Shown here: positions 1 through 64,000 of the stretch, one piece after another
Layout of the letters: every line of letters starts with the position of its first letter
Numbering within the stretch: the stretch's first letter is position 1
Source: Mobula hypostoma
Lineage: Eukaryota
Assembly: GCF_963921235.1 (NCBI RefSeq)
Contig: NC_086108.1
Coordinates: 40,054,001 to 40,118,000 of the forward strand
Direction: 5' to 3'
DNA: 64,000 nucleotides
Notes under the pieces: model-generated
What the model was told of the DNA's origin: nothing
The model's database searches: none
The model's input: only the letters and a program-made list of their open reading frames with translations
Program-made: the position numbers and the translations under genes

Positions 1-1110
1 CACAACTTTTGGTTTGGGTCCATTCTGTAAGGCACACGCTACTCCACACATGTCTTGATGAAGTCGATGACAACTGTGACTTATTCATTTGAACTTAAAG
101 ATGAATCCCTGAATTTTGTCCAGTCCACTGACTCAAGACAGTCCTGTAACCACACCTTCACTTCTCTTGACCATACCTTGTTGGTCCTCACCACTGGTGC
201 TGCTGTCTTTAGCCTCTGTCTATACGCTGGTAGTAGAAGTACAGCCAGGTGATTGGACTTTCTAAAGTGTAGGTGTGGGATGGCACAGTAAGCATTCTTG
301 ATAGTGGTATGACAGTGTGTTGGATCCTCTGGTTCCACTTCTTCAAGCTGGCATGGTTGAATTCTCCTGCAATGATAAGGAATGCATCAGGGTGCATGGT
401 TTTGCGCCTGCTGATAACATTGCTCAGCTCCTCCAGTGCCTGCCCAATGTTGACCTGAGTGGGAATGTACATGACTACCAGGATGATGGCAGAAGACCCC
501 CTCGGTAGATAAAATGGAAAACATTTGACCACTAGGTATTCTAGGTTGGGGAGCAGGACTGAGACAGAAATGTCACCTTTGTGCACCACAATGAGTTAGT
601 CGTAAAGCATATTCCACCTCCTTTGTCTTTAAAAGACTGAACTGTCTTGTCTTTGTAGAGACCAGTAGTGAAGTCATTGGGCTCCAACACTGCATCTGAA
701 ATTGCAGGTGTGAGCCACGTTTCCATAAAGCAGAGTATAGAGCAGACACTGATGTCCCTCTGGTACAGCAATCTTGTTCTGAGGTCTTCAGTTTTATTTT
801 CCAGACTGACCATACCCCAACAGGGCAGTCAAGACTGGAAGACTAAGGCCTCTGTGTTTGCATACCTGCAGACTGGTGTGGCGTCCCTGCTCCATTTCCT
901 TAAAGAGGAACTACACTTGCAACCCGAGTCTGCTGTCTGAGGTTCATCGATTTTGATGTCGATAGATTTTTAAAAATGTCTTTAAATGATGCTGCTTACT
1001 GAAGTACCCATGGCTGTGACAGTGGATTTCAGGTGTAATTCTAAATGGAATATTTGATGATTCTCATCGGAGCTGCACTCAAAGAGTCACCGCTTAATGG
1101 CACTATTGTT
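1..1110 (-). mobile_element. Rex1/Babar-type non-LTR retrotransposon, 5' part with degraded APE endonuclease
   Basis: Frameshifted minus-strand ORF pieces SLENKTEDLRTRLLYQRDISVCSILCFMETWL, GGGICF, LEYLVVKCFPFYLPR, IAGEFNHASL and LQDCLESVDW match the APE domain of this LINE clade. The element runs off the window start. Confidence 0.8.
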
Positions 1111-1164
1111 CATGCATAAAGATACTCTTTGATCCTTTTTGCCATTTATCTACATTAAGACTAC

Positions 1165-1360
1165 ATTTTCAGCAGCCAATTAACCTACTCTTTCATCTTC
1201 AGATGTGGGAGGAAATTGGCGACCCAGGGAAAACACAGCAGTCACAGGAAAAAACATGTGAACTTCATAAACACAGAAGCACTGAATATCAAGATTCAAA
1301 ACATGTCCTTGAAACTATGAGGCAGCCTTATTATCTGCTGCGCCATCATGCTGCCCATTA
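1165..1360 (-). mobile_element. Degraded V-SINE/HE1-like SINE
   Basis: The reverse complement has the V-SINE core (...tgtgactgctgtgttttccctgggtcgccaatttcctcccacatct...gtaggttaattggctg), as in the better copy at 20308. Confidence 0.6.
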
Positions 1361-1874
1361 CCAGTACCCATCTCCAATGATCTCCATCAATCAAGTCTTT
1401 ACCCACTGTTCATAAATTAATCTCATCGACATACTCACGTGTCAACTGCAAAGAACTTTCATAAGTAGATCAAGGGGCATGTCTGCATAAGTGCACTAGA
1501 CAGACAAGACCGGATTATCATTAACTTAACATCCATTCTGGTGTGTACTCTGTACCCCTGCAGAGCAGTCAAAGCAGCATGGTCCACATATGGAGCTCTC
1601 CTCAGCAGCAGCACAAAGGTTATTTTATATCTAAGGAACACATGTGAATGAATTGCATGTTGGAGTCAAGATGGCTTACCTTGGACACCCAGTGATTACC
1701 CTTTGGCATTGCGGTGGACCTAGTTCACAGTAGATGGCTGCAGAACAAAGGCATCCTGATTTCAGCATAGACCTTTGTGACTGCTTGCGCCCAATGGACA
1801 ACCCCTTTGGCGCTGTGACATTTACAAAGTGGCCAATGGCCCACCTCTTGTGGAAATCTACAGTCAGTGCAAAA

Positions 1875-2010
1875 CCACCTCAGTGCGTAGAACCATACAG
1901 CATGGATGGTTGGCCCTTCGAACCAAATAGACCATGCTGATAAAGATGTCAATTGACAAAGCAGGTGCAATTCTCCATATTTGGCCCATATCCCTCTAAA
2001 CTTCTCCTCT
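1875..2010 (-). mobile_element. CR1 LINE 3' tail fragment
   Basis: aaccatacagcatgga...ggcccttcgaacc...ggcccatatccctctaaac matches the reverse-complemented CR1 3' UTRs elsewhere in the window. Confidence 0.55.
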
Positions 2011-2019
2011 CCATGTGTC

Positions 2020-2310
2020 CTCCCAGTGCAAGAGATGGAGTGGACTGCCAGTGCCTTTTTCCCAGGGTGGAAGTGGCTAATACAAGAATGCGTGATTTTA
2101 AGGTGATGGGTGTACGTACAGAGGGATATCAGAGGAAGGTTTTCTTTCCATAGAGAGAGATGGGTGCACAGAGCTTGCTGCCAGGTTTGGCGGCAGAAGC
2201 ATTTAAAAGGTCCTTACTGTTGAAAAATACATGGATGCAAGAAAAATGAAGGTCCGTGTGAGATGGAAGGGTTAGATTAATCGTGGTGTAAGTTAATATG
2301 TTGGTACAAC
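2020..2310 (+). mobile_element. CR1 LINE 3' end, interrupted by the provirus and resuming at 7300-7345
   Basis: Encodes VDCQCLFPRVEVANTR...FKV, the CR1 ORF2 C-terminus. The tail ggtacaac|gttgtgggctgaagggcctgtact reassembles across the ERV. Confidence 0.8.
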
Positions 2311-2705
2311 TATAGTTGTGAAGGGTTAACATAGGGGTAGCCGCTGCAACCATGCTAGTTATCAATTGGTACATTTGAAGAACACTGCAGCCCTTCCATT
2401 GGCTGTTTATGGTGACACAGTACCGGCCCCTGGCAACAAAGTCACACTAGTATCTAAATGGAGCACGCATGGGGCTCGTCTCTCTCTTGCATCAGGGCCT
2501 CACTAACAGACAAGGGTCACAAATCGGTACTGCAGAAAGATTGGAAGTGCGTTGCAGATAGAGTGCCTGTGTGCACACTTGGATAAGTATCACTGTAACT
2601 TGAATGTTTTAGTGTGTGTCTTTATTTGGTTAATAAATAGTTAAAATACTGACCCATTGTTGATACCTTCTGTCCCGTTAACCAAATCCATGAATCCGTG
2701 CAACA
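2311..2705 (+). repeat. 5' LTR
   Basis: Starts tatagttgtgaagggttaac (TG mutated), ends gcaaca, has AATAAA near 2632 and aligns with 6905-7299. Confidence 0.88.
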
Positions 2706-2771
2706 GATTTGTAATGGAACAGAAGATTAAAGGTTTAAAAGTAGAGGTGAAAAAGAGAGCCCCGCTCCCAT

Positions 2772-4000
2772 GTGAAGAGTGCTCGGTCCCTGGGTGGACT
2801 GATAACAGTGCAGGATTCGAAGCCTCCTCAACCTACTGGTGAGCCACAGCACTCCAATGGACTGTTCAGACAAGCTGGAGCCCTGCAGAGTGAAAATGGG
2901 ACACTTGTGTCGATATGGAACAGGGTAGTGTTCTCAGATAGGAAAAGAAGTCAAAGGGAATCTTTCTGGCTGGTGATCATTGTAAAGCAACGGTGTGAGA
3001 CAATTTTATGGACAGAGCAGGAAATAGAAATCCTTAGAAATGAGGTGGAAGCATTGAATCAGCACCGTATCATCGTAGGGGAGGGTGTCCGTTCATCACA
3101 GGCCCGGGTTAAAGAACTGGAGGACATGGATACTGAGATAACCAGTCAGCTGGTAAAAGAGTGGCAGTTAGAGGCTGCCCGAAGTGCTAATGGGCAACCG
3201 GATGCTGTTAAGGTCCGAGCCTTGATGCTGCAGGGAGATGATCCTGACACGTGGATGTGGGATGGGAAGATCTGGCTCGATAGTGAGGATGGGGAAGAGA
3301 GAATAGAGGAGAGTCCTGTAAGAGGAAGTGGGATGGACAGTATAATGGGCTCCTGATTAAGGAACTGACAGAATTGAGGGATAGATATGGAGAAAAACTG
3401 GGGGGAGTATCTGGCCATGTGGCTATTGAGGATATGGGGTAGGGAGTATGCAGGGATGATTATTATAGTTAACCCTTCCTTCCTAAATGAGATTTAAAGT
3501 CCCAGGAGGAGAGGAGTGTGGTACAGGAAGGAACTAAAAGTTCGCCAGTGAGCTTTGATCACAGGGATATACGACAGAGATAACCCGCTGGAGGATCCTC
3601 ACTTATTGGGTCCTTCAAGACTGTAATGGAGCTGGAGGAATCGGGGGATAGATATTGACAAAAGACAGAGAACTGTGGCCATGGTGAGGAACCTGATTAA
3701 AACAGCAGCTCCCCATTTGAAAGGGTGGTGCTGCCCTCAATGGGACCAGTGATAGGAGATACTGTAAATGTAGCCGTCTGATCGCCGGAAGGATTAGAAG
3801 TTGTGGGAAAAGATGCCCATAGCAAAGTAAGTAGGCTGAACAAGCAGATGGGGGCGGTGGGGCAGTGGGGATTCCTGCTCGACCCATAAGGAAATGATTT
3901 TTAGTGCTGCCTAGGGCAGGGATCAAGCAGGGATCAGGTTGATTCCATTGCCACTCTCACCCTCTATGCGATGTGAAAGGAATATTGCCGGGGAGAGAAG
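2772..4000 (+). pseudogene. gag: ERV-L-type gag, frameshifted and with stops
   Basis: A coiled-coil segment precedes VKVRALMLQGDDPDTWMWDGKIWLDSE, resembling the ERV-L motif KVRALIGKEWDPxTWxGDVW. Next, across a frameshift, KELTELRDRYGEKLGEYLAMWLLRIW. A C-terminal RAGIK..DQVDSIATLTLYAM block lies near 3910-3975. Confidence 0.78.
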
Positions 4001-4269
4001 GGCAAAGAAACTGTTAAGGGAAGGGGATCATTCCCATAGGGGTCCCTTCTATCCCTCGCAGGTTCCTTATATCCTGCTCAGGGCTTTGTATATCCCTCAT
4101 TGGAGGATTTCCAAAAGGCTGTCGTTGACGTTCAGTGGCGGCATGGGTCAGGCGGTTGGTGGAGCCTGTCTGCCCCACTCCTGTAGGAATGGGGTCAGGG
4201 CTCTCAGCGGGTAGGCGCAGTGGCCTTTTCTCAGCTGGGAAGCCCATGGCCTTACATACCCAATGCAGT

Positions 4270-4405
4270 ACATCGGGGAAGGGTCGGGTGCAGCAACCAC
4301 ATGGGCCACCAGAGAGGGGGAGATAGTGGCAAATGGACCAGGGAATACGTGATGGTAGCGTTACTGGGGAAACAGGGAATGACACGTTTAAACATGCAGT
4401 GATTA
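4270..4405 (+). pseudogene. pol: Remnant of the pol (integrase) C-terminal tail
   Basis: VQQPHGPPERG(fs)EIVANGPGNT*W resembles the ERV-L pol end (VWV.PP...P...EV.A.G.GNT.WV). No protease, RT or RNase H motifs were seen upstream. Confidence 0.55.
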
Positions 4406-4429
4406 GCTAGATGGGAGTGAGAGTGTGTC

Positions 4430-6830
4430 TCCCTACATTGCAGAGTGACGACCTAATGGCAGCAGTGATGACGATGACCTGCTGCGTGAGCTCCTACATG
4501 TACTTGCAGGTGGCGTGCAAATATGCACATCGTACTACTGTTCCAGATTGCTGGATATGAATGACAACTCCATCTCATGCAGCGGAAGAGGTACCAATAA
4601 AACAATCACCTCCGTTGAAAAGGAAAACATGATTTGGAGGAACCTGCCTAGCTTCAGCTTTGGTATTCTGTTTCTAGGGAAGTGGGGAGGACTAGTCCAT
4701 TCCAATTAGACTCACCTCATAGTATGGCAACAGCCCTAAAGAACTTGAACCTTTGTAGCTCCCAGTGGAGTAAGTGATTTAAAGGCTGATATTTCCCAGC
4801 TTGTGATCTATCCAGTCCAAAGTTTCCAACTCTAAGAGTGATTCCCCAGCCAACAAGGAAGGGAAAGGAAGGTTGGTGTTGGCGCTATGATGAGCACAGG
4901 TCCAACCAGTCAGCAGGGTATGATGGGTATGAGCAAGAATGGTATCCTGGGACAACTGTGTCTATGCTGAATGGTGCTGTGAAGTTAGGCACTCCCTGGA
5001 CACTGGATGATACCTATTGTATATGCGGCTCCTAGGCTTACAGGTCTTATGGCTACCATTATCCAAGAAGTGAAGTGCTGAACGTGCATTGTTTTAGAGG
5101 CCTGGGCGAGCACCCTGTCCATGATGGTCGGCGTGGTAAGAGGCATATCACAGAGGTGGAAGGAGTTTGGATGCTAGTCTTTCCCCTCTGTGGTACGGCC
5201 AGGCTGTCCCAGGAAGCGATACATGGAAATGCTGGTCAATGAGATGACAATGGGGTTCAAGCAGGTGGAGGATGCGCTAACCCGGGTGTTGGCTGACATG
5301 GTAGCTTTTCAGGTGATCATGTTGCAGAATCGAAGGGGCTTAGATTATCTGCCTGCAGAAGGGACTGCCAGCTGTGTTGTTATTGGCTGAGAATGTTGCA
5401 CCTATATTGCTGACAAGTCAGGAAGCATTGCAAAAATGCCATCTCCTTCTCTCAATTCCTCCGTCTCCACTGCAACTGGTCTCAGGATGAGGCTTTCCAT
5501 TCCAGAACTAAGGAGGTGTCCTCTTTCTTCAAAGAAAAAGACTTTCCTTCCTGCACCATTAACGCTGCCCTCACCCGTATCTTTTCCATTTTGCGCCCGT
5601 CTGCCCTCACCCCATCCACCCACCACCCCACAAAGGATAGGGTTCTTCTTGTTCTCACCTACCAGCCTCCGCATCCAGCAAATAATTCTCCGTAACTTCT
5701 GCCACCTCCAACAGGATCCCACCACTAAGCACATCTTCCCCCTCTCCCCTCCCCGCAAATTTCACTCCTTAGGTGTCTCCCATTGTCCATTCGTCCCTCT
5801 CCACTGATCTCTCTCCTGGCACTTATCCTTGCAAGTAACAAATGCTGCACCTGCCCCTACATCTCCTGCCTCACTATCATTCAGGGCCCCAAACAGTCAG
5901 TCCAGGTGAGGCGACGCTTCACCTGTGAGTCTGTTGGGGTCATCCAGTGCTCCTGGCATGGTCTCCTGTATATTGGTGAGACCCGACGTAGATTGGAAAA
6001 CTGCTTTGTCGAACACGTACGCTCCATCTGCTAGAGAAAGCCGGATCTCCCGGTGACTACCTATTTCATTTCTGCTTCCCATTCTCATACCAACATGTCA
6101 GTCCATAGCCTCCTCTATTGCCGCGATGAGGCCACACTTAGTTTGGAGAGGCAACACCTTACCTTGCGTCTGGATAACCTCCAAACTGATGACATAAACA
6201 TCAATTTCTTGAACTTCTGGGAATTGTCCCCTCCTTCACCATTCCCCATTACTATTTCCCTCTCTCACCTTATCTCCTTACCTGCCTATCATCTCTCACT
6301 GGTGCTCCTCCCCTTTCGCTTTCTTCCATGGCCTTCAGTTGTCTCCTATCAGATTCCACCTTCGCCAGCCCTGTATCCCGTTCACCAAACGACTTCCCAG
6401 CTCTTTACTTCACCCCTCCCCCTCACCTATCACCTACTACCATGTACTTCCTGCTCCCTCCTCCACCTTCTTACTCTGACTTCTTATCTTTTTCCAGTCC
6501 TGATGAAGGGTCTTGGCCCAAAATGTCCTTTCCATAGGTGCTGCCTGGCCTGCTCAATTCCTCCAGAATTTTGTGTGTGTTACTTTGATTTCCAGATTCT
6601 ACAGATTATCTCTTGTTCGGGGAACATTTCTCACCAAGCTGACCATATCAATGGTTGGTGAATAAGATTAGGAAAATTGTGGACCAGTTCTGCTGCTTCT
6701 ATACCCTAGGGGGAAGCTGGTGGCCGTTTAGGGCACTGGGTGTTTGGTGGACTACTGTGATACACTGGATAGTGACTGTCAGCCTAATAGTGCTGGGTAT
6801 CGTTTGTATTTTTACGTCTTGTATGTAACA
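4430..6830 (+). pseudogene. env: Gamma-type env, split by a Penelope-like insertion at 5430-6616
   Basis: SU end TYCICGS*AY. Furin site RRGKR at 5129-5143. Immunosuppressive domain LQNRRGLDYL and CX6CC (CVVIG*ECC, 5373-5399). After the insertion come GNISHQADHI and the hydrophobic anchor WWTTVIHWIVTVSLIVLGIVCIF. The start is approximate. Confidence 0.88.
5430..6616 (+). mobile_element. Penelope-like element, 5'-truncated (GIY-YIG endonuclease, pyrimidine-rich 3' region, decayed hammerhead)
   Basis: FTCESVGVIQC..LLYIGETRRRLENCFVEH GIY-YIG motif. cagtcctgatgaagggtcttggcccaaaatgtc at 6495. Imperfect TSD tcaggaagcatt/tcggggaacatt. Confidence 0.85.
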
Positions 6831-6904
6831 TAGTGGAGCATCCACAGTGATCATACTAGCCTGCAGGCCGGGTGTCACAGTACTGTGTCTTTCGAGGGGT
6901 GGAT

Positions 6905-7299
6905 TGTGGTGTGAAGGGTTAACCCCATCTGTCAGTTGAAAGCCACTGCCACCGTGTTAGTTATCGACTGGTCTGTTTGAGGAGCACTTGCCACCCTTCC
7001 ATTGGCTGCTTCTAGCACTACGGTGTCAGCGTCTAGCATTAAAGTATCACCAGCATATACATATAACCCATGTGAGCTCCTCTTTCTCTTGATTCGGGGT
7101 CTCACTGACAGACTGGGGTCATGACCAGTGCCACACAAAGATGGAAATCTGCTGCAGATAGAGGGCCCGTGCGCACATTTAGATAAGATTCTGTGTAACT
7201 TGAATGTTATAGTGCGTGTTTTGTTTTGCTGATACATAGTTAAAATACTTACCCATAGTCAGTGTCTACTGTCCCAATTACCGAACCCGTGACGCAACA
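6905..7299 (+). repeat. 3' LTR
   Basis: TG...CA ends (tgtggtgtgaagggttaac...gcaaca). Shares the blocks cccttccattggctg, tgtaacttgaatgtt and atagttaaaatact with the 5' LTR. Confidence 0.9.
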
Positions 7300-8692
7300 A
7301 CAACGTTGTGGGCTGAAGGGCCTGTACTATTCCGTGTTCTGTGTTGGTGGCTTTGAAATATTGTCAATTTACATGCCTCTACCACTTCCGTTAGCAGCTC
7401 ATTCCATATTCAAATTTTGCACATTCAAAAAAAGGGAACGAAAGGAGATCATCTCCATCTGAATAGAAAACGTCAGAGGATGCAGCACAGGATGGAAAAC
7501 CATGAGATGTTGCGAACCCAGCTCCCGTCTTAGCACCACGCTTTAAAGCTAATGCCCACTGCTATTTGACAGTGTTGACAGACTTTAGTGATTGTCCATC
7601 CAGAGACACAGATGTCTCACTGTTTGCCTCTGAGGCACCCTGAATACTCTGCATTGTTACCGTTTCCTGCTTCTCCCCAATTCTGTCCTTTCTTTGCAAC
7701 TAGTGTGGTCACTTTATGCGCTGTCGGTAAATTTCAGTGGGAATGCCTGCTAATGGACCCCTCCCTTGGAGCAAATGCTTTTTGTGGAAGCCTTGAAACC
7801 GGGACAAGGTCCTTCAGCAGCTGTCAAGCTAATCCCCGGAGACTGGCAATCTAGTAAACTTCAAACACCAGTAGAATTGTAGCAACAGCCAGTAGAGATC
7901 AGTCAGCAACATGTCTGAAAGTAGTTGTGGATCAATTTCAGGAACACCGATGTGTGGTCCTTCCTGTTAACTGAACAAGTGTTCAAACAGGAGCGATTAA
8001 CAGAAAGGATTAGCTGCCATCCCTCATTCCAAAATGGCAATGTCGAACTCATTGTGTGCTTTGACTGACTGTGATCTGTCTATTCTGCATGTGCCCTTGT
8101 GCAAGAATTGATGTGAGGCCAGTGCAGCAAGTGCCAAAAATGTGTGTGTATGGGCACAACCGTGTTCAACTGGACTAGCAAGCACCTGAATTTTGCAGCT
8201 TGATTCTGTGGAAGTGCCAGCTGACAGCAATGCTCTTCTCTGGAACAGACACTTGTGCCTGGCTGTAATTGGCGGTGATGAGTGCCAAGCACCATCTTAT
8301 TAAGCAGTGCTTGTCAACCTGTGGTTAATGTGTGGGTTTAAAAGTCAATGGTTGGGATATGGGCACCCAGTGCAATCAGGCTGGCTCGCTGGTCAAAGGG
8401 ACAGTCTCTGGTCTGGAGTGCGAGGGGTTCCAGCTTCAGACCGGCACTTGCCTCACGATGTCTCATCCACATGCAAAATCCCTAACACCACCAGGACAAA
8501 CTGAGTTATTTTAGAGAAGCACACCGGGTCATGGGCACTATTCATATTTAGAGTGGGATGAACACCAAGCCAAAGGCTCCTGCACTCTGATTCTGGCTTG
8601 GTTGAGGCTGGGTTCATTTCAAAATAGTGACTGTGGGCATGTTTAATGGAGTCTGATTGCCAGATGGCATCTTGGTGAGGGCTCTCATGCAT

Positions 8693-8915
8693 TAACACAC
8701 ACAAAATGCTGAAGGAACTCAGCAGGTCAGGCAGCAAATATAGATGGAAATAAACAGTCAACGTTTTGGACGGAGACCCTTCATCAGGCCTCTCCATTGA
8801 GTCTCGGCCAAAAAACGTCAACTGTTCATTTCCCTTCATAGGAGGCTGCCTGATCTGCTGAGTTTCTCCAGCATTTCATGCGTGTTGCTCAAGATTTCTA
8901 TCATCTCCTGAATCT
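8693..8915. mobile_element. Inverted pair of Penelope-like 3' termini (foldback)
   Basis: acacaaaatgctgaaggaactcagcaggtcaggcagc...cccttcatcagg is followed by its reverse complement ...gctgcctgatctgctgagtttctccagcattt. Confidence 0.75.
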
Positions 8916-9354
8916 AGTGTATTAGCCAGAGAAACTAGATGCACTGTGCATATGTAGATCCTGCATCTAAGCTGACAGTTATGCGCAGTGTCAGTGTCGG
9001 TACTGATGGTCTGGACTGTGAAACTCAAGGAGGCTGTGTCTTCCGCTGTTTCCACTCTTGCAGGCTGAAGTTGGAATTCCCGGCCATTTGAAGAGAGTTT
9101 GCTGGAAGGGGCAGGATATGGCGAGGAAGGCAGGGGGGTGAATTCCTCTACTGCTTGTGGATTATGAATCAGGAGACAGAGTGTGGAAGAGGAGATGGTG
9201 GGCTGTGAGAAGGAGCACCGAGTGGACCTACCATCTTTCTCCATTGTTTTTGCCTGCTGTTAAAAAGGTCAAAAAATAAATCAGAAGTTAAATTTATTGT
9301 CATGTGCACAAGTGAAATGAAAAACTTACATAGTATCATATAAGCAACATTCAC

Positions 9355-9392
9355 CAGTCCTGACGAAGGGTCTCGGCCTGAAACGTCGACTG
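9355..9392 (+). ncRNA. Minimal type I hammerhead ribozyme
   Basis: CAGUC-CUGACGA-AGG(gucucgg)CCU-GAA-ACGU-C^GACUG: 5-bp stem I, intact core, stem II, palindromic ACGU stem III, predicted cleavage after 9387. Confidence 0.85.
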
Positions 9393-9454
9393 CACCTCTT
9401 CCTAGAGATGCTGCCTGGCCTGCTGAGTTCACCAGCAACTTTGATGTGTGTTGC
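9355..9454 (+). mobile_element. 100-bp Penelope-derived mini insertion starting at the hammerhead
   Basis: Near-identical to 18330-18430. TTCAC is duplicated at 9350-9354 and 9455-9459. Confidence 0.85.
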
Positions 9455-9579
9455 TTCACTAGAAAAACATAAGTTAAACATAAATCATACACCATTTTAA
9501 TACAAAGAACACAAACAGAATTTAAAAAATTGAAGTCTATTTTAGTGCAAATTAATCCAAATGAATGGTCAACACTTTG

Positions 9580-9708
9580 GGCTGGTGAAGGGACTCAGCT
9601 CGAAATGTCAACTGTTCATTTCCCTCCGTGGATGCTGCTTGACCTGCTGAGCTCCAACATTTTGTGTGTGTTGCTTCTCCAGCAGTAGTAGGCTTTCTTG
9701 TGTCTCCA
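9580..9708 (+). mobile_element. Older Penelope-like 3' terminus with decayed hammerhead
   Basis: ctggtgaagggactcagctcgaaatgtcaactg...gatgctgcttgacctgctgagc. Confidence 0.7.
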
Positions 9709-10859
9709 ATTTGCAGCAGCACACCTATGGTGGGCCTGCATGGCTATGGCTCTGTGGAGGAGTTAGTCTGAGGCCATCCTGGTACTCTGTAGATGGGCAA
9801 TATCCTTTCACCTGTTCCACTAGTTACCCTGAGTGAAGACCCATGAGTTCCAGGTCCCCCTCCCTCCTGTGCAGTGCCAGAGGCCCGATAGGAAATCTCA
9901 AACACCTCCTCCTCCAGATGCTTCAGATTCAATGCACCCCCTCCTTAAGACAACAGGGTCACCATTTTTAACACAGCTGTATGAAAGTTTCAGCTTTAAA
10001 TAGTCAATACAAAAAGAGTAGAATTTGATGACCTCGCCATTGGTACTGCAAGGTGAGCAATAGGAAATGAGTGCTAACCCACTGCTCATCATTACCATGG
10101 TCTTTGGTCCACAGTCCTCATGGTAGGCAAGAGATCCCTGAGTTCTGAGCTGGGTGTCAGGACCAGCGTGGTCCTCACTTGAGGGTGGGACAATGACTAC
10201 GCATGGCTCCTGCAGTCTTTGAGCTATTGGAACATTTTTCTCAGTGTACAAAAGTATCTAAAACTAAATTGCGCTGCAATGTATTGTCTTGTGAGGATTT
10301 TATTTAATAAGCTACCCCACAGACTCCTCTTACAGTAGAAACTGGTTGAAAAGCAACTGCTAAAATTGTTATAAATTTCTGCTGGGAATGTCAGTTTCCC
10401 TGTAAGCACTGACACTAGTTGGACGTTTATTTTACATAGGAGAGTGTTTGATAGAGTAAGCCACATGACTTATGACATAATCACTAATTATACTTGGCAT
10501 GATGTCAGGGTATTGGGGGCTCTTATTGGCTGGCAATTGCATTTAGAAATGGCCTTTCCACTCAGCCTTCTGACTCTAACCAAGAATTTATCAACAGTGT
10601 TTAAACAGTCAACATTTTACTAACTCTGACGCCGACTGATGCTTTCATTCCTGCAATGTACTTCTCCTGCATTAGTCGGCCTCGGCTATTGTGAACAGTT
10701 CTGAGCACTTCACCTTAAATGATACCAATGACTCAAGTGTTAAGCAATATTTTATGAACTAGATTTGGAACTTATGTGGTTAAGGTAGAGCAAAGGTGAA
10801 ACGATATCTTACACTTGAGTGTTCCTCTTATCTGCTAAAAGACAAACTCTTGAACACTG

Positions 10860-11050
10860 ATCTCAGTTTACTTCGTTATAGCCTTTGCACTTTATTTGTC
10901 TCCTGCGCTCTGCTTTCTCCATAATTGCAACACTGTATTCTTCATTCTGTTCCTCTTTTTGATGTATGCACGATCTATCTGAATGGATGACACACAAACA
11001 CCTTTCACTGTATCTTGGTACATGTGACAATAATAAAGCAATTATCCATT
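10860..11050 (+). mobile_element. Rex1-type LINE 3' tail
   Basis: tttcactgtatcttggtacatgtgacaataataaa is the reverse complement of the tails at 11665 and 13290. Confidence 0.6.
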
Positions 11051-11664
11051 ACCATTATGTTTAATGTTTCAAAGGGAAGAAAGAAAAACAAAAATATGAA
11101 AGCAGCAGTGTAAAACACTTTAGCACTGGGTTCTGACAACAATACACAGGTTGATACTATAGCTGGTAATAACATAAGGCAGTAAGGACTAATGGCCTTT
11201 TCTTTTAAGGAGATACTCTCATTTTGAAGTTCCAATGTGATAATTTCATGATTTAGGTCAGGCAACAAGAGCAGAGCAAACCACTCCCTTTATAGGTCCC
11301 TGTTGTGATACACAGCCACTAAACTCAGTGCTGTTAGTACAGGCTGAGCTTCACCATCATTTAAAAAAAAATCAGGTGATGTATGTGCTGCCTGCATCAA
11401 AAGCAATGGGCACGGGTTAATTGCACTTTGTAATTCTCTTGTCCAAAATCGGGGCAATTGAATTTAGCTCCTGTTGATGTGATGGCAAGGAATTTATGCT
11501 AAAGTGTTCTAAGTTACCAGTTAGGCCCCAGCTGGAGAATCATGCCCACTCTGCACTCCACACTCTAATAGGATGTCAGGCATAGAACTGTAGAATTAGC
11601 AATGCAGTGACAGGTTCGAGGGATTTCAGGTATAGGGGAAAACTGGACAGTACAGGACGACAGC

Positions 11665-12100
11665 TTGGTTTATTATTGTCACATGTACTGAAGTACAATG
11701 AAAAACTTCATTTTGCATTTCATTACAGCAGTACATTGAGGTAGAACAAGGTAAAAAGCAGTAACAGAATTTGGAATAAAGTGTTACAGAGAAAGTGCAA
11801 TGCAGGAAGACAATAAGGTGCAAGGCCTTGACGAGGCAGATTGTGAGGTCAAGAGTCCATCCTTATTGAACAAGGGGACCATTCAATAGCCTTAGAACAG
11901 CAGGATAGAAGTTGTTTTGCGTGCTGGTGGCACTTGCTTTCTTCTGCCCAATGGAAGAAGAGAGAAGGGAGAAAACCCGAAGAGGGTATTATTTTTGATT
12001 ATGCTGGATGCTTTACTGAAGCAGCGAGAAGTGTAGATAGAGTCTATTGAAGATAGGTTGGTTTTTATTATGGACTGAGCTGTGTCCACCATTCTACCCA
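11665..12100 (-). mobile_element. Rex1-type LINE 3' end
   Basis: Encodes VDTAQSIIKTNLSSIDSIYTSRCFSKASSIIK...FSLLPLGRR, followed by the 3' UTR. Confidence 0.8.
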
Positions 12101-12199
12101 GTCTCAGAAACTAACTTGCTTCGTTTCCTCATTTTCAGTTCTGATGCAAGGTTTCAGACATTAAAATGGGTGCCCTAGGTCTCGCTCCTTCAAGTAGTT

Positions 12200-13210
12200 G
12201 TCCAGGTGTCTCTTAAAAGTTGTTACAGTCACTGGCTCCACCATCTCTTCTGGGAGCAAATTCCAGATACCGACCACTCTGTGTGAAAAGTTTATCACTG
12301 AGATCCTGTTTAAACCTCCTTTCTTTCACCTTAAGCTTATGTCAGCTAGTTTTAGACACCCCTACCATGGGAAATGACTATCTATCCTATCTATACCTCT
12401 CATAAATTTATCATGTCACCTCTCAGTTGACTTCGCTAGAAAATAGTCTCAGCCTGTCCAAATTCAAGCCCTCCAATCCAGGCAATATCCTTTAGTATCT
12501 TCTGCACCTTCTTCTAGCTTAATCACATTTTTCCTATGGTGTGCTAATCCGAACTGCACACTCCAAGTGTGGCCTAACTAACATTTTTACAAGAGTAGCA
12601 GCTCTCATCCCAACTCTTGTATTCAGTGCTTCAGACGATGAAAGGAAAACATATCAAACAGCTTCTTCACCACCTTGGTAATCTGTGTTGCCTCTTCTTT
12701 CAGGGATCTCTGCCCTAGAACCACTAGGTCTCTCTTTTCAGCAAAACTCCCTAGTTTAACTTGCAAAAATTCATGATTTTGCACTTCAGACACAAGGACA
12801 TCTGCAGATGCTGGAAATCCAAGCAACATACACAAATTGCTGGATTTTGCAGCACTTTGATTTAAATTTCATCTGCCCATTTTCCTGGTTGACCAATATT
12901 CTACAGTAACCTTAAACAGACTTCTTCACTGTCCACTGTATCACCAGTTTTGGTATCACCTGCAAATTTACTGAACACATAAGTTACATTCCCATCCAGA
13001 CCATTAATATATTTGACAAAAAACAGAGGACCCAGCACTGAACCCTGAGGCATACCAGAGGTCACAGCCTTTAATATCAGAGACAAACTTCCACCACCTC
13101 CCCCTGCCTCCTATCGCCAAGCCAGTCTTGTATCTAATAGACACATCAGACCGAAATCCATGTATTGTAAATTCTGGACCAGTCTACCATGCAGGACCTT
13201 GTCAAATGTG
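12200..13210 (-). mobile_element. Degraded CR1 LINE (RT to C-terminus)
   Basis: VTSGMPQGSVLGPLFFVKYINGLD..SKFAGDTKTG. A small Penelope-like fragment sits at about 12788-12850. Confidence 0.8.
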
Positions 13211-13289
13211 TGACTATTTCTAGCACTCTCTATTTTTGTTTCATGTTTTCAGCAGTTTTTTTGATTACCATACCACATTGGTTTATTTT

Positions 13290-14060
13290 TGTCAATAATA
13301 ATATTGAGGCACAGTGAAATTCTTGCCTTGCATATTGTCCACACAGATCAATTCACTAGAACAATCATTGATGTAGTACCAGGTAAGACGATAACAGAGT
13401 GCAGAATGAAGTATTACAGTACAAGTAAAGTACATTGCAGGTAAACAGAAAGGTGCAAGGTCACACCGAGGTAGATTGTGAGGTCAGGAGTCCATTGTAT
13501 TGTACTAGGGGACCATTCAATAGTCATATAACAATGGGATAGAAGCTCTCCTTGAGCCTGCTGGTACATGCTTTCAGGCTTTTCTATCTTCTGCCTGACT
13601 GGGTTGGGGGTGGTGTGGAGAAGAGAGAGTGTCCAGGCTGGTTGGGGCCTTTGATTATGCTGGCTGGTTTATTGAGGCGGTGGGAAATGTAAACAGAGTC
13701 TGTGGAGGAGAGTCTGGTTTCTGTGATCCGCTGAACTGTGTCCACAACTCTGCAGTTTTTTCTAGTTGCCATGATGCATCTGGATAGGATGCTTTCTCTG
13801 GTGCATCAGTAAAAAAAAAATTGGTGAGGGTCATAGGCGGCATGCCAAATCTCTTTAGCCTCCTGAGGAAGTAGAGGCACTGGGGAGCTTTCTTGGCCGT
13901 GGCATCAGTGTAGGTTGACTAGGACATGCTATTGGTGATGCCCACTCCTAGGAACTAGAAACTCTCAACCCTCTCAACCTCAGCACCATTTATGTAAATA
14001 GGGCCACGTGCACCGTTCCTGCTTCCTGGTCAATGACCAGCTCTTCCATTTTGCTGATAT
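13290..14060 (-). mobile_element. Rex1-type LINE 3' portion
   Basis: RVVDTVQRITETRLSSTDSVYISHRLNKPASIIK, plus a 3' UTR homologous to 11665-12100. Confidence 0.8.
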
Positions 14061-14276
14061 TTTTTCAGTAATTTATCCACTCATTAATTTATCACTAATT
14101 TACCCCATGATGAGCAACTCTTTATATATGCCTCTTCACCACACTCCCTTAGAAAAATGCTCATTGGAAAGCAACACATTATGGAAAGACGTCTAATGTG
14201 GTGGAGTTAGAAAAAATCTTTTGGATAATATGTCTTGTAGTCTTCTAGTTGAAGAAATAAAGTTCATGAATACACA

Positions 14277-14973
14277 TGTAGCCCCCCTGGCCAGCCTCAG
14301 GGTCGCTCGGCTCGCTGTCGTCTAGGGAAACAGCCCTCGGCCCTGGCAAACTGGGTAATAGTTTGTGTGGATGCTGTGTGCTGTACCCCACCCCGCCCAA
14401 ATAACGGATAATACACCAGATACGATTAAATGATTTACAGTTTATAGATATTACTGGAACTATATAATTAATAGAGAATAAAATATAAAAGGAAAATAAA
14501 AGGCGCCACACTTAGCAAAGTTCAATCTCTTCGTGCACAAACAGTTGGAGCTCAGGACCCTTCTTCTTCACCTTGCGACCCCTCGGTCCACCTCGACCGG
14601 CCGCCTGGGACCAACAACGGTGGTCGACTAGACGCTCCACACGAGTCTGTCTCCGTCTCCCCTCCTCGCCAAACGCCCTCCTCAGGATCCGACCCCATTA
14701 GCAGACATCATAGCACCTGGTTAATCCTCTGTCCCTCTCCCGCCTTCTGACCCAAAACCCCGCGCATACAAGATCTTCAGACACACCAAAAGCATAACAA
14801 CTATCGCAATTGGTTCATTCGTCCTCATATCAATAGATAATACAAAACAAACTGCTAGCGGGAAAGACTTTCTCAGTGTTTAACATAACAAAGAAGCATT
14901 CCCAAGTATAACATAACAAAGAAGCCATTTTAATTAGCCTACACAGTAACATAAAAGACGAAACCCCCTGACA
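14277..14973 (-). mobile_element. Solo LTR (697 bp), Gypsy- or ERV1-type
   Basis: TGTA...GACA termini, 4-bp TSD CACA (14273-14276, 14974-14977), CpG-rich. Orientation is inferred and uncertain. Confidence 0.75.
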
Positions 14974-16164
14974 CACAGTTGCCAGATTATGAGACAAACA
15001 TCTCTTAGAAAGCAGCTTTTCCAGGAACTAAGCATAGATTCATCTTCTCACCTGCCTGTCATAAAGACTTTGATCTGGAATGAGTGGTGGGTTATAAGAA
15101 TAAAGTAAATCTGATGATGGATGTAAATATTGTTTCTCTCTGCTTTTGAGTTATGATTATTTCCCATAGCTTCTACTTTGCTTTGAATCAAGTCATACTT
15201 GGTTGGTTCAACTGTGACCCCAAGAGACAGGAGAGATCAGAGGTGATAATTTGTGACTTTGGAATTCTGGAAGAAACCAATACTTTCCCTGATCCTTGCT
15301 CTCACAGATTCCCACAAAGGAAGATTTCCATTATATCCAGACTGGACAAACACCATTCAAAAATCAGAAACAGGTATCAGATGATTCAGTATCTTGGGCA
15401 CAGTCCTTTAAATCCATCAATATTCAATTCAAAAGATGGGGGGGTGGGTACCATCTAAAATATTCTACTTCAGGCAAGTGGTAGTTTACATAAAAGGGAC
15501 ATTAAAAAAAAACATCCTAGTTGTATATTCTGCCTCTGACTTTTACACTTGAAATCTTCAGTAAATCTTCAGTATTAATTGTAATCATTTAAAGAGGAGC
15601 TGTTGTAAAATCATTCACAAGGACAAGAATGTCTGGCCACAGACAGAGTTGTTCTGAACTCCATTTTAAAGGCAAGGAAAACTGTCAGAAATACAGTACC
15701 TTATTGAAATCCATGTTTACTCATTTCAAATCTGTGGTTTCTCAGACACAGTTTGATTAAACCACCAAGGACTTCTGCCAAGGCTAAATGAAAATTCTTG
15801 AAGTATGCCTTGATTCCATATAGTGGTTACTACAGATGCAATAGTTGATCTATTAATTGTACATTTTATTACTTTTGTTCACTTGTTGCTCATAAACTGT
15901 ATGGACCAGTGTAGGCTAATAGTCCTTTCAGTAGGACAGGATCAACTTTATTCACCATTCTATATATACGTACATGTATTGGGAATTTGCTGTGGTGTTG
16001 ATCAAGGTGCAATACGCAACCAAAATAATCAACAATTATAAAGAATAAAGAAATATATATATATATATAAATTAAGGATTATATATAAAAAATTTCAAGC
16101 CATTCCAAGCTCTTTCTTATTACAGGTCCCCTCTGTCAGTACTACTTTTAGATTAAAAGACAAA

Positions 16165-16345
16165 CGGCTGAAAACTCAGAAGGTCATGCAGCATCTGCAG
16201 AAGAAAAAGAACAGTCAATTTTTCAGGTCAAGTCCCTTCAACTAGACTGAATGATAGGACGGGAGGTGGGAATAGCCATTATAAGATTGTGAGGGGAAAG
16301 AGTGGAGCAAGAACTGGCAAGTGAAAGGTGAACAGGGGTCAAAAG
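16165..16345 (-). mobile_element. Degraded Penelope-like 3' terminus
   Basis: ctgaaaactcagaaggtcatgcagcatctg...aacagtcaatttttcaggtcaagtcccttcaactagactg. Confidence 0.6.
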
Positions 16346-16354
16346 AAGATTGTG

Positions 16355-16930
16355 CAAAAAAAACAAATCCAGTGAGCTGCAGTTCTGTGGGCGAAAATGC
16401 CTTGTTAATGATTGTGATCAGAGGAGAATGGCAGACTGGTTCAAGCTGACAGGAAGGCAACAGTTACTAAAGTAATTACGCATTGCAACAGAAGTGTGCA
16501 GAAGAGCATCTCTGAACACACAACACATTGAACTTTGAAGCCGGTAAGCTACAACAGCAGAAGACCATGAACATGTACTCAGTGGCCACTTGATTGGGAA
16601 CAGGTCAATGTTCTTGTTCTGTTTAGTGTGTGGGGAGAGGGGTAGTTGATGTTCTTGTTGTGTTTTGTGTGGGGGGGAGGAGGGGTTTGGTGTTCTTGTT
16701 GCATTTTGTGCAGGGGATGGGGGTTTGGGGGGGTTGATTATTGGGACGCTGTTCTCTTTTTGTGCGGGGGTAGATGGATTTGATGTTTCTCTCTGAACAA
16801 CTTTCATGTTCTTTCTTTGTTTCATGGCTGTCTGGAGAAGACGAATCTCAGAGTTGTATATGGATACATGCTTTGATAGTAAATGAATCTTTGAACCTTT
16901 GAACCTTCAATAAAGTGGCCACTAAGTGTA
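16355..16930 (+). mobile_element. Tc1-derived non-autonomous element with an inserted G/T-rich LINE-like tail (about 16610-16908)
   Basis: Tc1 transposase-like DNA (ccagtgagctgcagttctgtgggcgaaaatgccttgtt) and TIR-like ctcagtggccactt / aataaagtggccactaagtgta. Confidence 0.65.
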
Positions 16931-17109
16931 CATCTCCAGGGTTAAGTTGGTTCATTCTGATATGCCTGTGATCAGGTTAGAATCGAGTGATTGACAAGTC
17001 TATGGTAATGGAATTACTTCTAGTACCTGCTACGTCTGCATGGTGGTGGACATGCATACTGGGCCACAAAACACCAATAGCATTGAGTAAACACAAGGGA
17101 GGCTGACAG

Positions 17110-17295
17110 TCTTGAGCAACACACAAAATGTTGGACGAAATCAGCAAGTCAGTTAGGATCTATGGAGGGGAATAAACAGTCAACATTTCGGGCTAAGACG
17201 CTTCATCAGGACATACTCCTCATGAAGGTTCTTTGTCCAAAATATTGTCTGTTTATTCCCCTCCTTATATGCTGCCCGATTTGCTGAGTAACTGA
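17110..17295. mobile_element. Inverted pair of Penelope-like termini with decayed hammerheads
   Basis: ggaggggaataaacag...cttcatcagga | tcctcatgaagg...ctgtttattcccctcc. Confidence 0.75.
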
Positions 17296-17649
17296 GTAAA
17301 TATTTCTGTCTGTATCACCGTCCAGAGGAAGATGAGTTAACCTGCTCGCCTTCTGCTACTTTGTTCCCCCTCCTCCTGATCTACCCATTTCCTCTTACAC
17401 CTACCCCATCTCCAGCAGTCTATTACCCTGCTTCTTCCCTCTCCTTCACCCTCTCCTATCTGTTCAGCACTCACACACTCCTCTGACTGGGTTCCCTTCT
17501 CCTACTGTTCCCATCTGCCCACCCCATCTCTTCTATTTGATTCCATGCTCCACTGTCCTTTGCTATCAAATTCCATCTTCTGTAGCCCTTTGTTCTCTCC
17601 ACCCATCTCCTCCCAGCCTCTCTTTCCACTCTTCCCTCCTCCATTGTCT

Positions 17650-17914
17650 GTAAACCCCAGAAACTGTTGTGTGTGAAAATCTCTGGAAATCAGTAATTTC
17701 TGACCTTGAACCATCCTGTTTGACACCAACGGTCATTCCACAGTTGAAGTCACTTAGAACACATTTCCTCCACATTCTGTTGTTTGGTCTGAACAACAAC
17801 TGAACCATGTCTGCATGCTTTTATGCAGAGAATTGCTGCTACATATTTGGCTGATTAGATATTTGCATTAATGAGCAGGTGTGTACGTGTACCTAATAAA
17901 GTGGCCACTGAGTG
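17650..17914 (-). mobile_element. Tc1-like transposon 5' end
   Basis: TIR cactcagtggccactttattaggtac on the minus strand. KCVLSDFNCGMTVGVKQDG..FSHTTVSGVYRQW is the Tc1 N-terminal HTH. Confidence 0.8.
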
Positions 17915-18023
17915 TTTGTTCAGGTTCTATGTTGTTGGAAAATATCAAAGATTTCCTCATATTCCTTTCTAATGTATTCATAATAGACAATTGATAATGC
18001 TGAAATAGACCCTGTGACCATTT

Positions 18024-18430
18024 CTCTAACTTCCGCTAATGCCCCACCTCCCCCTCGTACCCCATCTGTTATTTATTTTTATACACACATTCTTTCTCTC
18101 TCTCCTTTTTCTCCCTCTGTCCCTCTGACTATACCCCTTGCCCATCCTCTGGGTCCCCCCCCCCTTGTCTTTCTTCCCGGACCTCCTGTCCCATGGTCCT
18201 CTCATATCCCCTTTGCCAATCACCTGTCCAGCTCTTGGCTCCATCCCTCCCCCTCCTGTCTTCTCCTATCATTTTGGATCTCCCTCTCCCCCTCCCACTT
18301 TCAAATCTCTTACTAACTCTTCCTTCAGTTAGTCCTGACGAAGGGTCACGGCCTGAAACGTCGACTGTACCTCTTCCTAGAGATGCTGCCTGGCCTGCTG
18401 CGTTCACCAGCAACTTTGATGTGTGTTGCT
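18024..18430 (+). mobile_element. Young 5'-truncated Penelope-like element (3' region)
   Basis: Perfect flanking duplication ctgtgaccattt (18012-18023, 18429-18440), pyrimidine-rich body and an intact hammerhead. Confidence 0.85.
18330..18367 (+). ncRNA. Minimal type I hammerhead ribozyme
   Basis: UAGUC-CUGACGA-AGG(gucacgg)CCU-GAA-ACGU-C^GACUG. Confidence 0.85.
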
Positions 18431-19964
18431 GTGACCATTTAGCAGAGCTCCATTCCATACCCCATCCAAAGTATTTTTGCTCCACGGTTTATAGACAACA
18501 CCGCATTCATTGGAAATGGAAACATTTATTCAAATGCAAAATGCTTAAAATGAAAATGCGGAGGTAGAAAAGCACAAGACAGAGGACGTATCAAATGATA
18601 ATTCATGGTGTAAGCAGTTCCTGCTTCCTATTATATAACCCAGGGATCCTTGCACAGAGAAGAGCCAGGTTTCCATAAAAGACTTTGTGCAAAATCTTTC
18701 TTTAAAACAATATGTGGCTTTTATGAGCTATTGCATTCCTTAGTTCCATAGCTGTATTTTCTTCTGTGAGATCCAGGTGGAAGAAATGTTAATTTGTGTC
18801 TCTAACGAGGTGATAAGAGCTTTTCTAAAGAGCCTGAGATTGTAAAACTCGTATTCTTCATCTTGGAATACTTTATAAGAATTCCATACTGACTGGAGTA
18901 CTGGGGGGAAAAAAGCATGTAATGATGCAGGCATCCATTGAATTAAGGATATGTGCTAATTGTAAATAATTTCTGGCATTTGCTGAATGTCATTTTAATG
19001 AGATGCCATTCAGTGGCTGGTTTCCTTTTATATCTCACAGTACTTAATGTCACCTTCTTTCAGGGAATAAAACTAGCACTTATTAATGCACAGGACTATA
19101 ATCTATTCTTTAACTTGAAAGATTTGGAACAAATGGATTGCGGTGTGGTTTTCATTCCTTAGATTTTAAGGCTAAAAGAATCCACTATTTTAAATTAGGG
19201 TTTGAATATCCTCATCTACTTTCAAAAATAATAGAAGTGATTTCTAAAGGTTGGTTGTGAGATTAGTCTATAGTGAATTCTTTGACCTTGAAAGCTTTTC
19301 TTTGTCCTTATATTGTATTAACTGTACCCTAGAATCTACAAGTGCCTAAAATGCCCTTTTCCCCATGGACACCCACTCTTTTCCCTTCACTTTCTTTACA
19401 CATTTCAAGGTTTTCTTTATCAAAAGTAAATTTCAGCCCCCCCCCACCCACGATACATGAACTGTTGCTTTCCACAAAGTGCTAAACCCTCTAAACAAAC
19501 AAACAAACAGAATGTCATAGAGATTTAATTTATGCTGTTTCGTTCTCGCTGCGTTGTTGCCTAATCTGCATATGAACATTTGGTCTTAATCATAGAGTGC
19601 AATTGTTGAAGGAAGATTAAAAGCACATCATCACACAGTGATAAATGCCAGTAACAAACTCAAAATAAAGTAGGGTAATTGCTGTTCCCAATAAATATCA
19701 CAGCCATAATCTAAAATACAGCTGAAAAGATCTTGGTATATACTTATAAAACACTGCAGAAAATGAAGGGCTCCTTATTAACATGAGCAATTGATAAGGA
19801 TAAAAAAAATAAAACGTGAAGGTAGGCAAATCTTTATAATGGTATCGTAGGTTTAGATTTCCTGTGTTACAAGAGCCCATTGTCTTAGTCAAGTGCTGCT
19901 TTGGTGCCTTTTCTCAAGGTTCATGGAATGATTTAACACAGAAAGAAGCCATTGGGCCCATTTT

Positions 19965-21090
19965 GCTAAGCAGTTTCATGTGTGTCACCTTGACAAAGGA
20001 CTTCTGAAAATCGAAGTAAACAACATCTACTGACTCTCCTTTGCCTATCGTCTGTTACTTCTTCAAAGAATTCCAACAGATTTGTCAGGCAAAATTTCCC
20101 CTTAAGGAAACCATGATGGTTTCGGCCTATTTTATCATGTGCCTCCAGGTACCCTGAAACCTCATCCTTAATAATGGACTCCAACATCTTCCCAACAACT
20201 GAAGTTTGACCACAGCTAACTGGCTTATAGTTTCCTTCTTTTGCCCGTAACTAGTGGTGTTCCGCAGGGCTCGATGTTGGAATTGTACCTTTTCACGTTA
20301 TATGTTAGCGGGTGCCACGGCATTATAACAAATAGTGCGATGCTATTAGAGCTTGTGGCGTCGAAGTTTGGAATTCAGTTCCAGTGTTCTCTGTAAGAAA
20401 GTTTGTACATTCTTCCCGTGTGCACATGCGTTTCCTTCGGGTACACTGGTTTTCTCCCAAAATCCAAAGACGTACCGGTTAGTAGGTTAATTGGTCATCG
20501 TATTGTTCTGTCATTAAACTAGGGTTAAATCGGTGGTTTGCTGGGTGGGGCAGCTCGGTAGGCAGGAAAGGTCTGTTCCATGCTGTATCTCTCTAAGTAA
20601 AACAAAATAATGATATGGATGGTGGGAATTAAAGGGTTAACATTTGAGGAACCTTTGACGGCTCTGGGCCTGTACTCACTGGAGTTTAGAAGAATGAGGG
20701 AGATCTCATTGAAACCTATCAAATATTGAAATACTTAGATAGAGTGGTGTGGAGATGACGTTTCCTGCAATGGGGTAGTCTAGGAGCAGAGGGCACAGCC
20801 TCAGAATGGAGGAACGCCAATTTAGAACAGAGATGGGGAGGAATTTCTTTAGTCAGTGGATGGTGAATCTGTGGAATTCATTGCCATAGATGGCTGTGGA
20901 GGCCAGGTCATTGGGTATATTTAAAGCTGAGGTTTACAGGTTATTGATTAATCTATGCATCAAAGATTATGGGGAGGAGGCAGGAGAATGGGGTTGAAAG
21001 GAATAATAAATCAGCCATGATGGATTGGTGGTGCAGACTCAATGGGCCAAATGGCAAATGTCTGCTCCTGTGCCTCCTGGTCTTAGTAAA
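19965..21090. mobile_element. CR1 LINE pieces: inverted RT segment (19965-20245, minus) joined to forward RT and 3' end (plus)
   Basis: Minus strand: MLESIIKDEVSGYLE..HHGFLKGKFCLTNLLEFFEEV. Plus strand: PVTSGVPQG, then the C-terminus and tail at 20615-21090. Confidence 0.75.
20308..20610 (+). mobile_element. V-SINE/HE1-like SINE
   Basis: tRNA-like head, core gtttgtacattcttcccgtgtg...ctcccaaaatccaaagacgtaccggttagtaggttaattggtcat, CR1-like tail and A-rich end. Confidence 0.75.
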
Positions 21091-21439
21091 ACAATTAAAC
21101 TCACTTATGCATCCTGACACTCTTGAATTTCTGGCATATTGTTTAGTAGCGTTGTAGATTTTGGGGCAGAATGGCCTGCTCCTGTTCCTAATTTTGTGTT
21201 GGTATGTACTCCATTATGTAATATGTTCAAGGACTCAATATTTTTGAAAAGAACTTGTTCAAGAAATGGGCTGGGATTAATATCAATGGATTCAGTTTCA
21301 TCTGCTTTGTGAATCCTGAATTCCAGATACTTAAGTGCGTGATCCATTCTAGTGAGGAATGAGGCTTGCCCAGTTGCACGTCACAGGTCGTTGTGAGCCC
21401 TATCCACTGCTGGAGTTACTGTGTGTAATCTCCGACCTT

Positions 21440-22103
21440 TGATATTCGCTCCCCAGACAGTCCTTCCATGTGAGGCAACACTTCAACTGCAAAACGGTTG
21501 GGGTTGTCTGTTGCATACGGTGCTCCACCTGTGGCCTCCTCTACATTGGTGAGATCTGTCGTAAACTGGGGGACTGCTCCATCCGCCAAAGGCAGAATTT
21601 CCCGGTGGCCAACCATTTTAATTCCCATTCCCATTCCGACATGTCGATCCATGGCCTTGTCTTCTGTCATGATGAGGCCCCTCTCAGGGTGGAGGAGCAA
21701 CACCTCATATTCTGACTGGGAAGCCTTGAAACTAGTGGCATAAATATCGATTTCTCCTTCCGGTAAAAAAAAATTCCTTCCCTTTCCCTCTTCTTCTCTT
21801 CCCCACTCTGGCCTCTTACCTCTTCTCACCTGCCTGTCTCCTGCCCCAGTGACCCTCCTTCTTCCCTTTCTCCCATGCTCCACTCTCCTCTCCTATCAGA
21901 TTCCTTCCTCTACAGCCCTTTACTTTCCCACCAACCAGCCTTCACCCATCACCTTCTCGCCATCCTCCTTCCCCTTCCCCATCTTTTCATTCTGGCATCT
22001 CCCCACTTCCTTTCTGGTTCTGAGAAAGGGTCTTGGCCCGAAGCGTTGACTTCATTTCCATAGATGCTGCCTGTCCTGCTGAGCTCCTCCAACCATTTGT
22101 GTG
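21440..22103 (+). mobile_element. Penelope-like element 3' fragment with GIY-YIG endonuclease
   Basis: FNCKTVGVVCCIRCSTCGLLYIGE...PVANHFNSHSH...RVEEQHLIF, with a decayed hammerhead at about 22016-22052. Confidence 0.85.
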
Positions 22104-22105
22104 TA

Positions 22106-22770
22106 CAATCGGCCCTCCATATCCGCGGATTCAACCAACTGCAGATGGAAAATATTCGGAAAAAAAGTTCCAGGAAGTTCCAAAAAACAAAACCTGAATT
22201 TGCCGTGTGCCGAGCACTACGTTGAATCCACACGAATGAAGTGATGTGTAGCCTCACCCTGCTGTAGCCTCCCACCATTTCGCAGATCCTCAGTCTCTCT
22301 CTAGCACTCGTTGTTTGAGCACTGTTTGCCTCGCGTCTTGTTCGTTCGCTACTTGTGTTGTGAGCGAGAGGAAGGAGTTTAAGGCTAGTAAGGGATGGCT
22401 GGCTAGCTATGTAAAGCGCTACAGCCTCAAAAACTTAAAGATCACAGGAGAATCGCCATCGGCTAATGTCGAGGCAGCATCAGCGTTCCCAGAAGAGCTA
22501 CGATGGTTGCGTCTGTACTGAACGTGTACACTTTTTTTCTTGTCATTACTCCCTAAACAATACAATATAACAACTATTTACATAGCATTTACATTGTATT
22601 AGTATTAGGTATTATAAGTAATCTAGAGATGATTTAAAGTATACGGGAGGATGTGCATAGGTTATATACAAATACTACGCCATTTTATATAAGGGACTTG
22701 AGCATCCGTGGATTTTGGTAATCGCAGGGGGTCCTGGAACCAATCCCCCGTGGATACTGAGGGATGACTG
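22106..22770 (+). mobile_element. Tigger (pogo) non-autonomous DNA transposon, MER2/MER2B-like, with transposase fragment
   Basis: TA flanks, TIRs caatcggccctccatatccgcgg / ccgtggatactgagggatgactg, and internal KEFKASKGWLASYVKRYSLKNLKITGESPSANVEAASAFPEEL (end of the CENP-B-type HTH plus linker). Confidence 0.9.
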
Positions 22771-23369
22771 TATATCGAAACTTGTTGGTGTTTCAGCCCA
22801 GTGAGGTGCCTGTAAAGAAATGCTGGATCATGTATTGAGGGATGCACTGAAGCTTGTTGCAGCCAATGCTAAATCTCTGTGTGGTAGGACCACAGTCTCG
22901 GCTCCTTTCTCCACCGCACATGGAAGGACAGATGTGGGTGAGGAAGCAATGAAAGGGGTATCGCCTCAGGGAGCCACATGAATGGTAAAGGTGCTATGTT
23001 TCTTCAACAAAATAAGGTAACACGACAGCATGAAATGATCATAAATGTGAAAGGTTTGCGTTGTTACTTTTGTATATTTTTATTACGAATAGAGTCTATT
23101 TTTGAAATAAAAAAGTCAGGCTGACACAGTGCAGGCTGCAAGAGTATGTGTTCAGGGACGCACTGAGCTCGGTGCAGCCAATGCAAAGGCCCCATGGGGA
23201 AGGCCCCTTCCACGCCACACACGGAGAGGCTTAAACAGGTGGGCAAGCCTCTCTAACAATGAAAAGGTGTAGCACCCCAGGGGTCCACAGAATGCCAATG
23301 CTGTCTTGGTTTTAAAAATAAGTTAACACTACTGATTGTAATGGCTATGAATGTAAAAGTTTTTGCCCA

Positions 23370-24740
23370 GAGTCGTAATCGGGTTTAATATCACTGTCAT
23401 ATGTTGTGAAATTTGTTGTTATGTGGTAACAGTTCAGTTCAATACATAATAACAAAAATTGTAAATATATATATATATTTTAAAAGTTAAGTTAAATAAG
23501 AAGTGAAAAAAAAGTATTGAAGTGGTGTTCAATGGTTCAAAGTTCATTTAGAAATCCTATGACAGAGGGGAGGAAGCTGTTCCTGAACCATTGTGTGTGT
23601 GCTTTCAGGATCCTGTACCTCCCCTCCGATGGCAGCAGTGAGAAGAGAGCATGATCTGGGTGATGGGAGGCATCACTCCTTGAAGATGTCTTCTTTGCTG
23701 ATGCCCATGGTGCAGCTGACTGAGTTTACAACTTTCGGCAGCTTATTTCAATCCTGTGCAGTGCCCACCCTTCTGTCCCGCCACACCAGACGCTGATGCA
23801 GCCAGTTAGAATGCTCTCCATGGTACATTTGTAGAAATTTGTAAGTGTCTCTGATGACATACCAAATCTCCTCAAACTCCTAATGGAGTACAGCCACTGT
23901 TGTGCATTTTTTGTAACTGTATTGATGTGTTTGGCCCAGGATAGGTCCTCAGAGATGTTAACACCCATGAACTTGAAATTGCTCACCCTTTCCACTTCTG
24001 ATCCCTTGATGGGGGCTGGTGTTGTGTTCCCTTGTCCAACTCTTTCTGAAGTCCACAATCAGTTCTATGGTCTGACTGATGATGAGTGCAGGGTTGTTGC
24101 TGTGACACCACTCAAACAGCTGTTCTATCTTGGTCCTGAATGCCTCTGAAATGCTGCCAACAATAGTTGTGTCATCAGCAAATTTATAGATGGCATTTGA
24201 GCTGTGCTGAGCCACATAGTCATGGGTGTGGAGAGAGTAGGACATTGGGTTAAGCACACATTCCTGGAGTTGCGCTAGTGTTGAAAATCAGTGAGGTGGA
24301 GATACTATTTCCAATCTGCACTGACTGTGGTCTTTCAGTAAGGAAACCGAGGATCCAGTTGTAGAGGGAGGGATGGAGGCTCAGGTTTTAGAGCTTTTAG
24401 ATCAGAACTGTAGGAATGATTGTGTTAAATGTAGTCAATAAACAGCAGCCTGATGTAAGTATTAGTTTTGTCCAGGTGATCCAAGGCCGTGTGAAGAGCC
24501 AATAAGATCGCATCCGCTATAGACTTATGCGATAGGCAAATTGCACTGGATAGGAGTTGCTTAGGTGGGAGTTGATTCGAGCCATAATCAATCTCTCAAA
24601 GCGCCTCATCACTGTAGATGTGAGCGCCACTGGACGATAGTCAAAAAATGCAGCTCACTCTGCTCTTCTTGGGCACTGGTATGATTGTTACCCTTTTGAA
24701 GCAGGTGGGAAGTTCCGACTGTAACAATGGGAGATTTCCT
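23370..24740 (-). mobile_element. Rex1/Babar-type LINE, RT to 3' tail
   Basis: PTCFKRVTIIPVPKK, YSLHTHD..IYKFADDTTIVG, VERVSNFKFMGVNISEDLSW, FYKCTMESILTGCISVW. Confidence 0.85.
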
Positions 24741-26890
24741 TTGTATGTGTAAGTATTTTTATTATTAATAAAGTTTGTTTTTGAAATATATATACAGGTT
24801 GAGTACTCCCATCTGAAATTCCAAATTCTGAAAACCCCCATAATCCAAAATTTTTTGAGTGCTGACATGATGTTCCAAATGGAAAATTCCATAAGGCGCT
24901 GGGAAGCTTTCCAGGCAATGTGCAGGTCTATGTCCACCACGAACAGTTCTGATAAGTGACCTCACACATGTAATGACCAGAAATTAATGAAAATGTAAAA
25001 AAAAAAGCTGTATAGACCAAAAAAATGAAGATCTTGATCATGTACTGAAAGAGTAGATTTGTCAGAGTCGAAGTGAATATATTCTACTTAATGGTACGCT
25101 GATCATGAAACAAGCTAAGATATATCACGACATCACGACAATCCGAAAATTGAAGGTTATTGTGAATATTCAGCAGGGTGATTGCGGAAATTTATGAAAT
25201 GGCAGAGCATTAAAATTTTAAAGCATCTGCTGATCACGAAGCAGCAGAGAAATTCTTTGATGAGCTTGCCAAGATCGTTGCTGATGAAAATCTAACACCA
25301 GAATAAGTCTACAATGCTGGTTATTTTTATACCTTACATAAAGCCTAAAAAAAGTAAAATACAAATACAGTGTACTGTAACCTTTTATCGAGAAAAGGCA
25401 TCATAGGTGGCGACTGAGAGCCTGCCGTTGTTTGTTGTTGTTAAGAAACATAGAAAAACTACAGCACAATACAGGCACTTCGGCCCACAATGCTGTGCCG
25501 AACATGTCCTTACTTTAAAAATTACCTAGGGTTACCCATAGCCCTCTATTTTTCTAAGCTCCATGTCCCTATGCAGGAGTCTCTTAAAAGACCCTATCGT
25601 ATCCAATTCCACCACCATCGCCGACAGCCATTTCCATGCACTCATCACTCTCTGCATAAAAAAACTGGCATCTCCTCTGTAACTACTTCCAAGCAGCTTA
25701 AAACTGTGCCCTCTCATGTTAGCCATTTCAGCCCTGAGAAAAAGTCTCTGACTATCTACACGACCAATGCCTCTCATCATCTTTACACCTCTATTAGGTC
25801 ACCTCTCATCCTTCATTGCTCCAAGGAGAAAAGACCAAGTTCACTCAACCTATTCTCATAAGACATGCTCCCCAATCCAGGCAACGTCCTTATAAATCTC
25901 CTCTGCACCCTTTCTATGGTTTCCACATCGTTCCTGTAGTGAGGCGACCAGAACTAAGCACAGTACTCCAAGTGTGGTCTGATTAGGGTCCTATATAGCT
26001 GTAACATTACCTCTCGACTCCTAAGCTCAATCCCATGAGTGATGAAGGCCAATGCACCATATGCTTTCTTAACCACAGAGTCAACCAGCACAGCAGCTTT
26101 GAGTGTCCAATGGACTCGGGTCCCAAGATCCCTCTGATCCTCCACACTGCCAAGAGTCTTACCATTAATACTATATTCTGTCATCACATTTGACCTACCA
26201 AAGTGAACCACCCCACACTTATCTGGGTTGAACGCCATCTGCCACTTCCCAGCCCAGTTTTGCATCCTATCAATGTCCCTCTGTAACCTCTGGCAGCCCT
26301 TCACGCTATCCACAACACCCCCAACCTTTGTGTCATCAGCAAATTTACTAACCCATCCCTCCACTTCCTCATCCAGGTCATTTATAAAAATTATGAAGAG
26401 AAAGGGTTCCAGAACAAATCCCTGAGGCACACCACTGGTCACCGATCTCCATGCAGAATATGACTCATCTATAACCAGTCTTTGTCTTCTGTGGGCAAGC
26501 CAATTCTGGATCCATAAAGCAAGGTCCCCTTGGATTCCATGCCTCTTGACTTTTTCAATAGCCTTTCATGGGGTACCTTATCTAATGCCTTGCTGAAATC
26601 CATATACACTACCTTTATCAACGTGTTTTGTTACATCCTGAAAAAATTCAATCAGGCTCGTAAGGCACAACCTGCCTTTGACAAAACCATGCTGACTGTC
26701 CCTAATCATATTATGCCTCTCCAAATGTTCATAAATCCTGCCTCTCAGGGTCTTTTCCATCAACTTGCCAACCACTGAAGTAAGACTCACTGGTCTATAA
26801 TTTCCTGAGCTATCTCTGCTCCCTTTCACGAATAAGGGAACAACATCTAAAACCCTCCAATCCTCGGGAACCTCTCCTGTCCCCATTGAT

Positions 26891-28074
26891 TGACATAGAA
26901 ACATAGAAAATAGGTTCAGGAGTAGGCTATTCGGCCCTTCGAGCCTGCACCGCTATTCAGTACGATCATGGCTGATCATCCAACTCGGACCCTGTACCTG
27001 CCTTCTCTTCATACCCCCTGATCCCTTTAGCCACAAGGGCCATATCTAACTCCCTCTTAAATATAGCCAATGAACTGGCCTCAACTGTTTCCTGTGGCAG
27101 AGAATTCCACAGATTCACCACTCCCTGTGTGAAGAAGTTTTTCCTCATCTCGGTCCTAAAAGGCTTCCCCTTTATCCTCAAATTGTGACCACTCGTTCTG
27201 GACTTCCCAATATCGGGAAGAATCTTTCTGCATCTAGCCTGTCCAATCCCTTTGGAATTTTATACGTTTCAATCAGATCCCGCCTCAATCTTCTAAATTC
27301 CAGAGAGTATAAGCCTAGTCGATCCAGTCTTTCATCATATGAAAGTCCTGCCATCCCAGGAATCAATCTGGTGAACCTTCTTTGTACTCCCTCTATGGCA
27401 AGAATGTCTTTCTTCAGATTAGGGGACCAAAACTGGACACAATACTCCAGGTGTGGTCTCACCAAGGCCTTGTACAACTGCAGTAGTACCTCCCTGCTCC
27501 TGTACTCAAATCCTCTTGCTATGAATGCCAGCATACCATTCGCCTTTTTCACCGCCTGCTGTGCCTGCATGCCCACTTTCAATGACTGGTGTATAATGAC
27601 ACCCAGGTCTCGTTGCACCTCCCCTTTTCCTAATCGGCCACCATTCAGATAATAACCTGTTTTCCTGTTTTTGCCACCAAAGTGGATAACTTCACATTTA
27701 TCCACATTAAATTGCATCTGCCATGAATTTGCCCACTCACCTAACCTATCCAAGTCACCCTGCATCCTCTTAGCATCCTCCTCACAGTTAACACTGCTGC
27801 CCAGCTTCGTGTCATCCGCAAACTTGGAGATGCTGCATTTAATTCCCTTGTCTAAGTCATTAATGTATATTGTAAACAACTGGGGTCCCAGCACTAAGCC
27901 TTGCGGTACCCCACTAGTCACTGCCTGCCATTCTGAAAAGGTCCCCGTTTATTCCCACTCTTTGCTTCCTGTCTGCCAACCAATTCTCTATCCACATCAA
28001 TACCATACCCACAATACCGTGTGCTTTAAGTTTGCACACTAATCTCCTGTGTGGGACCTTGTCAAAAGCCTTTG
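26891..28074 (-). mobile_element. Younger 5'-truncated CR1 LINE B nested in CR1 A
   Basis: 247-aa open RT segment with a distinct 3' UTR and CATAGAAA-repeat tail (as read on +). cattg is duplicated at both junctions. Confidence 0.9.
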
Positions 28075-29621
28075 CATTGTGATGCAAAGATCATTGCCAG
28101 AGGCTCGAAAATCTCCTCCTCGCCTCCCACAGTAGCCCGGCGTATATCCTGTCCGGTCCCAGAGACTTATCCAACTTAATGATATCCAAAAGCTCCAGCA
28201 CATCCACTTTCTTAATGTCTATACGCTCTATCTTTTCAATCCACAGTAAGTCATCCCTACAATCACCAAGATCCTTTTCCATAGTGAATACAGAAGCAAA
28301 GTATTCATAAAGTACCTCTGCTATCTCCTCTGATTCCATACACACTTTTCCACTGTCACACTTGATTGGTTCTATTCTCCCACATCTTATCCCCTTGCTG
28401 TTCACATACTTGTAGAATGCCTTGGGGGTTTCTTTAATCCTGCTCATCAAGGCCTTCTCATGGCCCCTTCTGGCTCTCCTAATTTCATTCTTAAGCTCCT
28501 TCCTGCTCGCCTTATAATCTTCTAGATCTCTATTATTACCTAGCTTTTTGAAGCTTTCGTAAGCTTTTCTTTTCTTCTTGACTAGTTTTTTAACAGTCTT
28601 TGTACACCACGGTTCCTGTACCCTTCCATCCTTCCCCTGTCTCGTTGGAACATACCTATGCAGAATGCCATGCAAATATTCCCTGAACATTTGCCACATT
28701 TCTGCCGTACATTTCCATGAGAATATCTGTTCCCAATTTATGCTTCCTAGTTCCTACCTGAAAGCTTCATATTCCCTCTTACTCCAATTAAACATTTTCC
28801 TAACTTGTCTGTTCCTATCCCTCTTCAATGCTAAGGAGATAGAATTGTGATCACTGTCTCCAAAACGTTCTCCCACTGAGAGATCTGACAACTGACCAGG
28901 TTCACTTCCCAATACCAGATCAAGTACAGCCTCTCCTCTTGTAGGCTTATTTACATATTGTGTCAGGAAACCTTCCTGAACACATCTAACAAACTCCACC
29001 CCATCTAAACCCCTTGCTCTCAGGAGATGCCAATCAATATTTGGGAAATTAGTATTTCCCACCACGACAACTCTGTTATTATTACACCTCTCCAGAATCT
29101 GTCTCCCTATCTGCTCCTCGATGTCCCCGTTACTATTAGGTGGTCTATAAAAAACACCCGGTAGATCTATTGACCCTTCCTGTTTCTAACTTCCACCCAC
29201 AGAGACTCAGTAGACAATCCCTCCATGACTTCTTCCTTTTCTGCAGCCATGACACTATCTCTGATCAACAGCACCCCCACCTCTTTTGCCTCCCTCCCTG
29301 TCCTTTCAGAAACATCTGAAGCCTGGCACTCTAAGTAACCATTTCTACCCCTGAGCCATCCAGGTCTCTGTAATGGCCATATCATAATAGCTCCAAGTAC
29401 TGATCCACCCTCTAAGCTCATCCACTTTGTTCATGATGCTTCTTGCAGTAAAATAGACACATCTCAATCCATCGGTCTGAGCGTATCCCTTCTCTATCAC
29501 CTGCCTATCCTCCCTCTCGCACTGTCTCCAAGCTTTCTCTATTTGTGAGCCAACTGCCCCTTCCTCCGTCTCTTCAGTTCGGTTCCCACCCCCCAGGAAT
29601 TCTAGTTTGAACTCTCCCCAA

Positions 29622-29712
29622 CACACATAAAAGTTGCTGGTGAACACAGCAGACCAGGCAGCATCTCTAGGAAGAGGTACAGTCGACGTTTCAGGCGAGA
29701 GCCTTCGTCAGG
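29622..29712 (-). mobile_element. 91-bp Penelope-derived mini insertion starting at the hammerhead
   Basis: Perfect 11-bp TSD actctccccaa (29611-29621, 29713-29723). Confidence 0.88.
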
Positions 29713-29715
29713 ACT
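29681..29715 (-). ncRNA. Minimal type I hammerhead ribozyme
   Basis: AGUC-CUGACGA-AGGC(ucuc)GCCU-GAA-ACGU-C^GACU, with a variant 4-bp stem II. Confidence 0.8.
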
Positions 29716-30799
29716 CTCCCCAATAGCCTTCGCAAACCTCCCTGCCAGGATATCGGTCCCCCCTCGGATTCAAGTGCAATCTGTCCTTTTTTGTACAGGT
29801 CACACCTGTCCAAAAAGAGGTTCCAATGATCCAGAAATTTGAATCCCTGTCCCCTGCTCTAATCCCTCAGCAACACATTTATCCTCCACCTCACTCTATT
29901 CCTGTTCTCACTGTGGTGTAGCGCAGGCAGTAATCCCAAGATTACTACCTTTGAGGTCCTGCTTCTCAACTTCCTTCCTAACCCCCTGTAGTCCGTTTTT
30001 ACTATCTCCTCCCTTTTCCTACCTATGTCGTTGGTTCCAATATGTACCACGACCTCTGGCTGTTCACCTTCCTACTTCAGGGTGTCATGTTCAACAGCTG
30101 TTTCAGGTATTCTCCCAATACTGCTTTCGTTACCCTGTGCTCTTTATATTCTCATTATATTAATGGTATGTAATAATTTTTACTGGTAAATGCATACAGT
30201 ATGAATGATGAACAAGTGTAAGACAAAGATTAAGTAGCACATAAATTCAGAGTCGGAAATGATGGCGATCACAAGCTATCTTATTATATAACAGTTCTGG
30301 CCCCAAGTACTTCAGCTAAGGGGTAGTCAATCTGAATAAAGAACTCAGGCTGCATTTAGACTCTGGCATGAAAATTTCCTGTATCTCTATCAGTGGAGGT
30401 TCCATTTGCTCTCCTGTGCTGCAAAGGATGGGCTGGCTTTGTTGTCTTGGAACGTTCCTTTCGGTTGGACAGTACTGCACCGTCTATCCCTTGCGGGAAA
30501 CCTGATGCAGGATAGATTTGGTCACTAATCAGTTAGGCTGTGGTCAGGGCTGTGAGGATAGGAGACAGATCCTTGTGCAAACAATCATTCTGTCAAAGTC
30601 CTTTGGCCCCGGTGACTACTTTGTTGGAAGTGAGACTGTTGTCCGTCTTTTCAGAGTGTGTCTTTGCTGGGAATGACTGGGAAGAGAGGCAGGGCCATTC
30701 CTGAAGGCTGTCCCCAAAATATGCAAAATGTAGGACTGGTGGGTCACCCGAGACAAATCTCCAATGCTGGGAAACCAAGTGTAAGATGCTATCCACAAA

Positions 30800-30980
30800 G
30801 GGACATGGACAGTTGATGTTTCAAGAGAAGGCCCTCCTTCTGGACTGGTTCAGATGAAGGATTACAACTCGAAATATTGACTATTTCCTTCAATAGATGC
30901 TACCTGACCCACTGGAGCTACAACAGAGTCTTGTTTTGTGCTCCAGATTTCAGCTTCTTCAGTCTCTTGTGTCTTGTCTG
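30800..30980. mobile_element. Degraded inverted pair of Penelope-like termini
   Basis: acagttgatgtttcaagagaaggccctccttctggactg | ttcagatgaagg..cgaaatattgact..gatgctacctgaccc. Confidence 0.6.
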
Positions 30981-31617
30981 CCCATGACTCACTGGGTTTC
31001 CTGGAGTAGGTGTTGTTCAGGAACTAGCACACTCAAAGGCCCAGGGCTTCATGCTGAGGGAATAATTGAAGCTGGGTGCAGCCAGGGCAAAGTCTCAGCG
31101 GGGAAGAGCCACAGCTTAGGGTCTACCTGTCACTGCACACAAATTAGATGTTGAAGCCCCCAGCAAGTATTTGCTTTAAGATTATAAAAAAAGCTAGCCA
31201 ATGACCTGCCAATTTGAAGAAACAGGTGTAAAGTGGCCGATGATAAAAGTGTTGACTTGAATATTCTGCATAATTTCTGAATCTTTGATGAATGAATTTT
31301 TCTTTGAAATTAACGTAGAGTGTGCTTGGCATGGAGTCAGCTGGGACTCTCCATCCCTGACACACACAGTAGAGCACATTCCCCACCTTGCCCACATTTC
31401 CCTCACACCCAGTGCAGCCTTTTCTGCAGCTGTCCATGACTGACAGAATGCTTGACTCTAAGTTTGGACTCAATTCCCTGCAACCCATGGGCGATAAGAC
31501 AGGAGCTTGGAACCTTGCACACAGTTCCCAACAGGAACCACATAGCTCCCGCTCTTAATAGATTTTCACCCAACTCCATAAATATTTTCAGGAGATCCAT
31601 TGCTGCAGAATGTGACA

Positions 31618-31950
31618 CATCAAAATCAAATACGTTTAATTATCATTCAACCATGCATGAATACAGTTGAATGCAACAGTGTTCCCCTGGGGCCGAGGTG
31701 CAAAATATACACAGCACAACAAAGCAGAAGGCACACAGCATATTCAAGGTAGCGAGCTCACATACGGTCATGCAAAAAAAAACACATATATAGCCCAAGT
31801 CTCTGAGTGACATCCCACAAATTGATAGTGTAGTTTCCAGCAGTCTGCAGACAAACACACATACGCAGTCCAGCTTGTTATTCCACCCATTCAACACTGG
31901 AGGGCAGCACTGATGGGAGAGGCCAGTCCCCAACCGACATGTCACATGGG
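31618..31950 (-). mobile_element. LINE-like 3' tail
   Basis: atcaaaatcaaa..tttaattatcatt tail pattern. Family not resolved. Confidence 0.4.
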
Positions 31951-32349
31951 CTAAAATTTCCTGGGTGTGTGCAATGATATCACATTATTAAAGAAGCAAC
32001 ACATGGGGGAGTGTAACAAGCTAGAGCTTGACACTGAGCCTCTCAAAGCGACATTAGGGCAGGTGAGCAAATATCTGGTAGGAATGTTTAGTGGATCCTC
32101 AAGGAAAGGAGAGTAGTTAAGGGCTGCAGACATTTAGGGAAGAAATTCCAGAGCTGGGAACATTGCTACTGATTGTGTTGCAATGTGAAATTTGTGGTAT
32201 GCAAGATTTCAGGACCTGAATCTCTGAGGGAAACTTGCAATGGCACTAAGGGGAAAGGTCATGAAGGGACTCAAAAATAAGGCACTGCCTCACTACAAGT
32301 CATTTTATAGGTCAGGGAGCACATGACATTGCAGCAGAGACCTTATAGG

Positions 32350-32933
32350 TAATAGTAGGCAGCCATCGATCCCGGGGGATCATGGGTTTGTGCCTCTGGT
32401 GGCCTGTGTACTCTCCAGGGTGGGATGATTTGAAGAACCGACTGTTGCCAATGCAGCGGGCTCCCCCTCTCCACGTCACTGATGTAGCCCAAGGGAAGGG
32501 CTAGCGTCGATACAGCTTGGCACCAGTGTTGTTGCAGAGGTTGCCAGAGTGAAGTTGTAACCAACGTCAAACTGCCTTAGGGATCCCGGCTCCGGATTTC
32601 CTCCTCGGGGTTTACTCCCGAAGTCTTTCCCATAGGTGGGTATGGCCGCAAGGCAGCGGAGGTTTAAAATCAGAGTTTTCTTTCTCCTAGGCAGGCTGCC
32701 ATCCAAGGCTGACGAGCTCCACCTGCCCGAAGCAACAGGTTTTGATGCACCATTGGTCTGCCTTTGCCCCTTCTCTTGTCAGTAGAAACAGTTCCGCTGG
32801 GCCTAGTAGCTAAGCCACACGTGAAAGCCAAGAGTTGGACTTGGTTGTCAGTGGCTGTTAGAGCTGCACGCCATTTAGAGCACTTTATGGGTAGTGGGAG
32901 CTTATCCCCACTACCACCCCGGCTATGACAACC
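32350..32933 (-). mobile_element. RTE-derived short non-autonomous element (5' UTR-like head plus short tail)
   Basis: The minus strand contains ctaggagaaagaaaactctgattttaaacctccgctgccttgcggccatacc, which I recognise as RTE 5' UTR-like. It ends in a (CTA)-like tail, retains CpGs and has tagg at both flanks. Confidence 0.6.
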
Positions 32934-33239
32934 TTAGGAACAGCTGAGCAAAAGCACATAGGGGCACCAGGTTCCAAGAAAGGGCTTAAAGGGACGGGAG
33001 GCAAGAAGTTTGAGAGGTTCAGGGAGAAAATTCTAAATCTCAGTGCCTACATGGCTGAAGGATGTGCACCAATAGTGGAGCAATAAAGATCAGGGTATGG
33101 AAAAGGCCAGAACTAGAGGTTCAATTTATTCTCAAATTCACTCGCAAGGTATTTAAACAAAGTAGCTCTTTAATTAAGAAAATATTTGGTGAAATAGTTT
33201 TATCTGTTGTAAGCCTGCTGAAATTTCAGAAGATTCGCT

Positions 33240-33785
33240 TCTATAAGACCATAAGATACAGGAGCAGAATTAGGCCATTTGGGTCTGCTCCACCACTTCT
33301 AGATGGCTAATCCAATTTTCCTCTCAGCCCCAATCTCCTGCCTTCTCCACGTATCCCTTCATGCCCAGACCAATCAAGAATCTATCAACCTCTGCCTTAA
33401 ATATACATGAAGACTTGGCTTCCACAGCTGCCTGAGGCAAAAAATTCCACAGATTCACCACTCTCTGGCTAAAGAAATACCTCCTCAGCTTCGTTCTAAA
33501 AGGACACCCTCTATTCTGAGGCTGTGTCCTCTGGTCTTAGACTATCCCACCATAAGAAATATCCTCTCCACATCCACTCTATCAAGACTTTACACCATTC
33601 GATAGGTTTCAATGAGGTCACCCCTCATTCTTCTGGATTCTAGTGAACACAGGCCCAGAAGCCATCAAACACTCTTCATGTGATAAGCCATTCAATCCTG
33701 GAATCATTTTTGTGAACCTCCTTTGAACATTCTCCAGTTTCAGCACATCTTTTCTAAGATAAGGAGCCCAAAACTGCTCACAAAT
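33240..33785 (-). mobile_element. CR1 LINE 3' end
   Basis: Tail ataagaccataagatacaggagcagaattaggccatt, homologous to CR1 B and to 20615-21090. Confidence 0.85.
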
Positions 33786-34604
33786 CTCAATCTAAGTTCT
33801 TCTGTAGCCTTGCTACTTCTTCAAAACTACCTGACCCTCCACCTATCTTCATATCCTCTGGAAACTTTGCAACAAAGCCATCAATTCTTTTATCTTTTAT
33901 CTTTTATCTTGAACATCCTATACATAGATTTCTGCCTGAACAGTCAAACTTAAATGGGAGCAAGGTTTGTGGAACATTTTTGGTGAGAGATGGACAGGAG
34001 ACAGAAGGCCTGAGTCTAGGTCCTTCAACGCCATACTATGTGCTGGTGAATAATAGTCAACAGATATAGGGCCTGTTTAAGTTGGAGCATTGGGACAGCC
34101 ACCAGTACATGGGATGTAAAAAAAAAAGCACAGCACAGAATGCCCAAAACCAAGATAAACACAATGTTCATGCTTTGTAGGAGGTGCCAAGGAGGATCTG
34201 CATGAGAACAGAAAAATTTTTGCAGATTGTTCTTGAATTAATTTCTTGGGTTAATGGCAGTAGCATTCATGGCATGTTCTAATCTTGTCTGGACGCCAGG
34301 AGTTTGAGGGAGATTTTAGAAGCAACAATTTAGGAGGTGAAGGGAAGGTCACTTACAATAATTTTGCTTCTGTTCAATGTTTTGATAATTTGTGCTGTTT
34401 TATATGTTAATCAGTTCGTGTGTTAGGGCATGGTAAGGAAAGTAACATCTGCAAGTTAAGACAAGGTTTGAGGAATTATATGAAGTGCAATTTGTTCAAA
34501 TAAAGGAAAATATCTTGATTCTTATTCAGAGAAACATTTTCAAAGTTGAAATTATCTCCTATACTTGTGTATCTTAAGGGGATTCCCATCATTAGGATCA
34601 ATTG

Positions 34605-34725
34605 AGTCTTGATGAAAGGTTATAGCCCTGTTCATTTCTCTCAATTGATGCTGCCTGGCCCGTTGAGATCCTCCAGCATTTTGTGTGTGACTCTGGATTT
34701 CCAGCACCTGCTGAATCTCTTGTGG
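34605..34725 (+). mobile_element. 121-bp Penelope-derived mini insertion starting at a decayed hammerhead
   Basis: Perfect 14-bp TSD attaggatcaattg (34591-34604, 34726-34739). The insert begins agtcttgatgaaagg. Confidence 0.85.
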
Positions 34726-35629
34726 ATTAGGATCAATTGTTGTTGAGATAAAGCCCAATTGTTCTGGTGCTGTTGTGGGGTGTGTATATGTTTCCCCAGG
34801 TGTTATGCTTCCTCTCACATCCCAAAGACGTACTGCTTGATGGAAAAATAGCACAGAGCTCATCAGAATCAGATTTGGGGTTATTATCACTGACTTGGGT
34901 TGTGAGTATAACAGACTGCGGCTGTTGAGTTCATGTGACTTGGTTTCAAACCTAATATGAACTACTGCCTGTGTGGAGCTCATTTGTTCTCCTGGCTTTC
35001 ACGTCAGCTTCCCTCAGGCACTCCAGCTTCCTCCCATGTCCTAGTAGACTAATTGGTTACTACAATTTACCCCTAGTATGTAAGTGAATGGTAGAAGATT
35101 CAGGGGTAGTTAATGAGCATGTGTAAGAGCAGAGATGGGGGGGTGGGAGAGTGGGTTGCTCTTAGAGCTCTGTAAACCTAATGGGCCAAATGGAAGGGAA
35201 AGTATAATATTATGAAATATAAGTATAATAATGTTCTCCCTCATGTCAGGAGGACCCAGTAATACAACAAATTTCTTCAGTTGCCCAGTCTCACTCAACA
35301 AACAATTATTTGATTGGATCAGTAAGCCACACCAATCATGACCACCTCGGAAGATAGTACTCCTCTTAGGACGTTTTTCTTGTTTTATTTACAAGGATTG
35401 AAACCAATTTTCTGGAAGGGAGATGCAGCATAATGGGACAATTTCTGGGATGATTGATTTGTAATCCAGGGAGCGGGAAGCGCAGAATCAAATATCGCTG
35501 TGATGATTGTACATTCTAGTATCAATTGTTTGGCAACTATAAAGTATAAAGTCCAATTTGAATTCAATGTAGCAACACCGCAGGTAAGACAACATAGAGG
35601 GTGGGTGGGGAGGTGTGAGGAGGGAAGGT

Positions 35630-38135
35630 TTGCACCAAAAACACATTGATGAAGGTAGAACAGTGGATGTAGTGTATATGGATTTCAGCAAGGCATTTGA
35701 TAAGGTTCCCCATGCCAGGCTCATTCAGAAAGTAAGGAGGCTTGGGATCCAAGGAGACCTTGTTCTGTGGATCCAGAATTGGCTTGCCCACAGAAGGCAA
35801 AGGGTGGTTGTAGATGGTTCGTGTTCAGCATGGAGGACAGTGACCAGTGGTGTTCTGCAAGGATCTGTTCTGGGACCCTTCCACTTTATGATTTTTATAA
35901 ATGACCTGGATGAGGAAGTAGAAGGGTGAGTTACTAAGTTTAGTAGTAGTCATACTTTATTGATCCTGGGGGAAATTGGTTTTCATTACAGTTGCACCAT
36001 AAATAATAAATAGTCATATAACCATAAATAGTTAAATAGTAATATGTAAATTATGCCAGTAAATTATGAAATAAGTCCAGGACCAGCCTATCGGCTCAGG
36101 GTGTCTGACCCTCCAAGGGAGGAGTTGTAAAGTTTGATGGCCACAGGCAGGAATGACTTCCTATGACGCTCTGTGTTGCATCTCGGTGGAATGAGTCTCT
36201 GGCTGAATGTATTCCTGTGCCCACCCGGTACATTATGTAGCGGATGGGAGACATTGACCAAGATGGCATGCAACTTAGACAGCGTCCTCTTTTCAGACAC
36301 CACCGTGGGAGAGTCCAGTTCCATCCCCACAACATCACTGGCCTTACGAATGAGTTTGTTGATTCTGTTGGTGTCTGCTACCCTCAGCCTGCTGCCCCAG
36401 CACACAACAGCAAACATAATAGCACTGGCCACCACAGACTCATAGAACATCCTCAGCATCATCTGGCAGATGTTAAAGGACCTCAGTCTCCTCAGGAAAT
36501 AGAGACGGCTTCGACCCTTCACACTGACACTGGTTAGTGTTCTTAGACCAGTCCAGTTTATTGTCAATTCGTATCCCCAGGTATTTGTAATCCTCCACCA
36601 TGTCCACACTGACCCCCTGGATGGAAACAAGGGTCACCGGTACCTTAGCTCTCCTCAGGTCTACCACCAGCTCCTTAGTCTTTTTCACATTAAGCTGCAG
36701 ATAATTCTGCTCACACCATGTGACAAAGTTTCCTACCGTAGCCCTGTACTCAGCCTCATCTCCCTTGCTGATGCATCCAACTATGACAGAGTCATCCGAA
36801 AACTTCTGAAGATGACAAGACTCTGTGCAGTAGTTGAAGTCTGAGGTGTAAATGGTGAAGAGAAAGGGAGACAAGACAGTCCCCTGTGGAGCCCCAGTGC
36901 TGCTGATTACTCTGTCGGACACACAGTGTTGCAAGCACACGTACTGTGGTCTGCCAGTCAGGTAATCAAGAATCCATGATACCAGGGAATCATCCACCTG
37001 CATCGCTGTCAGCTTCTCCCCCAGCAGAGCAGGGCGGATGGTGTTGAACGCACTGGAGAAGTCAAAAAACATGACCCTCACAGTGCTCACTGGCTTGTCC
37101 AGGTGGGCGTAGATACGGTTCAGCAGGTAGACGATGGCATCCTCAACTCCTAGTCGGGGCTGGTAGACGAACTGGAGGGGATCTAAGTGTGGCCTGACCA
37201 TAGGCTGGAGCAGCTCCAGAACAAGTTTGCTGATGACACAAGAGTTGGGGGTGTTGTAGATAGTCTGGAGGGTTGTCAGAGGTTACAGCGGGACGTCGAT
37301 AGGATGCAGAACTGGGCTGAGAAGTGGCAGATGGAGTTCAACCCAGATAAGTGTGAAGTGGTTCATTTTGGCGGGTCAAATATTAAGAAAGAATATGAGA
37401 TTAATGGTAGGACTCTTGGCAGTGCGGAGCATCATCAAAATCTTGGTGTCTGTGTCCATAGGACTCTCAGGTTGACAGTGTTGTTAACAAGTCGTACGGT
37501 GTGTTGACGTTCATCAACCATGGGACTGAGTTCAAGAGCGGTGAGGTAATATTAAAGCTATATAAGACCTGAGTTAGACCCACTTGGAGTACTGTGTTCA
37601 GTTCTAGTCACCTCATTACAGGAAGAATGTGGATACCATAGAAAGAGTGCAGAAGAGATTTACGAGGGTGTTGCCCGGATAAGGTTGAATGAACTCGTCC
37701 TTTTCTCCTTGGAGTGACAGAGGATGAGAGGTGTCCTGATAGAGGTGTATCAGATGATGAGAAGCATTGATAGTGTGGAAAGTCAGAGGCTTTTTCCCAG
37801 GGCTGAAATGGCTAACACAAGGCAGCATAATTTTACGGTAATTGGAAGTAGGTGCAGGGGGGGATGTCAGGGTAAGTTTTTCACACAGAGTGGTGAGTGT
37901 GTGGAATGCACTGCCCCCCATGGCGTAGAGGCAGATGCAATAGGTTCCACCAGCACTGTGTGTGTTGCAGGTTCTTTTAAGAGACTCGCTGATAGGACCA
38001 TGGAGTTTAGAAAAATAGATGGCTATCCAGTAGGGAAATTCTGGGCAGTTTCTAGAATAGGTTACATGGTTGATACAACATTGTGAGCCAAAGAGCCTTT
38101 AATGTGCTGTAGACTTCTCTGCTCTATGTTCTATG
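35630..38135 (+). mobile_element. CR1 LINE RT to 3' end, split by a Rex1-type insertion
   Basis: [17 protein letters not shown]...[11 protein letters not shown], then KFADDTRVGG resumes at 37223. Tail ctatgttctatg at about 38130. Confidence 0.9.
35942..37222 (-). mobile_element. Young 5'-truncated Rex1/Babar-type LINE
   Basis: LDPLQFVYQP..FFDFSSAFNTI..GAPQGTVLSPFLF..KFSDDS in two overlapping long ORFs. TSD aagttt (35936-35941, 37223-37228) and a (CTA)n tail. Confidence 0.92.
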
Positions 38136-38459
38136 AAATAGATATAGAGACAAAGGATAGATAAGAGTATGTAATGTGATGCAAAGTGGCAACAATCACC
38201 ATTCTGCAGATACCTGCCCGGTGTCTAGGCCTTTAATTTTGGAGCTGAAGCCAGCTTTCTGAGTAAGGTTGGCCTAAAGGTCATTCTGGAAAATGGTTTT
38301 AACTTCAGGAGTTTTCAAATGAAAGTTACGAGAAAGCTCTTCTTTATTTGTTGTTTCAAGTTAAATGGCGTATTAGAGTTTACTTCCTCTTATTTTAGGT
38401 GAGATAGTTGTCCATTTAAACTGAAAAAAAACTTAATTATTGATATCTCTCTACAAAAC

Positions 38460-39462
38460 TCACTTAGGAGGCATCATTGAGAGCATAAACTTGATTTCCA
38501 CAATTATGCAGATAACACATTGCATATTTCGGTTGATCCTAACAATGATAACACCCAATCTTCTCCGACTTCTGGTATGGCTACAATATATGAACAGATG
38601 AGCCGTAATTTTCTAAAACTGAATAAAGATAAAAGTGAAATATTTTTGGTTGGTCCGAAGCCAAAAGAGATTAACTTCTTGATAAATTTGGAGACTTGGC
38701 TCCCTTGTAAAATGAGAAGTAATAAGGCTGGTGTGATCCTTGATTCAGATTTGAATTTTAAAGCCCAGATAAAGAAAATGACCATTTCTACATTTAAGAT
38801 TTGTAAAGCATTTCTGGAATGAAGAAATATTGCAAAGGTATGTCTGTTTCTATCACATAATAATGCTGAAAATCTAATTCACACCTTTCTATTGAATAGA
38901 CTAGATTACTGCAATGCACTTTTTATAGGCATTCCAAAGCAATCTATTGACATGCTTCAACTCATTTAGAACACCGCTCCTAGACGTTTAACGAAAACCT
39001 GAATGAGGAAGCATATCACTCCACTCCTAGTTACTCTGCATTGGCTTCCTGTATCCTTTAGAATTGATTTTAAAGTTCTCTTGTTTGTATTTGTCGTGTC
39101 TCAGTGGTCTGGGACATGAGTTGGTCACAGAATAACTTTCGTTTTAGAATCTTGCTCAAGCTCTCAGGTCTTCTTCTGTCGGTCACTTAAATTTGAACAG
39201 TTTCCCTCAAATGATGATTGGCAAGTCAGCTTTTTTGAACTACGCTCCTAAGCAGAGGAATTCAATACCTAAAACTATGAGGGATGTAGAAGACACAGCT
39301 GACATTTTTAAATGCCAGCTCAAAACCTATTTATTTAACCTTGTTTTTAACTAACATGTTTTTGTCTTTTATTTTTATGTTTGCTCATTATCCCATTGTA
39401 AAGCACTTTGAACTACATCATCTGTATGAAAAGTGCTCTATAAATAAGTTATTATTATTAAT
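38460..39462 (+). mobile_element. L2-clade LINE 3' portion
   Basis: YADNT, NFLKLNKDKSE, RLDYCNAL, HITPLLVTLHWLPVSFRIDFKVLL and a (TTA)n tail. Confidence 0.85.
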
Positions 39463-41129
39463 AATTTTAATGTTGTGGCTTCAGGTATTTGGGAGAAATG
39501 AGAAAGATGAAAACAAATGCAGGACGGAACAAAACGGTGCCCATAAAGTGTCAGGGGAGATGCAAGAGGATGTAAGAGGATGACATTTAAATCACGGCAT
39601 GAATGGGACTGTGCACCCAGTTCAGGCAGGGTGCAGCCAGTGGATGAGAGAATTCTGCTGTTTGTGAGTAACTACATAATATTGAAGTTGGAAATGGAAG
39701 CATTGTGCCACCTGCTGGTAGATCTGAGAATGTCTTGCTGGTTGTTTAATTTAATGAGCTGCTGGCAAAGCACAACGTGAGGCCTACAGACCAGTAGTAA
39801 CCTGTTTCCATTTTAATGGAAGGCCCTTTTGCACAAAGTGCAGTCTACTTTAATTTTTGTGATGCACATTTTTAAACAATATCATTATCAGGATCCACCT
39901 TCAGAGCAGGAAATCACAGTCAGGTAAGCTGGGAAAGCTCTGAGAATTTGAAGTGCTTAATTCTCACTGACATCTGTTGAATGAACTGTTTGTTGCCATG
40001 AAAGGAATCAGGTTAAGGACTGAAGTATGTGTGTCATTGTTTTAATTGCATTCATAATTTTCTGTTTGTTGAAATCTTTTGGCTTCATTCCCCTCAAAAA
40101 TTGCAGACAGGTGCAGGGGTAGCATGACAACATGGATCCTACGATCAAGGAGAATGTTAATTGGTGGTGAAGGGAAGCAAGAACTGAAAACCAATTACTC
40201 CAATTATAACTGGTTCACTGGAATAAAGCTGGTAGTACACAGTTCATAGGCTGGATAACTGGTCTTGCTCATTGCACCTTCGTTTATTTATTATTACAAG
40301 GGAAATTATTAAAGACTGGCCAATTCATTCTCCTCCCTTTGTTTAAATTCTTTTGATTTTTCTTATACACCAGATATGATGTAGCTATGAAAAGCTTAAA
40401 TAGTGTAAATTCAAAGGTGAATGTAAGGGAGGGAATGGGGGTCAGCTCAAACCTACTTTACTCAATTAAAAACTGCTTGGTTCATATCAGCTCCTAATTT
40501 GACACTGAACAGATTTTACTGTTTATTAACAGCAATAGAAAGCAAAATGAAAACAAGTATAAAATAGGTTACTGATTTGATGCTGTCATATTTTCCTACT
40601 GGTTGGTCTACTTCCTCTAAATCTGTTTAGATCAGATGAAGTTTTAGCATGGAAGGGCGATAGAAAGTATTACATTCATCAGAACAAAATTTCCATGATG
40701 TATAAAAATTCAAAGAGTGTTAGATGCTCTAACCAACCAGGAATTTCCTCTGGGATTTTCTCAGTCAGCCATTCTTACTTTGGTGGTCAATTGGGATAAA
40801 CTCAAGGAGATTTTCAATTCCCAGCTCTCTAAATGGATTAGCTACACTTCATTCAGCTAATTAAATCAGCCATTTAGTCGGGAGATGTACTTCTGCCTGG
40901 TCTGGTCATGTTGACTGAACCACAAATGGCCTCATCCTGATTGGAACTGAATTATGAATCCCATCTTTGACATTCAGTTAATGGAGGGACCACACTGGGC
41001 TTCTCACTCTTCCTATCTGCCTACCCCGATGTATCCCAGTGAAGCTTAACGACAAATCTTAATTATATACTAGCAGTGAAATGTTCCAAAGTGCTTCCAA
41101 ATAAGCATCATAAAGAGTTTGTGCACGCA

Positions 41130-41132
<3 letters not shown>

Positions 41133-41161
<29 letters not shown>
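41133..41161. repeat. (GT)n microsatellite
   Basis: About 14 perfect GT units. Confidence 0.95.
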
Positions 41162-41166
<5 letters not shown>

Positions 41167-42409
41167 TTGACAGATAGAGGGAAGCGAAGAGATGAAGAGA
41201 TATAAAGGTTGGATCTGCGGCTGGAGAAAATAGCCGCCAATGATGGCAATTGAAAATACAGAACAGTGACCTTTACTTTGTGTCTGGCCTTCAGAACGCC
41301 TGATTTGGGAATGCTCGATACTCACAGACATTTTCCACCTTGATAACGCCCAAATAAAACTACAGGCTTGCAACCCAATTTAAAACGAGAATTATTCTCT
41401 TCTTTATGGCATTGTTTTGTATTGGATTTCTATCCTTTCTGACAAAGCTGACTTCCGGCATACGGCACCAAGTTGCTTGGACCTGGGTTCATGAAGCCTA
41501 TCAGTTATTCACAGTATGCCCTCTCCCAATTAGTTAAGTTGGACAATTTGTCACCCTGGGTTACTGTAACCGTGGCTGTGCATCCCAGTCGTTCTGTCTG
41601 CAAGCACACACTTGATTGCTCTGTGTTTCAGTGTCAGCCGGCACCCGTTAATTAGAGAGATCTGAAAGGACTGCCACAATGCCTGCTCCTGCACACCTCC
41701 TGGCACCGGCTCCCTGTTCCGGCTACATTCATAGAGCAGATCTTTATTTAGAGTTTTTCAGAAGCTGCTGTATTTTTCTGCCATGCATGGAGCTTAATGA
41801 AGACTCAGAGCTAGGACCAAACCTTACTCCTATTTTGAGAGGATTTGGAATTCAGTTGGGGATCAGTTCACCGGCCATTCAAGCTTGTGCTGGCATTAAC
41901 GACAACTAACACATGCCCAGAGCTTGCAGTACAAGTGGGAGGCTAAGTATGCGCTGACCATTAATTATAATGATTGCTGCTTGCAGCCGATATGAACTGT
42001 GCTGTGGAGTGACTGAATGCCAGAGTGGCTAACTCCAGCTAAAGCTGAAAGGCTCTTAAAGGGGAGGTGCATTTGGGGAACCTCATATTGACATAGAAAA
42101 GGATGCAATTGTGGGATCATGGGAGATGGCGGGTGCCATTGCAGGCCTTCTGGAGAGAGTTGGAGAGTGTCGACATAAAATCTAACAGGTACATATCAGA
42201 CTGTCATGAAGTTCAAAGGCCCTGAAGAATGTGATGGCCAGTATGTGGCTTCCCTGTCACTCACTCACAATCACATCAGTTATCTAATATTTATAACCTG
42301 AGCTTCTCTTCATAAACAGAGTACTGGTGCAAGCCCCACAGCCGCACTTCACAGCCTGGATGAACTACTAGCTGTTCCGCTGTAAGATGCAGGTACTGTG
42401 CTTCTTCCT

Positions 42410-42565
42410 GGGGACTCGAGACTGCAGGTGCTAGAATCTGCCGCAACAAACAACCTGCAGGAGGAACTCAGTCAGACTGATGCAGAATTTCAACCCAAAA
42501 TATCAACAGCTCTTTTGGCCTGCACAGATGCTGCTCGACCTGATGAGATCCTCCAGCTGATCATT
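42410..42565. mobile_element. Degraded inverted Penelope-like termini
   Basis: actgcaggtgctagaatctg..gaggaactcag | ctgatgcag..cccaaaatatcaac..gatgctgctcgacctgatgag. Confidence 0.6.
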
Positions 42566-42569
42566 TTTT

Positions 42570-43285
42570 TTTGCCTTGCCCGTGCTTCATAATTGAGCTT
42601 TTCCCAATTTTCTGGCTGAGCTATGTTCCACTGTAGCTTGAAACAAGCTTCCTCTCTGTCTACGACTCCACCAATTTTCCATTGTGCCCCCAACATTCTC
42701 ATTCATGTCATTAATATGTATTACAAAGAACAAGTGTCCCAGCATTAATCCTTGCAGTACACCTCAGATTTCTAGTCAGAGAAATAGCCCTTGTCCGCTG
42801 CCTTCTGCCTCCTATCACCAGCCAGTTTTAGATCCAGTTCATCAATGCCCCTCTCTTCCCTTGTGTATTAAACTTTTAGATTGGCCTGGGATCTTGACAA
42901 AGGCTAGCTAAAGTCCACATAGACAACATCCACCATGTTGCTTTCATTAATCTTCTTTTTTGTAAAATGCAGTCTGATTTGTGGGAAGTTATCTTCCCCA
43001 GCAGAAAACCCTGCAGACTCCTGCTAATCAGTCCATGCCTGTCCAAGTGAACAGAAGTCCTGTCCCTCAGAAATTTCCCACCACTGACATAAAAGCTCAC
43101 TGCACCATAGCTTCCAGGTTTATTCCTACTGCCTATTTTTGAACAAAGGAACAACATTGGCTATTTTTCAGTCTTCTGATACTTCAACAATGCTAATGAA
43201 GATGCAAAAATCATCTCTGTCAGAGTCCCGAAAATCTCCTCCCTTGCTTCCTGTAGCACCCTAGAATAGATCCCCTCCACCCTTA
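42570..43285 (-). mobile_element. Degraded CR1 RT fragment
   Basis: GSRNKPGSYGAVS, LRDRTSVHLDRHGLI and a VDVVYVDFS-like segment. Confidence 0.7.
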
Positions 43286-43339
43286 TGTGCCCTGGTATTT
43301 TTAGTACTTCTTCCTTCCTGATACAGACATGCTCTAGAG

Positions 43340-43420
43340 CAGGGGTTCCCTATCTGGGGTCCACATACTCCTTCTTCAACAATAAGGATCCATGCCATAA
43401 AAGAAGATTGGGAATCCCTA
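43340..43420. mobile_element. 81-bp hAT (Charlie-type) MITE
   Basis: TIRs caggggttccc / gggaatcccta and a perfect 8-bp TSD CTCTAGAG, matching the NTCTAGAN preference of Charlie elements. Confidence 0.85.
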
Positions 43421-43484
43421 CTCTAGAGGCTAGGATATCAATGTACCCTGCCCTTAACCCTCCAGCCTTCATCTGTTTCTTAAA

Positions 43485-44120
43485 GGCTGCATCTGCTATT
43501 AAGGACCCCCATTTCCCAGGACCTGCCCTATTCTTGTTGTTACCATCAGGAAGGAGGTACAGGAGCTGGAAGACACACACTGAATGATTCAGGAACAACT
43601 TCTTCCCATTGCCATCTGTTTTCTGAATGGATGTTGAACCTCTGAACACTACCTCACTACTTTTTTTTATATTTTTAGATTTGCACTACTTACTTAATTT
43701 AGCTATTTTGAAATATATGTATACTTACTATAAGCCACATTTTTTCTCTCTATTATTATGTATGGCACTGTACTGTTGCCACAAAGGCAACACATTTCAA
43801 GACATATTAAACCTGATTCTGATTCTTGCCCGCTGGCAGCAATGAGGAGAGGGAATGGCTTGGATTGTGGATCCAGTGGTGGACGTCACCTTCTTAAGAC
43901 ATCACTTCTTGTAGATGTAGGTGTCCTTGATGGTGTGTGGGGGTACAGAGTTGTACCTGTGAAGAACTGGTTGGGTCCCCTAGCTTCAGTAGCCTTTTGC
44001 ATTCCTGTGCATTGGACTTCTGATACCACACCATGATGAAACTAGCCAGATTGCTTTCCACCGTACATTTGGCGATGTTTGTTAGAGTCATCAATTAATG
44101 CTGAATCTCCTTAAACTTCC
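43485..44120. mobile_element. Rex1-type LINE fragments: plus-strand 3' end to about 43825, then a minus-strand fragment
   Basis: AASAIKDPHFPGPALFLLLPSGRRYRS with tail taaacctgattctgattct. Minus strand: LTNIAKCTVESNL. Confidence 0.7.
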
Positions 44121-44959
44121 AAGGAAGTGATGAGCTGGGAGGACTTGGTAGGCCAAAATGGTTTCCTTTGATGTCATAAGGAAATGTGGAAAAATATGGG
44201 GTAAAACTCTTTAGAAACACTTGGGCCCTCGGAGGTGTATGGAAAACAGGCACGAGGTTCACTGGTTGATTTTCTAATTAATATTGCATACTTTGATTTG
44301 CATTTGAACATTAATTTGGTGTTGGCTATTAACTGTGCTTGTTCACCATGATGGTCAGTAACAGAGGGAAAGTTGGAAGTTGCTAGACTTGTTGCTAATG
44401 TGACATCCTTGTGGCAACACAGTGAACTGTTGGCGACCTCTCTTTTAGTGTGGGGAGAAAAGGCTGCCAGTTATTTGTCCCCCTCCTCTCTTTTCCCACT
44501 GCTCATGTTATGATTGTTCATGGGCTGTCGCCACATGAGGCAATGGCCCACCACGTGTCTGGAGATCCTCTCTGCAGGGTACGGCAGGGACTGGCCAGAG
44601 AGGTGAGGGATTGGAATCTTGCTGAGTTCTCATGGCAACGCTGCTGTCATTGGCTGCGGGCCACACGTGGGTGCATGCTGATGCTAGAGCCATAGAGTAT
44701 GCAGCATATACGTTAGGCCTTTCGGCTCAGTGTGTTCATGCTGGTACCATCAAGTACCTATTCATACTATTCCCATTTACCAAACTTCGATGCTTTGGTG
44801 ACTCGAGAGCTCAACCAGATACTTTTCAAAGGTTATAAGAATGTCTACTCCCACCACCCTCTCAGGCAGTGAGCTCCAGGTGGCACCTTCTCTGTGGATA
44901 AGCCCTCTGGTTCAGAGCCGTACTCCCTTCCTTCCTCCCTCTTGGTGCAATTCATAATA

Positions 44960-45331
44960 CACTCAGCCTTCCTGTCAGCTCAAACCAGTCCAACCCGTCT
45001 CCCCTGACCTTTTTCTGACCACATTTGCCCACAGAACTGCTGCTTACTGGGTAGTTTTTGCACAGTTCTCTGCAAACTTGAAGACTATTGTGCATGAAAA
45101 CCCAGGAGACCAGCAGTTTCTGAGATACTAGGAACCACCCCATTTGGCACCAGCAATCATTCATCTAGATCACATTTCTTCCCTATTTTGCTGTTTGGTC
45201 TGAACAACTACTAAATCTCTTGATCATGTTTGTGTGCTTTTATGCATTGAGTTGTTGCCACTCGATTGGCTGTTATATATTTGCATTAATTAGCAGATGT
45301 ACAGGTTTACCCAATAATTGGCCACTGAGTA
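44960..45331 (-). mobile_element. Tc1-derived non-autonomous element
   Basis: Homologous to 17650-17914 and 16355-16600. Ends TA|cactcag ... ggccactgagta|TA. Confidence 0.75.
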
Positions 45332-45397
45332 TATATGGATATCATCAGCTTTTATGAACGGAAGACTTCAGGCTGTTTGAAGAGATATAGAGATAGT

Positions 45398-45399
<2 letters not shown>

Positions 45400-45443
<44 letters not shown>

Positions 45444-45670
45444 AAATTATTCACTTTCAGAAGTTAAACTATCACTCTCCCCCCTCCCCCCTCTCCCCCC
45501 TCCCCCCCTCTACCCCCCTCTACTCCCCCTCTACCCCCCACCCCCCTCTCCCCCTCTCCCCCTCTCTCCCTACCCTCTCCCTCTCTCTACCCCCTTTCTC
45601 TCTCTCTCTTCCTTGCTCTCTCCTCCTGTTTCCCCCCTCTCTCTCCTTCACATTTTCTCTCTTTTCCACC
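45400..45670. repeat. (GA)n microsatellite followed by a C-rich polypyrimidine tract
   Basis: (GA)~18 at 45402-45438 and CCCCCT-type repeats at 45478-45600. Confidence 0.9.
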
Positions 45671-46139
45671 TGTAGTTTGACACAGCACTGTTACATTTGG
45701 TCAAGATCTGTTAGACTTCCTCTTTGCCTCCAAAATACTTACGGTTAAATCGACTGATATCACACCCACATTCTTCTCTGACCACTTCCTCTTCTGGCTG
45801 TTTGCTGCCAGGAGTAAGACAGGTGGTATTGAGGCTGAATGTCAAACTGTTGACCCCAGAAAGCATCAAAGAACAAAAGATGGTTTATTCTAGTCAGAGA
45901 ACTATGAAGCCTCACCTCCCTCCCTTTTCATTCAACCCTTTCTGCTCCTCTCCACTCCCTCATAGCACAACCCTGTACTCTACCCCATCCTGCCCTAGTC
46001 TTCCCCACTCCCCTGCTGATGACTATTTGCCCTCTCTCAGAGTGATATTGCTGCCTCACTGCTGCTACTTGCCCTCTCCCACATGACTGCCCCATTACAC
46101 CACTTGCTCAGCAACAGTACTGCTGACCCGATTCATTCT

Positions 46140-49100
46140 TGTAGAACCAGACATTACAGCACAGAAACAGGCCTTTTGGCCCTTCTTGGCTGTGCCGAAC
46201 CATTTTTCTGCCTAGTCCCACTGACCTGCACCTGGACCATATCCCTCCATACACCTCTCATCCATGTACCTGTCCAAGTTTTTCTTAAATGTTAAAAGTG
46301 TGCCCACATTTACCACTTTATCTGGCAGCTCATTCCACACTCCCACCACTCTCTGTGTGAAGAAGCCCCCCCCCATGTTCCCTTTAAACTTTTCCCCCTT
46401 CACCCTTAACCCATGTCCTCTGGTTTTTTTTTCTCCCCTAGCCTCAATGGAAAAAGCCTGCTTGCATTCATTCTATCTAGACCTATCATAATTTTATATA
46501 CCTCTATCGAATCTCCCCTCATTCTTCTACGCTCCAGGGAATAAAGTCCTAACCTATTCAACCGTTCTCTGTAACTCAGTTTCTCAAGTCCCGGCAACAT
46601 CCTTGTAAACCTTCTCTGCACTCTTTCAACCTTATTAATAACCTTCCTGTAATTAGGTGACCAAAACTGCACAGAATACACCAAATTCGGCCTCACCAAT
46701 GTCTTATACAACCTCACCATAACATTCCAACTCCTATACTCAGTACTTTGATTTATAAAGGCCAATGTACCAAAAGATCTCTTTACAACCCTATCTACCT
46801 GGGATGCCACTTTTAGGGAATTTTGTATTTGTATTCCCAGATTCCTCTGTTCTACTGCACTCCCAATGCCCTACCATTTACCTTGTATGTTCTACCTTGG
46901 TTTGTCCTTCCAAAGTGCAATAACTCACACTTGTCTGTATTAAACTCCATCTGCCATTTTTTCAGCCCATTTTTCCAGCTGGTCCAAATCCCTCTGCAGG
47001 CTCTGAAAACCTTCCTCACTGTCCACTACACCTCCAACCTTTGTATCGTCAAAAAATTTGCTGATCCAATTTACCACATTATCATCCAGATTATTGATAT
47101 AGATGACAAGTAACAATGGACCCAGCACTGATCCCTGTGGCACACCACGAGTCACAGGCCTCCACTCAGAGAAGCAATCCTCCACTCCCACTCTCTGGCT
47201 TCTCCCATTGAGCCAATGTCGAATCCAATTTACCACCTCACCATGTATACCTAGCGACTGAATCTTCCTAACCTCCCATACGGGACCTTGTCAAAGGCCT
47301 TACTGAAGTCCATGTAGACAACATCCACTGCCTTCCCTTCATTCACTTTCCTGGTAACCTCCTCAAAAAACTCTAATAGATTGGTTAAACGTGACCTACC
47401 ATGCACAAAGCCATGTTGACTCTCCCTAGCAAGTCCCTGTCTATCCAAATACTTGTAGATCCTATCTCTTAGTACTCCTTCCAATAATTTACCCACTACT
47501 GACGTCAAACTTACTGGCCTATAATTTTCTGGATTACTTTTAGAGCCTTTCTTAAACAACGGAACAACATGAGCTATCCTCCAATCCTCCAGCAGCTCAC
47601 CCGTAGATACCGACATTTTAAATATATCTGCCAGGGCCCCTGCAATTTCAACACTAGTCTCCTTCAAGGTCCGAGGGAATACCCTGTCAGGTCCTGGGGA
47701 TTTATCTACTCTGATTTGCCTCATGATAGCAAGCACCTCCTCCTCTTCAATCTGTATAGGTTCCATGACCTCACTACTTGTTTGCCTTATTTCCATAGGC
47801 TCCATGCCAGTTTCCTTGGTAAATACAGATGCAAAAAAACCATTTAAGATCTCCCCCATTTCTTTTGGTTCCATACATAGTCGACCACTCTGATCTTCAA
47901 GAGGACCAATTTTATCCCTTACTATCTTTTCGCTCTTAATATACCTGTAGAAGCTCTTTGGATTATCCTTCACCTTGACTGCCAAAGTAACCTCATGTCT
48001 TCTTTTATCCCTCCTGATTTCTTTCTTCAGTTTTTTTTTTGCACTTCTTATACTCCTCAAGCACCTTATTTGCTCCCTGTTTCCTATACATGTCGTACAT
48101 CTCTCTCTTCTTCTTTATCAGAGTTCCAATATCCCTTGAGAACCAAGGTTCCTTTTTCTTATTCACTTTGCCTTTAATCCTGACAGGAACATACAAACAC
48201 TGCACTCTCAAAATTTATCCTTTGAAGGCTTCCCACCTACCAATCACATCCTTGCCAGAGAACAACCTGTCCCAATCCACGCTTTTTAGATCCTTTCTCA
48301 TTTCTTCAAATTTGGCCTTTTTCCAGTTTAGAACCTCAGCCTGAGGAACAGATCTATCTTTATCCGTGATCAAGTTGAAACTAATAGTGTTATGATCACT
48401 GGAACCAAAGTGTTCCCCTACACACACTTCCGTCACCTGTACTAACTCGTTTCCTAATAGGAGATCTAATATTGCATCCTCTCTAGTTGGTGCTTCTATA
48501 TATTGATTTAGAAAACTTTCCTGAACACATTTTACAAACTCTAACCTGTCTAGACCTTTAGCAGTATGGGAGTCCCAATCAAGATGTGGAAAATTAAAAT
48601 CCCCTACTATCACAACTTTATGTTTCCTGCAGTTGTCTGCTATCTCTCTGCAGATTTGTTCCTCCAATTCTCGCTGACTATTGGGTGGTCTATAATACAA
48701 ATCCATTAATGTGGTCATACCTTTCCTGTTTCTCAGCTCCACCCATATGGCCTCAGTAGACAAGCCCTCTAATCTGTCCTGCCTGAGCACTGCTGTAACA
48801 TTTTCCCTGACTAGCAATGCCATCCCACCACCCTTCATTTCTCTGCCTCTATCATGTCTGAAACATCGGAACCCTGGAACATTAAGCTGCCAGTCCTGCC
48901 CCTCCTGTAGCCAAGTTTCACTAATGGCTATAATGTCGTAATTCCATGTGTCAATCCATGGCCTCAGTTCATCTGCCTTCCCCACAATACTCCTTGCATT
49001 GAAATAGACACACCTCAGAAGATTATTACCACCACACACAACCCTTCTCTTTGTGACTTTGCATGTACTTTTAACATCATTTATTTTTACCCCTGCTCCA

Positions 49101-50275
49101 CTATCTGCTCTGGCACTCTGGTTCCCATCCCCCTGTAAATCTAATTTAAACCCTCCCCAATAGCACTAACAAACCTCCCTGCGAGGATATTGGTCCCCTT
49201 GTGGTTCAGTTGTAACCCGTCTCTCTTGTACAGGTCCCACCTGCCCCAGAAGAGGTCTCAATGATCCTGAAATCTGGAACCCTGCCCCCATACCAGTCCA
49301 TCAGCCACGTGTTCATCCGCCAGAGCATCCTATTCTTACCCTCACTGGCAGTGGCACAGGTAGCAATCCTGAGATTACCACCCTCGAGGTCCTGCTTTTT
49401 AACTTCCTACCAAGCTCTCTATACTCACTCTCCAGGACCTCCTCACTCTTTCTTCCTACGTCATTGGTACTGATGTGTACCATGACATCTGGCTGATCAC
49501 CCTCCCACTTCAGAATGCTGTGCACGCTATCAGAGACATCCTTGACCCTGGCACCCGGGAGACAACAAACCATCCGGGAGTCTCTGTCACGACCACAGAA
49601 CCTCCTATCTGTACCTTTAACTATCGAGTCCCCTATCACTACCGCAACCAAACTCAGTGTCAGAGATCTGGCTGCTGCAGCTTGTCCCAGGTAATTCATC
49701 ACCCCCCCCCACCCCCAGCAGTATCCAAATCGGTATACTTGTTGTTGAGGGGAATGGCCACAGGGTAACCCTGCTCTGCCTGCCCTTTCCCCTTCCCTCG
49801 CCTGACGGTAACCCAATTACCTGTGGGCTGCTCCTTTGGTGTAACTACCTCCCTGAAGCTACTATCTATAAGCACCTCATTCTCCCGAATGATCCGGAGG
49901 TCATCCAGCTCCTGCGGTTTGTTAGGAGCTGCAGCTGGATGCACTTCTTGCAGGTGTCGTTGTCAGGGACACCGGAGGGCTCCCTGACTTCCCACATCCT
50001 GCAAGAGGAGCATTCCAACATCCTGCCTGGCATTCTCTCTACTCTAAACAAACAAAACAAAACTTATCGAAAACCTACCTTCACCTCTGCCTATTCATGC
50101 TGAAGCCTGTTGAGCCAAGGCCATCCCACTCTGCTCCCTCTCACTCCGCTGCCCGCTCTGAATGCTGCCCACTGTATATGGTGGTCTTTTTTTTTTAAAC
50201 CTTTGGCGCTCCACGTCACGTGCCTGCGCAGTCTAGCCTCTTTTCCCCGAGCAGTGTAAAAAAAAAAGACTTCTC
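46140..50275 (-). mobile_element. Near full-length CR1 LINE (5' UTR, ORF1 zinc finger plus esterase, ORF2 APE-RT, 3' UTR), frameshifted
   Basis: ORF1: CSSCRMWE..TCKKCIQLQLL and VIGDSIVKG..CCLPGARVKDV..HISTND. ORF2: [46 protein letters not shown] and the C-terminal KGEKFKGNMGGGFFTQRVV. Confidence 0.95.
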
Positions 50276-50827
50276 TCTGAGATTCCTTTACTCCTTCATT
50301 CTCAGCCTCTTGCTCTGACTTAAAAAAGACCGGATGCTGGAAATGGTTTTCATCTGGGCTAAGGTGCGAGTTCGTTGGTTTAAAAAAATAATTATTCCAT
50401 CTTCTGCCAATCCAACTTATTTTAGGCACACAAAGGCATTAAAGGTCACATCTTCATCTTCAAACTGAAATGTCTCAGCAACTGATGAGAAGATGAGGGG
50501 GCAAATCAAGCGTTAAGGGGAAAAGAAGAGTTGAGGAATGAACCTCTGAGCATGATCTTTGTGCCCTCTGTTATTGAAGTCTGTCACTTGAGAATAAATC
50601 TTGGGAAATCCATTTCTACAGTGTGGATGGGGAACTACAAATTCAGCTTTCTGTGCATTCTCATGTTCAGCTCATGAATTTTCTTTGATAGGCTGTGGTC
50701 ATCTTACTGCCTGTTGACTTTGGGAGCTACCTTAAGCCGAATACATCTGGCACTGCCCATTTAATGTGATGGTTGCCTGCTTTACTTTTGCCAGCTTTTG
50801 CTGTCCATTAACTTCCTTCAAAAGCTG

Positions 50828-50967
50828 ACCGGTGGTATAGTGGTATGCACACCAGACTTCCAGGCAAGTGGTCCCAGGTTCAAGTCCGGCCGGCTCCTTG
50901 TACGTTTTCCATTTGTGCTGGGTTGAGTGTCAAGTGAGCAACTAAACCTCGTGGAAAACAGACAAAT
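50828..50967 (+). mobile_element. tRNA-derived SINE head
   Basis: A box tggtatagtgg and B box ggttcaagtcc, followed by a non-tRNA body and cut by the next CR1. Confidence 0.7.
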
Positions 50968-52336
50968 GTTAACTTCAGTGGTTGGTAAGTTGATGGAAAA
51001 GACCCTGAGAGACAGGATTTATGAACATTTGGAGAGGCATAATATGTTTAGGAATCGTCAGCATGGCTTTGTCAAAGGTAGGTCATGCCTTATGAACCAG
51101 ATTGAATTTTTTGAGGATGTGACTAAACACATTGATGAAAGTAGAGGAGTAGATGTAGTGTATATGGATTTCAGCAAGGCATTTGATAAGGTACCCAATG
51201 AAAGATTTATTGAGAAAATAAGGAGGCGTGGGATCCAAAGGGACCTTGCTTTGTGGATCCAGAATTGGCTTTCCCACAGAAGGCAAAGAGTGGTTGTAGA
51301 CGGGTCATATTCTGCATGTAGGTCAGTGACCAGTGGTGTGCCTCAGGGATCTGTTCTGGGACCTTCTCTTCGTGGTTTTTACAAATGACCTGAATGAGGA
51401 AGTGGAGGGATGGGTTAGTAAATTTGCTGATGACACAAAGGTTGGGGGTGTTGTGGTTCATGTGGAGGGCTATCAGAGGTTACAGCAGGACATCAATAGG
51501 ATGCAAAACTGGGCTGAGAAGTAGCAGATGGAGTTCAACCCAGATAAGTGTGAGGTGATTCATTCTGGTAGGTCAAATATGATGGCAGAATATAGTATTA
51601 ATGGTAAGACTCTTGGCAGTGTGGACGATCAGAGGGATCTTGGGGTCCGAGTCCGTAGGACATTCAAAGCTGCTGCGCAGGTTGAGTCTGTGGTTAAGAA
51701 GACATATGGTGCATTGGCCTTCATCAATCGTGGGATTGAGCTTAAGAGTCAAGAGGTAATGTTACAGCTTTATAGGACTCTGGTCAGACCCCACTTGGAG
51801 TACTGTGCTCAGCTCTGGTCACCTCACTACAGGAAGGATGTGGAAACTATAGAAAGGGTGCACAGGAGATTTACAAGGATGTTGCCTGGATTAGGGAGCA
51901 TGCCTTATGAGAATAGGTGGAGTGAACTCTGACTTTTCTCTTTGGAGTGACGGAGGGGGTTGAGATGTGACCAGATAGAGGTGTACAAGATGATGAGAGG
52001 CATTGATCGTGTGGATAGTCAGAGGCTTTCTCCCAGGGCAGAAATGGGTAACACGAGAGGGCACAGTTTTAAGGTGCTTGGAAGTAGGTGCAGAGGAGAT
52101 GTCAAGGGTAAGTTTTTTTACTCAGAGAGCGGTGAGTGCGTGGAATGGGCTGCCAGTGACGGTGGTGGAGGTGGATACGATAGGGTCTTTAAAGAGACTT
52201 CTGGATAGGTACATGGAGCTTAGAAAAACAGATGGCTATGGGCAACCCTAGGTAATTTCTAAAGTAAGTACATGTTCAGCACAGCATTGTGGGCTGAAGG
52301 ACCTGTATTGTGCTGTAGGTTTTCTATTTTTCTATG
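50968..52336 (+). mobile_element. 5'-truncated CR1 LINE (RT to tail), same subfamily as CR1 A
   Basis: LTSVVGKLMEKTLRDRIYEHLERH...SKFADDTKVGG...RPHLEYCAQLWSP with tail tttctatttttctatg. Confidence 0.93.
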
Positions 52337-53184
52337 AAGTGGTATGGTTGCCGCCCGATGTGCCACAAGGTTCAGAAAGGAACGACAACAACTTCTTTCA
52401 AAGCTGGTGTTCATCCTCATGATGACTGAGTGAATAGATGAGTGAGGTGAATAAACTGTTTGTAACAATATTATTTTACTGATTGGGGAATGTATTGTGG
52501 AGACACACTGTGCAGTGTGAACATATCCATATAGCAGAAAATACCAGCAATAATATTGGCATGGATCAATTATTCCAAATTTGTCTTGTTATTTATGCAA
52601 CACAGCTTCCAACTTTCGTTGTCTTTGAGAGCCACTGAAAGAGCATGTTTTCTTCCGTGAACTCTTCCTGGAATACTTGTTAAGGTTTTTTTATTTCCCA
52701 GAACGTTAGATTGGGGATTGCTGGGCGGTGCAGGTCAAAGCGCTGATAGGGCCTATTCCGCTTTGTATCGCTAAATAATATAAACCTTCTGTGTAATGGG
52801 TACCACAGTCCTACTGATACACATCACGTGGTCTTTATAATGAGGCACTTCTGTGGTGTATTTTTAAGATTTGTTTTAGTTTGTAAAAGGCTTTCAACAA
52901 AAAAAAATCTACATATCTGACAGCCATTAGTCAGGGTTTGAAGCAGAAGATGACTGTGAATTCTGAGTCTTCAACAGCAAAAAATGCTCGACATATATTT
53001 ACGAAGAACATCTAGGGAACTGGAATGAACACAGTGGGTGGCATCTCTATTTCTCCGTGCACTAATTGGACGGCCTCACACTGGAAGCCACCGTGGTATT
53101 TGCTGGTATGGAGGTGAGAAGTAGGAACACCCTGCTTTGCAGCAGTAGTCCTCCCAAACTCTGTGTGAACAGTAGCTGGAACTG

Positions 53185-53185
<1 letters not shown>

Positions 53186-53222
<37 letters not shown>

Positions 53223-54661
53223 TCGTGTTTGTGAGAGAGAGAGAGAGGTGTGCGTGAGAGAGAGAGATCGTGTGTATGAGAGAGAGAGAGGTGTGCGTGA
53301 GAGAGAGAGATCGTGTGTATGAGAGAGAGAGATGGTGTGTGTGTGTGTGAGAGAGGTGTGTGTGTGAGAGAAAATGGTGTGTGAGAGAGCGAGATGCTGT
53401 CTGTGTGTATGTGAGAGAGATCGTGTGTGTGTGAGAGAGATCGTGTGTGTGAGAGAGAGATCATGTGTATGAGAGAGAGAGAGAAAAATGGTGAGTGTGT
53501 GTGTGTGAGAGAGATGGTGTGTGTGAGAGAGAGATGGTGAGAGAGAGAGAGAGAGAGAGATGGTGTGTGTGTGAGAGAGAGATGGTGAGAGAGAGAGATG
53601 CTGTGTGTGTGTGAGAGAGAGAGATCGTGTGTGTGAGAGAGATGTGTGTGAGAGAGATCGTGTGTATGTGTGAGAGAGAGAGAGAGAGATGGTGTGTGTG
53701 TGTGAGAGAGAGAGATGGTGTGTGTGTGTGAGAGAGAGAGAGATGGTGTGTGTGTGAGAGAGATGGTGTGTGTGTGTGTGAGAGAGAGAGGTGTGTGTGT
53801 GTGAGAGAGAGATGCTGTGTCTGTGTGTGTGTGTGTGAGAGAGAGAGAGATGGTGTGTGTGTGTGAGAGAGATGGTGTCTGCATGTGTATGAGAGAGAGA
53901 TGGTGTGTGTGAGAGAGATTGTGTGTGAGAGAGAGATGGTGTGTGCGTGTGTGAGAGAGAGATGGTGTGTGTGTGTGAGAGAGAGAGATGGTGTGTGTGT
54001 GTGAGAGAGAGAGAGATGGTGTGTGTGTGTGTGAGAGAGAGAGGTGTGTGTGTGTGAGAGAGAGATGCTGTGTCTGTGTGTGTGTGTGTGAGGGAGAGAG
54101 ATGGTGTGTGTGTGTGTGAGAGAGATGGTGTCTGCATGTGTATGAGAGAGAGATGGTGTGTGTGAGAGAGAGAGATCGTGTGTGTGAGAGAGATGTGTGT
54201 GAGAGAGATCGTGTGTATGTGTGAGAGAGAGAGAGATGGTGTGTGTGTGTGAGAGAGAGAGATGGTGTGTGTGTGTGAGAGAGAGAGAGATGGTGTGTGT
54301 GTGAGAGAGATGGTGTGTGTGTGTGTGAGAGAGAGAGGTGTGTGTGTGTGAGAGAGGGATGCTGTGTCTGTGTGTGTGTGTGTGAGAGAGAGAGAGATGG
54401 TGTGTGTGTGTGAGAGAGATGGTGTCTGCATGTGTATGAGAGAGAGATGGTGTGTGTGAGAGAGATTGTGTGTGAGAGAGAGATGGTGTGTGCGTGTGAG
54501 AGAGAGAGATGGTGTGTGTGTGAGAGAGAGAGAGATGGTGTGTGTGTGTGAGAGAGAGAGAGATGGTGTGTGTGTGAGAGAGATGGTGTGTGTGTGTGAG
54601 AGAGATGGTGTGTGTGTGTGAGAGAGAGAGGTGTGTGTGTGTGAGAGAGAGATGCTGTGTC

Positions 54662-54692
<31 letters not shown>

Positions 54693-55132
54693 TGGTGTGT
54701 GTGTGTGTGAGAGAGATGGTGTCTGCATGTGTATGAGAGAGAGATGGTGTGTGTGAGAGAGATTGTGTGTGAGAGAGAGATGGCGTGTGCGTGTGTGAGA
54801 GAGAGATGGCGTGTGCGTGTGTGAGAGAGAGATGGTGTGTGAGTGTGTGTGTGTGAGCGAGAGGGTTTGTGTGTTGTGTGTATGTGTGTAAGAGAGAGAA
54901 GAGGTGTGTGTGTGTCTGTGAGAGAGAGAAGAGGTGTGTGTGTGTCTGTGAGAGAGAGAAGAGGTGTGTGTCTGTGAGAGAGATGGTGTGTGTGTGTGAG
55001 AGAGAAAGGCGAGAAAGAGAGAGGTATGTGTGTGAGAGAGAGATGGTGTGTGTGTGTGGGTGTGTGTTTGTGTGTGTGAGAGAGAGAGATGGTGTGTGTG
55101 GGTGTGTGTGTGTGTGTATATGTGTGTGTGTG
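53186..55132. repeat. Compound (GT)n(GA)m satellite with higher-order repeats
   Basis: Units of about 20-30 bp of the form atg(gt)n(ga)m. Rare variant words recur at about 250-295 and about 550 bp spacing. Confidence 0.95.
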
Positions 55133-55669
55133 GGGGGGCAGGTTGGGGGCTCTACATTTACCTCAACTGGGGTATTTTTAAATAGGCAGATGGAGAGTAT
55201 ACGACAAGCAACCCAGACCAATCAGCCCATCTGCTCTGTGCTGCTGTTTTCAACCCTCATACCTCAGCTCATTGCCTTTATGTTACTGTACATGGATGGA
55301 CAGCTTGTCTTTCTCAAGTACCGACTAAGCTCTTTTAGAGCCACGCAAAACCACCACCCAGGCACTGTATGCCATGAAAAGAAACACTTCTGTTTCTTTG
55401 CTTACTGAGGATCACTGCACCTCTGCTTTACAAAAATGTGAACTCACCGGTGCACTGACTAATAGGAGCATAACCTGCTTTCCATTGTAGTCGAGGGAAT
55501 ATAAAGATTGTGAGAAGGAATTGTTCAAAAGACATTAATCAAAATTTAATGTAAGTTGGGCTAACTGTGGCAGAAATGTTGTGATGGCAGAGAGTGAAAG
55601 GAAGGGGAATTTCCCAATATAAATTTTACACTCCACTCCCCTCTCAATAAATGATAACGTTTTACTCAC

Positions 55670-56000
55670 CTTTTGTGAATCATGTACGAGGACACCCAGG
55701 CCTCTCTTCATCTCTAGGCTCTGCAATAATGAATTCCAGCTGACAGCGTGAAACCAGACTAATTTGACCACCAAGGGAATTCAGGTGTGGGAGATGCTCC
55801 TTTGCAAAGATTCTGAGCGTTCAGCACAGGCTCAGTGAAAGAAATATCTTCTCATCTCTGTCATGAATGTCCAACTCCATCTTCTAAGACCTTGACACCA
55901 AGGCTTTAGGCCCCACAGCCAAACCAGACATCGGTCCTGCATCTACCCTATCAACGCCAGAAAGTATTTTGCCTGTGTTACTGAAATCACCCAGGTTATT
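55670..56000 (-). mobile_element. Highly degraded CR1 fragment
   Basis: gaatcatgtacgaggacacccagg and gtgaaagaaatatcttctcatctctgtcatgaatg resemble the CR1 C-terminal region. Confidence 0.5.
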
Positions 56001-59000
56001 GTAAAGGACCTGCTCTTTATTCACAACATTCACAGCCTTGGGGCATCCCTAAGAACGGTGCAGTTAATGACATATTTTTGAAGGACAGGACGGGTACGGA
56101 GCCAAATTTCATTCATCACTACATTTGTCCCTGGTGACAGGGTTTGGGAATTTAGGAATTGGATTGTTAAAGTGAATAAATGGCAGTTAATCGCAGACAC
56201 TGAGTTCCAACGTCAAAAGCACAGCACAGTATCTCATTTATAGCAGCTAACAGGAGCCAACTGAGTACATGTTTCAACTCCTGTTCGGCTCTCCAAGTAT
56301 TAGCAATGCTGAAAAAGTGCTGATGTAAACTAATCCTATCTTTCTGGTGAGCTCCCAAAATTCACAGGCAGCAGATGCAACTTTTGACTTTGGCTTTCCT
56401 ATCCTAATAAATTGTGGCTGCGGTACAATCAAAGTTGGGAATTACCAAAGAAAAATTTAACTGCAGCCAGCCTGAATACTTCCTTTACACTTCACATCCT
56501 CAAATTGCTGGCACAAGCTCCTGGATCTCCTGCTCAAAAACACCATGGAGCATCTTCGTCACACAACTATTCCAGCAGAAGAAACTTCCTCAGGGGCAAG
56601 GGGAAGGGCGAATAATGTCACTTGGACCACTGTTGCCCACTTCCTGAAAGTTCATTTTTATAGCTGCAGGATCAATGCATTCAGTCTTAAGAGTATATCG
56701 TTTTGTGATGGATGATCGGATGCTTTCTCTTTGAAGGGAATCTGCCTTTCTTTTGCATTATTCTTGTGTTCAGCGTTGCTTGTGCAACAATACAGTGGAA
56801 AAGTACGACTGTATTACAAAACTAGAAAAGAGCTACATCAAAAATAGGCTTGCATTTAGAGTATCTCCTGTTTTGAAGAACATTACATCAGATCCCAAAG
56901 TCAGTTGTTGGATCAATGATCGGTTGATGAAGTTTGAGGAAGGATTATTGGATAGTTGCCACCAGAATGGCTGCCACTGTGCAAAAGAACCCCTATCTAT
57001 CCAAGTAATGTGTCAGTGTGGTTGGATGGAGCCTTGTTTGGATTTCTCTCAGAGGCAACTCCTCACACTGTACCTCCGAAGTACAACACATGCTATGTAC
57101 TGTGTCTTTCGCCAATGGCCTTTGACTGAAGATAAAAATGCTGCTGGCAAGAACAAAAGTAAGATACAAATGTGGAAGATGCTATGCAGCAGTTTTGAAC
57201 TAGATTTTTCAGAGGAATGGCACAAGAAAAAAAATGGATGAAATAATTCCGTTCTCATTTTTTTATTATTAGGAAGCTGAACTTCAGTGACATCATCTGG
57301 GGATTTGTGCACAAAAATAAGCATAATTACCTTAACTGAAACAAGAATAATAGGGTTTCAAAATACACCTTCGCCTGACAGAAATAAACCAGCATTTGGG
57401 AAGCACTTCAAAGTAATTTAGCAGACTGTTAAGATGACTTAATTCACACATTTCCACTAATTACCACTGCGATCCAGTGAATGTCACCAATAGCAATTTT
57501 CCTCCACTAAGAGATAAAACAGGCGGAGAATTGATATCCCCATCTCCTTGATGTAGGCTTGTGTATCCTTTATGTTGAGTTATTAAGAGAATGAAACTCA
57601 AGTGCACAAATGAGATGTTCCCTTGGCATTTTGATTTGTATCCTTTTTTTCAATATTGATTACAAGTAGCACAAAAGAAAACTCATTCTGAAAGCTTATC
57701 TTAATATATCAGCTTCAATGAATTACCTGTCACACTGAGGCTTGTGTCTGGCTATTTTTTGCAGCTATCTACATTAATGCTTCTGATTTTTCTTTTAAAA
57801 AAGGACAGAAAAAAGTGGGAGAGCATCGCTGGATTCTCAAACACATGTTTCCTGCTCTGTCTGTTTCTCTGCACTATGACTAATTAATACGTAAATCATG
57901 GGTGCTTGTCGTGGATGGTCTATACATGTCCTATACACATCAAAGCAAAGCTTTTCCCCGATATCAAGGAAATAAAATGTCACCTGAAAGGTTGAAATGC
58001 AAACAAATTAAAAACAACTGCTGGTTGCATCCCTGGACCACTGAGAGGAAGTCACCAGGGCAACTAGTGACTGTATACCCGAGCCTTTCAAAATATGCCG
58101 GACGAGGTATAAGCTGCTTTGATCAAACTGGCACTATTGTAGCTTGTACAGAAGAAACCGGGGCCCATGAGTCAACTAATGGCAAATAAATTGCTACGCC
58201 TGCCGCCTTCTCCCAGTGACAGATTTACTGAACCCGGATAAAGTGGGATCTACAGATCGGAAAAACAGAGCTGTTGGAGTGTAAGTGCCGGGAGCTGTGG
58301 GAGACACCTGCCTCCCAGAAAGCTAACCCATAGACGAAGAATTCAAATAATTTTAAAAGGATCATAAGGGTTGTTACATATCAATTCCTGGAATGTCACC
58401 TATTTTTGAGAAAAGCATGATATTTGTGGCGATTTCCTCTAAATGCCTGCCCACTGGCTCATAACAAGGCAATACCACAAACACAGAAATCTGGCCCATC
58501 CATGTTGGATGTCAAATCCATCAAACTGTGATCACACAGAGCACAGAAAATGTAAAGTCTGTTGCTGCTTAGAACTGTGATCCCAAGTGTAAGAGGAGAA
58601 CACATATTTCGGGAGCTGAACCTGGTGTCAGGCTAATATCACCAACAACTAAAGTGAATCAAAATGAGATTTTGGAAAATTTGCTTAAACAATTATAACA
58701 TTCAAAATGCTGATTTAATGGAAGAAAATATGAATTGAAATAGTTAACCCTAAATTTGAGGCACAATATTACTATATTTTAATGCACGTGATAATTTTAA
58801 AACATTTCTTCAGTATTAACCATTTCTGTTCAGTGAATTTTGTTTAATAAGTGAATGAGGTGCAACACTGTGGCCAGTTAATTATAATAGTCCAGAAATG
58901 AGAATATTAAATAGTGAAATTTTAAAAAATCCTCTGTGATTGGAATTTCTGGTGTTTGTTAAGTTCTATAAGGCAAAGCAGAAAGTCGATAAGAGTTGGG

Positions 59001-60504
59001 ATAATGGGGGAGTGGTTAAATGTGAGGGATGTGATGTGCAGTCACAGGACACCACCAAGACAAGGATCATGCGTGCTCTAACTAATTGACAGAATAAAGT
59101 CTGGAAGTTGAATGGCTTGTTCCTGTTACCCTCTCTGTTAGAGATTAAAAGAGAAATTAGAGGCGAATTCTTACACTTATATAGCCCCTTAATAATAGGA
59201 ACAAATCCCAAGGCATTCACAATTAAAAGGGTAAAATACTTTTCATAAAATACACATCATCCAGTGTTTGCCATCTTCAGTGTTTGCATGGCATTAGTTT
59301 GATGAAGTTTAATTCATCATCAGCTTTCCAGTCAATGTGAGCCAGCTTCTCTGTAATTGACATGAATTTCTGGTTTGATTTCACAAACTATTCCCAAGAG
59401 CTTTTGCAGGACCGTCTCACTGTTCTGCCCATGGTGACTTATAAGCCCGTTTATTCTTGTTCTTGTTTGTTCATCCACCTTGGCCAAAAGATTACCTTGT
59501 GATCCCATGATCTAGGACAGAGCAGAACAATGTTTATAGTAAATGAAAGATATGCTTGGGACTTCACAAACATTTTGGAAACATTTCATGTCAATACGAT
59601 ATTTAGAGTATATACATTATGGAAATTCAATTGTCCTTCTCTAATTTTCTATGCTTCTTTTTACTGCTCTTCCAAGGTGCTGTGGGAGAAGAATTCCTGT
59701 CCTCTCTCAGCAGATGGTTTGTTTAATCGCGTAGCAAAGCCACTGGTGATTAGTTATCAGACAACTGGGTTTAATAAGGACATTTCTAACCATCATCTAC
59801 CCTGGGATAGGGTCAGTCATGTACACTCCGACTGATATCTTGCCTCACCCAATCAGATGAACAGGAGTTCTGCTTTGGTACAACTATCACAACATGAGAT
59901 GAATTAGATCATGAATTAACACACAAATAGACTAGAGTGATTATAAGATAGGATCTGTCGAATTAGCCTGGTCCAGTATCAAAATACAAAACTGATGCAT
60001 AATCAGATGAGCATTCTTTCACTTTTTTATATATCTTGAATTTCACTGGGAATTTTCATAATATTCTACCATAGTGTTACCAGGTGTCCAGCAGAACCTA
60101 TCAGAAAATTTTAACGAGGAGTGCACAGGTACATTGGGTGTATATACAGTACAGTATGAAGTTGCTAGTAATTGTTTAAAGACTGGGGGTAATAAGGTAA
60201 GACAAGGATAGTAACCTCATTGACTGAGAACTGCCACTTCATCAGTTCTAAGGAAGAGGATGTTGTATACTAAGCAATATGTATTTGAACCTGGAAGTTA
60301 TACATGTAGTTCTTGTGAGGAAAATTTCTCTTGCTAAATTAAAGATGTATTTTTGGATTGGTCCCTTGTGCAAAGTGCTGATAGAATAGAATAGAATTCT
60401 GGCATCTTTACTCTCCCCATTTCCACCTCCCTGACTCCACTCCCAGCTCCCATTCACGATTTCTAGCTCAGGTCTGTCCAAGTATATCCTTTTCACATAA
60501 AGTA

Positions 60505-60750
60505 ATCAGATCAGAATCAGGTTTAGTATCATGGGCATATGTTGTGAAATTTGTTGTCTTTGCAGCAGCACTACAATGCAATATATAATAATAGAAAAAA
60601 ATCTGTGAATTATGTAGTAGGTATATCTATATTAAATTGTTAAATAAGTAATGCAAACACAGAAATAAAAAAAAGTAGTGATGGGTTCAATGTCCATTCA
60701 GGAATCGGCTGGCAGAGGGGAAGAAGCTGTTCCTGAATTACTGAGTGTGA
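60505..60750 (-). mobile_element. Rex1-type LINE 3' tail
   Basis: atcagaatcaggtttagtatc...ggcagaggggaagaagctgttcctgaa is homologous to 23370-23600. Confidence 0.75.
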
Positions 60751-60754
60751 GTAT

Positions 60755-62760
60755 TCAATGGCTGCCCAATCAATCCACTCTCAATTATCAGCAAAGTTGT
60801 GGACAGTGAGATCCAACAGTGCAATTTGGCAGGTATAACTCACTGGAGCCGAATTTAAGATTTACCAGGACCACTCATTTCAAACCTGATGACAGCCTTG
60901 GTCAAAATAACTGAATTCCAGAGCAGAGGTATGAGTGATTGGCTGTGATATCAAAGCAGGCTATGATCAAGTGTACTAGTCCTGATGTGGGCTCTTGGCC
61001 CAAAACATCAATTGCTTCTTCATTTTCATAGATGCTGAGTTCCTCCAGCATTTTGTGTGTGTGGCATCAAAGGGATCTGGTAAAAATAAATTCAGTGGTC
61101 AATGAAACACTTCAGTGGTAAGAGTGGAATGTATGATGGAAAATGTTTCTGTTTGTTGGAGATTAAACTTCATGGCTTCACTGCAGGAATTCTTTATGGC
61201 AATGTTCTTGGCCCAACTGTATCTAGATGCTTCATCAGTGACCTTCAGTTTATAATTCCTCAGCATATTGTTACGTACCCCGTAACTGGGTTGCCAAACC
61301 AGCAGAAATGGATCACTCAGTTGGAGTCTGGATTACTAGAACTAAGAAAGTTTTATTAAAGAAACAAGCAACACAGTACTCTAATCAAACGGATAATAAA
61401 TGCAACAGTTCAGCAATGATAAACACACGTACACAGAATTAGGATAACAGGATCAATCAAGCTCTATCGTCGTCTAGGGGTAAATGACCAGTTTCAAAGT
61501 GACGCAAAGTTCAGTTCAATTGAATTCAGTTCAGTTCGCAGTAATCACTGCCATGGGAGATGGACGGTGGGGGGGAAGGAGAGAGAGAGCAAAACAAATG
61601 AATATTCAAACGGTTTCCACACAGACCTTCGCTATTCTTCGCAGTCAGCTTTCGGGTGAGCCCTTTGTGATGTCTTCTGAGGTCACCGACCGTGACTCCT
61701 CCGTTTCCAGATATGATCGTTTCTTTGCGGTGAACCTGGCACCCAGGCAAGGGCGGACACACACCAGGTTCCCGCTGATCGTGCCTTTCCACCCTGTGCG
61801 TCTATGGCTTGTCCCGCGACCAGCCTTCCAAAACTTCCCACCGACTTATGGGAGGCGCACCGCTTCCAGGGTCTCGTTACCTCGTGGTGTTGTGTGTGTC
61901 TTGCCTTAGCGAACCTGTCCCTTTTTATCCCCCTGCTGGGGCATCACCTGTCCATCACTTCAAACAGTTCAGGGTTCAAAGGGGGAGCCGATCTTGACAG
62001 CTCTCCTTCCGTTAAACTCTCCCATCCCTTCATTAACATCTCCAAATGCTGCTCCATTGTTTTCCTTATCTCTCTTTCTCTTGAAGACAGGTGGCAGACC
62101 AACTGCTGATTCCACTGGTGCCAGCACAGGCCAGCTAACATCTTAATCTATGTGTATTCTCGTCACAATATGAAGCAGTCCGAGGTAACATTTGGGCTGA
62201 TAAATGGCAATTAACATTTGTGCCATAAAAATGAAAGATGGAAAACATCTACAAAAAGAGAAATTCTAACCACTTACCCTTGATATTCAGTGGCACCTCC
62301 CTTCCTAAGCTCGCCAACATTAAAATCTTGAGGGTCACTATTGACCAGGAACTCAACTGGACCATAAGCGCCATACCCAAAAAAGTAGGCCCGAAACTGG
62401 AAATGATGCGGTGAGTGGCTCAATGCTTGACACCCCAAGAGCTTCCCAGAGCGAAGTGCTCTCAACTGGTGAGATAAATGCAAATCTAATAACACTTAAG
62501 AAGCTCCCATAACGTAGGACAAAACAACCTGCTTGATTCATACTCCTGCAGGCTTCCCTCCAACTTGCACACCATCCTGATTTGGAAGGATAGTCTCTTC
62601 CATCATTGCTGGCTTTGTACCCTGGAACTCCCTATCCAACAGTACTATGAAATTACCTTCAAGAGAAGGATTGGAGCGATTCAGGAAGATGGCCCAGCAG
62701 TGCCTTCTTAAGGGCAATTAGATGGTGATAAATGGTGGGTTTGCTGATGAAGCCCATCAA
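60755..62760 (+). mobile_element. Ancient CR1-type LINE, interrupted by a Penelope mini insertion (about 60978-61060) and a solo LTR
   Basis: Degraded RT-like DNA (gttcttggcccaact..tgcttcatcagtgacctt, gggctgataaatggcaattaacattt) and tail ccttcttaagggcaattag. Confidence 0.6.
61269..62167 (-). mobile_element. Solo LTR (899 bp), Gypsy- or ERV1-type
   Basis: TGTTACG...CGTCACA inverted termini, 4-bp TSD ATAT (61265-61268, 62168-62171) and minus-strand AATAAA near 61352-61357. Confidence 0.85.
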
Positions 62761-64000
62761 ATAATTAAAATATACTGTATATACACAAATACCTGGTCCC
62801 AGTGTATATGGAGAAGGCAGGGACCAGAGCTATGCCCACAGAATCACTGGCACTCGCCAGCACCATGTTAAATAGATGTTTAACAACAGTTACTAAATAT
62901 CCAGCAAAGTAGCAGCTAATAGATTTCTCTATGCCAAAGTCTGCTTTATCTAATATTTATTTAAGAAAATTAAAATATGTTTTCATTCAAATTTAAATAA
63001 ATTGTTTGCTTTACAGCAACTTTTAATATCACCAGGGTACCAAATCAGTGCTATCGCTTGTGGCCAACAGAAAAAAAAATAATGATACCTCTACCAGTGA
63101 AGCTGATAACTCAAAACTGGAGCTGTCAGTTAATGACTTGGCTGCAGTTGTTAAGAGCTATTAAATTTCATTGTTCGTTGTAACATTTATTTTTTAAAAA
63201 AACAAGATTAGTGAGTGTTTGATTTATTGGCATTGATTTTAACAAGATGATTCATTGATCACAGTTTTCCAGAAGAAGCAGCAATTAAAGACATTTCATT
63301 TGCATTAATACACACCGAGTCCTGCTTTTGTCTAAACTCTCTCTCCCTTTGCAGACGATATTGATCTATCTCTGCTTGAGCTTCATCCTTTGCTTGCTTC
63401 AGACGTCTTCCCTTCCCTAGAAGTAATGTTCACAAAAAAAAACGCCTGGTAAAGGCTTCATACCAATAGAGCCACAAGCCTAATAAACAGAAGGCACACA
63501 AGGGAATCATGCATTGCAAAACAGAAGGAAGCTGGACTGATTAGTATGAATTCTGTAAGTTACACTGCCTTATGTTGGGAATAATTCCGTTTTGATGATT
63601 TATTGATTTTCTTCATGGATTCCGCCCTTGTGTGCATGATTTTCATTAGGTCTCAAAGCATAATATCTAATTATAGAAGACAGTTTCCTCTCTACAAAAT
63701 GCTGCTTTGAGCTGGAGCATCTGCAGCCTGATGTCTGGTGATGCAATGTGATGTCTTCTTTACAATGTGGCCGGCAGAGCATTTTGGAGTCACTGTTGCT
63801 GCTCTTTGGAAACCTCGGGAATGGTGAGTGTCGGATAATTATGACTCATCAGACTGTGCAGGACTTGAATTGAATTATCAGACTGGTGACCCGGGGCAAG
63901 GTAAGCTGGTTCTTTGCTCTGTCTATTTTCTATATGAGGTCTCACTAACTCTGGAAAACTTCACTGGGCTGTGTTGCATGCCTCATTGGTTATTAAAGGA

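Follow-up and report, generated by a model that had tools for sequence, protein, structure and literature searches.

A putative class III endogenous retrovirus bearing a gamma-type envelope and a deleted pol in a ray genome, and its pol-less relatives

The pairing of class III retroviral genes with a gamma-type Env is already known from HERV-S and XtERV-S. XtERV-S of Xenopus tropicalis is described as having a class III gag-pol with a YIDD motif, a gamma-type TM with an ISD and a CX6CC motif, a tRNA-Ser primer site, and a 5-bp target duplication (PMC8278194). HERV-S/ERV-S, HERVL32, and HERVL66 are reported to join a class III pol without a dUTPase to a class I envelope, and the same account describes every credible class III Env reported as class I-type and the MaLRs (MLT, MST, THE1) as non-autonomous, class III-linked LTR elements (PMC4724089). 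ERVs with a gamma-type Env have been described in six cartilaginous fish, and a class III group among anamniote ERVs (bioRxiv 10.1101/2021.11.23.469661; see also elephant shark lineage I, PMC4422223). Parasites that have swapped out pol are known as well: in recKoRV relative to KoRV-A, and in D-type relative to C-type copies of cattle ERVK[2-1-LTR], a piece of an old retroelement is described as having taken over the middle of a competent ERV, with the gag- and env-side flanks kept and with trans-complementation by and recombination with the helper (PMC10924933).

The provirus that we compare with these systems lies in a 64,000-nucleotide stretch of Mobula hypostoma DNA (the window), and all of its features are on the forward strand apart from the unstranded target duplications. 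Its LTRs are 395 bp each: the 5' LTR (2311-2705) begins with TA and ends with CA, while the 3' LTR (6905-7299) runs from TG to CA. With an exact 5-bp duplication, ACAAC, on either side (2306-2310 and 7300-7304) and a polypurine tract at 6894-6904 that resembles those of other copies, the boundaries agree with the original prediction of paired LTRs, a target duplication, and a purine tract. At least 44 matches to the 5' LTR were found in its own genome. The pair is 75.7% identical over 383 aligned columns (K2P 0.30), equivalent to roughly 68 My at a mammalian rate. With the rate that PMC4422223 assumes for sharks, the figure would be roughly 680 My, which is implausible, and we say no more than that the provirus is tens of millions of years old or older. 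The primer binding site is reduced to a remnant at 2706-2709. Other copies of the family have a tRNA-Ser primer binding site, and relative to them the window copy is missing about 17 nt, or most of the site, a deletion that had been overlooked. The motif complementary to this site occurs at six loci, four of which are tRNA-Ser(AGA) genes.

Behind the 5' LTR is a gag of ERV-L/Fv1 type (2735-4186, start approximate), ending in a TAG that is common to most aligned copies. It is interrupted by stops and frame changes, and the longest stop-free stretch is 201 codons. All of the ERV-L-like motifs that had been predicted for it are in the sequence, and the comparison of Gag with ERV-L/Fv1-type Gag proposed earlier points to a relationship: a tblastn search with the Gag-Pol of the stingray Hemitrygon akajei (P0001) matched at E 9e-20, and its stingray cluster-mates, called Fv1-like by automatic NCBI annotation, at E 1e-19. 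Pfam gave no family for the window Gag or for two of the Fv1-like stingray proteins, none of 1900 candidates reached E 0.001 when the 201-aa frame was searched against longer proteins, a related Gag used as query against PDB sequences returned nothing meaningful, and the best Atlas match to a piece of gag, at 0.78, was uninformative. In frame behind the gag stop, the window copy keeps about 95 bp of the start of a protease (4187-4282), a feature not listed before, which stops short of the catalytic motif; in the stingray Gag-Pol P0035, the RVP domain covers residues 549-644. This is followed by the C-terminal tail of an integrase (4272-4402), about 130 bp as predicted, which matches the pol end of pol-bearing copies. 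A 970-aa stingray Pol probe found no pol in the window copy, neither RT nor RNase H, in agreement with the absence of pol noted originally. By the coordinates of P0035, about 2.9 kb (about 970 codons) would be missing relative to the stingray Gag-Pol.

A likely env splice acceptor, consisting of a pyrimidine run and CAG, is conserved across copies at 4430-4443, its function being predicted. The SU and TM ectodomain that follows (4444-5429) is broken and collinear with XP_051893589 of the sawfish Pristis pectinata (E 1e-26), and the rest of TM is at 6616-6830, where Pristis residues 358-408 align at 6658-6813. The predicted furin site (RGKR, 5132-5143), ISD (from 5322), CX6CC motif (5373-5399), and membrane anchor (around 6750-6815) are all present, with an internal stop in the CX6CC; at the CXXC position of SU (4549-4560), the window has CWI-stop and its relatives CWVC. 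The ISD and CX6CC in TM identify the encoded envelope as gamma-type, and a comparison of TM with retroviral profiles, as suggested originally, gave matches to Pfam TLV_coat (E 2.8e-6) and to syncytin-1 (E 8e-9). Between the two parts of env is a 1.2-kb insertion (5430-6615) that had been overlooked, which leaves about 3.8 kb for the provirus itself. The inserted repeat, which resembles the end of a very abundant GIY-YIG-like retroelement, is absent from this position in other copies, occurs elsewhere in 22 of the 96 fetched loci, and is flanked by a duplication, about 12 nt long, that has diverged. It had no match in Pfam; Atlas look-alikes were found at 0.92-0.94, with GIY-YIG on 10% of one cluster, and we presume it to be Penelope-type.

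With RT lacking in the window copy, its placement depends on relatives in the same genome. Such pol-bearing relatives, the search for which had been suggested along with an RT tree, were found, with 11 of 39 gag-selected loci retaining pieces of pol with varied breakpoints. After 10 of 72 rows shorter than 170 residues were dropped, the RT of the family was separated from two gamma-type and two gypsy references with a FastTree support of 0.996 (62 rows) and a UFBoot of 100 in IQ-TREE (25 of the 62 rows), and it grouped with ERV-L-type Pol, in trees that held no foamy, snakehead, epsilon, HERV-S, or XtERV-S references. Branching inside the ERV-L-like group was weak (UFBoot 26-56 in IQ-TREE). 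FastTree united the rays in one clade next to mouse ERV-L (0.971 and 0.957), a grouping that IQ-TREE did not recover. Across 13 family rows, the RT region was 28-44% identical to a mouse-cluster Pol (P0007) versus 18-30% to gamma-type Pol. YIDD was intact in one of 16 family rows and began as YID- or YIN- in five more, the rest being decayed or missing; among the references, the two gypsy rows have it, as does one gamma-type row. No dUTPase was found in P0035, and probes bearing a dUTPase gave weak matches at integrase ends. Because the relatives' Pol groups with the ERV-L type and the primer is tRNA-Ser, the data support a class III (ERV-L/ERV-S-like) gag-pol lineage with a gamma-type env, as had been proposed. 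Together with the stingray and sawfish protein matches, the RT tree also supports a probable cartilaginous-fish host and an enveloped class III lineage there, as proposed.

The class I-like TM, and the presence in the family of mosaic copies in which a foreign spacer (described below) and an integrase end occur together (L068 and L120), might suggest that only this locus, or only the pol-less copies, combined a class III gag with the env of an unrelated class I provirus. We consider such a patchwork very unlikely, as it is largely refuted by four relatives (L044, L047, L122, and L132) in which the same env follows a class III pol. Two members of a younger related lineage (L103 and L104) likewise have pol and then a TLV_coat env, and across copies the integrase tail runs on into env.

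The pol deletion junction, placed at about 4000-4270 in the original prediction, is at 4272-4282, where the protease start meets the integrase tail and about 11 nt resemble both parental ends, judging from diverged relatives. When the genome was searched with this junction, only the window itself spanned it among the 18 matches listed; of the 17 others, 16 lay on the integrase side and one on the protease side, and the junction was not seen elsewhere among the 96 fetched loci either. A control search with the junction of another copy found it spanned by at least 60 nt on each side in 7 of 39 non-self matches, with a query of 321 nt versus 221 nt for the window. The copy closest to the window in trees of the gag C-terminus and SU (L126; FastTree 0.975 and 0.855) retains more protease and integrase, and its breakpoints differ. 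Sharing of the junction was the check suggested originally; since none of the other copies examined has it, the window copy reads as the product of a deletion that happened once, in descent from a parent with pol, and a role for it as founder of a family is not supported. Alternatively, in line with the original reading, the deleted form may have gone on to be copied, giving a third pol-less subfamily so small that the window copy is the one member detected. The family has made at least two amplified pol-less forms, the deletion spares gag in full together with its stop codon and also the likely env splice acceptor, and our searches, which score the best candidates among copies that are 25-35% diverged, are lower bounds that could miss a small subfamily with this junction. 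Given the lack of sharing among the copies examined and the seven recoveries of the control junction, we regard this as distinctly unlikely.

Single contigs from other studies bridge the junction in organisms B (2058-4866) and D (2765-4861), and a contig of organism A, possibly the organism from which the window DNA comes, bridges it too. An assembly artefact as the reason for the missing pol is refuted by these contigs and has a negligible chance of being correct. The presence of the deletion in two other organisms also implies that it is old. That three organisms have the provirus at one and the same position could be taken to mean that the host retained the locus for a function of Gag or Env, for which Fv1 and the syncytins are precedents. 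However, both genes are interrupted by stops and shifts of frame, the 1.2-kb insertion divides env, and the B and D contigs carry further indels, some of them frameshifting, so that we find host retention exceedingly improbable. We believe it quite probable that the window copy is a dead class III provirus with a gamma-type env that lost about 2.9 kb of pol, likely through a single short-homology deletion, at a junction shared by no copy examined. Its parent would have been a gag-pro-pol-env retrovirus, and pol may have dropped out either in reverse transcription, through a template jump, or once the provirus was integrated, through end-joining repair. The primer-site deletion and the insertion into env would be later than integration, and neutral decay would have followed. 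Other derivatives that lack pol and have junctions in common would have multiplied in the same burst, their RNA likely packaged, to judge by structure, with Pol from complete copies, with which they would have recombined.

In 19 of the 39 gag-selected loci, pol is replaced by a shared piece of about 680 nt from another repeat, with an identical left junction in all nine aligned copies and an identical right junction in all eight, and a probe search of 40 of these spacer loci found pol in none. The donor repeat had no match in Pfam or PDB; the top matches to the spacer were other LINEs adjoining it, and, from motifs judged by eye, it looks like an L1 element in opposite orientation. Another deletion from gag to integrase, with a junction unlike that of the window, is also shared between copies. 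The idea of a non-autonomous family thus holds for these two sister subfamilies, each with its own shared junctions, and not for the window copy to which it was first applied. LTR pairs were usable at 12 of 30 loci tried, including the window, and K2P was 0.23-0.28 in six spacer copies versus 0.20-0.29 in five others. Spacer copies are also distributed over all three supported SU clades. The matching LTR ages and mosaic trees suggest that the spacer copies likely spread in trans by means of the Pol of complete relatives. Five of them have a common 123-nt deletion in TM, so it is not clear that env was retained for function. Both spacer junctions spare gag and the likely splice acceptor, lying immediately beyond them, and neither gag nor SU showed a frameshift common to the majority of spacer copies, which makes a more ambitious, if unlikely, scenario tenable: rays may once have had a two-part class III retrovirus system in which a pol-less genome, with complete, working gag and env genes around a captured repeat, formed enveloped particles of its own and needed complete copies for Pol alone. 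It would have come to outnumber those copies and would have lost the function of env at a later stage, and the intact sawfish env-like gene XP_051893589 would descend from the same envelope lineage and have been retained by its host.

The window copy by itself is unremarkable debris, and the interest of these results is in the surrounding family. This family extends the range of ERV-L/ERV-S-like retroviruses with a gamma-type env from mammals and frogs to cartilaginous fish, and bears on whether the env-less ERV-L elements came from an enveloped ancestor. Pol-swap parasites such as recKoRV and the cattle D-type are established, and to these the spacer subfamily adds a class III example from fish that outnumbers its helper, as well as a record of how env was lost afterwards, step by step. 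The proposed MaLR-like character of the window copy is a loose fit: MaLRs are mammalian elements not known to have an env, whereas an env is present here and multiplication of the window copy is not apparent. RecKoRV and the cattle ERVK D-type are closer.

Among known systems, XtERV-S is like the ray family in its class III affinity, gamma-type TM, tRNA-Ser primer, and 5-bp duplication, and in both, gag and pol share one frame split by a stop and internally deleted copies occur in the same genome. As described, XtERV-S is intact and has a dUTPase, whereas the ray family is old and broken with none detected, and the deleted Xenopus copies mostly consist of gag's 5' end plus the purine tract rather than gag and env (PMC8278194). 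HERV-S/ERV-S, HERVL32, and HERVL66 share a pol without dUTPase and a class I-type env with the rays and are mammalian, a likeness drawn from their description (PMC4724089). ERV-L (MuERV-L, HERV-L) and Fv1 resemble the family in the relationship of its Gag to proteins named Fv1-like, in RT identity, and in the 5-bp duplication. Strictly defined, ERV-L has a C-terminal dUTPase and no env (PMC8278194, PMC4724089), and the ray family has an env and no detected dUTPase. Class III ERVs of fish and amphibians with a gamma-type Env are described as snakehead-related and not ERV-L-like, and we set them apart on that description, with some overlap possible (bioRxiv 10.1101/2021.11.23.469661, PMC4422223); the literature searched held no ERV-L-like class III example with a gamma-type env from cartilaginous fish. 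Lastly, recKoRV and the cattle D-type resemble the spacer subfamily and not the window copy, which has no swapped piece; they are described as recent, outside class III, and without full-length genes (PMC10924933), whereas the spacer junctions are just outside gag and env.

The provirus at 2311-7299 is bounded by LTRs of 395 bp each, whose alignment covers 383 columns at 75.7% identity (K2P 0.30). A purine tract stands directly before the 3' LTR, and the 5-bp flanking duplication is exact on both sides. Its gag, which starts near 2735 and closes with a TAG at 4184-4186, has a broken reading frame, the longest stretch without a stop being 201 codons, and matches a Gag-Pol protein of the stingray Hemitrygon akajei (P0001, 1520 aa; E 9e-20), in whose cluster 5 of 13 proteins carry the NCBI name Fv1-like. 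The env is collinear end to end with an Env-like protein of Pristis pectinata (421 aa; E 1e-26, SU and TM pieces), and its TM matches both TLV_coat (E 2.8e-6) and syncytin-1 (E 8e-9). A 970-aa Pol probe found no match in this copy. The LTR, gag and env matches, together with the empty Pol probe, bear out the anatomy of the original prediction (paired LTRs, 5-bp duplication, polypurine tract, gag, env and no pol), which overlooked two features. One is a 1.2-kb repeat at 5430-6615 that interrupts the TM; other copies are uninterrupted at this point, 22 of the 96 loci fetched carry the repeat at other places, and GIY-YIG-like look-alikes of it exist. The other is the primer binding site, most of which has been lost by deletion. 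Several short pieces of the inserted repeat's 3' end also lie on both strands at 8693-9667, and a degenerate GT/GA tandem repeat of about 2 kb (53197-55132, unit 26-28 nt) gives the minus strand long open frames that are spurious.

In RT-region trees of pol-bearing relatives, from which ten rows of fewer than 170 residues had been removed beforehand, the family groups with ERV-L-type Pol of mouse (P0007, labelled from its named cluster-mates), birds, amphibians, lungfish and teleosts. Its split from the gamma-type and gypsy references, two of each, has support of 0.996 in FastTree (62 rows) and UFBoot 100 (25 of those rows), the gamma-type references being labelled by a Pfam domain that we take to denote that type. 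Branching order inside the ERV-L-like group received UFBoot values of 26-56, in trees built without foamy, snakehead, epsilon or HERV-S sequence. The predicted pairing of a class III element with a gamma-type env is thus supported by the trees, by the Gag match to the Fv1-like cluster and by the two TM matches. The closest Pol to the family is a stingray protein, and rays and sharks are the source of four of the five named Env matches, in line with the predicted cartilaginous-fish host. A related lineage is represented in one stingray by several long Gag-Pol proteins (P0001, P0035-P0046), labelled uncharacterised or Fv1-like in RefSeq. The Pristis protein (P0122, XP_051893589), an uninterrupted reading frame collinear with the family env and the sole member of its cluster, may represent either a young provirus or a gene that the host has kept; Hemitrygon and Heptranchias have similar single env-like proteins.

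The relatives' primer binding site is complementary to tRNA-Ser(AGA). The genome contains 11 occurrences of its motif and none of a control, and four of six examined loci of the complement motif are tRNA-Ser genes. When the 3.48-Gb genome was searched with the gag region, 40 of 204 candidates were scored and 52 matches resulted, 65-87% identical to the query apart from the self match (100%). The 96 loci fetched comprise 39 gag-selected, 20 RT-selected, 17 junction-selected and 20 spacer-selected ones. Pol pieces are retained in 11 of the 39 gag-selected loci, with breakpoints that vary from copy to copy, and L044, L047, L122 and L132 have pol followed by the same env as the provirus at 2311-7299. 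Retroviral frames are interrupted in the 59 loci examined for intactness. The same genome holds a second, younger ERV-L-like lineage (L103, L104, L106-L110, L112, L113, L115) with pol and its own gamma-type, TLV_coat env, all copies being interrupted. Three of these, on the small unplaced contigs C123, C140 and C162 (L107, L108, L109), are near-identical and carry a tandem repeat at about 3800-4400 in element orientation, whose 27-codon unit includes the RT catalytic motif and occurs about seven times in L108.

In the window copy, about 95 bp of protease start follow gag in frame and run into the final 130 bp of integrase; the junction is at 4272-4282, where about 11 nt resemble both parental ends; by stingray coordinates, about 970 codons are missing. 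The original prediction had asked whether other copies share this junction, and among 18 matches in the genome the window copy alone spans it. A control junction from another copy was spanned by 7 of 39 non-self matches, so shared junctions are detectable by such a search. L126, the nearest copy in the gag-C and SU trees, retains more protease and integrase and has other breakpoints. Contigs from two other organisms bridge the junction; over 2818 nt organism B shows 72 differences, and over 2109 nt organism D shows 155, both with further indels. The deletion is therefore real, predates the B and D splits, and was followed by decay. The provirus is a dead copy whose deletion reads as a one-off. 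Of the proposed non-autonomous gag-env element, what stands is that pol-less subfamilies with shared junctions exist; the window copy's own junction was shared by none of the other genome matches. Another gag-to-integrase-tail junction, near the window's yet distinct, lies at L129:6400-6690.

One such subfamily has gag and env separated by a shared spacer of about 680 nt, seen in 19 of the 39 gag-selected loci. Its left junction, about 10 nt past the gag stop, is common to 9 of 9 aligned copies, and its right junction, about 50 nt upstream of the likely env splice acceptor, to 8 of 8. A genome search with the spacer gave 394 candidates. Among 40 fetched spacer-holding loci, 28 have gag and env, two gag only and one env only, and none has a pol match at E 1e-4; the other nine belong to a longer, unrelated repeat that likely donated the spacer. 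No sequence tool applied gave this repeat a name, and by eye we take it to be L1-like, on the opposite strand. Its copies (L145, L148, L149, L151-L156, L163-L170) are old and interspersed, with 233 candidates at 70-78% identity. Two loci, L068 and L120, are mosaics in which part of the spacer is followed by the integrase end (a DNA-level match) and env. LTR divergence is 0.23-0.28 in six spacer copies, matching the 0.20-0.29 of five others. All three supported SU clades contain spacer copies beside pol-bearing ones, a pattern indicative of recombination among co-packaged RNAs. L042, L128 and L130 share a second deletion, in which the end of gag is joined to the core of integrase, and six further genomic places match across that junction.

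Evidence that env was kept for use in the spacer subfamily is mixed. The gag alignments (51 and 35 rows) and the SU alignment (42 rows) show no frameshifting indel common to most spacer copies. In TM, five of seven correctly oriented spacer rows share an in-frame deletion of 123 nt, which takes out the first heptad repeat together with the beginning of the ISD; in L129 the TM deletion is slightly larger than this shared one. A homopolymer at the TM start has lost one base in 7 of 18 spacer copies versus 4 of 22 others. Part of the subfamily therefore multiplied with a dead env.

From the structure, class, junctions and shared and unique deletions observed here, we infer that a class III retrovirus with gag, pro, pol and env entered the germ line and that many deleted copies, the window copy included, arose through reverse-transcription jumps or repair. 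Derivatives retaining LTRs, primer site and purine tract would likely have been copied with the Pol of complete copies, and likely recombined with them.

The literature searched, which left out most subscription papers and all supplements, Repbase and Dfam, yielded no ERV-L-like family from rays. Snakehead- and epsilon-related lineages are on record from cartilaginous fish (PMC4422223, PMC4977317), gamma-type Env ERVs are reported in six cartilaginous fish species by an anamniote survey that terms its class III group snakehead-related (bioRxiv 10.1101/2021.11.23.469661), and the clade Huo, class III included, is described as infecting all major vertebrate lineages (PMC6001957). Class III elements bearing a class I envelope are described in XtERV-S (PMC8278194; also PMC10536682) and HERV-S (PMC4724089), and PMC8672886 contributed nothing decisive. 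A dUTPase was sought in the ray family and none was found; in this the family differs from both XtERV-S and ERV-L and is like HERV-S (PMC4724089, PMC8278194). In recKoRV and the cattle ERVK D-type, the centre is replaced by a piece of an old retroelement and the gag and env flanks are retained (PMC10924933). Both class III elements with an envelope of class I type and the pol-swap are thus already known, and the ray family belongs to known kinds, within which it provides a well-documented pol-swap subfamily.

Follow-up and report, generated by a model that had tools for sequence, protein, structure and literature searches.

The question raised by this locus is what the hammerhead ribozyme of Penelope-like elements (PLEs) does. 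The window, a 64,000-nucleotide stretch of the Mobula hypostoma genome analyzed at its full length, contained a high-copy young family with sharp 5' and 3' boundaries, which allows beginnings, ends and jumps at the cut site to be counted. On the role of cleavage in transposition the window was mostly negative (none of 16 copies started at the cut site), and a few genome-wide contig joints perhaps speak for such a role.

Three copies of a hammerhead motif had been flagged by the sequence-only reading, and the coordinates and the motif proved right for all three, each having the full core, a stem I and the palindrome ACGU. The first of these was:

9355..9392, + strand: copy 1, intact minimal type-I hammerhead motif with a 5-bp stem I, a bulged A, stem II GGGU/GCCU, stem III ACGU and a predicted cut at 9387/9388.

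Copy 1 was laid out as the 5' strand of stem I (9355-9359), CUGACGA (9360-9366), GAAA (9380-9383), ACGU (9383-9386), C17 (9387) and the 3' strand of stem I (9388-9392). Copy 2 (18330-18367, + strand) had its core at 18335-18362, a predicted cut at 18362/18363 and a terminal U-G pair in stem I; copy 3 (minus strand, 29715-29681) had a predicted cut at 29685/29684. The motif order was the same in each copy, namely: stem I 5' strand, CUGACGA, stem II, GAAA, CGUC, stem I 3' strand. Stem I, which closes the motif (type I), was 5 bp, 5 bp (one U-G) and 4 bp in copies 1, 2 and 3. The core CUGANGA / GAAA / NUH was lesion-free at 13 core positions, and stem III was the palindrome ACGU, in 3/3 flagged copies.

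A minimal-hammerhead descriptor that demanded the core, 3 bp or more in stem II, pairing at 15.2-16.2 and 4 bp in stem I matched the window three times, exactly at the flagged places, as opposed to 0 matches in 100 Markov-1 random 64-kb sequences. Rfam 15 covariance models gave no hammerhead family among 24 matches, nor in a further search with one match, presumably because these models do not cover the minimal form. Two pattern scans of metagenomes found 0 loci each.

The flagged motif is of a known kind, the minimal hammerhead of PLE pseudo-LTRs (pLTRs) (Cervera and De la Peña, 2014; PMC4209133), to which it adds one more lineage. Its earlier assignment to the Penelope-associated minimal hammerheads whose stem III is a palindrome held: stem III was ACGU in every flagged copy, and two of the 16 copies of the surrounding unit were attached to decayed Penelope-like endonuclease sequence. 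Features shared with the motif as described in PMC4209133 were the type-I core, a helix I of 4-5 bp, a single nucleotide that separates position 9 from 10.1, a loopless palindromic 15.2-16.2, and placement in a pLTR, mostly as single dispersed copies with close pairs on opposite strands. In contrast to that description, helix II was 4 bp here and 7-8 bp in the schistosome families, the 10.1-11.1 pair was G-U or A-U in the three young copies, and copies varied by CpG decay and not by covariation. The terms shark, skate, Callorhinchus and Leucoraja did not occur in supplement file 2 of PMC4209133; file 1 may list cartilaginous fishes.

Stem II had been described as AGG/CCU in two copies and AGGC/GCCU in the third. 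The second half of that description stands, as AGGC/GCCU forms in copy 3. The first half was a mis-register: in copies 1 and 2 the predicted stem II was GGGU/GCCU behind a bulged A (pair probabilities 0.86-0.97), and AGG/CCU reached only 0.02. Copy 3 alone formed AGGC/GCCU, via a G>C change and a 1-nt deletion absent from the other window copies; among the contig variants listed, no deletion at that place reached 3%. What had been taken for compensatory pairing between copies thus comes down to the mis-register and to a change in copy 3 only, with no covariation above shuffles. The unpaired nucleotide between 9 and 10.1, a described trait of PLE minimal hammerheads (PMC4209133), was kept by the older family and by copies 1 and 2 but was lost in copy 3. 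At 10.1-11.1 the pair was G-U in copies 1 and 2 and A-U in copy 3, in place of the conserved G10.1-C11.1, which is taken here as a tendency described in PMC4209133 and not from its descriptor figure. G-C was kept in 8/13 aligned copies, and C11.1 in 38% of the depth of a DNA sequencing run (X1, below); the G-U of copies 1 and 2 is due to a C>U change at the C11.1-G12 CpG. The element family is best filed under the PLE minimal hammerheads, and the three flagged copies may be treated as a derived subfamily that would work like them.

The motif opened a unit of about 100 bp consisting of ribozyme and tail. An HMM of this unit, built from 10 window copies, gave 19 matches at E up to 1, of which 16 were below 1e-4; the reversed-window control gave one match (E=0.54). 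Thirteen of the copies at E<1e-4 were older, against an earlier count of about ten. The copies and their context were as follows:

9356..9455, + strand: solo ~100-bp pseudo-LTR unit of the young subfamily, starting at unit position 1-3.
18024..18428, + strand: young 5'-truncated insertion with a ~307 bp pyrimidine-rich 3' UTR, an intact hammerhead (18330-18367) and a tail.
29619..29715, - strand: young solo unit with an intact hammerhead (29715-29681), inside LINE-like sequence.
5432..6600, + strand: 3' end of an older decayed element, with an RT-thumb-like piece, a Cys linker and GIY-YIG-type endonuclease piece, a 3' UTR and a decayed hammerhead at 6496.
21451..22106, + strand: 3' end of an older decayed element, with an endonuclease-like piece, a UTR, a decayed hammerhead at 22016 and a tail; 64% identical to 5887-6578.
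16155..16340, - strand: older copy with roughly 90 nt of UTR (by eye), a decayed hammerhead at 16248 and a tail.
8694..8889, no single strand: head-to-head pair of older units, the left arm from position 1 and the right arm from about position 12; arms 61/86 identical.
17115..17309, no single strand: head-to-head pair in which the arms meet at unit position 1 of each, a single nt separating them; arms 60/89 identical.
30754..30940, no single strand: head-to-head pair whose arms touch exactly at their position 1 (30846/30847); 44/84 identical between arms.
34605..34725, + strand: older solo unit with an extended tail, beginning exactly at position 1; 14-bp target duplication (34591-34604, 34726-34739) and an 11-nt deletion across the cut site.
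9578..9677, + strand: older decayed solo unit, its 5' edge only roughly placed.
42446..42567, no single strand: older unit (42473+); before it lies a short tail fragment in inverted orientation, a weak match (E about 1).
60978..61063, + strand: older solo unit from position 1; its first bases recur ahead of it as a 3-nt inverted copy.

The young copies were 90/95 to 93/96 identical along the unit, and the young and older subfamilies were only ~70-74% alike. Perfect target duplications of 12, 11 and 14 bp flanked the 18331, 29715 and 34605 copies. That of the 18024..18428 insertion lay at 18012-18023 and 18429-18440, and that of the 29619..29715 unit (29611-29621, 29713-29723) overlapped both ends by microhomology. 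The LINE-like sequence that hosts the latter unit resembles, we presume, a CR1-type ORF1. Around the 9356..9455 unit a probable imperfect 8-bp duplication, TTCACCAG / TTCACTAG, was read by eye; the repeat tool gave no direct repeat of at least 10 nt in these flanks. Within 1 kb, at 8694-9677, lay four units, namely the young copy, one older solo unit and both arms of a head-to-head pair; this local cluster may be due to target preference or to chance. A fragment at 12800-12852 (- strand), a weak match, contained only the last part of the tail and a long tail extension.

A pyrimidine-rich UTR (0.75-0.87 pyrimidine, compared with 0.32-0.55) preceded the unit in 4/16 copies, two of which had decayed coding sequence further upstream; the remaining 12/16 had no body. 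The hammerhead followed UTR and endonuclease-like coding sequence at both 6496 and 22016, and the UTR of the 18331 copy was 68% like that of the 6496 copy. Upstream of 6496 the pieces were an RT-thumb-like one (5432-5674) and a Cys linker with endonuclease (5834-6226, one stop). Their order (thumb-like, Cys-rich linker, GIY-YIG, UTR, hammerhead, tail) is the layout of an endonuclease-positive PLE. Compared with the GIY-YIG protein P0004, whose own PF01541 match was above cutoff, the coding pieces scored 39% over 127 aa (E=1e-22) and 43% over 80 aa (E=1e-17). The coding pieces also matched, at 64%, a protein labelled Hypanus sabinus (a stingray) and filed under an unrelated name. Pfam matched 0/3 proteins from the decayed coding pieces, the local endonuclease piece included. 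By eye, a Cys cluster, KCCTCP (with CK upstream in another frame), lay just before the endonuclease, and protein P0003 had CKRKCYTCP. This possible Zn-finger-like linker between RT and endonuclease, a trait common to Neptune and Nematis, suggests one of these two (PMC8557442); the carrier is probably an endonuclease-positive PLE of the Neptune type. P0003 itself is a Penelope-like endonuclease fragment deposited as 'mucin-2 isoform X2', likely a mis-annotated repeat-derived gene model.

The best explanation, to which we give a probability of about 0.78, is a minimal type-I hammerhead in the pLTR of an endonuclease-positive Penelope-like retrotransposon, probably Neptune, that was heavily amplified in a cartilaginous-fish genome, the flagged copies being recent and dead on arrival. 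The two ACGU palindromes of a pair of ribozymes would pair and supply the missing helix III; the RNA would be cut after GUC, and the cut would trim or circularise the transcript. The ribozyme would matter only in full elements with two pLTRs, or in the RNP of the element, where it most likely works weakly and with help, and the dispersed copies would be passengers. Solo and head-to-head units may, less surely, be short cDNAs primed internally at the tail end whose synthesis ran until the RNA ended, 5', at stem I's first base, which probably is the transcription start of templates left mostly uncleaved. Among the points against this explanation, the young copies have G-U or A-U at 10.1-11.1, and the window contained no core RT of a PLE and no full element, so that the clade and an active master are putative.

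The young family is very abundant. In the DNA run X1, from which the window itself may come, 121,797 public contigs aligned on 18100-18500; two runs labelled here, by a guess, as RNA gave 6342 and 5813. In total, 18 of the 24 runs listed contained at least half of the words, and in the raw-read run X21 only two reads aligned. Summed contig depth, used neither as copy number nor as expression, was higher over the ribozyme-tail part in the RNA-labelled runs.

Across the window, the start lay no more than about 4 nt from stem I's first A in 11/16 copies and at about position 12 in one, and four carried more body. When only independent events were counted, 9/13 stopped in that 9-nt interval (p about 1e-13 under a rough constant-hazard model with approximate body lengths). 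A tail-only HMM gave 21 matches at E up to 3; all 16 below 1e-4 had ribozyme-derived sequence upstream, such that none, head-to-head pairs included, started at the cut site; the other five matches were weak. Among the six X1 rows listed, 5' loose ends were only at 18331 (226 contigs, a count mixed with older subfamilies whose UTR simply differs) and 18332 (122 contigs with heterogeneous AT-rich flanks). The 3' ends clustered at 18427-18430 (18427, 18429, 18430). The leading AG is element-derived, since the AG at 34605 follows a perfect target duplication and the arms at 30846/30847 abut at position 1. The first base of stem I also fits what we take to be the initiator consensus, YYANWYY. Together, starts at position 1 and the absence of cut-site starts suggest that the template RNA starts at the ribozyme's first base and is mostly copied uncleaved at this ribozyme.

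In the Poseidon element of Anolis carolinensis (Frangieh et al., 2024; PMC11167929), reverse transcription initiates internally at the tail and mostly uncleaved RNA is used. The X1 pattern of 5' and 3' ends matches this internal initiation and use of uncleaved RNA, and the simplest reading of that geometry is a short cDNA from the tail to the RNA 5' end at position 1. As in Poseidon, whose hammerhead precedes fixed 3' ends by ~100-130 nt, whose tail may be extended and whose main template is uncleaved RNA, units here ended at 18427-18430 plus a common extension (X1 contigs). The systems differ in that the element here appears to be of the Neptune type, that the young subfamily has ACG where the anole ORF begins, and that the 5'-end pile-up at the ribozyme's first base is not mentioned in the available part of PMC11167929.

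The pairs resemble the inverted 5'-truncated pLTRs of endonuclease-positive PLEs (Craig et al., 2021, PMC8557442; Arkhipova et al., 2013, PMC3846280), which share head-to-head copies, palindromic junctions, an optional tail of 30-40 bp and solo pLTRs. The difference is that here the arms were the ~100-bp unit only, joined at the ribozyme's first base. At 60975-60980 the 3-nt inverted copy before the solo unit resembled a remnant of hairpin opening, in one case.

The 5' edge may instead mark a 3' splice acceptor (AG|TCC), or it may stem from an antisense template on which synthesis primed itself, or from a DNA intermediate resolved by an endonuclease. Taken together, these are possible and on the unlikely side. 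Self-priming has been proposed for head-to-head palindromes (PMC3846280). The splice acceptor, the main rival to a transcription start, draws on a pyrimidine tract and AG in all four body-bearing copies (GG in 22016), a TACTAAC upstream of 18331, and a Drosophila virilis intron that ends at the 5' end of helix I (PMC4209133). It is weakened by solo copies that retain the AG (34605, behind its target duplication) and share no upstream exon, by a candidate branch A at 18316 that is replaced in ~59% of the depth of X1, by a UTR that is pyrimidine-rich throughout anyway, and by the absence of a spliced joint to 18333 among the RNA-labelled rows listed.

Against a mostly uncleaved template, there were hints that cleaved RNA is sometimes used. 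Two of the 23 distinct joints listed started at C17 (18362) and led to 18318 and 18328 (nominal p=0.003, for joints that come from 15 of 40 and 12 of 43 rows listed and whose kind is not given). Deletions at the cut site were present in two older copies, one of ~13 nt beginning right after C17 at 6496 and one across the site at 34605. Template jumps onto a cleaved 3' end would be expected to produce such joints and deletions, which are treated as a lead only. As proof of cleavage the junctions were not accepted, as one of the two could come from a copy with G1.1>A that was clipped 3 nt too soon; nor was the 6496 deletion accepted as a cleavage trace, a possible 2-nt microhomology giving another reading.

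A joint reading of boundaries and junctions, which we hold tentatively and at well below even odds, is that the genome records replication intermediates at base resolution. The transcript would start at nucleotide 1 of the hammerhead, solo and head-to-head units would be strong-stop-like cDNAs that failed to jump or that paired, and a minority of insertions would have template-jump junctions exactly at the cut site. If this were true, the cut-site junctions would document directly, in genomic sequence, both in vivo cleavage by the minimal hammerhead of a vertebrate PLE and the use of its cleaved ends in transposition. Neither base-resolution intermediates nor such a reading of cut-site junctions was found in the parts of the literature searched; Lünse et al. 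(2017), which may describe this variant, lay outside that search.

Published activity of such motifs is low. Minimal PLE motifs have no stable stem III alone, and their monomers were inactive and their dimers weak in vitro (PMC4209133). Cleavage of the anole motif depends on the element's protein, and RNA-seq ends were not found at the site (PMC11167929). Among Xenopus retrozyme dimers, 1/9 was cleaved and 8/9 were not (10.64898/2026.07.22.740005).

The predicted fold of all three flagged monomers was a rod, with the core bases G5-G8 paired to C15.2-C17 (GACG with CGUC). For copy 1 the minimum free energy of the rod was -12.6 kcal/mol compared with -8.6 kcal/mol for the open core, i.e., 4 kcal/mol lower. 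Two rods (-25.2 kcal/mol) were ~10 kcal/mol lower than a double hammerhead (-14.7 kcal/mol), counting nearest-neighbour terms only and ignoring the tertiary energy of the core.

Core lesions were found in 13/13 older copies, and G12>A (GAAA to AAAA at a CpG) in 6/13, in agreement with the earlier claim of decayed cores that often show this change. CpG sites of the motif were changed in 33/71 cells. Outside CpGs the core differed in 16/124 cells (12.9%) compared with 97/513 (18.9%) in the tail (p=0.15), a small test of 13 copies whose point estimate leans to somewhat better preservation of the core. In neither stem II register did covariation rise above shuffles (333/500 and 193/500 shuffles at least as high) in the 13/16 copies aligned, 6496+, 8790+ and 34605+ being omitted for deletions or truncation in the motif. 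There was thus no significant excess of conservation or covariation of core and stems over the copies; among dead copies covariation is not expected. Three double changes from C15.2-G16.2 to U-A were rejected as covariation and were two-strand CpG decay. The window copies decay like junk DNA, with no significant constraint, and the three flagged ones are best read as intact because they are recent, dead-on-arrival insertions. The 13 tested core positions were intact, CpGs excepted, in both the young subfamily and the older majority sequence.

Among the 40 of 78 X1 variants listed, CpG decay in stem III (8.7% and 10.0%) was equal to that at the tail CpG (10.2%) and close to that in loop II (11.4% and 13.0%). 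In the RNA-labelled runs it was 2.2-4.4% in stem III and 10.4% and 4.8% at the tail CpG. The lower decay of core CpGs in the RNA-labelled runs than in DNA (2-4% vs 9-10%) could reflect age bias or selection on transcribed copies.

An unlikely alternative for the young subfamily is a non-catalytic motif, i.e., a structural or protein-binding element at the RNA 5' end, with N7=C and U11.1 favouring the closed hairpin. The inactive rod gains 1.8 kcal/mol in stability from N7=C, and stem II loses 1.9 kcal/mol through U11.1; 0/16 copies start at the cut site, and catalytic mutants had no effect on insertion in vitro in the anole (PMC11167929). However, the anole motif does cut with protein help (PMC11167929), and a core kept at 13 positions, CpGs excepted, in units only ~70-74% alike points to selection on the masters.

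In another reading the ~100-bp unit is no by-product of full elements; it would be a non-autonomous element in its own right, SINE-like or a retrozyme, copied from masters of its own. Its sharp common 5' edge, fixed 3' ends, target duplications and 12/16 bodiless copies fit this, and non-LTR retrozymes (Cervera and De la Peña, 2020, PMC7229834; Li et al., 2026, 10.64898/2026.07.22.740005) are likewise short, non-coding, hammerhead-bearing and related to PLE pLTRs. It is nonetheless improbable: the young solos share diagnostic letters with the UTR-bearing 18331 copy (93/96, 90/95), and the older solos resemble older body-bearing copies. Retrozymes are direct tandem repeats, whereas direct tandems numbered 0 among the 16 window copies and the three full pairs were all inverted. 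The 2026 survey covered one chondrichthyan genome.

Least probable of all is that dispersed intact copies, paired in cis or in trans, work in host transcripts and cut many pre-mRNAs: the presence of three intact copies within 64 kb, two of them 9 kb apart on one strand, and the abundance of the unit in the RNA-labelled runs, where 6342 and 5813 contigs aligned and summed depth was higher over ribozyme and tail, would favour it, but the predicted monomer rod sequesters the core and so makes wide cleavage of host transcripts unlikely, the copies are dispersed or inverted and without constraint, no host gene was identified over them, published monomers are inactive and dimers weak (PMC4209133), protein-dependent or uncut (8/9 Xenopus dimers; 10.64898/2026.07.22.740005), and anole RNA-seq had no ends at the site (PMC11167929), so that the many self-cleavage sites in transcripts suggested by the sequence-only reading are unlikely.

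Apart from these readings, A>G variants at 18243, 18268, 18271, 18369 and 18379 were at 8-16% in the two RNA-labelled runs compared with 0.1-3% in X1, and A>G places numbered 10 and 13 in the former and 3 in the latter. The excess fits A-to-I editing of sense transcripts in dsRNA formed by inverted copies; the runs are possibly from different individuals.

Other repeats were also present in the window. Decayed endogenous-retrovirus-like sequence lay at ~2750-5430 and beyond 6600 (+ strand). It included an ORF (2751-3356) that we take to be gag-like, for which Pfam gave no match, and an env transmembrane-like piece that had a weak TLV_coat match (E=0.0035, below cutoff) and was interrupted by the Penelope-like insertion. 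LINE fragments with endonuclease and RT Pfam matches, presumably of CR1/L2 type, were located at 46400-49800, 25950-28750 and 50927-51388 (all - strand), and a different LINE fragment at 36088-37282 (- strand) had an RT match and a C-terminal PF09004 match. A 2-kb degenerate CA/CT microsatellite array at 53000-55200 was the source of long spurious ORFs, and a purine/pyrimidine tract at 45380-45540 had many sub-threshold Rfam miRNA matches.

What the first reader, a model, noticed from the sequence alone, without database searches (positions are those of the whole stretch)
22106..22770. MER2/MER2B-like Tigger with transposase sequence: possible horizontal transfer and a lead to the autonomous parent
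The non-coding arms match, nearly base for base over more than 200 bp, the human MER2 and MER2B consensus as I recall it. Examples are the minus-strand GGGGATTGGTTCCAGGACCCC...CCAAAATCCACGGATGCTCAAGTCCCTTATATAAAATGGCGTAGTATTTG and the plus-strand ggattcaaccaac...ctacgttgaatccacacgaatgaagtgatgtgtag. Such identity in neutral DNA is not expected from vertical descent between mammals and cartilaginous fish. This copy also holds about 45 codons of Tigger transposase, which the human MER2 MITEs lack, so this genome may preserve the coding parent. The match rests on memory and needs confirmation.
Basis: partly seen in the sequence, partly recalled or inferred. Interest (0 to 1): 0.72.

Follow-up and report, generated by a model that had tools for sequence, protein, structure and literature searches.

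The report
Ray relative of human MER2 transposon
A dead jumping-gene copy in what appears to be a ray genome shares its non-coding ends with a common human repeat and still carries a piece of the enzyme gene that the human copies lack, pointing to an ancient jump between mammals and rays and to the likely parent of the human repeat.

Summary
The element is real: 665 bp, TA on both sides, 23-bp inverted ends (17/23), 46 codons of Tigger transposase. The mammalian likeness was tested without a recalled consensus. The translated right arm hits 235 pseudo-proteins; 2 of 17 looked up name a species (titi monkey; human through a cluster member). Colinear matches span 255 bp of the right arm and 99 bp of the left. 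Over 108 bases the copy differs from the inferred ancestor of those hits at 8 sites, 5 of them CpG decay: about 93%, not base for base. The label MER2/MER2B remains recalled, because no Dfam or Repbase was available. The fragment is 89% identical to an intact 607-611-aa DD32D transposase from unnamed hosts. That transposase's N-terminus is fused to GTF2I in stingrays and devil rays, and it is only about 63% like the nearest named mammalian Tigger proteins. Best reading: a deletion derivative of the parent of the mammalian MITE, shared by horizontal transfer, route unknown. Not shown: the parent's DNA arms, copy number, host identity (earlier notes say devil ray). This scan noted MER2-like relics in arthropod genomes before. 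Tigger transfer between eutherians and sharks is published for other families.

The parts
22104..22105 (.). left TA target-site dinucleotide, at the 3' end of a host repeat
   Evidence: sequence; 5 of 8 other window matches to the left flank end at 22104
22106..22128 (+). left (5') terminal inverted repeat, 23 bp
   Evidence: 17 of 23 bases match the right end; chance 9 of 200,000
22106..22362 (+). 5' non-coding arm; 22171-22269 is shared with short two-armed copies elsewhere; 22270-22362 has no match and is inferred to be parent 5' leader
   Evidence: P0270 22/33 (E 1e-14) and P0204 15/25 (E 5e-11), both of unnamed host; no other window match for 22270-22362; the outer part of this arm was not compared with the hits
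22363..22500 (+). 46 codons of Tigger transposase (residues 131-176: end of the second helix-turn-helix and linker); no start codon, no catalytic domain
   Evidence: Pfam HTH_Tnp_Tc5 E 0.0011, 19.3 bits, below the 22.2 cut-off
22501..22770 (+). 3' non-coding arm, homologous to a human/primate repeat (recalled as MER2)
   Evidence: 235 hits for 22665-22772; colinear matches inward to 22518 (P0263) and 22555 (human P0313); 8 differences in 108 bases from the inferred ancestor
22748..22770 (-). right (3') terminal inverted repeat, 23 bp
   Evidence: agreement with the hits falls off immediately outside the TA (98/116 at the TA codon, 14/66 one codon further out)
22771..22772 (.). right TA target-site dinucleotide
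   Evidence: sequence
21451..22104 (+). context: older host repeat (GIY-YIG-like reading frame, recalled as Penelope-like) at whose 3' end the element sits
   Evidence: 64% match to window 5887-6578 and shorter matches to 7 other places; family label recalled

Best explanation
A non-autonomous, twice internally deleted copy of a roughly 2.4-kb Tigger (pogo) cut-and-paste transposon. The parent encodes a 607-611-aa DD32D transposase with two helix-turn-helix domains, which binds the 23-bp ends, excises the element and inserts it at TA (mechanism from established knowledge of the family). One deletion removed codons 1-130 and another codon 177 onward. The shortened copy kept both ends, so it could be moved in trans; it landed at the TA ending a host repeat and has decayed since. 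The same parent lineage entered the eutherian ancestor, where shorter deletion products (recalled as MER2/MER2B) multiplied. Sharing between rays and mammals is by horizontal transfer, more likely through a common donor lineage than directly, probably in the Cretaceous. Shown: anatomy, arm homology to primate DNA, fragment-to-transposase identity, presence of the transposase lineage in ray gene models. Inferred: that the intact transposase carries these arms, the transfer itself, its date and route.
For: Anatomy. Arm homology extends far beyond the TIR and outside the query: 21 of 172 proteins match 22168-22664, best E 5e-15, against best E 1e-4 in 20 control stretches (7 of the 21 are cluster mates of the human locus). 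Only 3 non-CpG differences in 108 bases from the inferred ancestor, against a 473-My chondrichthyan-bony vertebrate split in the tree of PMC7070016. Human MER2 copies are a median 18.5% from their own consensus, and MER2 is placed near the eutherian divergences (PMC1914374), so the mammalian family is far younger than that split. The fragment groups with P0002/P0016 and the ray fusions (FastTree 0.84), apart from the elephant, dugong and opossum proteins. Among the 120 listed of 661 relatives, the only named vertebrate protein above 70% identity is a skink's (73%). P0002's contig is 2,416 bp and its ORF 1,824 bp, leaving 592 bp, close to the 527 non-coding bases of this copy.
Against: No DNA of the intact element was retrieved, so its arms are unseen. 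Only 2 of 17 arm hits looked up name a species, so the host of most of the 154 is inferred or unknown. Hits were selected by likeness to the window and the fit starts from the window, so 93% is an upper-leaning figure; the 11-copy subset assigned by name or flank agrees at 30 of 36 codons rather than 33. The two copies that show the left arm have no named host. Patchiness rests on annotated proteins, not genomes. Host identity rests on earlier AI notes and nearest relatives; my own attempt gave nothing. No dS test.
Confidence: 0.78

Rival explanations
1. Chimera: a MER2-like miniature element that picked up 46 codons from a different Tigger family of rays. The arms would still have moved horizontally, but the intact transposase would not be their parent.
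For: Parent DNA unseen. 22270-22362 has no match anywhere tested. Several hits (P0154, P0156, P0166) show this arm embedded inside other terminal sequence, so composites occur in this group; reading that sequence as Tigger2-like is recalled.
Against: A Tigger coding piece between Tigger-type ends is the usual form of a deletion derivative (PMC1914374 section 9). The contig arithmetic fits (592 vs 527 bp). The transposase lineage is present in rays.
Confidence: 0.13
2. Vertical descent: the family was present in the jawed-vertebrate ancestor, persisted in both lineages and was lost elsewhere.
For: Related Tigger transposases at 45-68% identity occur across vertebrates. Cartilaginous fishes evolve slowly (own knowledge). 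No genome survey was run.
Against: About 3% non-CpG difference in non-coding DNA across a 473-My split. Mammalian copies are 18.5% from their own consensus after far less time. [quoted passage not shown] The transposase tree mixes rays, skink, whipworm and unnamed hosts.
Confidence: 0.04
3. Mammalian contamination or assembly artefact.
For: The arms are human-like, only one copy lies in the 64-kb window, and read support across the junctions was not obtained.
Against: The copy joins a window-native repeat at a TA. It has transposase that none of 172 arm-matching sequences has. It keeps a CpG codon that only 6 of 102 hits keep. Four runs of one organism hold 55-64% of its sampled words, possibly the source sample. 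Ray gene models carry the same transposase.
Confidence: 0.02
4. The host is not a cartilaginous fish, which would change the distance claimed for the transfer.
For: No host gene was found among 30 of 63 long ORFs scanned, and the atlas gave no useful taxa.
Against: The nearest named relatives are ray proteins. 116 of 215 earlier notes on this genome fit the word 'ray', and several name a devil ray (unchecked).
Confidence: 0.03

Closest known systems
MER2 / MER2B (human non-autonomous Mariner/Tigger repeats; listed in PMC5753468 Table 5; 345 bp and about 336-345 bp, 6,835 and 1,560 human units in PMC1914374 supplements)
   Same: Right arm colinear with a human repeat over 194 bp and with an unnamed copy over 243 bp; left arm shared over 99 bp; TA target; about 93% to the inferred ancestor. 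That this human repeat is MER2 is recalled.
   Different: 665 bp rather than about 340; carries 46 transposase codons and 93 unmatched bases; different deletion points; found in an apparent ray. It is a sibling derivative, not a MER2 copy.
Mammalian Tigger transposases nearest in the search (P0042 Loxodonta, P0053 Dugong, P0043 Gracilinanus; recalled as Tigger2-type)
   Same: Same domain layout and catalytic motifs; neighbouring clade.
   Different: 44-53% identity over the fragment, 50-57% over residues 1-188 and 59-63% overall: a different family.
Tigger transfers between Eutheria and Chondrichthyes reported by Diaby et al. 2022 (PMC9219625)
   Same: Same superfamily and the same pair of host groups.
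   Different: The four chondrichthyan rows I retrieved have other TIRs. 'Myliobatiformes' has 0 occurrences, and the only table TIR holding the core motif of this right end is a nematode's. MER2 is not mentioned in the main text.
MER6 and Mariner-1-like elements of turtles (Luchetti et al. 2019, PMC6887750; abstract only)
   Same: A human MER miniature element whose parent was traced to a distant vertebrate.
   Different: Other family and host; MER6 is a composite with a V-SINE.
Host-transposase fusion genes such as GTF2IRD2 (Cosby et al., bioRxiv 10.1101/2020.05.07.082677; passages)
   Same: The ray GTF2I-like gene models begin with this transposase's DNA-binding region, joined at one point.
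   Different: That survey started from tetrapod annotations. The ray fusion is N-terminal and Tigger-derived. It concerns relatives of the element, not the window copy.

Membership tests
Tigger (pogo superfamily) | TA target-site duplication | tested here: met
   TA on both sides; defining per PMC9219625 section 3.1; the empty site was not seen
Tigger (pogo superfamily) | short TIRs of about 20 bp (8-33) | tested here: met
   23 bp, 17 matches
Tigger (pogo superfamily) | CENP-B_N plus HTH_Tnp_Tc5 DNA-binding motifs | tested here: met
   met in the relative P0002; the window fragment alone scores below the Pfam cut-off but is 89% identical to that region
Tigger (pogo superfamily) | DD29-36D catalytic triad (PMC7386202) | tested here: met
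   P0016 has D194, D308, D341 = DD32D; the domain is deleted from the window copy
autonomous Tigger element | single intact transposase ORF between the TIRs | tested here: not met
   only residues 131-176 are present
MER2 / MER2B | high identity to the Dfam/Repbase consensus | not testable with these tools
   no such library here; a motif search of paper texts found nothing
MER2 / MER2B | arms homologous to a multi-copy human repeat beyond the TIRs | tested here: met
MER2 / MER2B | about 340 bp, no coding sequence | tested here: not met
   665 bp with 46 codons; lengths from the PMC1914374 supplement
mammalian Tigger2-type (label recalled) | transposase identity at family level | tested here: not met
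   59-63% overall, separate clade
horizontal transfer (criteria of PMC7070016 / PMC9219625) | TE distance below host-gene distance | tested here: inconclusive
   about 7% total and 3% non-CpG over 108 bases; no host dS computed
horizontal transfer (criteria of PMC7070016 / PMC9219625) | patchy distribution and discordant tree | tested here: inconclusive
   discordant protein tree of 38 chosen rows; patchy among annotated proteins; no genome survey

The most novel reading that the evidence does not exclude
P0002/P0016 is the undescribed autonomous parent of human MER2 and MER2B and still has an intact open frame in a living animal. One Cretaceous wave carried it into the ancestors of myliobatiform rays, skinks and placental mammals. 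It was then co-opted at least twice: as a DNA-binding exon of ray GTF2I and as a catalytically dead gene in skinks. The natural protein would allow a direct test of whether it binds and moves MER2 ends, and of which of the thousands of human MER2 sites a transposase-derived factor could recognise.
Probability: 0.5. Interest if true: 0.72.

Novelty: new member of a known kind. Interest (0 to 1): 0.55.

Why it matters
Transfers involving mammals are rare: fewer than 3% of 975 vertebrate events involve mammals or birds in PMC7070016. That survey's species table has Callorhinchus and Rhincodon but not Leucoraja. The passages I read name parents for MER44, MER30, MER1 and MER46 but none for MER2. 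This copy physically links the arms of a repeat with thousands of human copies to a specific transposase, and that transposase exists intact. That would supply a parent, a date check from an independent lineage (the ray GTF2I fusion) and a natural protein for binding and transposition assays. The kind of event is well known, so the value lies in the specific link.

Tried and rejected
Own-genome search: no genome held, so there is no copy number or full-length search. Metagenome scan with P0002: 77 loci, none close (29-72% on best segments) and none with DNA similarity to 22168-22770. Viral contigs: 22 pattern matches, 0 confirmed. Plasmids: no match. Rfam: 0 matches at E<=1. Read-level support and longer forms in other runs were not obtained; one search lists 22 runs from 8 studies holding part of the stretch, with coded names, and shares under 0.2 are not used. 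Pfam (14 proteins) and the atlas did not confirm the Alu-type or ruminant-SINE-type flanks, so those labels stay recalled. An atlas search for host taxon was uninformative. The first tree run was killed and replaced by FastTree. The idea that the copy is very young, from CpG o/e 0.86 vs 0.29 (6 of 621 other windows as high), was dropped: 5 of 9 inferred ancestral CpGs have decayed. The frame -1 column table is confounded by frameshifted alignments and was not used. Trichuris muris P0014 (84% over 62% of the query) is a short match; full-length whipworm proteins are 65-68%, so there is no case for it as the donor. Pace and Feschotte 2007 was not held; Smit and Riggs 1996 was not sought. Not in print as far as searches reach. 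Subscription papers, Repbase Reports and Dfam entries were not searchable and may already hold this family, and the bioRxiv supplement of Cosby et al. was not seen.

Full report
Observation. The element occupies window 22106-22770 (665 bp) with TA on each side. Its first and last 23 bases match as inverted repeats at 17 positions, which 9 of 200,000 random TA-anchored pairs reach. It is the only copy in the window. It sits at the 3' end of an older host repeat: 5 of the 8 other window matches to the left flank end at the base where the TA begins. On the plus strand 22363-22500 reads as residues 131-176 of a Tigger transposase, so the left arm is the 5' end.

The transposase. The 52-residue frame P0001 found 14 longer relatives among 35 candidates. 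The best is P0002, 607 aa, on a 2,416-bp JGI contig; its cluster mate P0016 (611 aa, Logan) is about 96% identical to it. Both hosts are unnamed. P0002 has CENP-B_N, HTH_Tnp_Tc5 and DDE_1 domains, and P0016 has a DD32D triad, within the DD29-36D range given for Tigger (PMC7386202, passages). The fragment matches P0016 at 40 of 45 residues, ray proteins at 35-38, skink at 34 of 44, and the nearest mammalian proteins at 20-24. In a FastTree tree of 38 chosen rows the fragment falls with P0002/P0016 and the ray proteins (0.84), then skink-type proteins (0.93) and whipworm (0.95). Elephant, dugong and opossum proteins lie in another clade. Among the 120 listed of 661 relatives, the only named vertebrate protein above 70% is the skink's. 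The contig of P0002 could not be fetched. Its length minus the ORF leaves 592 bp, near the 527 non-coding bases of the window copy; this fits a collapsed full-length element but is only arithmetic.

Testing the mammalian likeness. No Dfam or Repbase library is available, and I did not use a recalled consensus. Gene callers translate open stretches of repeats, so I searched 1.84 billion representatives with a stop-free non-coding frame of the right arm (22665-22772, minus strand). It gave 235 hits at E<=0.001, of which 150 were listed; one search added 4 more. I looked up 17 of these 154. Two name a species: a Plecturocebus cupreus hypothetical protein, and a cluster holding human 'alternative protein ZFP14'. 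None names a non-mammal. A motif scan flagged 6 with Alu-type and 7 with ruminant-SINE-type flanks, of which 4 and 6 look convincing by eye. These labels are recalled and were not confirmed by Pfam or the atlas. The commonest residue among hits equals the window residue at 33 of 36 codons, and agreement falls off just outside the TA.

Matches outside the query give an unbiased check. The human protein continues in another frame over 22674-22555 (27/40, E 2.4e-20; best elsewhere in the window E 0.04). P0263 reaches 22518. P0270 and P0204 run from the right arm directly into the left arm (22269-22171, 22/33; 22251-22177, 15/25), the form of a short two-armed element, though their hosts are unnamed. 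In all, 21 of 172 proteins match outside the query (7 are cluster mates of the human locus), with best E 5e-15 against 1e-4 in 20 control stretches, and none of the 172 resembles the transposase. The outer part of the left arm was not compared.

How close. A likelihood fit of ancestral bases to the residue counts of 143 of 154 hits differs from the window at 8 of 108 bases under both parameter sets; 5 are CpG decay in the window copy and 3 are other changes (an unconstrained fit gave 9-11 supported differences in 138). This leans high, because hits were chosen by likeness, silent sites are partly invisible and the fit starts from the window. The 11-copy subset assigned to mammals by name or flank agrees at 30 of 36 codons, with the same pattern. 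So the match is about 93%, not base for base, and the copy is not recent: 5 of 9 inferred CpGs are lost.

How it works. Shown: Tigger-type ends, TA target, a coding remnant and no catalytic domain. From established knowledge: such deletion products keep their ends and are moved by the parent's transposase (PMC1914374 section 9). Inferred: two deletions from a 2.4-kb parent, mobilisation in trans, then decay. The human repeat is a shorter product of the same parent lineage.

Why transfer. The split is 473 My in the tree of PMC7070016 (supplement). Human MER2 and MER2B copies are a median 18.5% and 19.2% from consensus; MER2B is listed in primates, cow and rodents, and MER2 is placed near the eutherian divergences (PMC1914374 passages and supplements). 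About 3% non-CpG change in non-coding DNA cannot span that split without strong constraint, which decaying multi-copy repeats do not show. The ray GTF2I-like proteins of Hemitrygon, Hypanus and Mobula start with residues 1-188 of this transposase (86-89% to P0016) joined at the same point. That puts the element in rays before stingrays and devil rays diverged, roughly Late Cretaceous by my recall, and so broadly the same age as the mammalian burst. Direction and donor are unknown. Four earlier notes of this scan report MER2-like relics in arthropod or other invertebrate genomes (unchecked), which would fit a third donor.

Against and open. The parent's arms are unseen, so a chimera remains possible (0.13). 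Copy number, empty site, read support, genome-wide distribution and dS were not obtained. The host is taken as a ray from the nearest named relatives and from earlier AI notes; my own checks found only retrotransposon-type domains in 30 of 63 long ORFs and no taxon.

Comparison with print. PMC9219625 (abstract, first part of results, passages, four supplement searches) reports Tigger transfer between Eutheria and two sharks, but lists other TIRs, no Myliobatiformes and no MER2. PMC5753468 (passages, section 9) lists MER2 and MER2B without a parent. PMC10162687 (passages) has no MER2 or Tigger. PMC6887750 (abstract) is the nearest precedent, for MER6. Ten searches found no report of this link, but Dfam, Repbase and subscription papers were out of reach.

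Verdict. A real Tigger deletion derivative. It is not itself MER2 (size and coding content fail), but very probably a sibling from the same parent, shared by horizontal transfer. New member of a known kind, interest 0.55; the specific parent link and the ray fusion give it its value.

Noticed in passing
P0003, P0026, P0030, P0010, P0032 (ray RefSeq proteins; not in the window): GTF2I/GTF2IRD2-like gene models of Hemitrygon, Hypanus and Mobula begin with the DNA-binding region of this transposase, joined at one point; some isoforms use a shorter piece or lack it. Hemitrygon and Hypanus are 187/188 identical in this part against 97.7% in the host part, hinting at constraint. A candidate host-transposase fusion outside tetrapods.
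   Followed up: partly
P0012 (Tiliqua scincoides), P0013, P0011 (unnamed): Full-length relatives at 73% with the first two catalytic aspartates replaced; P0012 and P0013 have a long N-terminal extension. Possible domestication in skinks.
   Followed up: partly
P0015 cluster (10 unnamed ENA/Logan members): Decayed piece of the same transposase (63/92 to P0016), apparently one locus with variants, seen in many data sets. Host unknown; could be a mammalian coding fossil of the parent.
   Followed up: partly
P0154, P0156, P0166, P0153: The same arm sits inside other terminal sequence in several hits, suggesting composite elements (recalled as Tigger2a-like).
   Followed up: no
window 21451-22104: Older repeat with a GIY-YIG-like frame, also at 5887-6578 (64%); its tail recurs at least 6 more times in the window.
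   Followed up: partly
window 22821-22891 and 23137-23206; 23009-23057 and 23315-23363: Diverged direct duplication with about 306-316 bp spacing just right of the element.
   Followed up: no
window 25954-29185, 36088-37282, 46406-49816, 50927-51388: Several broken LINE-type copies with reverse transcriptase and endonuclease domains; one has a GDSL-like frame upstream.
   Followed up: no
window 53012-55221: Low-complexity repeat giving 586-716-codon open frames on the minus strand with no Pfam match in the one scanned; holds the window's highest CpG ratio.
   Followed up: no
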